A DNA stretch of 59,259 nt, counting the filler, from Dirinaria sp. TL-2023a (taxonomy: Eukaryota): NCBI GenBank assembly GCA_051941275.1. It is 6 parts of 6 records of this genome, joined end to end, with 100 filler letters (N's around TTAATTAATTAA, not from the genome) between each part and the next. Parts side by side here need not be neighbours in the genome. Positions count along the whole stretch, not along the records: positions 49,494 to 59,259 come from JAVEBF010001006.1; 5 more parts are not named here. One strand, given 5' to 3'. Below the pieces are notes generated by a model. That model was not told the origin of the DNA, searched no databases, and saw only the letters and a program-made list of their open reading frames with translations. The translations under genes and the position numbers were made by a program. Positions 1 to 59,259 of this stretch are shown here, in pieces. Every line of letters begins with the position of its first letter. The first letter of the stretch is position 1.

Positions 1-331
1 AGTGATTGAGCTGGGTTTGAAGGAATTTACTGAGGTATGGCGGAGAAGATAAGAGGAGGGATTGAGGAACGCGTGGGGGGACTGATTGATATCGCTTCGC
101 GGCTCTGGCAATGTCAATTGCATCCCAGGATTTGGACGAACGAACGAACGAAGAGCTAGGGAAAAGGGGATTTAATAGATCGGAATGAGGAAAAGAGGGG
201 TTTCTTTCCATAGATATCGAGAACGATTGGTGCACTTACCAAGGTAACCTAGTAACTCATCATAGCATTCATTAGAAGGCATTACAATCCAAAACTAAGG
301 TCGCGTATATATACTGTACAACATTGCCTTT

Positions 332-2286
332 TCAAGCCCGTCCCCACCGTCTCCAAAACCTCCACCCATCACCTTCCTCATCTTTTCTCTTCGCCCTTTT
401 CCCACCCCTGACTCTGAGCGCATACACAGGGACGCCGAGGCTCACGAAGCCAAGCACCACAAGCGTCTGCACGGGCTGGGCAAACACGCCTCTCGAGATC
501 AAAAACAGGCTCACGCAGCAAAAGATGATCGGCGTGCTGATCCAGGTGCGGTACGGCCGCTCCAGGAACGGTTCCCGGACGCGCAGCACGATGAGGCCGA
601 GCACGGTCAGGAAATAGAACGTGTACCCGGCCACGCCGTAGAAGGTGATCAGCGTGCCGAACTCGCCCACGACGATGTACGCGCACGTGAGCACCGCGTT
701 GAACACCATCGCGTTGATGGGCGTGAACCCCAACCCCCCGTCCTCGTCCCCGATCACCCGCATCAGGCGTCTCTGCACCCAGCTCCGTTGCCGCACCCGG
801 TTCCCCACTTCCACGGTCCCCGGTATCCCGATCCGGCCCAGCACTTCGGGGAGGAAGCCTTCTTTGCCCGCCGCGTAGACGAGTCGGCCGGATGTGAAGG
901 TCGCGGCGTTTAGAGCGCCGAAGCAAGAAGCTGCGACCACGAGGGCGAGGAAGAGAGAGCCGAGGGAGCCGAAGACCCGCGCACCGAAGGAGACGGCTAC
1001 CGTGTTCGAGGTCGCGATTAAAGGGAGCGGGAGCACGAAGATGTAGGATATGTTGGCGAGCAGGTAGGATGTGATGACGAGCGGCATGGCGGTGTGGATG
1101 ACGCGGGGGAGATCGCGGTGGGGATCGAGGAATTCGCCGGTTACGTAGTTGGTCTGCTGGACGTTAGCTTTTTTTCCCTTTACCAAGATTGGTCTGGAGC
1201 TGAGTATAATGGAGAAATGAAGGGCAGGTGAAATGAAAGGGGTTCATTTACGTTATCCCAACCATCATACGCCCACAAACCAGCATACAGCGCGACGGCC
1301 CAACTCGAAGCACTCGAGCTCGTGCCCTCAAACCAGCTCTGCGTCTTCCAATCCTCGTTCGGCGTCCCCTTCCACGAGAACCCCGTAGCAGCAACCACGA
1401 TCCCTACAACCGTGATCCCAAAAAGCGCGACGAATTTCAAAAACATCAAAACATCACCCATCCGCGTTGCCAACCTCGTCGAGAGACAATTCAGCAGCGT
1501 CACCAGTGCCAGCCCCGCCAGCGCAACGCCTTTATTGATCCACGCGCTTACACTCTCCGACTCTGGCCCCACCGCTGCACGCACCATATATTCGCCGAAA
1601 ATAATCGCGATGATAGCCGCCCCACCAGGCTTAAGGACAATCACAGCACACCACGTGAACAGGAACCCAACCAGCTCGCCAAAGATCTTGGAGAGATACA
1701 CCTGCGCGCCGCCGTTGAGAGGGATCGCGCCCCCGAGCTCCGCATAGCTGGCTGCCCCCGTCCACGCTAGCACCCCGGCCACAACCCAGACGATCAGCGC
1801 CGCCCCTGGAGATCCCGCGTTGGTGTTCACCTGTGCTGGCGACGAGAATATCCCTGACCCGATTATCAATCCTATTATTAACGATAGTCCATTTAGATAC
1901 GTGAGCGATTTCCGCTTTTCGAGGTTCACCGCCTGCAGGTCGCCTGTTGTCCCCGGTAGGCCGCCGAGAGCGGTGTAACCCGCTGCTGCGGTGGAGGACA
2001 AGGGAAATAGGTTCGAAGCGAAGTCGAAGGCGGAGGAGATCGAGTAGGACCGGTTGTGGGGATTGGGTCGAGGGGTGGTTTCATTGTTGTTGTTGTCGGT
2101 TGTTGTAAGTGGGTCTTCGTTGGAGAAAGAGAGTCTGCGTGACGAATTGAGGCCTGATGCTGATGAGGAGGTGGTGGAGCGCCGGGATGTGCTGGGAGTT
2201 GAGGATGCCAGAGAGGCTAATTCAAGAGAGTCACGAGGGGGGTGCGAGGATGGAGGATGCAGGTTCGAGTAGCCAGCGCGGGACAT
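332..2286 (-). CDS. APC-superfamily L-type amino-acid transporter (LAT/MUP1-like permease); 2 exons, intron about 1154-1251
   Basis: Motifs GLIIGSGIFSSP, LAWTGAASYAELG, LWAYDGWDN|TNYVTGE and RPYRTW. GTAAAT donor at 1251, GCTAAC branch point and CAG acceptor join the two ORFs in frame. Confidence 0.92.
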
Positions 2287-2650
2287 TTGGGAGGGCTGTT
2301 TTGTCAAAGTGCAAAGGAGAGGATCATGATGTCGTTGAGCTCGTCATTAATGAGTAAGGGAAAGCTACCAAAAGAGCGTGCAATATTAACTAGTCGAGCT
2401 TAGACTATGGGAAAAATGTGATTATTTGAACCCTTCCTTACTTTCCTCACACTGGATTCGCGCCAGAGCCGCGGTCTTGAAAAATAGCCGCGTGCGGCCA
2501 GCGTTTGCTGTTTCGGGATTAGCTCAGGTATCTAAATACCGTATCTACATTCTTGAATTACTGGTTGGCATTTTGCTTCTGCTTACCGTACACTGCGTCA
2601 CACAGCAATTGTCCGGAGGTCGGGGCCACACATGTAGTCGTGTGAAGCAA

Positions 2651-3817
2651 ATGCTCAAAACTTTGTGGTCGCGCAGATGCCATAAGTTAGACCCGTTGAT
2701 CAGCAGACTTCCATTGAGGCGCCACGGTGGATTTTATATCCGGAACTTCGCTACACAATTACCGGCTGCAACGCACAATGAGACCCTACGGAAGCGCAGA
2801 TACTGGCTGTATGGAGCATGCTTAGCATCTGGCTTCGCAGCTTCGCTTTTCTATCTTTGGTATAGAGACGATGAGGCGAATGGAGCTTTGAACCCTCACG
2901 ATTTCACGTCCTACAGACTTGTATCGAGAGAAGCGGTGTCATCAACTAGTAGCCTATTCGTTCTCCGGCCCCATGTAGGTGAACGTACTTCAGAAGTTTA
3001 TGACAATGCCTGGCGAAACGGAGTATGGAGTGTTCAGATAAAACAACCCCAATTGCAGATCGCGAGATCCTACACTCCGCTTCCGCCATTGGATACGTCT
3101 GACCGTTCTAATCTGGCCGACCTTCGTCTTCTTATCCGTAAACATCCCGGCGGGGAAGTGTCTGACTACCTACATAAGCTTGCTCTGAACGCCGAGGTCG
3201 AGCTTAGAGGGCCTCGAACGGAGTATGAGATTCCGGAGCAAGTTAAGGAATTGGTTTTCTTGGCTGGTGGAACCGGAATAGCGCCGGCTTTGCAGATGGC
3301 GCATAGTTTACTGGATCGCTCATTCCCAAACGATCCTTTGCGACCAAGAATCCGTATTCTCTGGGCAAACAGAAAGGCAGAAGATGCTATAGGTCAGTCG
3401 TTGGAGCCTCAACAGTCAGGGATTTGGTGGAGATCATGGTTTGGCACCGCTAGTGAGCTACACGTGCAGCCTATGAGCGCCGAAGAGCCCCCTCGTTCTA
3501 GCTTTGCAGCTGCGCTCAATTCTTTGAAATCTAAGTACCAAGACAGACTGCGAATTGACTATTACATCGATGAGCAGAAGACTTTCATTGACGAGGACGT
3601 AGTCAAGAAGTGTTTGGACAACGGTGATGCGGAAACCGCCTCAATCTCCGAGCCAGCTCACAGCCATAGACGGCTATTGATTGTTTCTGGGCCCGAAGGC
3701 TTTGTAAATCATTTCGCAGGACCTAAGGTCTGGAGTGGCGGAGAGGAGGTTCAAGGACCCCCCGGCGGCCTCCTTCGAAGGCTCAATACTCGTGGCTGGG
3801 AAATCTGGAAGCTGTAA
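2651..3817 (+). CDS. CYC2: Mitochondrial FAD/NAD(P)-binding cytochrome b5 reductase-like flavoprotein (Cyc2-like)
   Basis: QIARSYTP flavin-binding motif, GEVSDYL, LAGGTGIAPALQ, VSGPEGF; basic N-terminus followed by one TM segment; first in-frame ATG at 2651. Confidence 0.8.
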   Translation: MLKTLWSRRCHKLDPLISRLPLRRHGGFYIRNFATQLPAATHNETLRKRRYWLYGACLASGFAASLFYLWYRDDEANGALNPHDFTSYRLVSREAVSSTSSLFVLRPHVGERTSEVYDNAWRNGVWSVQIKQPQLQIARSYTPLPPLDTSDRSNLADLRLLIRKHPGGEVSDYLHKLALNAEVELRGPRTEYEIPEQVKELVFLAGGTGIAPALQMAHSLLDRSFPNDPLRPRIRILWANRKAEDAIGQSLEPQQSGIWWRSWFGTASELHVQPMSAEEPPRSSFAAALNSLKSKYQDRLRIDYYIDEQKTFIDEDVVKKCLDNGDAETASISEPAHSHRRLLIVSGPEGFVNHFAGPKVWSGGEEVQGPPGGLLRRLNTRGWEIWKL

Positions 3818-3986
3818 ATGATATCGAAGCAGGCTGGAGATAGAACAGTTGTTTGAAGCGTTGGACTGATGACTCTGCTGTCAAACCATTTGGGTAGCTG
3901 TCGAAGGCCCCCTTTGAGGCTTCGAATCATAGCCGACGGTTGGATTGAGATGCGAGCATGGAGCGGGCTAACCTCCAGCTCGATGT

Positions 3987-5079
3987 TCATCTTTGAAGCA
4001 CCACAGAGCGTCCATTGCCTGCGCCGATGACTGGAATTTTCCTTCCAAGGATCTGCAATCTCTCGCCTTTTGCCATACATTGGCTAGGCCAATCCCTCCA
4101 AATGTGGCACGCGACCGAACCATTGTTCGAAATCGCTTTCGAAGCAATTCTTTGGGCCTGTACGAGGTCTGCAACCTCCATCACCACCATGTTCGAATCA
4201 ATGAGCTCCGCAATTTCAAGTAGCCGTGGATAGAAACTGTCTCCAATAGCCGAGTCGGACGGAGTATTCTCCGCTCGCTGTTGGGCTTTTAGGTGCTCTA
4301 GATCTGGAACAAGAGCTCTTTTGGGCTCATAGATTCTCACCGAGCGAGACGTATCCAAGTGAAAACTCTGTGGTGAGATGTACGGCGGATTGGATATGAG
4401 GATATCCCACTTTCCATGTGGGAGCCAATTCGAATCGAAAACATCAGCCTCTGCGAATCGAATTTGGGAGTCCGCTTCAGGTCGCAGATGTTCCCTTTCG
4501 ATACTGCGGCGTTTGTTGCGCCTTGCAAGTGCAATTCCTCTGTACGAGACATCAATACCAAGTATCTCTAGATTCGAGAAACGAGGAAAGAGCAATTGGT
4601 GCAGCAGAAGCGCGATACAGCCTGTACCAGTGCAGACGTCGAGGATTCGAAGCGGTTTAGAGGTCGACCATTTCTCGTCTCCCCACCATTCCGCAATGAC
4701 TCTCGCTGCGTGGTCGGTGTACATTTCTGTCTCCCATCTATAGGATCATCAGCCGCCAAAACATGAGCAATGAAGCGACACCTTTTTACCGCGGTATCAA
4801 AACCCCCGGCACACATTCTATATCCAGACTTCCAAAAGGCTGACTTCCAATGATATACTGAAGAGGCTTTCCTCTCCCTCTATCAATACAAAGTTGCTTC
4901 AAACTCTTGCTATTATTTCTACGTGAAGAGCCTGATGTAACAGTTGGCTCAGCATGCTCCCGTAGCCACCGAAGCTCATTGCGGGCTGAAGGGAGATCGC
5001 GGCAAGTGCGCAGTAAGTATGGCAGCAGAGGATTCTGTCTATGGGCCGAGAGTATAAATTTTGGTGCTAGACGTGGCAT
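3987..5079 (-). CDS. MTQ1: Mitochondrial HemK/PrmC release-factor glutamine methyltransferase; intron 4738-4789
   Basis: PLQYIIGSQPF, VLIPR|WETE, ILDVCTGTGCI (SAM-binding motif) and ISNPPYI. A phase-2 GT..AG intron joins the two ORFs. Confidence 0.9.
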
Positions 5080-5455
5080 TCAATGAACACGGTACACAGC
5101 AAGGATGGCCAGACAACTTTCAAAAAGCTGCCCAGGCTCGAACTAAAAGCTCAGATGGACTTATCGAAGTCTTGTACCTACATGTACCTTACGATTCTTT
5201 CCCTCCAAAAAGAGTAAGCTCTGACAATTTCCTGCCGAGGTGTTCGGGAGATCGACACTGCCAAGACGTCATACTACAGAAGTTAGTCAGAGAAAGTGAG
5301 CGAAGTCATGAATTACAGAACCTAAGGTAGCTCCATAGGTACAGTAAGATACTTTACCTTATGCTTCATGTTTGCTCCAAGTCAACATCGACCCTATCTT
5401 CATCATTTCTGGCCGATTCTTACCTGTAGCATTATGGTTTGACGACTCCACACCG

Positions 5456-6400
5456 ATGGCATCGCGATGCCTCAGACGAGTAAGGCCCTCTGCGATACGC
5501 TCCAGCTACAGCAAGCGACTCCGGTTCCTGCCGCTCCATCACACCTATGCAACTATTGAATACTGCCCATCGCCGACGTGCCCTTGCGCTGAAACTCCTG
5601 AACTCGAAATCGACCGCACAAAGTCTCTCAGGAATACAATCTCGCCTCATCGCTGTCATTTAGTGGTGCATACTGGGCGTGCTGATTGGGCAAAACGTAT
5701 AGAAGATGACGAACAAAAGCCTAACCTAGCAAAGGTTTTCAAAGCTCTATTGGGTCCCAAAGGCCCGTTTTATGATGTACGCAGCTTCGAAGCTTATCAG
5801 TACCCATCATTGAAATTGACTCTGATTTAGGCAACTTCCAATAGCGTGATGGTCACAAATTCTTCTGCGCAACCTGTGGGAACTGTCTCAATCTTTCCTG
5901 GCGGCAAAATATACAAGCTAGACAGTTACCCAGGTGCCGAATCGGACTTCATAAGATCCGTGTTGGTGCCGCAGAGTACAAGTTCCAAGCCTTCAGGTAG
6001 CCGGAAATCCAATGAGGAGAATGCAGAAGCGTACACCGATCCAGTGATTCTTATATGCGGCCACGGAACACGCGACAGCCGTTGCGGTGTACTTGGTCCG
6101 CTCCTCCGTGACGAATTTGTGCGGCAGGCGAATGAACACAGGGCGGCTCAGGTTTTAACAAGCCGTCCTGAGGTAGACATCGTTAGCCATGTCGGAGGGC
6201 ACGTCTTTGCAGGAAACGTCATTATCTATATTCCAGGCTCTTTTCTGCACCATGGTCTGTCTGGAAAGGTGATCTGGTATGGCAGAGTGGAACCAAAGCA
6301 TGTTGAAGGAATATTAAAGGAGACGATCGAAAACGGCAAAATCATAGAAGAACTCTTCCGAGGAGGTTTAGCAGAATCTGGCGATCCCATTTTCTTATGA
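5456..6400 (+). CDS. Sucrase/ferredoxin-like (thioredoxin-like 2Fe-2S) protein, Aim32/Apd1 family; intron 5777-5830
   Basis: ICGHGTRDSRCG and SHVGGHVFAGN (Cys2His2 ligands), WYGRVEPKHV; Arg/Ser-rich presequence-like N-terminus suggests the mitochondrial Aim32 type. Confidence 0.88.
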
Positions 6401-6951
6401 TTTCAATCTCTCGAGCATCACAGCGAAGGTTGGGTTGGAGCATTAGCCGGCAGGGCGCACTCCCCTCAGTTGATACTTTAGAAAGCATGGCGACGGCGCT
6501 TGTAGATAATGTCAGGTATCAATGATCAACTTTTGGAGGAATATGTGACGCGAGGCCAGCAAGCATGCTATGAGACTATCTTTTTATTCAATGATGATTT
6601 GACGTCCCAATATAGCAAAGTAAGTTCGGTGGGTCCAGGGGGTAGATAAGGTGAGGCTATTCAATTCTTCCACGTACCTTATTGTTGTGCCACAATTCCA
6701 GGGCTATCATAGGGTTGAATCATTCGACCAATGACGTCCTGCCTTACTAGCTGTTTGCACTTTGCGCGCAGCAAAATAGTGTGCTCGATCAGGAGTTTAA
6801 CAAGCTTTGAAGGCTTCGACCGCCATGAAGCTGGTGTTTCGATGACATAGCGAAGATTAGTCTTCAGAATGAATCTTGTACTCGCAGAATGGGTGCTATC
6901 AGCCGTTGAGCGTCATTGCTGACTCGATATGATTCTTTGAGAAGTTGAACG

Positions 6952-9832
6952 ATGGACTTCACAGACCCTCCCAGCGTGCCTGACGATACTGCTGCCATAA
7001 TCGTCAAGGCCGATGAGGTAGATGAATCTGGAGCTGACATATCAACCATTTCGCCCACTGACAACACGCCCTCTGAATTCGAGGCCCGCATTGAGACGCG
7101 GAGAGCACAAGATGCCCAAGTTGTTGGGACTCCCAGAGTCCTGGCCAATGCAGTTGCTAGTCCAGCAAAACCATCCACTCGTCCAATCCTAAGACGCGAA
7201 GGATCCGCTCCACCTCCGCCGCAGCAACCACCTCCACCTGCTCCTCCACAACAACGCGATGCAGGCGCTACTGACTCTTTGAGCTTACAGCAGCTGAGGC
7301 GCCTGGTGACTGACCTGCCGAAGCTAGAGCCTGTAGCTTACGCTTACAATTACGAAGATACGCGATCATTCCCGGAAGAGTTGGATGAATGGTTTCAATA
7401 TACAGAAGAAGAGCGGTACATGCTCTTACGAGCAAAACAGACCTTTGTCGAGAAGTGGGAGCAGGCACAAGCTACGCGCATTGATCCTACAGACAATGCT
7501 TTGGAGTGGACCGATGTTGAGGAAACAGCTCGAAAGCGCTTCATTGAGGGTGCATTGCAGGCGCTTGAAAACTCAGAGCCGGCCACCAGGATTGCGAGCC
7601 TTGAATGTATATCGTACATTGCGCTTGGAGCATGGGCGCATACTGCCGGTCTTGCGAGTGGCGGTGAGGACGGCGATATGGGTGTTGGCCCTGGTGATGG
7701 ACCGTATACCAAGTCTACGCTCCAGCTACAATGGATTCGCAAGGGGGCGGGTTTGCTTTCAGAAACAGGCGCCGCTCAGAAGCTACTAGTGGCTTTGAAA
7801 AGGCTTGCGGAAAATGAACAGTCAGTTAGTCCATTTGTACGTAGATTTACTTCTTGCGTCCTTTACTAAATTGTTTTTCTAGAGATAGTGATCTAATGTC
7901 ACCGAAAGATTTGACGAATGATGATGATTTGGCATTGTTAAGATTTAATCAGCAGTTAGAGATAAATCAGGTACTGACCGCATTGTACGTTTTGGTCGAA
8001 GTTGGTCGCTGGGAGAGTAGCGAATGCTCCCAGTTTGAGATTCAAGAGGCCATTGGTAAATTGAGATCACCAGTTTCATCCTTAGAATTTGCTAATGATA
8101 CTCTCTTCAAGCTTCTTTGCAACCCAGCCTCTTGAACTTTCTGACATATCTGGTGGCGAGACTTCGCTGGGACGAAGCATCCCAGATGCCGCTCCCACGA
8201 GTATGCTCCTATTTAATCTGTGGCTATCCCAGTACTGAGTTGATCAACAGGTCACTTTACTTTTATGGAAATCGACACTCCTATTGTTCGGAAACAGCAA
8301 AATATTGAATGAGAGGAAGAATGAACTCCGAGATCCTCCCGAAGACGACCCAGACCTTGATAGAGGTTTCATCGTGACATCACCTTTGGACTATCATTTG
8401 TTCCGTCAAGAGATCACGTCCAAATACCCGGCTTACAGCCCGCCTGCCCCCTTGCTTCCGATAGAATTGGAGAATAACTCGATACTTCCACCCCTTCCGA
8501 ACCATCCAAGCCGGCGCCCGAGTCATGACAGTCTGCACGCTAGATCCAGCGCTAGTACCAATGGAAATCCTGGTTCAATATTCAACCAGCCTGTGCACAT
8601 TGCGACTCCTGCGCCGTCACCGCCGCCTTCGCCCGCTGGCCCGGGAGGGAAAGTCGGCAAGAAGCAGAACTACCAGACTAATCAGAATTTCCCTTTCTTA
8701 TACCCGCCATTAGATGATACAAGTAATACAGTTGGCGGTAAAGGTAGTGCCGAGATACAGGATAAGCTCGTCGGGAAGCGATGGGAAGGGAGTGATGTAC
8801 CAGCATCCATACAGGAAGCTGGACAGTTGTTCGCAAGTAGAATGAGAATGTCACGACCGATGCGACAACTGTGGGAAGTTAGGGAAGACTTCATGAAATT
8901 TGAACGGGGATACCATGGGAACCCTATGAAAGATGAGACTGTCTCAATTCCCTCTGAATCTGATGATGACGAGGACCCAAAATCTTCAAGCTTTCCAGAA
9001 AACAATAACAAAGCCGCGCATGAGCCGAAAAGGATTCCTCATCCCACCCAGGACGGGTTGGAAGGTGTAGAAGAATACTACGTGAGTGTATAAATCTGCG
9101 ACTTAGATTTGACTGCTAAGAAAGTGTAGCGCAATTCTCTGCCGCATTTCCAGTCACTGATTGTTGTATTTTGGAAACTAGCAGTGTCCCACGTGTCGGC
9201 AATGGCTTCTCAGAACGGACCCAATGGCCAGGGTAATGGGGTATCATTTAGCGACGATAATTTAGATGGTCCTGGCAAACGCAAGCAGAATTCCAGTTCT
9301 CTGAATCTTAACGGGACCGAACATGGGCAGCTTGCTGAGAACGGAGACGGCACTGATCCAGAAGTGGAAGAGCTGAACGCTGTACGGACAAGAGAGATCA
9401 CTTTGAAGGCCATTGCAGGGACATTGATACAGTTGCTGAAGTGGTTTAAGTTGTCCCGTAAGTCTACTCGATAGTCCGAAACAGCGCGAAGAAGCTCTAA
9501 AAATCCGTCCAGACATCCTCAAATTCGAATACCTAACTCAGCTCCTCTTGGATTCCAACTATTTGCCTCTGATATTGAAACTGTTCGCTCATCAAGACGT
9601 CGACCGGGCAGTCGAGCAAAGAAACGACCGGGATGATCTCAAGTAAGTCAATATTTGTCTCTGCCTAAATTCCACCTTGTACTAAGCAACAACAAGTTTC
9701 TTCTCATTCTGCTGTTTGCACTCGACGAATTCCCCGCCATCCCCTCCTCAGCCATCACTATCCCCATCAGCCTCAAGCGAAGACGAAGCAGCGCCGCCAC
9801 CGATCCTCAAACACCGTCGCTCGCCATCATCC
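6952..9832 (+). CDS. Far11/STRIP1 (HAM-2/PRO22) STRIPAK subunit; multi-exon, 3' end cut off by the contig end
   Basis: TDSLSLQQLRRLV, YEDTRSFPEELDEWF, SPLDYHLFRQEITSKYP, KKQNYQTNQNFPFLYPP, VPASIQEAGQLF, LLKWFKLS and KFEYLTQLLLDSNYLPL across GT-AG introns. Confidence 0.9.
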
Positions 9833-9932
9833 NNNNNNNNNNNNNNNNNNNNNNNNNNNNNNNNNNNNNNNNNNNNTTAATTAATTAANNNNNNNNNNNN
9901 NNNNNNNNNNNNNNNNNNNNNNNNNNNNNNNN
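9833..9932. other. Artificial contig linker N44-TTAATTAATTAA-N44
   Basis: Identical 100-nt spacer occurs five times; the core gives stop codons in all six frames. Confidence 0.98.
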
Positions 9933-10294
9933 ACCCCTATCAGCAGCAACAGCAAGGCTATAATCAGCCACCCTATCAGTCTGACCCCAGCAACCAGTAC
10001 CCTCAGCATCAGCCTCAACAAGGTTACCAGGACCCAAACGCTCCCTACGATCCCAACGCTCCGGAAGGAGAAAGAGGGTTAGCGGGCGCAATAGCCGGCG
10101 GACTGGCCGGTAGGATGGCAGGGAATAAATACGGCAATCATGGCTTCCTCGGCATGATTGGGGGTGCTATCGCGGGTAGCAAATTGGAAGACAAGTTCAA
10201 AGAGAGACCACATCACAGCAGCCATGGCAGCCACCACGGGAGTCACCACGGAGGCAGCAGTTACGGCGGAAGCAGCTGGGGCGGAAAATGGTAG
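9933..10294 (+). CDS. 3' part of a Q/P/Y-rich protein with a glycine-zipper 2TM-like segment and His/Gly/Ser tail (5' end missing)
   Basis: Manual translation, absent from the ORF track: PYQQQQQGYNQPPY...PEGERGLAGAIAGGLAGRMAGNKYGNHGFLGMIGGAIAGSKLEDKFKERPHHSSHGSHHGSHHGGSSYGGSSWGGKW*. Confidence 0.8.
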
Positions 10295-11205
10295 AAGGAT
10301 TGAGTTGATGATTGAACGGCCGTGATTTGCAGGACTGGTTATTGCGTGATAAATTAGAAGGGTAATTCCCACACTGTTAGGTTAAGCCAGTAAGCAATAT
10401 CCGTCTAGGCTCATCGCATGTGTGGACCATCGATGACTTTGCTGGATTTGAAGTAAGCAAATCAGCGCTTGTGATTTCCAAGTGACTATGATGTTGGATT
10501 TCCCCACCAAAGGAGGATCACTGCCACATAGACAAATCGTGAAGACCGGATCAGTGCCATGAACAAGGAAAAGAAATAAGTAAACGCAAGATCCAAAACT
10601 AAATCTCCGTAGTACATTAGTTTGACGTATTCTCCTTTATGTTGGGTGTATACTCTGGTTTAATGCTTTGCGTATGGTCAGTCAAGCTTTCGATCAAGTG
10701 AGATCTATGATCATTGGCGCATGCATCGATGATCGAGATGTCACATGGAAAATGAGAATGTTTGCTGCGGGGCTGTCAGGCTTCCCTTACTTGGGACTAG
10801 CGTGAATAATGTCATGTCCAAAAGAGACTCATGTACCTTAACGCGTCGAGCGCGTCCAGACGTTCCATCACTCAAGCCACTCACTCAACAGACGATTGAA
10901 GAAAAAAGGGTCCTATTCTTCAGTGACGGAAATTCAACAAAAATGAGATGATTCTATCATGTCTACGTCAGAACCACTTGCAAGGCACGCCAATGATCAC
11001 TCATCGACCTTCCATAGCACTCTCCCAAGATACTTCTTGTACTTGATGTCGCCAAGTCTTACACCCTTGCTCTTTCCCCTTTTTCCTTCGTGCATGACCG
11101 CCGTCTTCCTTGTCTTCCCTTGCGGACTCTCGCTATCAGGTATCAACCTCTGCTGATATCAAGTGTCTCATTACACTCCTTCGTCTTCGCCATCAATTCA
11201 TCGCA

Positions 11206-14200
11206 ATGGAGGTCCTCGTACGGAATTTGCCTCAAGGCATGACTGAGCGGAAAGTCAGGCACTTCTTCACTCCCTACCTGGAGCCCGTGGGCATAAGCAC
11301 GTATCACTGTCATAAGCTTGCCGGCAAGACTTTTGCCAAATTGACTTTCACAAATACAGTGGCTGGTCAAACGTTCCTCGAGCTACACGGACAAAAAGCT
11401 CCTGGCCGTCGAGGCTTTGACAAGGTCAAGGCCAAGATATATCACATGCGAAAACCGGTCAATATCAGTCAGAGTGACCATGTCCCAGATAAGTTTCTCC
11501 TATCAAGTTTGGATTCGGAAGAGAACAAACACATCTCAGCCGCTCTCACCCAGGCCTCGCACGGAAAATCCACACAACCTTCCGGCCTGCTACGATCATT
11601 TCCCGTTCGTCAAGTCTTGTGTGGGCACTTGTGCTATCCGGATCAGAGGCTCGCTTTCGCTTCCTACTTTAAGGAAGACAGGATAGGGGATATGATCTTC
11701 GGTCGGCGAGCTGTCGTTGTCAAGTTGAAGCCGCGGGATGACCGCATTGGGTATGCACCGAGCCATCAAATTGAAATACCATACAGTAGTGTCGAATCAT
11801 TCACAATCGGCACGTCAGACGATCCAACGGCGACTTTCTCACTAGCCGAAGCCCCAAAGCTTTTTGAGAGGATTGACACGCAAGAAGACGAAGATGCGTT
11901 GTTAAGTACCTTCCAAAGTTTAGTCTTGCACAGTGGCCAGCCTAGGAGTCCTACTCCAGCCCCTAAGCGCCAAAGAATTGCCGCCCTAAGCAAGACCCAT
12001 GAGGTTGTGGTCTCAAGTTGCTTATGCTATAGATTCATACTTCAAGGATCCGGATCCTTACGAGCGATCAGAGCACTGAAAGGTGCAAATGAAATTCCGC
12101 CCATCATCCCTTGGAATACACCAGTCTCGCTTGGCAGTTCCTTCCCGGCCCAAATGACCCAGTTAAACAATGCGTTGTCTGGACGGAAATTTGCCGCTTT
12201 CCCATTCGCACTCAAATTTCAGATACAAGCGCTCGCACAGAATGGCTACCTCCCACCGACGACTGTTGTAGCTTTCATGGATGTCATTGCTGCGCGTTCG
12301 GAGGGTATTAGTGGAGCTACTACTACAAAAGCAGTACGAAGGCTTCTGGGACAAATTCCTTTTGCCGGTCCTGAAACAGAAGCGGCAGAGTTCAGCCTCC
12401 AGACCCTATCCGAGATGTTGGTCGAGAACCAACGGGCGATTGCTCGAGAAGAGTCGTACACGTCAGCCTATCTGGCTCTGCCAGAACACATTTGCGATGT
12501 CTACAAAGCAATGGTTACACCGACAGGCATCTTCCTTCACGGTCCGGCGCCGGAGGTCAAGAATCGCATATTACGGAAATACAGTGACTACACTGATCGA
12601 TTCCTCCAAGTGAGCTTTCTTGACGAAAACGGAGAACCAATGAGATACGAGCGTAATACCTCAAACGACGAGATCTACCATAGCCGATTTAAGAAGGTCC
12701 TGGAAGGTATCATCAACATTGCTGGCCGCGGATACGAATTTCTAGGTTTCAGCCATAGTTCACTTCGGGCTCAGACTTGTTACTTCATGGCGCCTTTCAC
12801 TATGGGTCACGAGCTTTTACACTCAAGAGCAGTCATAGCTAGGCTTGGTGAGTTTAGCGAGATCAGGTCACCCGCCAAATGTGCAGCACGGAGTAAGTCT
12901 TCCTATAAGCCTTTGCTGTTTAGACTACCTGCACGTCATATCATGATAAGACTTTGGTGGAGCGTATCGCTCTACAGCGTCATCGATGGATCAAATGTTG
13001 CCACGCCTGAAATTACGGCGAATAGACGCCACTCAACATCATATGCGCGGATAGTTTCAGCGGCACCAGGGAAAAGGGCAGTCATAACATTAGAGATCAT
13101 CCTTCACGATATTCTTGTCATTTTCCGTGTTTCATTCCTTCTAAGTTCAATTTACTGACCACAGAGTTTTAGTTGGCCAAGCGTTCTCCCAGACTTTCAG
13201 CTCCGTCTCACTGCCTACCGATGCCTTCAAGGTCATACCAGATATTGAACGAAACGGACGAGTCTTCAGTGATGGCGTAGGCACTTGCTCAAGCTCTGTT
13301 TTACAAAGCATACACGATGCGTATGGTCAGTCCCGAAAACTAAAGCCGACTCTATTACAAATCCGCTTTCAGGGTACTAATTCACTTTTGCCTTTACTTA
13401 CGCACGTTCGCTGACAACGATATAGGCGCCAAAGGCATGATAGCTCTTGATACTCGAGTGGAGGGTCATCTCCTTCACCTGCGGCCATCCATGATCAAAT
13501 TCCAAGGATCCCCAGCCAACGATATTGAGATTTGTGGAGCTTCGTTCAAGCCATTGCCGATGTACCTCAATCGTCAGATCATCAAAATCCTTGAAGATCT
13601 TGGGGTTAAGGAGTCCTCGTTCTTGGATCTTCAAGCGGATGCGGTCGAAAAATTACGAATGACGACGCGAAATTCAATCAACGCTGCGAATTTTTTGAAG
13701 CGTCAGCATGTCGGTCAAGCGGCTAGGTTGCCTTGGTTAGTCCGTGAGTTGATGGACATCAACCTCTCATATGAGGATGATGGCTTCCTGAGAAACGTAG
13801 TTGAGCTGTGCGTCTTGGCGGAACTCAGAGAAATTAAGCATAGGTCGCGAATCCGGGTTGAGGAAGGCTTGACTTTGTATGGTATCATGGATGAAACCAA
13901 TGTCATCAAAGAAGGACAAATCTACTGCTCGGTCCATAACGACGATGGACCAAGGATTCTCACCGGTCCTGTGGTCATAACTAGATCTCCTGCGCTACAC
14001 CCAGGTGATATTCAGGTTGTCGAAGCCGTGGACGTGCCCAAAGGCTCGTCTCTTCGGGCATTGCACAATTGCGTCGTTTTCAGCCAGCAAGGAGATCGTG
14101 GTGAGTCCTGCGATAGCTAGTGATACGAACGACATACATTAATGCTATTCCAGATCTACCTTCCCAGCTTAGTGGAGGAGATTTGGACGGTTTGTCCTTG

Positions 14201-15399
14201 GAAAGTGCTCCTTTCTCGGAAAAGCTGATGGTAGCACAGGTGATCTCTACAACATCATTTACGATAGCTCTTTATTCCCACTGAGGGTTGCTGAGCCGGC
14301 AGACTACACTATTCAAGCCCCTATTGACATCGGGAGGGTAGTTCAACGCAAAGAGATCACGGATTTCTTCGTTGACTTCATGATCAATGACTCCTTGGGC
14401 CGCATAGCGACTCTGCACTTGACGCTGGCAGACCAGAAGGAACGAGGTACCTTCGACCCTGATTGCGTCCTACTTGCAAACCTACATTCTACAGCAGTGG
14501 ATTTCTCGAAGACCGGTATACCGGTAAGACCCCAGATCTACCGAGTTGCCAATCGGTTAGACATCAATAAATCAGTCTAACGTATTGCAGGTTGACCTCT
14601 CAAAAATGCCGAGGTCTTCATTCGTAAAGCCCGATTTTCAAGCGCCTGGCCCGCGTGTCCTTATCAGTAATACTGTCCAACTTGACAAAGGCCAGCGTCC
14701 AGAGGATTTCGAAGCGCAATACGAGGTAGAGGAGCTGGATGACATTGGTCAACCGCCAATTAGATATTACAAGAGCCAGAAGGTACTTGGAAAGTTGTAT
14801 CGAGCGATCGATGAGCAGAAGTTCTTCGAAGAGATACAGACACAGCCAAGACGTCCTGCACGTTCGTTTGCCGCGCAGAAGAGTTTACTAGACCATGTAT
14901 GGAAATATGTTGAGGAAAACACTGCTCTGATCCAGTGGCGACATTTTGTGGATTTTGCGCAAGACATTAAGGAGGAGTAAGTAATATCAAATGCCCAGGA
15001 TTCTTGAGCCACACTAAATCTAAATTTTCATGCAGCTACGAGGAAAATCTAGTAGACACAATGTTCGAGTATTCGACGCACCCTCCTCATTACATTTCAG
15101 AAGTAGAAGTCTTCAGCGGCGTCATCATTGGCAAACACGGCGCCCAGAACAAACGTCAGCGCGAGTCTTCAGTCAGCATGAAAGAGAAGCACGAGCGCGA
15201 CGTCGAGTACACTGTCCGCTCCATACTCCAAGGCGAAGATAACTCCGGCACCGCAGAGGCGCTGGAAAGAAGTATTGCCTGCCTCTGGGTCGGCTGCAAT
15301 GTTGTTCGCCCCCGAAAGAAGGTTGGTACGCTGGTCAGCTTCGGCTGGGTTGCTGCCGCGGCGTGCTTGAAGGAAGTTGAGAAATTCAGAAGGGGATAA
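11206..15399 (+). CDS. RNAi RNA-dependent RNA polymerase, probably RRP-3-like with an N-terminal RRM-like region; multi-exon
   Basis: FLGFSHSSLR, KCAAR|IGQAFS, VFSDGVG, QIRFQ|GAKGM, TRSPALHPGD and catalytic SGGDLDG|D split by intron 14190-14239; LHSTAVDFSKTG. Confidence 0.93.
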
Positions 15400-17680
15400 C
15401 ACGGAGTGAAATTCGCTCATTCTTCTTACAAAGAAGGCTACCGAGGGCATTTTCCGGCAAAGTTGCGTGCTATGGCTGGGGAAAAATAGGGTTTGGGTTG
15501 GATGACTGATGGATGGACGAAATACCAGGGGGGGAAGCGGAAAATATCAGGCGCAGGGCAAAGTTTTCTACTTTCTACCAATAGGTAGCATGAATGATAT
15601 CGGTCTTTTAATTTCAAGCGTTATTCTGCTCTTCCAATCCCGATACTTTAGCCGGCTCAACAGACAGACAGACGAGCTTGCTTTCCCTCCATGATCTTAT
15701 CATACAAAAGGTGACTTCAAAGCAATTCAGTGGAAAACTTTCTCCATCCATTCTCATAAAACCCCTTTGTTTTACAGTTTTTATGGCCAGTAAATAAAGC
15801 AAGTAAGCAGAAAAATTACGCCGACTGTCTCCCTGCCACTCCGAATTCGGCCAAAACTTCAGCGCTCTAGCTTGAACCTTCCCTGAGGGGAAGAAAGAGG
15901 TTGGATGAGGGTGGGAAAAGATAATTGTACTACTCTAGTGCTACGATTGTTTTTGGGTATTGAAGGATAGTAGAATTGGTGGGGGGTGGGTGCGGTTGTT
16001 TCGTGTGTTTGAGGGAAGGAGGGAAGAGTGGAAGAGTGGGGAGATGCTGCCTAGATTGATAGATAAGGTACATAATCTTACTTGGGGTTAAGGCTACTTA
16101 TGCTAGTTGTTGAGACTGTAAATGCAAGGACCTGTGGTGAGTACTGAAAACGCCTCGTGTGACTCATGTCGGCTGCTAGCGTGAGAAATTTTCAGTGCTT
16201 TAAGATGCAATGATGAATATGAGTACAAAAGAAAATCGCATGTTTCTGATGGGGAATAATTAGCTCATGAGAAAGTCGTGAAGTTCTATAAGGAAAGCTG
16301 AGCGAAAACTCTCTAGAAGAGTTTTTTTTTTTGTTTCTTTTTTGCGCCGCGTCTGTCGAAATGTGAGAAATTAGAATGATTACAGTGCGTAATTCATTCA
16401 TAGTCAATCATCGCTTCTTCATTTATCATTGTGGATTGTTTCTTTACTTCCACACAGAACACGACATTCAACTCCTCTTCTCTTTTTTTTTTTTTTGAAA
16501 GCTTCAATTTTTGAAATTGGAGAAAATGTATCCCATTTCTCTAATCTGACTTGACTCAAACAGATCCCCCCCCCCCAAAAAGAGAAAGGAAAACCACGAG
16601 TTCACGAAGTGAGGATGGAACGGATACGCCATGAACGTGTTGATGTGATAACGTGAAGTCGATATATCATTCACGAGGTAAGATCCTGCCACCAAAAAAA
16701 GAAAAGAAGGAACAAAAAAAAAAAAAATAAGGAGATATAGATTCACTTCAGGACAAAGAAAAACCGATGACGGGAGTGACGATGAGCTCGGCTTGGGAAT
16801 TCCGCAATGTGAGAGATTCGAAGGTAGAGGATGATGATTCTTCGCTTTGCAGCGTTTGAATATGAAGATTAGAGGGGGATTATGGGGTTGATTTATTTGT
16901 GTGCCAGAACTGGGAAGGATGGGTGTATGTATGTATGCCATTTGAAATTTTTTCAAGAGGGCGCTTTGGTAGGATGTAAAAGAGAAAAGAAGATTCTTCT
17001 TCGCTACTACTGTTTTCTTAACAGAGTGGTGGTTTTGTTTATGATGTCATTTTAGAGATTCAAGCAGAGACAAAGATCTAGTCTCTATATTTCGACGAAG
17101 AGTGGGATGTATCTATAGTCCAGAGCGTGAATCGTGAGGCTATTCATATAATGACAGATTGAAGAGAAAAAAGTGAGAAGACTCCATAGTAGTCTATATT
17201 AAATCCTCCCTTTTAAAAAAAGAAAGAAAATGATTCAAATATTCGTGTATTATCGTTCAGAAATCGATTTATTTAAAGCGAATTCGGAATAGGCGTGGAG
17301 ATAGAAAAAAATAAGGGGTCATAAATAGCTTAGAATCGAAAATTGATGAAAACTTTGACTGTGACATGTTGAAATCTGTGTCTTTAAGCGACTAGGGGGT
17401 GCGCCGGTTAATCCCTCGGACTTTGGAGTTGTTTCGGCTTTCGGCTAAAAATCATCCGAGAATTTAATTCAATTTCACAGTGACGTTGATTAACTTCTGC
17501 TGGCACTTCACATTATTACTCGTACATCTAAGCACACTCATCCCACCTTCAGGTGCTAATCCCATATTAAGCTCTTGATCCAGCACACTTTCGAATAGAG
17601 CTTCTGCCGCGATAAGACACCATTGATTCGGGAATCAATAGTCTATCCCTCACAATCTCTTCATATGAACAAAGTCTAGA

Positions 17681-17935
17681 ATGCCAAAAAAGATCTCTAA
17701 ATCAGATCAGAAAAGCGGTCAAGCTAGCTCTACAAAAGGATCATCAACAGGGCCTTCCAATGACGCCTACGGCCTCTACGACCCCACTGAAAGACGGTCC
17801 GAGAATCTAAGCTCTTCTGCAAGCGTGCAGAAAGGTAACCAGTCAGGCTCTGGCAAGAAACCAGTCAAAGAGCCCACTAAATCCAGGAGCGAAGAAGACG
17901 CCTACGGCTTCTACGACCCAACCGAGAGGAAGTAA
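17681..17935 (+). CDS. Small 84-aa hydrophilic orphan ORF with internal repeat DAYG(L/F)YDPTER
   Basis: ATG-to-TAA ORF containing an in-frame duplication 135 nt apart; no recognisable domain. Confidence 0.4.
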   Translation: MPKKISKSDQKSGQASSTKGSSTGPSNDAYGLYDPTERRSENLSSSASVQKGNQSGSGKKPVKEPTKSRSEEDAYGFYDPTERK

Positions 17936-18693
17936 AGATCGAGGCCTGTTGAGCTCTTCCTGAGGTTGTTCTGCAGCAGGAGCCATACAGTAAGTTCTCC
18001 TGTCCCTAGTTGAATACTAGCCCTTTAGATACATAAGCAAAGTAACGTCTCGAGCAGCAAAAGCCACGAGCCGCATCACATCTGGAAAGAGAGGCACTCC
18101 AAGCGCAGCAAGGAACTTAAATACCGTCCCTCGCACCTTGGTGTGGGTTGGTCAATATTTTACCGTCGACATGCAGGAGGATGAACAGGTCGGACCTATT
18201 GAGATGCAGACCCGGCGCCAACAACCTAACCAAAGACTTGACCAAGACGCCTCCGAAGTCTATCGAGGATCACCTTCAAAGGAAGCTAACAAGGCTCAAC
18301 ACCCAGGATATCGAAACCAAGTCCATAACCATCGTGACTTATTTAGACGATTTTTCAAAGGAAAAGACTGGCACGAAAAGTTTTTGAGCCCATACGACGG
18401 TCGACTTTGTGATCTTATCGTACAGAGCTCCAACGAGGTCCCCAACTCCCCATATGAGGTTCCCAACGAGGGCTCTAAGGCCCGATGGCTTCGAACGGGC
18501 CTCTGCAAACGGGGTCCATGGATAATCCGACTCTCAAACTGGGCCATGAGTCGTGATCATGCTTCGGAAGATAAAGTCGGGACAGATATTGGAACAGCAA
18601 CTCTGAGGTGGATCCCAGCTTGTTCTTGATCTGGGTATGCATTAAAGTATCAAGCCAACGTTCACAAAGAAAGAATATGCTCGCTCAGTGCAT

Positions 18694-18947
18694 TCAACTC
18701 AGTTTGTCCAAGATCAAACGGACCTCGACTGAGATGAAAAATTTTGCGGGCTGATTCTTCGCTTAATGGCCCGGAAGGAGACTATCAGATCTCGACCTTT
18801 GAGGCCATGAACTATGCAAGATCAACTCCGCGTGTTCAAGATAAAACGGATCTCGACTGAGATGGAAAATTAGATAAGCTAATTCTTCGTTTAATAGTTC
18901 GGAATTGGGCTATCAGATCTCGGTCTTTGGGGATGAACTTTGCAAGA
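18694..18947. repeat. Diverged two-copy tandem repeat with a unit of about 128 nt
   Basis: TCAACTC...CAAGAT(C/A)AAACGGA(C/T)CTCGACTGAGATG...CTATCAGATCTCG...ATGAACT(A/T)TGCAAGA begins at both 18694 and 18822. Confidence 0.9.
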
Positions 18948-18965
18948 CTCAGAGGACATCAGTCT

Positions 18966-19074
18966 GTCTGATCGCGTCGAATCGATACTCGATTTTTTCA
19001 AAGTATCGACATACACTATTGAAATAAAATTGTACTCGATTCGATATTTTAAAGTCGACTCGACGCGGTCAGGC
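18966..19074. mobile_element. Short foldback / MITE-like element with 20-nt imperfect terminal inverted repeats
   Basis: GTCTGATCGCGTCGAATCGA (18966-18985) matches the reverse complement of 19055-19074 (GCCTGACCGCGTCGAGTCGA) at 17/20; AT-rich core. Confidence 0.55.
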
Positions 19075-19735
19075 TAAGACATGGCCAACGAGGGCACAAT
19101 GCTCAGCGATAACACTGCAGTGAAATCCGATTTTATTAAGTTCTGGTCCAGAGTGGGCACAAACAGCAACACTGAATCCAGACTCGTCATACGAGAGTTA
19201 CGTGCCGGCTTTAACGAGCTTCAAGAATAATCAAAGTAATTCAGATAAAATGTTACTCAACGTCGTTTCGCATCGACATTACGAGTCACTGGCTGCTCAA
19301 TCCAGCCTTCTACGATTTGCCGAGGCAACAAATGTCTCGAATGTCGCCGAAGAGAGTTATCTAGTGAACTTAGGGATCGTAAGTTTCAGTATGTGATATA
19401 GCGATTGGCAATTTTGCTAATGCAGCTTTCTCAGCTCGGTTTTCCTATCCAAGTAGCCGCTAAGCCCTCTAACTTCGGTAGATACGACTCGACCCTTTAC
19501 AAGGATTGGAGATACCCGCTCGACGCACGCAACAAAACGGAAAACAAACGCGAGACGAAAAGTATCTCCGTGGAGATCAAGAGAGCAGTCGAACCTTTTT
19601 ATCTTTGTTTTATAGACAATTTGCATGACAATATCATAGTTCTTTCTAGCGTCTTAGAATGAAGATCGCATCGTGGAAGTATGACGTCTACAGACTATGT
19701 TTTCGTTTCTTTCACCGCGAATCATTATTCTAAAG

Positions 19736-19835
19736 NNNNNNNNNNNNNNNNNNNNNNNNNNNNNNNNNNNNNNNNNNNNTTAATTAATTAANNNNNNNNN
19801 NNNNNNNNNNNNNNNNNNNNNNNNNNNNNNNNNNN
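19736..19835. other. Artificial contig linker
   Basis: N44-TTAATTAATTAA-N44. Confidence 0.98.
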
Positions 19836-20059
19836 CCCGACCCTCTCGACCCTGGGCTGGCCTTGGCGGGCCTACCTGATTAGAGGCTAGTCCAGCCAGT
19901 CCAGCCAGTCCAACCAGCGCAGCCAACCCCAGGACGTGTAAATTGTGAGCCACCCCTCCCCAATCTGGATGACAGCAGAAACTTAATTCTACTTTATCTG
20001 ATGTCTTGAAATCTGTCCCTGATTCTGTTTCTTTCCTCCTTCCGGCGCCGTCGCTGGCA

Positions 20060-21970
20060 ATGGCCTCCCATGATTCTTCTTCTTCTTCTTCCCATCGACG
20101 GGCCTTACCTCAACCTGTCGAGACCAGCCAGAAGACTCGCCGAAAGTTCGCTCCAGAACCCATCGAACAGACGGCCAAGAGCATGCGGAGAGCCAAGGAT
20201 GCCGCGCCTGACAGTAATGAGGACAGTCCGGTCCGTCGAATCTTGCCACAGCCAACCGAGACATCGTCCAAGCATTATTCCAAGACGCCTGCGACATCCG
20301 ACGCAGCTGGTGACGACAATGCGGTGACATCACCCGACAGGAACCTCCCGCAGCCAGTGGAATCGAGTAAGACCAGCTCCAAAGCGAAGAAGAAGTTTGC
20401 CCCTCAATTGATGGAGACCACAAGACGCTCGCGCAAACGGACCGATACCATTCCCGCCATACTGCCGTCGGACAAGAACGAAGAATACCAGCCCCACCAG
20501 CTGCTCCATATCCCAAAACACCTGAGACCAAGTCCCGTGCCCCCAGTCAATTCGCCCACTGCCAGCTCTGAGAAGGTGCCCCAACTTCATGAATCTCGCT
20601 TCGCCGCTGCCAATTTAGCCAAGAGAGAGCCACGTCGGCATTCCTTCCGAGTCCCCGAGCTAGCACGTATTGCGTCGTCAGAGAGCGAGGAGGAATCCAA
20701 GCCACTCTCGCCCTCCAATTTGTCGGCCAGCAGGCCAGACGAGAGAGAGCCTTATAAGCATGCCCCGCATGTTAGGGAAAGTGCGGATGATCGATCATCG
20801 GGATACCTATTGTCATTGGCCGCAAAGGCAGCCGAGCAACAGTTGAGGGACCAGGTGTTGGCTGCGTATCCAAACGAACACGATTACGAACGAGTCGCCC
20901 ACTTCGCAGTAGACCAAGATTCAGAAGCTTCAGAAGACGAGGAAGGTGAAGAAGGCACGGCAATGCCAGGAAGAATAGATCCCTCAAAGACAGCGCATAA
21001 AAACCGTGATTCAGCTGCGGGATGGGACATGGCAGAAATGCGTCAACATCAGGATGAGCTACGGCAGCAACATAATGACCGAGAAATTGCGAAGCAGACA
21101 GAGCTGGACAGGCGAAAATCAGTTAAAGGCCCTTTTGCCGACCCGGCTCAAACAGCAATGTATGCCAAGGCTGCAGTTGGCGGTCTGAAGGGTGCGGATA
21201 AGCAGGAATGGAGAGAGATGCGTAAGGCCGCAAGCCCTCCCATGGCAGGTGGTGAACTCAAGTTTCCAAAGTGCCAAACTCCGCGCCAGACACGGCTCGA
21301 TGTCGGGTCTTATCCTACTGCAGCGAAGCTATCCAGACCCTCTTCACCTGTTCGACACAGCGGTCTATGGACGCCTGGAGGCGGTGCAAGTCGGGAGGGA
21401 TCGGCAAGTGGCCTTTGGATGGGTGTATGTGCCGCATCCGCACAAGAAGCTCTTGCACCTCCCGAAGTCATCCGGTCTGGACTGTTGACTCCGAGCGCAG
21501 AACAAGATGATCCATTCGCTCAAGCAACAGGCTATCACCAACAGCTTCCGCTATCCCCTCCATCTTCCCTTGAAGAGAAAGCCGATGGTATTGATCACAT
21601 TATACAGCGCGAGAAGACGATCGAAGAAGAGTTCAACGATGCGTTTGTCACACAGATATACAATTATCTCTCCCTTGGATACCCAGCATTGGCTAGAAAA
21701 TTCGACTTCGAGCTTAGCAAGATCACCAAGATACCGGTCGAAGATCTTCGTCGGGATGATTCCAATACCAATGCCAAAGGCTACGTCGGGGCCCCTGAAG
21801 GCAGTGGCTCGGACGTGCGGGGTATGCAGGACGGCCAGTGTGAGCGATGGCTTGCACTACGCCTCTACATCAGAGAATGGGCCAGGCAACAACCGAATAT
21901 GGCCCCGAAGAACGAAGGTGGGAACAAAGACTGGGGAGCGACAGCAAGAAAGGGAAGTTGGGCCTTCTAG
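20060..21970 (+). CDS. Uncharacterised fungal protein, largely disordered, with N-terminal (L/A)P(Q/E)PxE(T/S) repeats
   Basis: Single long ORF with ATG at 20060; C-terminal block FVTQIYNYLSLGYPALARKFDFELSKITKIP...RWLALRLYIREWARQQP...RKGSWAF looks folded. Confidence 0.85.
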   Translation: MASHDSSSSSSHRRALPQPVETSQKTRRKFAPEPIEQTAKSMRRAKDAAPDSNEDSPVRRILPQPTETSSKHYSKTPATSDAAGDDNAVTSPDRNLPQPVESSKTSSKAKKKFAPQLMETTRRSRKRTDTIPAILPSDKNEEYQPHQLLHIPKHLRPSPVPPVNSPTASSEKVPQLHESRFAAANLAKREPRRHSFRVPELARIASSESEEESKPLSPSNLSASRPDEREPYKHAPHVRESADDRSSGYLLSLAAKAAEQQLRDQVLAAYPNEHDYERVAHFAVDQDSEASEDEEGEEGTAMPGRIDPSKTAHKNRDSAAGWDMAEMRQHQDELRQQHNDREIAKQTELDRRKSVKGPFADPAQTAMYAKAAVGGLKGADKQEWREMRKAASPPMAGGELKFPKCQTPRQTRLDVGSYPTAAKLSRPSSPVRHSGLWTPGGGASREGSASGLWMGVCAASAQEALAPPEVIRSGLLTPSAEQDDPFAQATGYHQQLPLSPPSSLEEKADGIDHIIQREKTIEEEFNDAFVTQIYNYLSLGYPALARKFDFELSKITKIPVEDLRRDDSNTNAKGYVGAPEGSGSDVRGMQDGQCERWLALRLYIREWARQQPNMAPKNEGGNKDWGATARKGSWAF

Positions 21971-23380
21971 GTCCACTTTCTCCCAAATTCTGCCGCGATG
22001 TGTTGATAGCGGATCTCCCTACAGACGAGCTTTCGTCATACATACTTCTGAATTTTTCTTCCTGTTCTTATTTTACTTCCGTCACATTAGCGCAGAGCAG
22101 GGCGTCGGGCTGAGCCGGGGTCCGCTTTTCCTGACATTGCTATATTCTCGGTATATAGGGCGTTTGGGAATGGTATACCACAAGATCGTCGGATTGAAAG
22201 CGCGCGATATCAAGTGTCAAAGACTCGGTGGATCCTGGGAAATCAGATTGAAGGCTCAAAGTCATGGTTTAGGGACGGTGGGAATCGAATCTGGGGATCA
22301 CTTTTTGGGAGCAAATGTGTCAAAAGGAACGTATATATGTTCATATGATGGAAGCATATCAAACGTACATGAATCCAGAACAAACATCCTGTCGTGTTTA
22401 TACCTCGAAAGAAAAAAGGTTCATGAAGGCCGTTGCTGTTTCGCACTACTGGTCATGGCCCTGCTACCACGTAACATAACTTTGGTCCTAAAGATAGACG
22501 TGTTGTAGACATTCAAAGCAGCGGATCATCCTTCAGCCAGAGCCAAGTACATGTGCGATTGAAGCATTTGACTCGATCAACACCGCTTCAAAAGGACAAT
22601 GTGTTATGCCTGTACACCATAAGGTACTTAAGCATGTACGGAAATTTGTATAGTAATGTATCTTAAGAGGTACCTGAGGTACTTCATGGAAAGTCCTCTA
22701 ATTTAGGGTTGAGGGCGAAGCAATTCCATTTGATTGGCCAACCCTAAACCTTTTCATTTGGAGGAGTCATTCTATATTACCTTGCATAGCGTTACTCAAT
22801 TTGTATGGCCATGGAAGGGTAAGAATGGGATTATGCTTTGAAATTGAAGCAAATTGAACGATGTTACTCTTGTTCAACAAGTTCTTTAGCATACCAGGCT
22901 CTACTCTTGAGAGCTCACAGTAGGCTCTGAGATGGCGGAAGCTTTGTTCACGGGTCTCGAAACAACCAATCATGAAACGTTGGTTACCAAACACCATACC
23001 CAGCATGTGAAGGTGTTTCACTTTCACTCTGCTCTTGGATCCTTCACATGTCCCATGGCCAGCCACAATTTTGTTCTCGCTCGCTCCCGTCGTTCCCTGA
23101 CACCGTCTACGGAAACCAACTTCCCGGTTACTAAGTACATGTAGCTACGTAACACAGAAGTTCCGAGAAATCAGTGGGCCTACCTTACATGTAAAAGCGA
23201 CAGTAAGTCAGGTATAGCTTCCCAATCAGAGAACGCGAGACGTACAATGAAGTCCTTCCTTGATGTCTCAAAAAAGCCCCGGCGTTATATTTTTGGCTGA
23301 CTTTACCTTCATAAACAGCTCCTGACTTTGAGGCAATCACTGTATGCTCCCATATCTAATCCCAAAATTCAGTTCCAGCA

Positions 23381-25899
23381 ATGGGAGCAATGGCGCCTTC
23401 TACATCCAGGTCTCTTCCTGTTTCCCTTAATCCTCCAATGCGCAAACATCTACGTTCTCTCTTTCAGCACCCTCTACCCAAAGCCACTCAAGAACTCTTC
23501 ACGACCTACCTTGAGGATCAAGCACCACCTTCTGGATCCGACACAGGGTTGCCACTCTCATCGCCCCTTACGCACACAGCGACAGCCTCTCGAATCATTC
23601 CTAAAACCTCCAAAGCTTCAGCCAGTGGAAATGAAGCCACATTGGACGATTTTGTCGAGTTCATGCGGAGGCCCGAGATGAGCGCCGAGGCACCTCTAGG
23701 GAGGGAAGAAACAGAAGAGATGGGATATCCGTTGTCAAATTACTTCATCAGCAGCAGCCACAATACTTATCTGACGGGGAACCAATTGTATTCCGAGAGT
23801 AGCACCGATGCTTATAAAAACGTACGTTGCTTTGAATTGGCCGTGGAGCAGCCTAAGGAGCTATTGGAGGGCGACAGAGGCGAAGCACGCATCGTTCACC
23901 GAACAAATACAAGGGGAAAGAGGAGGGAATTAGAATCTAAGATACGGATGTAAAGATTGCTGGCTGACGCTAATATCTAGTGTCTTCTTCGCGGCTGCCG
24001 CTGCATCGAAATCGATGTTTGGGATGGTGAGCCAAGATCCCCGTCATCTACATCAACCTCCGACGACCGACAAAACAGCACTTCTTCCAGCGCGAGCAAC
24101 GAGAAGCATCATCGTTTCCGCCCTAACGTTCTTCGCTCTCTGTCCCCACACTCTCACAAACTCTCCATCCGTTCAAAGTCTCCCACTGCTACCTCTGAGT
24201 CAGCTACCACAACCACTAGTAACAGCGAAAGCGAATCCCTGGCTCTGCCAACACCATGGCAATCAGCTTCGACAGCCATCCGTGCGGAGCCGCGAGTTCT
24301 TCACGGCTACACCCTTACCAAGGAAGTTTCCTTCCGCAAAGTCTGTTCTGCAATCCGAGACGCCGCTTTTGTAGCCTCGGATCTGCCGGTGATAGTGAGC
24401 TTGGAAGTGCATTGTTCGCGCGAGCAGCAGGAAATTATGGTAGAAATCATCGAGCAGAGCTGGAAAGGGATGCTCGTGCGCGTTCCCCCGGAGCCATGTC
24501 AAGAACTTCCCAGTCCGGCGCAGCTACGTGGAAAGCTATTGGTGAAGGTAAAGTACGTTAAGCCTGAAGTGGCAAAAAAGAAAGTGGTCAGAGAGAGCGT
24601 TCAAAAGCAGCTGCAAAGGGAGAAGTCTAGGTCGAGCTCTTCAGAGAGCGAGAACCAGGACGCCGTGGATGGGACCGAAGAGAAAAAGAAGAAATCCTCC
24701 ATCATCGAATCTCTAAGCTCCCTAGGCGTCTACACGCGCAGCTACCACTTTAAGAGCCTCGCCTGTGCCGAAGCACTCGTACCTACACACGTGTTCTCCC
24801 TCTCGGAGAAGAAGCTGATGGAAGTCCACGAGTCTCATGGGCCGACGCTATTCTCCCACAATCGCAATTTTCTCATGCGAGCTTTTCCCTCGGGAATGCG
24901 TGTTTCATCTTCGAATCTCGACCCCAGCGTCTTCTGGCGTAAAGGCGTCCAGATAGTGGCATTGAACTGGCAGAAGTACGACGAAGGCATGATGCTGAAC
25001 CGAGGCATGTTCGCCGGCAGCGGGGGCTGGTTGCTCAAGCCGAGGGGCTATCGAGGAACCGCGAGGGAGGCGACGAAAGAGGGATTGAGCCACCAATCGC
25101 AGGCCGACGCAATTAAACATTGGACGCTGTCGTTAACCGTCGACGTTATCGCCGGCCAAGACATCCCCCTGCCAATCGGCGATTCGAGAGCAAGCGGCTT
25201 CCATCCTTACGTAAAGTGCGAGCTTCATGTTGAGAAACAGGAGGAGCGCTCAGGTGCGTCGATCGAAGGGGGAGGGAGGAGCAAAGATGGCGAATACAAG
25301 ATGCGCACTCAGACAAGCAAAGGCGTCGAGCCTGATTTTTCTGGCGGTGAGAGAATTGAATTCTTGAACATTCCAGAGGTGGTCCCGGAGCTCAGTTTCA
25401 TGAGGTGAGTGAGTGAGTCTTTTCCGTGGCTCTCATCGTGATGAGGTCGCTGCCATAATGAGAAGGATGTCTTGCAGGAATGCATGCGCTCCGGGAGCTA
25501 CTGTATCCTCGAGACACGTTGCAGCTCTCCCCTCCCACACTTGTGTAAACAAGCGGTGAGGTTACACATGTGACGTGCTGTGCTGTTGCCACATTTACAA
25601 TCGGACGATGTACAAGGTTTCTACAAGCATGGCCGAGGTGTGAAGAAAGATCGGCAACGCGGCCGAGGATGGAGAATTTACATGCATCAAATGGCAAAGA
25701 AACCAATTCGATCGCTAACATTTCCCTCCGTAGGTTTAAAATCCATGATGACGAGATCGGCAAAGATTCACTGGCCGCATGGGCCTGTATCAGGCTTGAC
25801 CGACTGCAACGTGGCTACCGCTTCATCCGCTTGCTCGACGCAGTCGGTATGCCTAGTCAGGGCGTCCTGTTGGTCAATGTTGACTTCTCAATACGCTAA
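23381..25899 (+). CDS. Phosphoinositide-specific phospholipase C (X, Y and C2 domains); introns 23822-23980 and 25405-25733
   Basis: [70 protein letters not shown] and C2-type GYRFIRL. Confidence 0.93.
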
Positions 25900-28610
25900 A
25901 GGAGCAGGAGGGCTGTCGTAACATCCCTCGTTGAGAGGATCTTGGGCCTGAAACGCACTAGAACCCAAATCTTATGCTGAAGAAGTGGCAATCTGGTTGC
26001 CGGGTGGAAATGGCGAAGAGCGTCTCGTGCAATCTTCTTTTGCTTTTCTTTCTTGGTACGTGATTGCACCATCATTTGGTAAGGTAGAAGCAGCGGCTGC
26101 TTTCTCGCTATGATACCCCTTTTCCCGGGCTTGTTATACTTTATTTTGTTCCTACACAGGCTTCCACCCGCTGAACTGGATACCTACATCACGGTCACAG
26201 CTCACAGCTCACAGCTCACATCCGCAGGCTTTTGTTCCATTTTTGAAACGAATGTACAACACATCAATCGCTGTTTCCGCTGACATTGACCAAATCGGCG
26301 CCCTTTAGCAGTTCCGAATATCCAACGCCTTTACCTTGCCCTTTGCTACTCTCTGTTAGTGTGAATTTCGAGGAAGTCCTGGCACTCTGCAGCACAAGAT
26401 CCGTACAACTGGAATCCGGTTTGCGGTTCGCAGGATTGATACGGCTAACGCATAAATGCGCCTTGGACTTCTACCGGGACGCAGCGCTGGGACTCGTGTG
26501 TGGCCATCTCATCGCATGCTGTTCCCGCGAGCCTTTTCTTTTTTACTTCTGGTTGTTGCTCACCTTTGGGCTCCTTCCCTCTCTTGTCTTTTCCTTTTCA
26601 AAGTCTTGATTGCACCCTGTCAGAATTTTCTCCAAATGCGTCAACTTGTCCGGTACATTTTGGCTCAAACTGCGTTTTGGGCTTTGAAGCTGAAAAGGAG
26701 GCTGGCACGTGGTTATGAGCTCAGAACATGCGATGCATGTAGTATGCACGGTCTAATGCAATAGGATGTGGTCCACGATGTTGCAGAGCGGGACGACATC
26801 ATAGAATCCGATGCCGATAACTCTTCTACTACATCCAAAGCGGGCCATTGATAAGCGGGAATTGGAAAAGGGATTGGCCGTCTAATGGTTCAAAAGCAAC
26901 GGATGTCCAGTACGTACTCGTGCGGTGTAGCTACTTATGCAATGGATATGCGGATCCAAAATGATCGACTTTCCCAAGCGAGTTTAGCGGCTTGGAAAAC
27001 TAAATCGACACGGGCATACCTTACTGGGGAATCCATACATCCACCCATGTCGGGTATCGAGGTGAGCGAGGGTCAGGTATATCTGACATGTCCGATTCCA
27101 GGGCAATGGCGCTTAGCGCGCAGAAAAAAAAGGCTTGGTATCTTATCTTATTGCGACTTCCATCTGATTCAGGGTTCTAATTGGCCCGACTCAAGTTGCG
27201 GTGTCGGTCCTGCTGTACTGTCCATAGGTGGAGGATTCGCTCATTCATGAAATGCACATTGCTGGGTCGAACCATCGCAGAGAGCCACAGGTGCCTGTCT
27301 GATATATCAACTACCACGACCAGGATACATCCTAGCTCAATGACGCAGTTATGCAAGTAGCCTTTCACCACAGACAAATTCTGTGATTGTGGCTCCAACG
27401 AGCCGATAATACAGTCTTAGGTGTGGCCAGGGACGATCTACTACTGTTTAAGAAGCGCGGTTGATCGGACGCAGCACCGAACGTGGCCTTAGTGGAACCG
27501 CGCTGATGGTATTGGGCTCCTAGCCTCGAATGTAATCCCGCATTAGAGCTACAAATCAGCATGTCCATGGCCAGGTACTAGCTTTATGCTTCTCCGTGCT
27601 TTCCAGCGGCGTACTTGCAGCGGGCAGTAGCAGTATCTTTCATGGTATTCGAGCACAGGGAAGATAGTCGATGGTATATTCTGACTAAGTCTACGAGTTA
27701 GCTCCCTCATATAACGGAGCTGTCGAGGCATTAAGGATCGCCTTGCTAACCAGAAGGTGGCAACGTAAGGCTGTACCAAACCAAGCACTAACTGAGCTAT
27801 CCCATTCCTGTCTATTGAAGAGAGGCTTACGCAGCTGAAAACTAGTGGATCGTCGGCATTACATGAGTTTATTCATGCTGCAGAAAACGAATCTCCTTCG
27901 CCATCGTGGATCCATATCAACATCGACGATCTCTTTCCGAACCGATGCACTGAATAGACGGATTGAGCTTTGGGTGTCTGGATACCTACAGATGAAAAGG
28001 TAGCCGAGACCCAAAACAACGGGTTTCCGGGTACTGACGTTGCTGCGGATATCCGTCCCTGCAAGAGGAGACGAATCCTTCGCGCGTCCATGGGAGTGTT
28101 CTTTGGGATCAAGAAGCCAACCACTTTCATACTTCTTCCGAGCATGTCTTGGGGCACAGTATGTATACCCAGCACACCGACTTTATAATCGAGGGTTTCG
28201 GACCCCCGCGCGGATCCGATCTGGTCTATACGCGGTGCTTGTCTATGTCCCCGCTGAGATAGCTAATGATACCTGCAAGCAGATTCCTGACGAAAGTTCT
28301 GCCTGCAGATGGGCGAGAAGAGGTTGCAGAAAGCAGGATATCTTGTCTCTCGGAGGCAAGGAAGTCCGATGTGAGAACGGACTTAAGATCGGTTCCTTGG
28401 TTGGGTCTGGTAAGGAATGAACATATAAGGACGCAACAGCCAGACTCCGAAAGAGAAAGAAGTTCAAGCCATCACAAAGTCCTTTGTTCATCAACGAGAC
28501 AATCCCAACCACCATCTGCGAAAAGGACGAGTCTTTACATTCCGTATCCTTCCACTGTCGTCGACCTACTAACGCCCTTACCCTATTCCATACCTCGCGC
28601 AAGAAGAAAA

Positions 28611-28952
28611 ATGCCTTTCAACCCAGATACCTACGACGAACAAGACCTGGGCTTTATCCCCATGCCCTTCCCTCCCGAAGTCGGGTCCCCAGTCTTTCAA
28701 TTGCTGGGAGACAACCACCACACGGATCCGCATTCGCATTTGCCAGTAAGTGCCTTACCCTTCTCCTTATCCCCTCCAAAACAAGCAAACAATTCCATTA
28801 CACACAAACAAGTGTTTGGTTGAAGACTTCTTCTAACCCAAACTGCAACAATCCAGATGCCCGGTGTCCGATGCCCCAGTTGCGCAAAGCGCGGTATCGA
28901 GCAATGGGTGCTTCCGGGCAAGAACTGCCCCAAATGCAACCATCCTTGCTAA
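28611..28952 (+). CDS. Two-exon 76-aa microprotein with C-terminal CxxC...CxxC zinc-ribbon-like motif; intron 28746-28856
   Basis: GTAAGT donor, TTCTAAC branch point and CAG acceptor, phase 0. Exon 2 reads MPGVRCPSCAKRGIEQWVLPGKNCPKCNHPC*. Confidence 0.8.
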
Positions 28953-29636
28953 ACAAGAGTACAATGGTGGGTTTGTGATCCTTTTTGACGGGTTGAAAGA
29001 TATAGACTAATAATGGTCTGAAGCTGCTAGAAGGAAGGAGAGCCGAGGGAGATTGGGTGAGGTGAGTGGAAGGTGGGAGGAGGAAATAGAGAGGGCTGGC
29101 AAATGCGGTGCTGAAAAGGTCTAAAAAACATGAACGTCGAGACTGTTTCGTACACGAGCGGAGGGGGTTTCTTTATCTAGCTAGACACCCATGGTGTAAG
29201 GGGTAGAAATAGAGAGAGAGAGGGCAAAGGAGATTATACACTAAGAAGTCTTTTGGTGGAAGGGCTAGTTCAGATAGAAGGGGAAACATACACGTTCACT
29301 AGAGTAAACTGTGATTGGCTACTTTCTTATTTTAAATTCCCTTTTTTTCCCCTCCCCTTTTCATTTCGTGAAATTCCAATACATGTGTTGGAAAGTAAGG
29401 TAGGCAGCATAGGCATGCCCGGCAAAGCGGGCGCTAGGCCCAATCGGGGCATAGAGCTCCGCACAAATGATTGCCATGTAATCTACCTAAAACCTCTACA
29501 AATAGAAGTATGAATAATAGAAGAGTATGCGACTTCAATTGGGTCACCTAGTTCAATAACATTAACCCTTTCTAGTTTTGAGGTAACTCACCACTTTTTT
29601 CATCCTTTTTCTCCTTTCTCCCAACCATCCCCTCCC

Positions 29637-29736
29637 NNNNNNNNNNNNNNNNNNNNNNNNNNNNNNNNNNNNNNNNNNNNTTAATTAATTAANNNNNNNN
29701 NNNNNNNNNNNNNNNNNNNNNNNNNNNNNNNNNNNN
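29637..29736. other. Artificial contig linker
   Basis: N44-TTAATTAATTAA-N44. Confidence 0.98.
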
Positions 29737-30240
29737 GGGATATATGTAGGTTTTGAAGAACTTCTGCACTTTCTTTTCTTTTTTTTTTTTTGGGGGGGGC
29801 TTTTGGATGTTCTGGGAGTTTTCAAGGTAAGCACGGACAAGAATAGATACAATAGATAGATAAACAGCCTATATACAACTAACTAGAAAAAAGGGGAGAT
29901 AAGAAATTTGTCCTCCACATACACGCTTGGGGCTAGCTGCTGGTTTATTAAGGTAATACTTACTGGATGTATGTATGTATGTATGGTGGATGCTGGTGAT
30001 GAAGAGGAGGAGGCGTATTTCAGATAAATCAAAAAAGGTAGCAAGGGCATGTAAGCAATCAAAGCACATTATACCGCTCATGTGAACAAACTCCAGATAA
30101 TATGCACGACATATGGTTGGTTTGTTTCATCCTCCTTTCCATTCTTTGCTCATCGAGACTTCCCTACTCTTCCCTTATCTCCTTTCGATGTCAATGTCTT
30201 TGTTTGCTGGGATTCTCGCCTCCTACCACTGACTGCATAC

Positions 30241-31206
30241 CTACATCAGCATCGCCACGCCGACGGCCCCACCCAGCACCATCATCATCTCCCGCCCTAC
30301 ACTCCCCGTCCGCGTCGCAATACCCGTCTGCAGGCCTGGTGCGCCGGGACTCGTGCCAGTGGCGGTACCTACGCCCGCGGTGCCGCTCGGTGAGGAATCA
30401 TCTACACCAGGGGCTGGAACAACGGTCACGGCGGTGACGGTGCTCTTGCTGCCATCTGGGAGAGTGGTCGTGCGCCGCGAGGTCGTGGTTTGGGAGGATT
30501 TGGTGTTCTTATCCGCGGCGGTGGTGCTTGTTGTTTGCCCGGCATTGTTAGAAGGGGGCAAGGTCCGGACGCCGCCACCGACGGTAGACACAATCGTGAC
30601 GCCTTGCGCATTCGTCGTGGTGACAACTTGGCCAGGCGTCAAATTGCCGCCGGCCCCAGCCGAGGTGGTGGATGTGCCTCCGGCATTGGCAGGGGTGCTG
30701 CCACCTGCAACGACTGGAGACGTGGTAGTCACTGATCCAGGAGCGTTTGGTGATGAGGTCGGTGCGTTTGGGGAGGTGGTGGTCTGGGAGCTGCCACCTT
30801 GCGGCACTGGCGAGGCGGGTGTGCTGGGGCTAACGCCAGCAGCAGGACTGGTGCTCGTTGAAGGTCCCGCTGGCGGAGAGGCGATACTGGCGGTGCCATT
30901 GCTTACGGTCTGGCGCTTGGCGAGGGAAACAATACTAGACGCTAAAGAGGCATCATCGCGGTGAAGGTATTCGGCTGCGGTACGGTCCTTTTCGAACATG
31001 CCATGGTCGAACTTCTTCGGAGAATAGTCATGGAGAGCAGCATGCAGGGAGGGAGGATCGACTTGGTCGAGCAGTCGCTCAAACTCTTCCAGGTCAGATT
31101 GGGCCTGTTTATTCGGTTCGGTTTGTTCAGGAACTTGGGCCACAGCGGATGTGGTGAGAAGGGCGACGAGGAGGGAGATTGGCACGAGCTGCTGCAAGGA
31201 CAACAT
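30241..31206 (-). CDS. Secreted Ser/Thr-rich, probably GPI-anchored cell-surface protein
   Basis: Signal peptide MLSLQQLVPISLLVALLTTSAVA, a KR site, a long S/T/P/G stalk and a hydrophobic C-terminus (MMMVLGGAVGVAMLM). Confidence 0.85.
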   Translation of the reverse strand: MLSLQQLVPISLLVALLTTSAVAQVPEQTEPNKQAQSDLEEFERLLDQVDPPSLHAALHDYSPKKFDHGMFEKDRTAAEYLHRDDASLASSIVSLAKRQTVSNGTASIASPPAGPSTSTSPAAGVSPSTPASPVPQGGSSQTTTSPNAPTSSPNAPGSVTTTSPVVAGGSTPANAGGTSTTSAGAGGNLTPGQVVTTTNAQGVTIVSTVGGGVRTLPPSNNAGQTTSTTAADKNTKSSQTTTSRRTTTLPDGSKSTVTAVTVVPAPGVDDSSPSGTAGVGTATGTSPGAPGLQTGIATRTGSVGREMMMVLGGAVGVAMLM

Positions 31207-32483
31207 GTTGACGATTGTTGCCTCAGAAGAGGACTTGCGCGAGGAAGGGATTTTCAGATAGAGGGAATTATGCTGTAGGGTGTGCGTGTCAGCAAACGGC
31301 GGTGTCGAAAGCGGTATAGTGGATGAGTAAGTGATTCGTACCACAGAAGGATGTAAGCAAGCGAGTGTAACTCCTCATGCCCCTGGCTCGGCATGTATCA
31401 CGAGCAGCGGCGATGAAGACGAGTTGCTTGAGATGTGAAGTTGATTGCTGGTACGGTTGTACGTCGGGGTCAGGTGAGGAAGGAAATGCGGAGTTGAAAC
31501 GAAGCGAGTGTGATGGGGGCGTAGTAATCGCCCACTCTGATGCTGCGCGTTGTCGTCAGATGCAGCACAGCCGAGCGGGTCTAATGCACCACCTACGGAT
31601 GAAATACTGTACACTGGCCAGGAGGAGTTTGAGGCCAAGGGAGAAGCATAAGGATGAAGGTGGGTTTATGGTTGAATACGAAATGCCGAAAAGAAGTGAA
31701 GAGCGCCAAGAATCCAAGATGTCGAGCGTTGCTATTTTGGGCGGAAAACACGCAGTCCTACCCGAATGGGAACCTTACGAACCCATTCGGGATGAAAAAG
31801 TGGGTCGCGGTGACGTAGCAAAGCAGGCACTCAGCAAGACAGTCTTCGAGGTCAGGTACGGAGTACGGATTAAGGTATCACCCATGTAAGCTACCTTACG
31901 TTACTTCAGGTACCGACCCAAGGGATCGGCGTTTGACTCTACCGGACGAGGTCAAGGCATTCATCCAGGTACGAGTATTCCGTCCTACGCCAACTGCTGG
32001 TATAATCATGTGCTTGAGAATGAAATTGTCCAATCCCGGCTTCCACATCGTCGTTGGAGAGATGTCAACATCACCTCAGCTGTAAGATGACTGCTTGCCT
32101 GTGCTGTTCGGTAGCCTTTGGGTTATCAGCGAAACCATCCATATCTGAGCAAGCCATGTCAGTGCAAGGTCATAGCGCACGCGAACATCTGCAGCCCCCA
32201 TCTCTTCCATTCCTCACAGAAGTTAAAATCGTTCAAGGCAACCTAGAGTACAACGTCGTGATATGTCCAGTAGACAAGATGTATTAACAAAATGGGTAGG
32301 CTCGTCTCTGAAGAAGAAGAATAACCACAAGCCTTTCAGTAAAATAACCCCAACGTCGTGTGCCGCCGCCTACATTGGACGGGGTATCCGGAACATCGGT
32401 CTCTTCAGTCACCAGTTCCATTGAAATAACGCGGCACCCGGATACTGAAGTAACGGACACCTTCCTCAACCCATCAACCCACA

Positions 32484-35137
32484 TCATGCCTTCTCCGCCT
32501 GGGCTGCAGCACTCGACTCGGCTGCATTTCTCTGGACGTCATCCCGGGAAGCTTCCATCGACCTCCCTCGGATAGGGATGCTATCCTGTGCGATGGCTGT
32601 CAAACTCGGCTTGCTCTCGCTGGCCCCGCCACTGTTGCGCGGAGGGCTCTTGGCCCTCTCCTTTTCCGCTTCCCGTTCTTTCCGCTCTTCCTTCGCCTGC
32701 GCGACTTTGGCCTTGAACCAGCCGATCGGCCCTTTCTTCTCTGCTCCTTCGTGCGCCGCTTCTTTTTCTCGGCTCTTCTCCGTGTGCTCTTTCGACGGAG
32801 TGCTCTCATTGCTCGACGATTGAACGGGGGGTAGCCGAGAGCCCTCGGTAGCGGTGGCATAGCTTGTGCCGGTCACCTGAGTCTCTTCCGTCATGGACTT
32901 TGTTGGCTTCCCTGCGCTGGTGACAGATGTACTGCTCTTCTCTGCAATCGGATTGACTCCAACTTGCGAGGAGGACGTGGTCGGTTTTTCACTGGTTTTT
33001 TTCGATGAGAAGGATGACCTCCAGCTGCGCTTTTTCTTCTCGCTCTTGGTCTTGCCGTCGTCCAACTGATCTAGCTCTGAGAGGTCAGTTATAGACGAAC
33101 GGGAGTGCACAGATCCAGCTGGCGACTTTGATGGCTTTAAAGCTTTGGCCGGAGACTGTAAATGCTGATCTCCCACACCCAAACTGGCCTCTTGCGTGAT
33201 TTCTCGGGCTGGTGTGGGCGTCTCAGAAGGAGTGGCAACTGTATTGGAGAATGTTGGAGGAATCGAAGACATCGGATCATTTGTGACTTGGCTTCCGACA
33301 CCTGGCGTGGGCAGTGGCGTATAGAAGACCTGATTGGCTGGAGAGTCTGGCGAGGCATGTAATGAATGAGTAGAGCTGTGAGCGCTTGGGTTGGAGCTTT
33401 CAGGGCGCTTCTTGCGCAGCTTATTCGGCTGTCTAAGCTCCTTACGCTCGCCATCGCCTGTTGGAGATTTCGAGAACAGACTGGAGACCTTGCGTTCTGC
33501 CTTAGGAGCACCACCTGTATGTTGGGCACTCATTAACGGCGAAGCCTGCAACGTAAGTTTCTCACTTTGGCCAGGCTTGCTGCTGTTTTGCTCCGGGCCT
33601 GGTGCTTCAGCTACAGCATTCAGCGCCGGCGATTGAGCGGTAGGCGTCGCGGACGAGTGTGTTGATGGGGACGGATTTTCCCGATCACCTGGAGCTAGTC
33701 TGGAACTAGGTGATGCTGTTCGGGCTGTTGCGGCAAGGTAACTAGGCTTGGTGGCCTGTGGCGTGGGCGAATCCAATGGGTTTCTGAATCTCGATGCTGA
33801 TGGTATACCTGGGGATCGCTTTGATGGAACCGTATTGCTCCTGTGCACGCCGCTGCCGCTAAGACTTGCGTGTGGACTCCCTGGTGGAGGTGAGATCGGA
33901 CTGGGTACGTTCTGCGAAGATCGTGAATTCTTAGATGATACAGATACGTTTCTGCGGATGCCACCAAATTTACGAAGGCTATCAGCGCCGGCGCTTGCAT
34001 TGGATGCAGATCGGCCAATCGTTGGAGTTTTTGGCTTGGGAGAGGCTGGTTGACGGGGCTGCACTCCACTCTGGACTTCCCTGACAGTCTTCTCGTCTGC
34101 AGCGGTCCCGCTCATGCCAATCAGGAAGTTGTCCTGGTTCTCGATCAAGAAAATGATGACATCTTGGCTCAGCCGATACTCCGAAGGGCTCATGTCGTGG
34201 GTCGGATGTGACAGCATCCCGGGTTGGAATATAGCCGCCAAATTGGCAGATGTCATGCGGTTCAGCTCCGCCTTGGAAGAGAAAACAGCGAGGAGGTCGA
34301 GAATGTAGAGAAGTAATTGGCGATTTAGAGGAGGGATCTCGGTGATTAAGCGCTGATACGTAGTGATTGCTGCAGCATGATCGAAGTTGCCGATATCTTG
34401 ATGTTGTGCCTCGACATCACCTACAGCTTGCGCCTGGTGACTCCTGAGTGGATCACGGAACCTTTCGTAGTATTCGAGCGGAACTATCGGCTGGGGTAGC
34501 TGATTGAGATAGCGTCGCAGAATATTTGCAGCGTCATGAACTGTGTAACCTGTCCAGTCCAGACCTTTCCCGTAACGATCAGGAGTATCGAAAACAGCCT
34601 GTAAATCCTTGATCCGTTTTGCCGAACCGCTCAAACGAAAAATACCCTCGACATCAGTAGCTGAAAGAGACATATCGTTAGCATTTACATTGTGTTTCCC
34701 TGTCAACAGCAAGATTACCTTTCTCTTTCAGGAAGACGCCGCATTTCGCCACAACTATTGGAACATATCCGTAGGTAAATTGTTTGCCCTCCGAGTCCGT
34801 GAGAGATATTGCTACATTCGCATACTTGATGCTCGTTGATAGAGGAACTCCGAAAATGCCAGACGGTGCTACTAGATTGAAGAAATCACATGTCAGCATA
34901 CCTGTTAGATCAGATGAAAGGTTGCCATGCAACACTCGAAGCTAGGAAACTATATACGATGTGATTCCTCATGATACGACTGTGCTCAAACAATACATTG
35001 CAGGTGGTAAAGCCATGCTTGCCAAGCAAATCGGTGCGACTGTGTAATAGCTCACCTTTCTCTTCCTCCCTCTTCGCATTCTTTTTGAAATTCTTCCACC
35101 AAGATGCCAAATCACGTTTTGAAGGCGGGGACTCCAT
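32484..35137 (-). CDS. Rho GTPase-activating protein (Sac7/Bag7/Rga5-like); introns about 34872-35055 and 34661-34718
   Basis: GIFGVPL, YVPIVVAKCGVFLKEK|ATDVEGIFRLSGS (arginine finger), HDAANILRRYLNQLPQP and NRMTSANLAAIFQP. Confidence 0.92.
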
Positions 35138-36375
35138 TGGAAACAGTGCTCCAGAGGCTTAGGGTTTGACAGGACGGAGTGAGTGGAACTGGGGAGGCTT
35201 GGGCCGTTTCTTGGCCAATGACTTCAGCCTTGTAGACTAGATTTCAAAGCATTCCCAAAAGGGCGGCTCTAAGGTCAGCACAATCGCTGGACAAATGCGG
35301 TCATGTCACTGATTTGAATCGGTGTTCGAAAGACGCGGATACGAGCAGGCTGCGACTGCATGAAATGTTCCAGTGGCTTGAGTCTCGGAACGCGCCACAG
35401 TGCGATGCGGAGAAGCTTCTGTACGAACGTTGTGTCTGTGACAGAGTCGCTGTGGCTAAGGCGGAGACCTGACCTCACACGCTTTCCAAGCTCGAGGAAC
35501 GAGTGGGTATGGTTCGAGGATCGTCGTGCTTCGCTGGCCGATTGCGCCAAGTTTAGAAAACCCTAATGCTTGTCGCTGATCTAGGCGAGGGGTTCCAATT
35601 TGTCGCAGAAAGTTTTCGAGAGGCCCGATGACCGTGGATGGTGGCGTGGCGTGTCAGTGATCAAGGGATATCAGAATCGCGTCGCAGGAGCGGTGGAGAG
35701 AATGAAGTCCAAGTCAGGCGTGGTCGTGAAGTGGTGGCCTAAGCGGCTAGCACAGCAGCGGCAGAGTGCGGGCTGAGGCTGAAAAGGTTCGAATCAGCGG
35801 AATCGCAGTCTTTTTGACGTTCAAGCAACAGAAAATCGAAGCAAGCAACGGGCCAGAGGGTGCAAATTATTTAGTGTTGACAGTAGATGCAGCAGAGCCA
35901 GGACGGTAGTCGGAAGGCACCGTGGAAAATTGGGTCACGTTTTTGCGGACGAAAACCGTCGTCCGTGGCAGGGAAGAGCTACTTTACTACTACTACTAAT
36001 TGTCGCCCGCCTCATAGCGTGAAAATAGTACTAGCGCCCATACCTGCCGTGAGGACGGGGACCCTGGCTTAGCCGGATTAGGAGTGCCAAGCAGACCCAA
36101 CGCCAAACAGCCAAGCAGCCAAGCAGCCAAGCTTCCAAGATATCTGTGCCTGTGCCTGTGCCTGTACGAGTGTACCGGTAAAGTCCGCGTAACAAACGGT
36201 AGACTTATTGCCGAATCCTGCCATCTATCTATTCATAGGGAACCTGTGTACAGATATATCATTCAGTTGTGGAAAATAATCTCAGACGGCGTCTTCATTT
36301 TCGTCAACCAGTCGCTGGAGTCCCAATTCAGACCATCGAATCCCCCGAAAATATTGTTGGGACGGGTTTGGAAGG

Positions 36376-36796
36376 ATGGATTCGTGAGTTCATCTCCGCT
36401 CCATAATAAAGGCGCAACTTTCTCTGATGTAGTCCTCGTTCGCCAGACTTAATTCAGCAGAGCAGCGTGAGCTACAGACCAGGCTGGAAAAGAATCAAAT
36501 GAAAGATTTTGCCAACGTGGGTGAAACTCTATCCCCGAAAGCTCAAACCTGAGCCGAACGGCGTTCCCCGTCTGCTGCCCTCTGCTGATCCGACGCCACA
36601 GATGTATGCCAACATGATACAAAGATGCTTTGATGCATGCGTCGACGATTTCACTACAAAGTCACTCCACTCAAGAGAAGAGGGTTGCATCATGCGGTGT
36701 GTGGACAAAAATCTGAAGGCCGGCGAAAGGCTCGGACAACGGTTTCAAGAGCAGAATGCTACAATGATGCAGAGTGGGCAGTTACCAGGCCGATAA
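36376..36796 (+). CDS. TIM9: Mitochondrial intermembrane-space small Tim chaperone Tim9; introns 36384-36446 and 36517-36601
   Basis: Spliced product [48 protein letters not shown]...GCIMRCVDK...RFQEQN, with twin Cx3C. Confidence 0.93.
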
Positions 36797-37719
36797 AATC
36801 GGCCATACGTCATCGGAGAAATAGTGCAGGGTAGACACACGCAACTTAATCTACGATTCTCAACTCACCAAAAAATCAGCAACGTTCATGCCTTTCCTTT
36901 CGGGAGATTGCCACGCGCACAGGGAGGAAGACATCCAAGTGAATTACCCACCAATACACTCATGTGAGCATGAAGGCAAGCCTTAGGAAGCAGAAGTACC
37001 CAGGGTTTTCGAAAGAGCAGGATCTGGGGCAAATTGGCTATCCCAGGAGTCAAGTATTGCATGCAAGCCTGGACTTTGTATATCCTGATCGATAACTGGC
37101 TAATTCGAGAGATATCGACAACGTACTTTGAAGCTCCCGTTTCACGTTCAATGTTTGCGGCGAAGCCAGTCTCGTACACCCCTTTCTCCCGACCTGCAAG
37201 GGTTTTTGACTAATGCTGATAGCGAGACCTTTACTTATGATCAAATCCGCTAGTTTGTGGAGTGGAATCCACATGTCTCATATCATACTATCCTAAGCTA
37301 CTGTCACACGAGGGCGAAGCCATTGCTTGCTTCTCGACATTTCGCTGCAGAACGAGGATTCAAGCTTCTAAGCCTTCATGTCTTTGCAATATTTTGCACT
37401 CGTAATCTTTTTTTTTTTTTTTTTTCCTTTTCTTTTTTTTTACCAAATTTGGAATGGCTTTCTTATGTCTTTCTCATACCTTACCCTGCGTTGTGGGTAC
37501 AATAACCCGATACAGCTGGGGCCGAATCCTTTTCGGAAAAGAACCGAATATTTGTCGGCAGATCCCGTCGAGCCGAAGTGTGTATTAAGCCCCCACCACG
37601 ACCCCGCGCACACTCGAAGTTCTCGAACACAAGCATTGCGTCAGATTGCCGAGTCACATAAAGTTTGAATCTACTTCTCTTTGATTCCTCCATAACTTCC
37701 AGACCTTCCTTTCACCAGA

Positions 37720-39217
<1,498 letters not shown>

Positions 39218-39525
39218 TTGTACGAGTGTGGGAATCTGGATATACATGTTGCGCACTTTTGGCACTACCTTACTATCAAGCAAAGCAAAGCAGCAAGCAG
39301 GCTCATCGTAGCCACAAATACTGTTATCCAGCAAACCTCACAAATCACAATAAGAGCCCCAATGCAACAACTCCCAAGGTCCACGATGTCTCGGAAATTT
39401 TATCCAGTAACCTCATAACATGCATCCAGCATCTGAAACAACCTCATCTGCCACCCACCTTCCATTTCCATTCCGTTTCCAGCGGCACGCATACCGTTTC
39501 CAGTAGAAAACCCTAGCAGCCCCCC

Positions 39526-39625
39526 NNNNNNNNNNNNNNNNNNNNNNNNNNNNNNNNNNNNNNNNNNNNTTAATTAATTAANNNNNNNNNNNNNNNNNNN
39601 NNNNNNNNNNNNNNNNNNNNNNNNN
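39526..39625. other. Artificial contig linker
   Basis: N44-TTAATTAATTAA-N44. Confidence 0.98.
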
Positions 39626-40327
39626 TTTTTTTTTTTTTTTTTTTGGTTTTCTAAAGGAAGATAATGAATGAAAAGGAATGTTTATGAATATAAGGAATAC
39701 AAAATCAGCATCAGCATCAGATTCTCAAACTCGCATAAACTCCGAGATATAAGATATATTCACCACTCATCACTTTCTTTTACGACTTAAAGCTTAAAAC
39801 ATAAATCTCCTTTCCTTTCCTCTCCTGCTTTTTACCGCAATTCTGAGGTGCACTTCTGCCCCTCAACATAAATATTCCTACCTTTTCCTACATTATCTTA
39901 TTTTATTTTGTTTTACCTAAACATTTTATTCATGGGGGATATCCATTGTTTAAATCCTTGCTTTCGGTTTACCTACGTAAGAAAGAATCAAGGGGCGTGA
40001 TTTAAAGAGGCTATTTTTCTCTCCCGTTGCATTTACTTAGGATTTGGGGTTTTGACTTAGAGGGGGAGAGGAAAGGGGGGACATTGAAGGATGAGGGATG
40101 TATTACTGGGGTATTTTTTTTTACCTTACCTTAGGGGTAAGGGAAGGGAGATGGGTATGAGTTGAGGTAAGGTTGGTAGGCATGGTTTATGGGAGTTTTG
40201 TTGTTACCTTTATAGGGAGTCCTTATTCATATCCGTGTTTCGATAATCGTACCCGTCAAGCCGGAGAAACTCTTAGAACTTTTACAGAGACATCACCTAA
40301 CCATCAAACACTAAAAACTGCGCACAC

Positions 40328-40360
<33 letters not shown>
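40328..40360. repeat. (CAT)11 microsatellite
   Basis: Read directly from the sequence. Confidence 0.95.
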
Positions 40361-40362
<2 letters not shown>

Positions 40363-40581
40363 CTACCTGCATCTTCATCTAGATAAGTAAATCAACGACT
40401 TGTAAATTGATCATGTCTTTAAAAATCCGAGTACGAAATTAGTACTAAATGCATCGGGGTTCAGACTGAAGAAGAAAAGTCTGTCATGATTCTGAGATTA
40501 TTAAAACCCCCGAATTGAGAGCGGCGTTGATGTAATTGCCTCAACGAAGAAAGGCAGCAGATGATAATAAGAAAGATGCTC

Positions 40582-40611
40582 GAAGAAGAAGAAGAAGAAG
40601 AAGAAGAAGAA
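40582..40611. repeat. (GAA)10 microsatellite
   Basis: Read directly from the sequence. Confidence 0.95.
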
Positions 40612-41601
40612 TGTTTTGAGACATAAGACGGAAGCAGAAGCAGAAAGCAAGCAGATCAAATTCTAATCTAGTCAGAAGGCATAATTATAGAGGCATGAAA
40701 TAACGACTTTTCAAATTTGTGCTTTGGTGATTGTCTGGTGAAACTAGCAAATATTCGTACTCAGTTTTTAACAGTCAACTTACAGACGCTACTTTTGAGG
40801 GGACTTTTACCTGAGAGATTTCCTGAGGTATACAAGAATTTCGGTGTGGTGGAGGTGTTTCTACCTTCTTAAGGTAAGGTAGGTTTAGTGTCGGTGAAAG
40901 ATTTCTCCTAGCTCGGGTATGATTATCAGAACTCGGGTACGAATAAGGAGCCTCCTTATATATAAGGTACATTGTGTATGTGGCTGCTTGTGACTGCCTT
41001 ACCTTACCTCATATAGGTCCTCCCATAGTAGCTTCAATACAACTCAACTTCCCTATTCGCCCAATAATTTTTGGTTCCCCACCTCTATGGTAAAGGTCTA
41101 TCCATCGCGGGAAGAGGGTATTTTTCCTTCTTTTTTTTCTCTTTTTTTTAAATGGAAGGAGGGAGGCGGGGGAAGAGGGTTTGGCATGTGAAACCGCGGT
41201 TCAATCTGATGCTTCAGTTATACTGTACTCGTACGAGAGGCAATGGCAAAGCAATTTGACAGAGATTCTAGTTACATTATTTTAGGAAGCGGATTGATGG
41301 AAAGAAGCGCTGTTTCGTGTACTTCGGTTGCAGGTTTTGAAATGCGGTGAAAAAGAATATTGGGGGCTTTCGTGTCTCAACTGAGTGCCGTATTCGGCTT
41401 GTTTCAGAGGGTTTGAGACTCGAATATGGTCCGAACATGCTACCGTTGATCTGACCATTGATGGCTTGTTACATTGTCGTGTTGTTACATTCAATTGGCT
41501 CTTATCTGTCGTACAAGTAAAGTGAAATGAGGGTGGCTACCTACCTACCTGTCTCGAAGCTCTGCAACCGAGCCTAGACAGTTTGAAAGAAAGGTAACGT
41601 A

Positions 41602-41956
41602 GGACGTTGGGGGCAAAAGAGGTTACCTCATGGTCGTTCAATTTTTGATTGCTTTGTCAGAAGTGGGTAAGCTTCCTGCTTGCCGGCCTTAGATACCAGA
41701 TATGGTCGTACTTAAAATGGGTTGCTTCAATTTATGTCAGAAGTCGGCTCCAGGGAGGGGGGAAAAAAACGCCAGCAATCAAGAACCCACTATTCTAACT
41801 GATTTGGCCCGAAAAGGAGATCGGCCTAATTAGAAAGAAGGCGGGGGACATTGGGGGCAAAAGAGAGGAAACCGTGAATGTCCCGCTTCATGGTCCTTCA
41901 AGTTTTGATAGCTTTGTCAGGAGTGTCTGAGCTTCTCGCTGGCTTTGGGTGCTAGA
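41602..41956. repeat. Diverged direct repeat pair (about 41602-41693 and 41846-41956)
   Basis: GGAC(G/A)TTGGGGGCAAAAGAG...TCATGGTC(G/C)TTCAA(T/G)TTTTGAT(T/A)GCTTTGTCAG occurs twice. Confidence 0.85.
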
Positions 41957-44615
41957 TTATGGCAATGAAAGTCTCAGCAGGTCTTCTCATCGAGGGCCAG
42001 ACACTTTTCAAAAAGAGCTAGCGATTGAGACCCCACTCTCAGATTCCTTACATCCGAGGCACGGGATCGCTGTTAGCAGCCATGGACGCCTCTTCAGGGT
42101 GATCATGTTCACTGCTGTCATACCAGGTGCTCGTAACATGTCAGCTTACTTAAGCTGCACTGTCTGGGCGCAGCATGAGCAAGTGACTTGATTCTCCTTG
42201 ACCGCTTCTGCGGGGTGTCGAGCCCTCTGAAAATGCCAATAGGACTTTCCACTGGACCAATTCTGAATTGCGTGGACGCAACTCGGTTTCATTATCTGAG
42301 TCAGGCAAAGGGGTAGCACGGGCAGTTGTCATCATCCAAGTAGGGAAGTGGCATGTGATGGAACGAGGCGAATGTGCTACTCTGTTTTCAGTAGCCGTGC
42401 CGCTTGAGGTTGTTCATGCGTCGACGAGCTTAACATTATTGCTAGGCAAAACAGTCGAAACGCCAACATATGTTTTGGACCCCTTTTCAATGAGATTCAG
42501 GAGACTTCGTTTCAAACCTCTGAAAACAATGTCGAACAGGTGAAGATGATACCACGAGCGGCTTCCTAAGTACTGGGCTGCAAGTCTGATAGCAGGGAGT
42601 ATCTTCTAGGAAGCCGAAATGGGATGGAGCGCTTCAATCGTCTGTTTATCGACTTCAACTTGACCGGTGCAGCGAAATCGGCAGCGGCTGAACACACATG
42701 CACGGTCTTCGTATGGCATAGCAGTAAAAACATAAGAGTCACAAACTTACCGCCTTCGTATCTGAAGCTGGGATCTGAATGCTGAACAGCTCCAGAGCCA
42801 GTCAAGTGCCTTCAAGCAGAAATATTGGGAGTCAGACGCCTCTCATCTTGGAGATGCCCAGCCTGTGAAATTGGAGTCGTCCACACGGGGTGAGGCAAAG
42901 ACCGGAGTCGGCTAAGAAGGCATATTCAAGAAGACTACTCGGACCCAGTCCGAGAACAGACCGGTGTAATGAATGCTCGGGACTGAGAGATCGTGCCGGG
43001 TAAGATGAATGTTGAGGCGTAGAATAGACCGGTGTGAGGCTAGCTGTGCTCGTACGAGAAAGGAATGCAGCGAGCAGCTCCGAATCCATCGAGACTGTGG
43101 GACCTCGATTCAGCTTTGCAGCGATACAGGGAGCTGCAAGGCATGAAAGTTGCCCGATATGAGGAGAGCATTAGGCAGCAGGTACAGCAGATGCGTCCAA
43201 CTCTAAGAGATGTTGTTGGCTTGTTGGCGGCGTAGCTGAGATGTCTCTGGGCGAGTGGTGGCTTACCCACTAAGTAGGTACGTAGAGTAAGGTAGGTATG
43301 AAGTACTGGCTGAGCAGGATCTACCTTACCTTACTTAGCTCCCTGGGACTGATCATAACAAGTGCCCGCACTTAAGCGACGTTACATCAGCCACCTCAGT
43401 GCTTTTTGGTGCGTTGGTCTGAGAGGTCATTCGGTCAGCCTCTTGCCTCACTTATCTGGCACAAATCGTGTTGGAAGAGGAATCGAGATTATATTGCTTG
43501 ATCGATTTCAGGAAAGCAATTTCCACCGAACGCTTTGGGAGGCCTGACTTCCGAGTGAGAGAGAGACTTGGCCCCTTGGGTCTTGAAAATATTATCGTCA
43601 TCTTTAGCCTGGTCTTTCAGGAGATTGTCTGTCCGGCCCAGAACGATGAAGGCGCCCTTGCACATACGAGTTGCATTTGGACGCATGCTCCCGCAGAGGA
43701 GCTGGCACGCAGTGAGAGGTCCGGCAAAATTGATGCGCGACAACCATGCAGAGCGCTGAAGCTGCTGATCGGTTGAAAAGGACGTTGCCAACACAGCAGA
43801 GAGACCTTGGTTGGGAAGCGAGTTCCTGTTGAATGTATTTATACAGTCAGCGACTCAGCGAGCCCGTCTTTCTGGTGCCCAAGCTGTGCCAAGGCCATCG
43901 GTCGCAAGAGGTTTGGCAGCCAATAAGGCAAACCGAGGACATGCAAATGATGCAAGCCACCGTAATACCTTATGGCTTTAAGACACACTACTGTATTTTA
44001 TTGTCTGGGATAGATTATTGATGGACTGTTCAGTGTTCACGTAATCATGTCGTCAAGGCAAATTATTAGGCTGCAATGGGAATGACGGTGTGTGGAATAA
44101 TCATCCCACCGATGTGTGTAGTTGCAGTAGTGAATCTAGTCCAGTATTGAGTTGTCCGTGTACCGTAGTCAGTCTCGGCATTAGACCGAATTAATTGGGT
44201 CGCCTTCTGTTGCCTATTATTTCACCCACCCACGGTTCGCCAGCTGCCTGGTAGAGGCTCTGCTACAAGACAGCTCAACAGTACTTTACTACCTCTCGAA
44301 AAGGCATCACTTTCTAGGTGCTCTTCAGCCTCAACCCGCTACCTGACAGTCCCTATTGCGAAGGGAAACTGTCAGCTCGCCTTGCCCGCATCCAAATGCC
44401 CTGCCGCTACCTTACCCATTGAAACCTCCCTACTCCCCGGGGCGCACAGTCGCCCCTCTCCGCCTGACTCCGGCATAAAAGGTGCCCCTTCCACCCCCAG
44501 CACCAATGCTCTCTTATAGGGCTGACTCAGCTCAGCTATCCTTCCCAATGAATAGGAAATTCAGTCGCGCATCATACGACTCCGAGAACACCGTCGTCTG
44601 CTGGCATCCTACATC

Positions 44616-47600
44616 ATGGCGGATAAGCCCGCCTTTGTAGCTCGCAAATTTCAGGATGCTCAAAGACTGGCGGCGAAAGGATTTTCATGTCCACTGTGCT
44701 CGGAGACCTTCCAAGCGGAGCCGAAGCTCTGGGAACATGCAAAAAGTCAGCATAAGCAAACGCTGGGGTACGCGGGCTCGGTGGGGGAAGCAGAGGCCCG
44801 GAAGCGGTTTCGTTCAGAAGCTGTACCAAAGGCGTATGTCATGACAGTCAACCGGCGCTGGGGACCTGCGATACTTGGAATGCCTCGGTAAGCCTATTGG
44901 GAACTGTGTTAACATGTCGCTGTATCCAGGCACAACGATTTGCGGAGAGTAATCCGCGATACTCCACCTCCTATACCAAAGCCTTCATCAAACGATAATG
45001 ATTCCATGAAACCAAATATTGGAGAGGATGTGAGGGCACGATCTCCTATTAGGTCGACTTCTGCTCAAGCGTCCATGCTAACCACGGAAAAGCAAATTCA
45101 TGACCTTGGTAAGCTTACATTGGAGCAAGATCAGACACCGACGCCTTCGCCAGAGTCTCAGCAAAACTTCCCATCTTCAAACCCACTCAAACGAGGGGCA
45201 ATGGCACGTAGTGGTTACTCAGACTTTCCCATGGAAGACGATCCATCTGTACATGTAAAGTCACGCGCTCGCCATGCCAAGACGCAATCTGCCAGCTCAC
45301 TAGGGAAAAAGGGCGCAGACAAAAAAGTAGATCGACCGCTCGCCAATGATCCTAGCTTTATGCGAAGCTCCGTTGGTTCAGGCAAGAGGCTCTACGATCC
45401 AGAAAGGGACAATCCAGTTTCCAACCCTGTTGCTAGGAAGAATAAGGCCTCGGACCGTGCACGTACGAACCATCGAGGTGGAAGTGACGATCCACGATCC
45501 CGTATGTTCCATTTAAGAGATTTGCCAAACGTAGATACCAAAGATCGTAGGCTGCAAACCCCCCAGCAACCACCAAAGTTTTTGGAGAAGTTGAACCCTC
45601 AGGACCATGAAATAAGCGAGAGCAGCCCACCAATGGATCGGTCTTCCAGCTCCAATGAACCACATGATCAGGACATCGAACCAGACCCGGAGCTTGATTC
45701 GGAGCCAGTCCTGCTGTTACAACCCGAGACTCGACCTATATCACATGACCAGCTTGTCGTTGAGGTTAAAGGTATCTATGCCGGTTTAGTCATGGTAGAA
45801 TCTAAATGCGCCGATGTCGACGAGAAGCAATCCAAGGCAGCGCAGGAGAAGGACCCGTCTCGGCGAAAAAGATTGAGCAATGAGCAGTGGCAAGCACTGA
45901 TTCATCTACATAAAACGCTCTTGCACGAGCACCACGACTTTTTTCTGGCCTCACAGCATCCCTCTGCAAGTCCGGCTTTGAGTAGATTGGCGGCCAAATA
46001 CTCCATGCCAGCAAGAATGTGGCGCCACGGAATCCATTCGTTCCTAGAGGTCCTTCGACATATGCTGCCCGAGTCTCTTGATCATATGCTGGCTTTTGTA
46101 TATATTGCGTATTCAATGATGGCCCTCCTGTATGAGACCGTTCCAACATTTGAAGACACCTGGATTGAGTGTTTGGGAGATTTAGCCCGTTACCGAATGG
46201 CCATTGAGGAGGACGACATCCGGGATCGTGAAATTTGGAGTGGCGTTGCGCGTCTTTGGTACAGTAAGGCAGCCGATAAAAACCCAGGTACAGGTCGTCT
46301 ATACCATCATCTGGCGATTCTTGCTCGACCTTTCACTTTGCACCAGTTGTCATTCTATACCAGGTCTTTGACATGCGTCGTACCCTTCGAAAATGCTCAC
46401 AGTAGTATCATGACTCTCTTCAACCCAATCTTGAGCGGCAAGAGTTCTGCGCACTACCGGCCAGAGTCCCTGGAAGCAATCTTCATCAAGTGCCATGGAA
46501 TTCTATTTTGCAATCTCTCCAGAGAGCAATTTGATACCACTCTAACCCAAATGCAAGATGGCTTGTTCGACAATTATATTGGGCGAGTCGGGGCGAAATT
46601 CAAAGAACAAGGAGTCTTTGCAACTCTGACCAACATCGCTGCATTGTTCGAGTACGGGGCTCTGCGAGCAAACGGTCAACCTAAATCTATTTTCCGCCTT
46701 GCATACAACGAAATCCGTCATCGCAACTATATCGGAGTGCAGGCAAAATCTCAGCATTCTGACGATCTATCTCTCGACCTGAACGGCAGCGAACACCAGC
46801 CCAGTCCACCTCCATTTCACTCGTTAATCGACAGTCTCACATCTGAGGACCTTCGATCTTCTCTAGCGCTGATACGTCCAGCATCGAAGTTCATGTTCAG
46901 CATCTTGTCAATCTGTTTGCGGCGTATTGGCGACAGGAATGTCTTTCCCTCAGTGCATGTCTCATTTGTGTTCTTGTTGAGCCTGACGGGCGTCGATAAA
47001 GCGATGAAATACGTGGAGCAGGATGTCCCGTGGGTGGAAATCTGTTCTTTTCTCAATGCCTTAGCCAAGCCAGAAGTCATGACTGAAAAAGTCAGGGGTC
47101 GGGTCTTCCCCAAACCTGACAATGGTATTGGGCGACCACTACCAGACGATTTTGGTATGCGTGGGCTGTTATATGCAGAGGATTACTTCCCCGTGAACTG
47201 GTTTTCAGATGCTGCGGTGGATGATGAGGAACGCTCATTAGAATTACCATCAATGGCGGCACCTAGGGTTGAACGGATACTGTGGCTTGGTATACAGATA
47301 GCTTCTGTATGTTCAGACTCCTGCTTTCCTATCTAATGAATGCTCACTGACTTCGACCAGCTGAAACGCTGGATCGCCTATGACTCAACTACAAACCATT
47401 TTCATACTACTGACTACGCAGATAAAATCTTGACCGCATCAACACAGCCTCTCGAAGAGCAGATGGAGATCAGTGTCTCGGACACAGATGACCAGCACAT
47501 GTCAGAAGCCGTTCCGCTGTCGAAGGAGTCGGAAAAAGTTCCAACCTCGCCGTCGAGAGAAGGAACAGACGCCCTCTCGCATGTTGACCCCACCTCTGCT

Positions 47601-47855
47601 GCAGAAATGCAGCGTCTCAGACATGTAACACAGAATGAGTCTGAGCCAGCATCTCCTATGAAAGATATCGAAACCACTCGTCCAACCAAGAGCGACGATT
47701 CTCAAACAGCCTCATGGTTGAAGAACGCAGCGCTTGATGAAGCGAAGAGGCCATCAAAAAAAGGGCCAGTAGAAGACTTAACATCTGATCCTCGCAAGCT
47801 CCGCCTCATGGGCAGATTCGACAGGTATACGGGGCTCGACCCTGAAAAAAGCTGA
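44616..47855 (+). CDS. Est1/SMG5-7-type helical DNA/RNA-binding-domain protein with an N-terminal C2H2 zinc finger; introns 44834-44929 and 47307-47360; about 1029 aa
   Basis: CPLCSETF...WEHAKSQH zinc finger; WIECLGDLARYRMA, WYSKAADKNPGTGRLYHHLAILA and PLPDDFGMRGL resemble Est1/SMG-family TPR-like motifs. Confidence 0.8.
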
Positions 47856-49393
47856 AATTGGTCCACTGGATCGGTAGCTTCTTCATTGCCACCGTTCACT
47901 GGTCATTTCGCTGATGCTTGAGATGGATTGTGAAAACTTGACGTTCAAAAGCACACATCAAACATGCAATAAGATTGAAACGGTACATTAGCAAGCAATA
48001 AACATGGACTGTTCAGCTGGAAGCTTGGCTGATGGCTTGGTAGAGACACCAGGACTTGGAATGTACAGAGTAAATTATTGAAGCGGCGGGTTTTGTTTCC
48101 AGAAGTATCCTAAACGCTTGACGAAGCTCTATGACCTTACGACCAAACGCTGCATAACAGAGACACATACATATGAGCAACGACGTGCATTTGGCAAGTC
48201 GTTCGATTTCGCGGCCCAGGGGCTCATGTCTGTATCAGATTCATACGTGTGGTAATGGTGGACGCCCAGCTTCCATCATTGCTACCAATATTCATAAGGG
48301 GCTCATTCAGTCCTGCCCAAATGGCGGAATGGCGGATTTGAAACATAGCATATGGTAGAAACATCTAATCCAATCCTTACGCTCAAGCTTGCTGTCTACC
48401 GGAACCCTGCAGAACCGCGCTGCGTCCCGTTGTACATGGAGATTCTCAACGACTCTTTCGGGACTACAGCATATGCTAGGCGGCCTCCCTACATACTGGA
48501 ATTTCGTGAGGGCATGAAGGCAACAGAGGACAGGCTGTAGCTGGGATACATTGTTGAGACCAGGCTGCAGAAGGTTAGTTACATGGAATCCTCTCCAATG
48601 AGCCTTCATCAGCAGAAACCTTACAAAATGATGCAAATCGCACTACACTCCTCTAGACCGAAGGATCAAAAAGTGGTTCCACTGCAAGCGCATCGGATGT
48701 GCCTCCGAAGCTTTCTGCCTGGGCTTAAGGTAGGCTTCACCGACTCCCACGATGCGCGACCCTTTAATTGTACGCGCACCTTTTCCAAGTTCCCAGCCAC
48801 CGGTCAACCAAAAGATCGTGACCAATGGCCATGTCAAGCGCCATGCGCCTAAACGATGAACCACGAGACACATACCGTAATTCCTTCGACATCAGCCCGC
48901 TTTCTTTCATCGTTCCTCTTCGATGAACCAGATTTCCCCTCATCCAGCACACACCCACTTTACTAGAAACCAGAACTACCTCAGGTATAATGACCTAGGT
49001 GGCACCATAGTCATGGCGTCTTCGATATTAACCGTAGCAACACCCTAATCAAGTAAGGTACAGGTAAGGTAACCACCCACACCCTCCCCCCCCCCTTCAT
49101 CTTCCCCAGAAAATGGCGAATCGATTCGCCAAATCTGCATCCAAAACAAGGCAACCAAGACGAACTGAAAACCAATCCACCACCAACAGTAAAGTGCCCG
49201 CGCGACCAGCGCACACACGCATACATACTGTAGACTCCACCCCCTCAGGCGAACGTACTCTGTCCCTCACCGCTCTTCGCGGCTCAATGGTAGCTTTAGC
49301 TTCCCTTAAGGGTGTGGAGTCGTTGCAGGGACCTCCTCTCTTAGTCCCTCAGGCAATCAGTCATGCGCAATATTAATGCAATGGGACTTTGGC

Positions 49394-49493
49394 NNNNNNN
49401 NNNNNNNNNNNNNNNNNNNNNNNNNNNNNNNNNNNNNTTAATTAATTAANNNNNNNNNNNNNNNNNNNNNNNNNNNNNNNNNNNNNNNNNNNN
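49394..49493. other. Artificial contig linker
   Basis: N44-TTAATTAATTAA-N44. Confidence 0.98.
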
Positions 49494-50905
49494 CTGATAT
49501 ATACTCAAAGATTGCAGGAGCGCGGATATCGAAAATGAAAAATGAGAAGATGGAATATAAAATGTAGCCAATATACATACATACATTTAGCGTGTGCATG
49601 TGTGTTGCGAACGAAACCTTGGCATCCAATCTTCTTTCTCTCGCCCACATGTCTGTCGCATTGATCACTAAGATACATATTGTCGTCTATCAATATCTTT
49701 TTTCTCAATTTCGATGCTTCAGAATTGAAAATTGCGAAAGTCATCCTTTTTCTAGCGTCTTCTTTCAACACTCAAACGATCTGTCGATTTGACACCGTGA
49801 CACTTTCATGACGAATTAATTCATCGTCACTTCGTGAAAACGTGATTTTGCTGGAAAATCCTGTTCTTTCGCTAGCGCTACTACAGCGGAGCGACTATCG
49901 TAAGATTACATTATTGACTTCTGAGACAGCGAAAGATTGAAGTCTGGGTATCTATTTAATTCGATAGATGAAAAACGAATTGTAGACACTGAAAGAGAGT
50001 GAGTGATGAGACGGCAACGGAACTTTTCGAAAAAGGAAAAAAAAAAAAAAAAAAAAAGTCGTGCCAAGAAAAAGAAAAGAACTCTCACTATCACCTCCAC
50101 GCCCCTTTCTACTACGCTAAACTCAAAATTTCCAACCCAAAAAAAAAAAAAAAAGGAAAAAGACATCTACGAATTGATCCGATAAATAGATCTTCCCATC
50201 CACGTTACTCCTCTACTCTATTTCAGAAACCGTAAGGAATCTATTCATTAAAGCGTGCTCTGATATCCCCTGTTTTTTTTTTTTTTTTTTTTTTTTTTGG
50301 ACATTCTTTTTAAAGGGCTTCGTCACTATCTCGAGTAGAACTAAATCTCAATCTCAAAAACATCATCTCCCCACCCCAAATTTCCAACATACCAATTCAA
50401 GAAAAACAAGGAATGCTTCTCACTAATGAAAACAATGAAGATCTCTCTCTCCCATTTCGTTTAACGTTTAACGTTTAAAGAATGCGCACTTATTTTGTTT
50501 GAGAAAAGTCGGGTTTTGACTTGAAAGAGAAAGAGAGAGAGTAATTAGGGATTTTTGAGATTCAAAGGCAGTAAAGAGGAAGGGGGGGGGCAGAGGTGAA
50601 GATCAGAGGTATGTGATATGTGTGAGAAAATGAAGTGTGATGAGACTGTTGTGATGATGCCAGAAGAGTCATATGTAGAAGTGGTAACTTACGACGTTAG
50701 TGTAATTCCTCTTGAAGAGATCCGCATTTGTGAAGGAATGAAAAAACTTCTGCTTCATCGCTGATGAGGAAGATAACATCTGTCTGATACAGCCTCGCCT
50801 CTAAACAATTGCCATTTTCTTTCTTTTCTTTTTTTCCTTTGTGGGTTTCTGGGTACAGGGTGTTTTCACAATCCACAAAGCAGGGTCGCGGCTCGCCAAC
50901 GATCG

Positions 50906-53235
50906 CTACCTAAGACTAATATCCACCAGCATATCAAATGCCTGATCGCTCTCGTCACTCAAATTAGTCTTCCCGGACGGGAGTAAGGAACGCAACCATT
51001 GGGCCTGCCCGCGCGCCTGATTCGCCTCTTTTTCGTATCTGTCAGGTTCGATGAGGTAGGCCTTCATCAGCAGATGCTGGAAGCGCGCACGCATGCCCAG
51101 CGGCATGTGGCACAACCTTGCTATCGCGAGCGCATTCTTTGCCTCCCAGATGGCCAAAACAGCCCCGTTCTGCTTCACGCAGATGCAGGAAAAGCGATAG
51201 GAGACAATGCCGCTGAGCCAGCTGACAGAGGGCACATCAGCGGATCCCTTTAGCAATTGGCCAGCGCGGTAGATATGGTCGATTGCCTCGGCGAGCTTCT
51301 CCCATCGCAGGTAGAGGTCTGCCTTTGTCTGATGGATTCTGCGTCGCCATGTCACTGGCCGCACTTTAAGGTCAAAGAATGGGGCGACAAGCTTACGACG
51401 CAAGTGTACATGAGTCTCCTAAGCCTGACGCGAGGATCATGGCCTGGTCGAGTTTCTTTTCGGCGCCGTCAAAGTCCCCCACAGAAAAGAGATTGCGCGA
51501 GAAGTGGAGATTATTATGGCACAAGAGTCGGATGTGCAATTCGTCGTTGTGGCTCTCTAGTATTTCGCGCGCTTTACTCAACCACGACCTGGCTTCATCG
51601 TGCCAACCCATTGAATCTAATGCGATGGCGAGGTGGTGGTAACAACTGGAGATTTGCAACTGTTGTGGTTGTCCGAGCTTCTCCCTGATCGCAAGACTCT
51701 TCATCGCTCGGTAGTGCGCGGAGTCGAAATCGCCCTCTGCCCGGAGATCTTGGATGCAAAGGAGCAGCAGGATATCGGCTTCAAGAATCGGCTGTTTGGC
51801 AGCATCTGGTAGCTTATAATACGCGTGGCAGCCTGCATCCATAAGCAATGATAGTATGCCGGCTGTATCGTTGTCGTGAACAAACCAAGCGCAATCTGCC
51901 ACTAGATGGCAAAATTCCACGGTCGGCTTTAAAGGTATTGGGTGATTTTGTGAGGCCCTCCAGTTATCGGCGACTGAAACAATATGTCCGATGTATTTGG
52001 CACCATCTTCCCACGAAGAAGCCATGAAGACGAGACTGCCGCGATCGGGGAATTTGTCTAGGAGCAGCTTCACAGCAACATCAAACCCTTCTTGGTATTC
52101 AACAGGCGTGGCCTTAGAGTGGCATTGTCCTTGTACTACGCGGTGCAGGGAAATCTGCTGGGAAATTCTGTGATACTTTACCAAAGCATGGCAGGTAAGC
52201 TGTTCGATAGCATCACCGCAACTACTCAATGTTAGTGGCCGAGATGCTCAAGATACGCTCTACACGGTAGACGATACCTTACACCTTCTTTGCAAAAAAC
52301 CGGCAGACCTACGCTCTCTTTCGGCGGCAGCAACGCAGTGGGGATGGAGTGTGGAGCGTAGAAACTCAGGATACAAAGACAAGCGCGAGCGAGTGGGTCA
52401 AGAGTACGAAATGAGACATTCCAAACAGTATCGTGTGCGTCGCGGTAACCAATATGCTCCCAGCTTTCCTCCTGTTTACGATACAGGTTTGCTGGGTACC
52501 TCATATGAGTAGATAGAAAGTCCTCTACTGGCAAGTTGTGCGCATTTATGAAAGCCGTCAGTAGACTGATAGTGAGAGGGTAACCGTGTAGTAACGATGA
52601 TAGCTCTTGAGCAGCCAGTTGTTCTTGTGGTGTTCCTTTGGGTTGCTGCAGAAGATGTAAAATGAACTTGGTGCTATTTTCGATTGCAAAATCTGTGATT
52701 GGTACGCTTTGCTCAGCCGCCGTAATCGCAACCACACTCTGCCGAGTGGTCACTAGTATTGCGCCGTGGTCTGTTGCACGCAGGCAAGTCTCTAATATCT
52801 GGTGGTTCTGAACATCATCGAATATCATAAGCCATTTCGCGCCTCCAACAGTCAGTCTACGATATAGTGAGATTGGACACACGCACAAGTTCGCTGCAGC
52901 CAAGCTACTACGAGGAGCTTATTCTCCTGATGGGATCGAGATTCTGCATTCTCCATCTTGAGACCGTGCACGGCTATTTCGGTGAAACCCTGTTGCAGGG
53001 CCAGAGTGTTATCAGCCGACAACCAGAGTATAGCATCTAATTCGGCTTGCTTTCTGTATGCATACTCAAGAGCGGTCTGAGTCTTGCCGACTCCGGGCGG
53101 CCCATAAATGGCCAACGATCTGATGGCTGCCAATTCTTTGCCAGGCTGCAGGACATCGTCAATGACAGCAAGGGTGTTTTCACGACCGAAAAACTGTCCA
53201 TTTCGCGCGGCAGGAAGAACACAGCATTGAGTCAT
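50906..53235 (-). CDS. Fungal NLR-like STAND protein (NB-ARC + TPR-like repeats), about 723 aa; introns 52843-52886, 52222-52277 and 51339-51396
   Basis: FFGRE, Walker A GPPGVGKT, Walker B WLMIFDD, ILVTTR, GYPL (GxP), SLHRVVQ (MHD-like), then helical repeats. Three introns join four ORFs in frame. Confidence 0.85.
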
Positions 53236-55338
53236 GGCAGAATGCTTCTTGCAGAGGACTGAGCGACACAATATTGGAGCACGCAACACAACAAAGGTAC
53301 TATATGCAGGTACAATTAAAAGTAGGAGTATGTACTGTTGGTACAGCATATTGAGAAGTGATAGAGAATTTCGGGCCGAGGTCATGAGGCTTGGGGGTTG
53401 TCGCTGAGCAGTTTCCTTTATCAGCCAAAGTTGGAGATTTCAGGAACGATCCGGGTCCTGTCATAGAATTCTGCCAGCCCGTGATACGTTGAAAAGAGTG
53501 GAGAATGCGACTCAATTTAAAAAAAAAAAAAAAAAAAAAAAAAGGAATCTAAGACGTTACTTCTGTACAAATACCGACTCCTCTCGACCCCATCATCATG
53601 ATGCATATGCCTTAGTCAGAACCATATCGCAGAAGCGCGGTGGGCTGTAGAAGGTGGCCTTGCAAGCAGGAATAACTGGGTGCATAAGCAGTTAGGCTAG
53701 GGTCTACGACGCGAGATTTGCCCATCTTAGCCAGCAGAACTTCAACAAGGTGACGGGCAGCATCTGTCACTATGCCGACTAACCCGAGTAGTGAGGGCGC
53801 GGGGCTGAGCAGCGGAGAGTAAGGTACCCACGGTCGATAGTGGGATGCTGGGAAGTTGAATGTGAAATGAGGCAGGTACTATGTGGAGCGTGTTTCCGGG
53901 ATTGGTAGTCTCCCGTTGCATGACACAGTCTTTGTTGAGTGGCTAGGCGGCAGTTATTTGCTTAGATGATAGCTTTCTCCAGTTCTTTCCCGTAGTTCTC
54001 GTCAATGATTTTCGAGAAAATGCCACGCGTCAACGGTCAGTACTCGGCCGGCCGTTTAGCGGTTCACAAATCCATAGCCAGTCCACTGAAAGATCACGTA
54101 TTCGCCACAGGACACGCCTCTGGCACCTGAGAAGATGGTATGTAGGGCAATTCACGAACTTTCGTGCTTTTGGCAGAGAGGAGCGAAACTCGAGCTGCAT
54201 GGATCGATTGACACTGCCGCTGCGGCAAATGATGCAGAGTAATAGTGAGCTCGTTCTATAAGGGTATGGAGGGCTGAAGAGAAAACCAGAAGCCAATGGC
54301 ATAGAGATGCCTCAGGCAGAGACAGGGAACAATGAAGGAGCGCCATATGACGATGAAACGACGATCGGAATCGAGCATTGATCGATACAAGATGCTTGCT
54401 CGTGTCGCGGAGTAGAAGAAGGGGAAGGAGCCAGATATAGAAAGCAAAGTCAAGAAGATGCCTCAGGCATGGAAGCTTGCCTTGATGGTGCTACAGTCGC
54501 AGATGATGAGCGCTTGATCGTTGGTACGATATGAGCATAAGGCACCACCTCAGTCATGATGGTCGAAACACCTTTCATGTCTACAAGCCTCAGGATGATT
54601 GATGTTCTAGCGAAGAGAAGCATCCGAGTCGCTGTGAGTGATGCCAAGTCTTTTAGTTCTGACGCGAAGCCAGCGCGACTCGATGCCAAGCCTCCTCCCT
54701 TGCAGGACAGGCAGGCGAGCCAAGACCAAGGGGACTCGCTCTGTCCAATTCCATCCGTCCAATCGTTTTCCCGATTCCCTGTGCAAAACCTGCTTTCGGC
54801 AATGATGGGAGGGCATTGGAAGTGACAGGTGATAAGTCTGCCGCTACACTGGGACCTTTTCCGCCAATGACGAGGGTGGAATTGTGCCAGATAGAAAAAT
54901 TCCATTGCACATCTTCACGCTAAGCCACGAACAAGTCGCGCCTGAGGATAGTAGAAGGACGTGCCTCCGTGCGTGTTCTCTTCCCTTGACACGCACTTCC
55001 CCCACACCTTCCACAGTCCACACACACTCCCTCGACTCCCTCCCAGCTGAGGCAAGGCGAGCCAGGGTGTTTGAAAGAGATATACCCGCTGCTGCCCACT
55101 TCTCGTTTCTTCCTCAGGCTTCCAAGTGTTCTTCTCTCAATCTACACTGCCATTTCATTATACACATCTCAATCGTCAATTGCTATTATTTATTCCGCTC
55201 TCGATCTATCAGTCTCGGTATACCTCGCATATCCACTGCTCCATTCTCTGATTCTCTTGAAATCGCATCCATTCCAATAGCTCGTCACTCTGCGATTCGA
55301 ATACCACAGCCCTTCAATCTTCGTCACTCCTCGCAGTA

Positions 55339-56587
55339 ATGGCCGCCGCTACTGCTCCGTCGTTGAACACTCGGCAGCCGCTCGGCTCCGTTAGTGGAGC
55401 CCGGCTTCGAAATCTGGGTCAAGTCAAGAACAAGCAGAATGGTAGGTGTAGTAGAGTGTGTTTCTTCCTGAGCCGTGATATCGGTTGCCAAGCTTTATCA
55501 ACACGGTCGAGCAACATATCCAGATCTTATCACCGCTACAGTATGCTAATGAGTATTTGAACTTTCTTCAGCTCTCACAACTTTCTCTTCTTTCAAATCA
55601 CCCGCACCTCAACCTCAGATCTTCAACGATCAAGATTCGGAAAACATCGACCCATCTACCTTCAATAAGCAAGGCTTCTCATCATCCAAGTCATCCAACA
55701 CCGCTCTTAACTCGGACCCATCCAGCATGAAGGCTTTCAAGGCTGCCCACTTCGTTCTCTCAAAAGCTACCTCGGCTCGTCCTACCAACGCTAGCTTGGC
55801 CCCTGTTGCAGGCCTTAAGCGTAAGGCTTCTACCATCGACGACGCACAATCATCAACCTCCCTCTCGGATCGGCCCATCAAGGCTCTCCGTTCTACACCT
55901 CCCCCTAGCATTCCCGCCCCCGCTGGTCGATCTCCTGTTAAGGCCAAGCGGTCGGGTATCTTGTCACGTCGTCGCGTCTCCGCCAAGCCATTCACTCGCA
56001 TCGACCCTCCTTTCGGTGCTACCAAGAACGGGCTACCTTTCTCCCTTGATACCGCTCTCTCGGGTACTCTGCCTGGTTACAAGCCAAAGCAGCCCAAGGT
56101 CCTCGCCACCCTTCTTGACTCTAAGCCTAAGCGGTGGTCTTTCACGATCCACGAGGATACAGAGTCCCAAGAGGCGACTGAAATGAGGCATTCAGAAACC
56201 GTTATGGAGCATTCAGCCTCTGCTCTCGACATCTCTGATGACGAGTCCTGTGTTACTCGAAAAGATGATCGAGGTAAAGAGAACATCCCTCCTGTCGACG
56301 ATCTCAACGCTCCTGTCCGCTCTACCTCGCGGAATGATATGATGAGCGATGATTCTCGTGCCCCCTTGGCCGACCTCAATGCCAAGGATTACTACGCTCA
56401 AGGATGCGATGAGTCATCCTTTTTCACCGTACCAGCTGAGGGATCCACAGACTCCAACGAGGAGCAGTCGAACCAGTCCAACATATACGACAAGGAGTCG
56501 TCGGACATATACAACTACGATGCCACCATCACCGGCCAGTTCCCGGACCCCGAGTCGGCTAAGGTTGTGAATGAGGTTGCTGCATAA
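55339..56587 (+). CDS. Disordered protein of about 372 aa carrying APC/C degron motifs (candidate Acm1-like inhibitor); intron 55442-55571
   Basis: GTAGGT...GCTAAT...CAG intron joins exon 1 in frame to ORF 55727-56587. Motifs RQPL, SPVK, FTIHED, KEN and RAPLADL. Confidence 0.8.
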
Positions 56588-56752
56588 ACCCGATGGCAGA
56601 TGCAGCAACAAACAGGCATGAACGGTTTACCGAAAAAATAAAATCGAAAAGCCAAAAACATTTCCTTCGTATGTTGAACACCAAGCACCTCCGGATGCAC
56701 ATTGCTGTCTGCGATCATGCCTAGTATGTTTAGCTTGCGACTTGCTGCATTG

Positions 56753-56910
56753 TTTTTGGGGAAATTGGCGAAAAGCTGCAGGCTATACCGATTAGCTCGC
56801 TTTCGTACTTCCCAATAAGTTTGCGGCTTTCTGGGGTGGGTTTTGGGGAAATGGCGAAAGGCAGCAGGCTATACCGATTAGCTCGCTTTCGTGCTTCCCA
56901 ATAAGTATGC
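56753..56910. repeat. Two-copy tandem repeat (period about 87 nt); each copy is self-complementary
   Basis: TTTTGGGGAAAT(T)GGCGAAA...GCAGGCTATACCGATTAGCTCGCTTTCGT(A/G)CTTCCCAATAAGT occurs twice. Confidence 0.92.
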
Positions 56911-57502
56911 ACCATCGCCTATTCTGCTTCCATAGTCGGATCACGGGTTGCTGAAGGCTCCTCGTGAGGAAGGGGAATGATCTGGTGGGAACAGTGGAAG
57001 GCTGAGGTGTTTAGGATCTGTGGTTGATGCATGGGCACTGGCTGTGATGGAGGGCTGGGGATAGGCGCATAGGACTTTGTTGTAACTTTCTAGCCGAAAG
57101 ATTCATGGAGATAGATAATGTATGCAATGCAGATACCTCAACCTAATCCACTTCCTTCAATGCCGTGACCTGGATGGTAACAGCCGCATTGGCTCATTCA
57201 GGTATCCCCGTTTTCCAAAGTGGCGGCGAATACCTTAGACTTGATGGAGTCTTGACACCTGGATCCCAAGTGTGACTTACCTATCTACCTCCCTATCTCC
57301 CTATGAGCCTACCTTATGTAAGGTAAGGTAGTTGCTAAGGTAGTAACAGTCCTGTTCTTAATGCAAGTTGGTCCTGTCAGTACTATCGCTATCCAGACGC
57401 GACTGCGCGCTCGACTGGCTGTAATAACACAACCGGCGTAATCGAGTCACCATTGCTCACAACGTCTGATTTGGTTCATTAAGACAATGGATATGAGGCG
57501 CA

Positions 57503-59259
57503 ATGGAACCGCTGCTGAAAGAATGGAGGCAAGATGCCATGAACAAGCACCAATATGAGTCTGCTATTTACATCGGCGATAAACTGCTAGCCCTCACTGG
57601 CGATGCTAACGATGCGTTCTTCCTCGCCCAAGTACACTTTTCCACAGGAAACTACACAAGAGCCCAGAGCTTTTTGACCAAACACAATCTCGTCGACCAT
57701 AGCCCGGCATGTCGATACCTTGCGGGCCATTGCCAGATCAAGCAGAATCGCTTCGATGAAGCCTTGAACATACTCGGGGACAAGAACCCCAAACACCTGA
57801 TAGCTACTTCGAGCAAAGTCCGTCGAAAGCTGCAGCATACGAGCGGGAATCTTCGGAATGGAACCAAGAGCGGGAAAGCTGTTGGCCGCCCAGATCGAAT
57901 AGACAAGAGTGAAGAAAGGGAGAGGGAGGATGTGTCGGACATCAAGTACGAAGCTGCCATGTGCTACCTGCGAGGGATCTGTTACGCCAAACAGAATGCC
58001 TTTGATCGAGCAAAGGAATGCTACAAAGATGCCGTCCGCATAGATGTGCAGTGCTTCGAAGCCTTCGACCAGCTCATGAAGAACTCTCTGATGGCCCCAG
58101 ACGAAGAATGGGAGTTCCTCGAATCCCTCGACTTCGACTCCGTGTCGACAGAAGGCGGCTCGAGCGCCCAAGAAGCCGCCCAATTCGCCAAGATGCTCTA
58201 CACAACCCGGCTCTCCAAATACAAAAACCCCACCGCTTTCAACCACGCCACCGAAACACTCTCCACTCACTACAACCTCGCCTCGAACCCGGATCTTCTC
58301 CTCTCCAAGGCCGAGCTCCTCTTCACCCAGTGCCGCTTCAAGCAATCGCTCGCCATCACCACTTCCATCCTCGACGCAGACGAGTACAATTTCACCATCT
58401 ACCCGTTGCACCTGGCGTGCTTGTACGAACTGAACGAGACGAACATCCTCTTCCTCATTTCCCATCGCCTTGCGGATCTCCACCCCGACGAGCCGGCCAC
58501 ATGGCTAGCGGTAGGCGTGTACTATCTCTCCATCAACCAGATCGCGGAAGCGCGGCGCTTCTTCTCGAAAGCATCGATGATGGACCCTCATTTCGGCGCG
58601 GCATGGATCGGCTTCGCGCACACCTTCGCTGCAGAAGGCGAGCACGACCAAGCCATCTCCGCCTACTCGACAGCCGCACGCTTGTTCCAAGGCACACACC
58701 TCCCCCAACTCTTCCTCGGGATGCAGAACCTGCAACTCAACAACCTCACCCTAGCATCCGAATACCTCTCCGCCGCCAACCAGCTCTGTTCGACGGACCC
58801 TCTCCTCCTCAACGAAATGGGCGTCGTGCTCTACCACCAAGACCACCTCCCCCCCGCCATAACTCTGTTCCAGCGCGCTCTCGCCATCGCCCAAGAAATC
58901 GACAGCGAGCCCACGGCGTGGATCGCCACGCGCGCAAACCTCGGCCACGCCTACCGCCGCTCCTCGCAGTGGACCTCCGCGCTGGCCGAGTTCGAAGAGG
59001 TCCTCCGCATGGGCGGCAAGGACGTCAACATCTTCTGCGCCAAGGGTCTCGTGCTCCTCGATCTCGGCCGGCCGTGGGAAGCCGTCGCGGTCCTGCACGA
59101 GGCGCTGAGTGTCAGCCCCCAAGACCCCGTCGCGACGGATTGTCTCGCCCGCGCGCTCGAGGAGAATGCAGCTGTTGCGCGTGACGCGGTGATGGAGGAG
59201 GAAGGGGAGGAGGCGTTCGAGGCGCTTATTAGACGCGAGAAGGAGGCGCTGGGCATGGG
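57503..59259 (+). CDS. CDC16: Anaphase-promoting complex TPR subunit Cdc16/Cut9 (APC6); runs off the end of the window
   Basis: MEPLLKEWRQDAMNKHQYESAIYIGDKLLALT, AKECYKDAVRIDVQCFEAFDQL, WLAVGVYY, ARRFFSKASMMDPHFGAAWIGFAHTFAAEGEHDQAISAYSTAARLFQGTHLP. No stop codon in the window, so absent from the ORF track. Confidence 0.93.
   Translation, partial: MEPLLKEWRQDAMNKHQYESAIYIGDKLLALTGDANDAFFLAQVHFSTGNYTRAQSFLTKHNLVDHSPACRYLAGHCQIKQNRFDEALNILGDKNPKHLIATSSKVRRKLQHTSGNLRNGTKSGKAVGRPDRIDKSEEREREDVSDIKYEAAMCYLRGICYAKQNAFDRAKECYKDAVRIDVQCFEAFDQLMKNSLMAPDEEWEFLESLDFDSVSTEGGSSAQEAAQFAKMLYTTRLSKYKNPTAFNHATETLSTHYNLASNPDLLLSKAELLFTQCRFKQSLAITTSILDADEYNFTIYPLHLACLYELNETNILFLISHRLADLHPDEPATWLAVGVYYLSINQIAEARRFFSKASMMDPHFGAAWIGFAHTFAAEGEHDQAISAYSTAARLFQGTHLPQLFLGMQNLQLNNLTLASEYLSAANQLCSTDPLLLNEMGVVLYHQDHLPPAITLFQRALAIAQEIDSEPTAWIATRANLGHAYRRSSQWTSALAEFEEVLRMGGKDVNIFCAKGLVLLDLGRPWEAVAVLHEALSVSPQDPVATDCLARALEENAAVARDAVMEEEGEEAFEALIRREKEALGM

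Follow-up and report, generated by a model that had tools for sequence, protein, structure and literature searches.

Does a filamentous ascomycete make a protein that restrains the APC/C in the way that Acm1 does in budding yeast? The question was raised by positions 55339–56587 of the window, by which we mean the whole stretch of DNA that was analysed (59,259 nucleotides, filler included, from the lichen fungus Dirinaria sp. TL-2023a), where a sequence-only reading had proposed a remote homologue or analogue of Acm1. The switches at G1/S and at mitotic exit are set by inhibitors of the APC/C, and to our knowledge Acm1 has been described in budding yeast only and Emi1 in animals only. If the proposal were true, multinucleate hyphae would have an inhibitor-type off-switch for APC/C-Cdh1. 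Our results point to an unnamed family of Pezizomycotina proteins with three conserved APC/C-docking motifs, which may be an inhibitor of the complex or only its target.

We began with the structure of the gene, which lies on the plus strand:

55339–55441, + strand: exon 1, 34 codons plus one base, from translation; the homologue P0005 runs across its junction with exon 2
55372–55398, + strand: RQPLGSVSG within exon 1, followed by RLRNL..KNKQN, from translation
55442–55571, + strand: 130-base intron (GT..AG) with a GTAGGT donor and a gctaat branch-like site
55572–56587, + strand: exon 2, protein residues 36–372, ending in a TAA stop at 56585–56587

The two exons together encode a protein of 372 residues. 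A lichen metatranscriptome confirmed the intron: in one of its RNA contigs (X4 record 6, ~94% identical), 130 bases with GT..AG ends were skipped and 55440/41 was joined to 55571/72; the same contig was collinear over 55571–56900, with no second joint. P0005 likewise read through the exon 1/exon 2 junction without a break. The contig also showed that the gene is transcribed in a close relative. The ends of the span 55339–56587 proved to be the limits of the coding sequence, but the intron lies inside it. Coverage from RNA runs X2 and X3 fell on the 3′ repeat only, and run X1 gave none at the locus. An Rfam scan of 54500–57600 returned no match above chance.

The conserved parts of the protein are given below. 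Unless another sample is named, counts are from a non-redundant alignment of 186 sequences, and residues follow P0001 numbering (F190 at 56141) and not the numbering of the 372-residue protein.

55372–55398, + strand: N-terminal motif RQPLGSVSG; logo R-Q-P-F/L-A-P-L-D-G-x-R, carried by 168 of 378 fetched proteins
55634–55654, + strand: DSENIDP, a degenerate KEN-like xENxxP; E23 171/172, N24 172/172, P27 173/174
55922–56068, + strand: central conserved block, residues 117–165, with AGRSP(V)K, [FY][TS]R[VI]DPP[F] and PFS[IL]DAAL.GT
56135–56218, + strand: ABBA-type W.FTIHEDT with predicted helix 197–215; F190–D195 at 56141–56158
56225–56245, + strand: acidic LDISDDE patch; L218 181/186, D219 180/186, S221 181/186, D223 177/186
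56276–56293, + strand: KEN box KENIPP; 186/186 for each of K, E and N and for P240, 173/186 for P239
56357–56419, + strand: D-box RAPLADLNA with the extension.[DE][FY]YA.GCD..S; family consensus R.PLGDL.A
56546–56563, + strand: DPESAK, remnant of a C-terminal family motif (hydrophobic-x-hydrophobic-W-E-S-x-S-A-K) whose tryptophan is lost in this lineage

The motifs named by the sequence-only reading were found where it had placed them: RQPL is encoded in exon 1 from 55372 onward, the CDK consensus SPVK occupies 55931–55942, FTIHED fits the ABBA pattern at 56141–56158, the K of KENIPP (56276–56293) follows the F of FTIHED by 45 residues, and the R of RAPLADLN (56357–56380) follows that K by 27. 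Its account of a disordered protein also held. The protein is largely disordered according to an AlphaFold2 model (337 residues, built on a 25-sequence alignment), in which mean pLDDT was 53 and 183 of 337 residues fell below 50. Confidence was confined to the ABBA motif with its helix (mean pLDDT 88 and 82 for the 10-residue blocks from 191 and 201; helix 197–215) and to the D-box with its aromatic extension (71, 84 and 71 for the three blocks of residues 261–290).

Short linear motifs are degenerate, and we considered whether these were conserved for reasons other than the APC/C, for example as an interface for some other partner. When the window protein was shuffled, the ABBA pattern alone appeared in 1.7% of shuffles and KEN in 5.1%, figures that keep such an explanation alive. 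The ordered triad of ABBA, KEN and RxxL with these spacings, however, arose in only 5 of 200,000 shuffles. Three motif classes in fixed order, with defining positions conserved and ‘x’ positions variable across more than 180 non-redundant sequences, likewise argue against it, and we regard a non-APC/C origin as very improbable.

The conservation data were extensive. The family comprised 598 representative clusters across Pezizomycotina, in at least eight classes, with members among lichen fungi, Dothideomycete taxa, Histoplasma, Colletotrichum and Sclerotinia. The order ABBA, KEN, RxxL was kept in 371 of the 377 fetched relatives, with linkers of 35–48 residues from F to K (median 40) and 25–75 from K to R (median 33). 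Conservation in orthologues had been proposed as a check on the Acm1-like reading, which the loss of the motifs there would have spoken against; the motifs are instead conserved across the filamentous ascomycetes, with the KEN box and the D-box arginine (R262) in 186/186 sequences and the ABBA phenylalanine (F190) in 185/186. Within the ABBA motif, I192 was kept in 181/186, H/Y at 193 in 182/186, D/E at 195 in 186/186 and W188 in 176/185; F.I[HY].[DE] was present in 371/377 relatives, and the two ‘x’ positions varied more than the defining ones, as the pattern predicts. The D-box was similarly constrained (L265 184/186, P264 163/186, G266 148/186, D/E at 267 159/186, L/M at 268 182/186). The cassette formed by these three motifs was among the best-conserved parts of the protein. 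All three APC/C degron classes were matched as patterns, conserved in orthologues and situated within disorder.

Based on this pattern, we consider that the protein probably binds an APC/C coactivator, either Cdh1 or Cdc20. The core of the protein would be a three-site coactivator cassette, consisting of the ABBA motif with its adjoining helix, KENxPP, and the D-box with its aromatic extension. The linkers appear long enough for the three sites to be occupied at once on one WD40 propeller. Such a multivalent grip could make the protein a tight but poorly processed ligand, which would hold APC/C-coactivator in check as a competitor. As a conserved three-motif coactivator ligand, it would also offer a candidate regulator of hyphal nuclear division that can be tested directly.

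The comparison with Acm1 was informative in both directions. As laid out in those parts of He et al. (2013, PMC3690534) that describe its motifs, Acm1 has an N-terminal D-box, an A motif at 61–70 followed by a helix, a KEN box at 98–100 that is overlapped by the CDK site S102-P103, and an inhibitory D-box 3 that starts at R119 and has a non-consensus Val at position 9; the A motif and the adjacent helix sit on Cdh1. The same source shows that the KEN receptor also serves NEN and GxENxP sequences and describes a preference for proline after KEN, and residues following the Acm1 D-box are stated to affect Apc10 (PMC12401543, citing Qin et al. 2019). The Acm1 D-box core cited by the sequence-only reading agreed with the residues named by He et al. 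(R119, I120, A121, L122, K123, D124 and L125, followed by S and V); the A-motif residues named there are F61, Y64, E65 and E66.

Measured against this partial published layout, the window protein resembles Acm1 in its disorder, in having a degron-like motif first at the N-terminus, in an ABBA/A motif that leads directly into a helix, in a KEN box followed by proline, in a D-box that departs from consensus at position 9 and has conserved sequence beyond it, and in a CDK site. The order is the same, and the spacings are of similar magnitude, 45 and 27 residues here compared with 37 (F61–K98) and 21 (K98–R119) by the residue numbers in that description. D-box positions 3 (P/A), 5 (G), 6 (D/E) and 7 (L/M) fit the preferences for which PMC3690534 gives a structural explanation. 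Several features differed. The xEN sequence is near the N-terminus here, but between ABBA and KEN in Acm1 as described; the Acm1 CDK site overlaps the KEN box, whereas KENxPP contains no S/T-P and the CDK-consensus site of the window protein lies 115 residues upstream. Neither a 14-3-3 site nor a K motif was identified in the window protein. Nothing in the Acm1 layout, as far as it is given in PMC3690534, corresponds to the strongly conserved central block (117–165) or to the C-terminal W-E-S motif, which points to a further partner and to a function that is the protein's own.

Descent from Acm1 was a separate matter. Searches of all PDB chains, including 4BH6, by phmmer with P0001 and by hmmsearch with the 25-sequence profile recovered no Acm1 at E ≤10 and no securin; the matches were chance ones to an Ohr protein and ubiquitin. 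The proposal of an Acm1 homologue or analogue is kept in part: motif order, CDK site, disorder and layout run parallel, but homology was not recovered. We favor the reading that the protein is a pseudosubstrate-type competitor for the APC/C coactivator, an analogue of Acm1 rather than its demonstrable homologue, and give it a probability of roughly 0.38.

No functional name was attached to any family member among the homologue matches listed, and we found no description of the family in the literature on Acm1 or on securin in filamentous fungi and Pezizomycotina. A Pfam scan of the window protein and 46 relatives gave no family match. One member showed a weak Pfam match (E 0.17) to the cyclin-A N-terminal APC/C-binding region. 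In the ESM Atlas, the whole protein retrieved unnamed ascomycete clusters and one weak securin-cluster lead, and the cassette alone retrieved no usable named match.

That lead (a cluster at rank 12 with a score of 0.78, 55% of whose members carry PF04856, Securin) bears on the possibility that the family is the Pezizomycotina securin: a disordered separase inhibitor degraded by the APC/C, whose C-terminal acidic-hydrophobic motif, EIEIWES in lichen relatives, would be the pseudosubstrate. The disorder, the securin-like length, the KEN box with D-box and the fast evolution all recall the securins, including PTTG1, the yeast proteins and the Pezizomycotina family of Cromer et al. (2019, PMC6690013), and securins diverge beyond recognition (PMC6690013). 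The C-terminal motif of the relatives, with its glutamate in most of them, resembles (S/D/E)xExx, the published consensus (PMC10317155), of which human securin has EIEKFFP (PMC6858450). In contrast, PF04856 was unmatched in 47/47 members even at E ≤10. Published separase-binding segments start with the pseudosubstrate and continue to an LPE motif (PMC6858450, PMC10317155), whereas the candidate motif here lies at the very C-terminal end, and the 10–60 poorly conserved residues after it include neither a separase-interacting segment nor an LPE motif. Its glutamate is not invariant; in the window protein the motif has been lost, and in the two closest relatives too it is degenerate. The KEN box and D-box, moreover, fall in the C-terminal third of the protein and not at the N-terminus. 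We judged a securin identity improbable.

The same C-terminal motif has a second possible interpretation. A sororin-like cohesion regulator would be degraded through its KEN box, have a disordered, CDK-regulated body, bind Pds5 through a YSR/FGF-like stretch, here [FY][TS]R[VI]DPPSFG, and end in an aromatic-acidic ‘Sororin domain’. In the work on S. pombe Sor1, the Sororin C-terminal HMM matched XP_001941430.1 at E 0.089, in an ‘uncharacterized’ family conserved in Pezizomycotina that was flagged there as a candidate (PMC11148194), and our family may be the one meant: it has Dothideomycete members, a KEN box, a CDK site, [FY][TS]R followed by SFG, and a conserved C-terminal aromatic motif. Sororin as defined in the corresponding section of PMC11148194 nevertheless requires a K/R-rich stretch, a polar linker of 10–20 residues and an F..[VI]D.[FY]-type pattern, which were not seen here; inspection of our alignment showed an acidic region before the motif, which takes the form hydrophobic-x-hydrophobic-W-E-S or I.I[FY].DE. 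The ABBA motif and the D-box are additional to the sororin features described in that section. A sororin-like role thus seems most unlikely. BubR1/Mad3 ABBA–KEN cassettes and ABBA-bearing cyclins also place several coactivator-binding motifs in one disordered stretch, but the window protein has no TPR or cyclin domain and its motif order differs from theirs, to the extent that the published accounts specify it.

The more difficult comparison is between an inhibitor and an ordinary, or ‘privileged’, APC/C substrate. A substrate would do its real job with some partner through the central block or the C-terminal motif, and ABBA, KEN and the D-box would merely time its destruction, for example making it early or checkpoint-resistant as reported for ABBA-bearing cyclins. 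In the published literature, as far as it covers these motifs, all three are common to ordinary APC/C substrates, so the cassette does not by itself prove inhibition, and ABBA motifs are reported from both regulators and substrates. Conservation was as strong in the central block, AGRSP..GILSRRR..[FY][TS]R[VI]DPP..PFSIDAAL.GT, as in the degrons (G118 182/186, R119 168/173, S120 177/185, P121 176/186, R142 182/184, P146 182/185, S157 184/186, A161 182/186). A W[EDA][SDN]-type C-terminal motif was present in 313 of 377 relatives (alignment counts E325 164/182, S328 146/176, A329 141/176). P0001, P0005 and P0007 lack the tryptophan. Against a substrate role, three degrons with conserved flanks, a helix, a D-box extension and a degron-like N-terminal pair are, in our judgement, more than a substrate usually needs. 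Position 9 of the D-box was never the preferred Asn (0/185 sequences), and no partner domain is recognizable: the 47 members scanned gave no Pfam match and the central block had low AlphaFold2 confidence. Overall, we consider it rather unlikely that the protein is only a substrate. By analogy with Acm1, inhibition rather than turnover is plausible as the role of the cassette, at somewhat less than even odds.

Other conserved elements could bear on how the protein itself is controlled. The CDK-consensus SP site at 55931–55942 adjoins a basic cluster, KxKR.GILSRRR, and the two may constitute a CDK-switched nuclear-import signal. Similarly, LDISDDE offers a casein-kinase-2-type S-x-x-E context, making that kinase a candidate. 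Under the inhibitor reading, the level of the protein would be set by MBF-type G1/S transcription, by the CDK site beside the basic cluster, and by the N-terminal degron-like motifs RQP[F/L]..[LV] and xENxxP. The N-terminal RQPL had been called D-box-like; it is present where it was placed, but its D-box status is doubtful because most relatives have RQPF (F at position 4 in 160 of 168 carriers, L in 6), of which RQPL is a lineage variant. For the central block, as for the CDK site and the N-terminal motifs, the roles given are ones that we infer. Put together, the scheme would be that of a Pezizomycotina-wide APC/C pseudosubstrate inhibitor which evolved independently of Acm1 and Emi1, clamps Cdh1/Cdc20 through the three sites, is made at G1/S, is controlled by a CDK site and is removed through N-terminal degron-like motifs; we offer this fuller version tentatively.

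Upstream sequences were compared across the family. The hexamer ACGCGT was 4.3-fold enriched upstream of family genes, with at least one copy in 24 of 42 dereplicated loci, and control CG palindromes ranged from 0- to 2.0-fold, which speaks for the inhibitor reading. On the other side, the 1 kb upstream of the window’s own gene contained no ACGCGT and only one half-site.

The Cdc16 gene next door was considered as a functional neighbor and rejected. Of 80 metagenome loci, just 15 had it nearby; these all came from close lichen relatives and carried Cdc16 upstream, an arrangement unlike that of the window, and the gene was absent from 12 more distant loci with at least 5 kb on both sides.

Lastly, the source labels on family members read ‘hypothetical protein’ or, wrongly, ‘thymidylate kinase’. 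Two proteins of the family, P0077 and P0163, contain no such domain, and in a third, P0242, PF02223 at 343–525 belongs to a fused model; the label stems from this fused gene model, and at the least the annotation is wrong and open to correction. A thymidylate kinase gene was found near the family gene in 9 of 80 loci.

Translation of the plus strand at 55339–56587 revealed a two-exon gene encoding a candidate protein of 372 residues. Every motif listed in the sequence-only reading, which had proposed an Acm1-like pseudosubstrate inhibitor of the APC/C at this position, was found where it had been placed. The gene, its motifs and its downstream flank are as follows.

55339–56587, plus strand, two-exon candidate gene (from translation)
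55339–55441, plus strand, exon 1: 34 residues MAAATAPSLNTRQPLGSVSGARLRNLGQVKNKQN plus one base
From 55372, plus strand, RQPL, in exon 1
55442–55571, plus strand, intron of 130 bases, GT..AG (from an RNA contig junction)
55572–56587, plus strand, exon 2: 337 further residues, referred to as P0001
55931–55942, plus strand, SPVK, CDK consensus
56141–56158, plus strand, FTIHED, ABBA type
56276–56293, plus strand, KENIPP, 45 residues after FTIHED
56357–56380, plus strand, RAPLADLN, D-box, 27 residues after KEN
56732–56903, 86-base unit present twice in tandem (copies 84% alike), in the 3' flank of the candidate gene
57497–59257, plus strand, running off the window end, gene for the APC/C subunit Cut9/Cdc16 (APC6) (best PDB match 2XPI, E 7.8e-156)

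The intron was confirmed by a lichen-metatranscriptome RNA contig, which joined 55440/41 to 55571/72 and was collinear with the window from that joint to 56900. Because the contig was about 94% identical, its source was a close relative and not the same strain. The homologue P0005 (80% identical) read straight through the exon junction. Short RNA contigs (runs X2 and X3) covered the tandem 86-base repeat on both strands and at greater word depth than the gene; an Rfam scan of 54500–57600 found no match for the repeat.

The candidate gene belongs to a large unnamed family. A 90%-clustered collection yielded 649 relatives with E values no higher than 0.001, and a profile search at the 50% level returned 598 clusters. 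Named members among the matches listed came from Lecanoromycetes, Candelariomycetes, Eurotiomycetes (Onygenales: Histoplasma, Blastomyces, Paracoccidioides, Trichophyton), Dothideomycetes, Leotiomycetes, Sordariomycetes, Geoglossomycetes and Sareomycetes. No functional name for the family appeared among the matches listed (three listings, 120 rows each), which were labelled ‘hypothetical protein’ or ‘thymidylate kinase’. The latter label is an artefact: the members so named (P0077, P0163) lack such a domain, and the name is traceable to P0242, a fused gene model of 549 residues with a real thymidylate kinase domain (PF02223) at 343–525. At 9 of 80 metagenome loci (L047, L051, L056, L059, L060, L062, L069, L071, L073), a real thymidylate kinase gene and the family gene are neighbours.

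The motif grammar claimed from the sequence, ABBA, KEN and D-box in that order, proved right and is conserved in the family. KEN was present in 377/377 fetched relatives and an ABBA match in 371/377; the ordered triad with RxxL, whose conservation in orthologues had been named as a check, was likewise kept in 371/377. When P0001 was shuffled 200,000 times with its composition preserved, 1.7% of the shuffles contained an ABBA match and 5.1% a KEN; the ordered triad at comparable spacing appeared in 5 of them. Conservation argues against chance more strongly than this test. AlphaFold2 also predicted the claimed disorder, outside two confident stretches, giving P0001 a mean pLDDT of 53, with 183 of its 337 residues below 50.

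An alignment of 186 non-redundant sequences (P0001 numbering) revealed the anatomy of the family. The N-terminal exon 1 motif (R-Q-P-F-A-P-L-D-G-x-R-L..L.S.KN.QN) occurs in 168 of the 378 proteins fetched, the small exon 1 being absent from many gene models. Of these carriers, 160 have F and 6 have L at D-box position 4; therefore the RQPL of the window, although present, is a lineage variant whose reading as D-box-like is doubtful. In the motif D[ST]EN[IV]DP the E, N and P are near-invariant; it is a plausible degenerate KEN box, because He et al. 2013 (PMC3690534) showed the KEN receptor to be occupied by NEN and GxENxP sequences. A central block, as conserved as the best-kept parts of the protein and with no recognisable relative, opens with AGRSP (in the window, an SP site with full CDK consensus) and KxKR.GILSRRR, and continues with [FY][TS]R[VI]DPP[F] and PFS[IL]DAAL.GT. 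The defining positions of the ABBA motif (W.F.I[HY]EDT) are near-invariant and its ‘x’ positions more variable; it is followed by a helix predicted at 197–215 (pLDDT 82–88, AlphaFold2) and, before KEN, by the conserved element LDIS[DS]DE. In [RG][GN]KEN[IV]PP, the K, E, N and second P are each kept in 186/186. The D-box and its extension (R.PLG[DE][LM].A.[DE][FY]YA.GCD..S) form the second AlphaFold-confident stretch (pLDDT 71–84), with R in 186/186, L in 184/186 and Asn at position 9 in 0/185; positions 3, 5, 6 and 7 fit the structural preferences set out in PMC3690534. Linkers span 35–48 residues from F to K and 25–75 from K to R. A C-terminal motif (hydrophobic-x-hydrophobic-W-E-S-x-S-A-K) is present in 313/377 relatives, and takes another form in Pleosporales (I.I[FY].DE); the window protein and its two closest relatives have a degenerate version (QFPDPESAK).

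The cassette, which runs from the ABBA motif through LDIS[DS]DE and KEN to the D-box and its extension, matches the three known coactivator-binding motif classes at their defining positions, in a disordered chain, and its linkers would allow one molecule to reach the three sites on one WD40 propeller. Because motif classes, defining positions and linker lengths fit, we consider that the candidate protein probably docks on Cdh1 and/or Cdc20 (probability roughly 0.75). The family would then comprise multivalent APC/C-coactivator ligands, a known kind of system, and it gives filamentous ascomycetes a candidate cell-cycle regulator that lends itself to concrete tests.

Sequence cannot tell inhibitor from substrate. 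A pseudosubstrate-type ligand is tentatively the single most likely mechanism, at less than even odds; an ordinary or privileged APC/C substrate comes next and is only a little less likely. In the Acm1 layout of He et al. 2013 (PMC3690534), an N-terminal degron is followed by an A motif at 61–70 plus helix, by KEN at 98–100 and its proline, and by D-box 3, which starts at R119 and has the non-consensus residue Val at position 9; the candidate family matches this order of elements. An Acm1-like role would be favoured by the unusual conservation of cassette and flanks, by the lack of Asn at D-box position 9, and by the conserved aromatic extension after the D-box; in Acm1, the sequence beyond the D-box is reported to disturb Apc10 (PMC12401543, citing Qin et al. 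2019). Against such a role, the central block and C-terminal motif point to a further partner. Unlike Acm1, the family has a KEN without an overlapping CDK site, and its xEN motif lies elsewhere in the chain. Single-sequence and profile searches of PDB chain sequences (E up to 10) detected no homology to Acm1, leaving ‘homologue’ unsupported; an analogue of Acm1 is plausible.

The C-terminal motif is also the only securin-like motif of the family, and that the family is securin is improbable. According to Cromer et al. 2019 (PMC6690013), the Pezizomycotina securins, typified by Chaetomium globosum XP_001225358.1, have KEN and D boxes at the N-terminal end, and their glutamate patch is invariant; in published securins the separase-binding segment is described as opening with a pseudosubstrate and extending downstream through an LPE motif (PMC6858450 and PMC10317155). 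Here the motif lies at the very C-terminal end, with a glutamate that is not strictly kept, and the window protein has lost it; Pfam Securin matched 0 of 47 members scanned. Less probable still is a sororin-like family. A Sororin-domain HMM weakly matched an uncharacterised Pezizomycotina family (PMC11148194). Features that the candidate family has in common with sororin are a KEN box, a CDK site, a [FY][TS]R..SFG stretch and an aromatic motif at the C-terminus. Absent from it are the K/R-rich stretch, the polar linker and the F..[VI]D.[FY] pattern that the paper requires.

Upstream regions of family genes (−1300 to −200 from the match; loci L001–L080) carried MCB-type ACGCGT at 0.65 per kb, a 4.3-fold enrichment over the 0.15 per kb of the remaining locus sequence, with at least one site in 24 of 42 dereplicated loci; ACGCGT and ACGCG[ACT] were both about 4-fold enriched. 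Control CG palindromes were not enriched upstream (TCGCGA 0.83-fold, CCGCGG 0.29, AGCGCT 0.76, GACGTC 0.25, AACGTT 1.0, CACGTG 0), apart from GCGCGC at 2.0-fold. The window's own 1 kb upstream held one half-site and no full ACGCGT. Recognition of this element by MBF is established for yeasts; extended by inference to these fungi, the enrichment fits G1/S-type cell-cycle transcription of the family.

The Cut9/Cdc16 gene lies 0.9 kb downstream of the candidate gene on the same strand, a placing that seemed suggestive at first. Cdc16 was within reach in 15 of the 80 metagenome loci, all from the closest (lichen) relatives, 3–6.5 kb upstream and in either orientation; it was absent from 12 more distant loci that extend 5 kb or more to either side. 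We rejected conserved synteny, as only close lichen relatives show the linkage, and in rearranged form.

Elsewhere in the window, three adjoining open frames at 51393–53439 (minus strand), with AAA_16, NB-ARC and TPR_12 matches, look like an NLR-type (NACHT/NB-ARC-TPR) fungal gene, intron-split or broken. At 11098–14120 (plus) lies a gene for an RNA-dependent RNA polymerase, a component of RNA silencing, that carries a fungal RdRP-associated PH-like domain. Further genes encode an N1221/DUF3402 protein at 6949–9093 (plus), which we take to be striatin-interacting and Far11-like, an Est1 DNA/RNA-binding-domain protein at 44913–47333 (plus), a RhoGAP at 32487–34727 (minus) and a PI-specific phospholipase C at 23981–25405 (plus).
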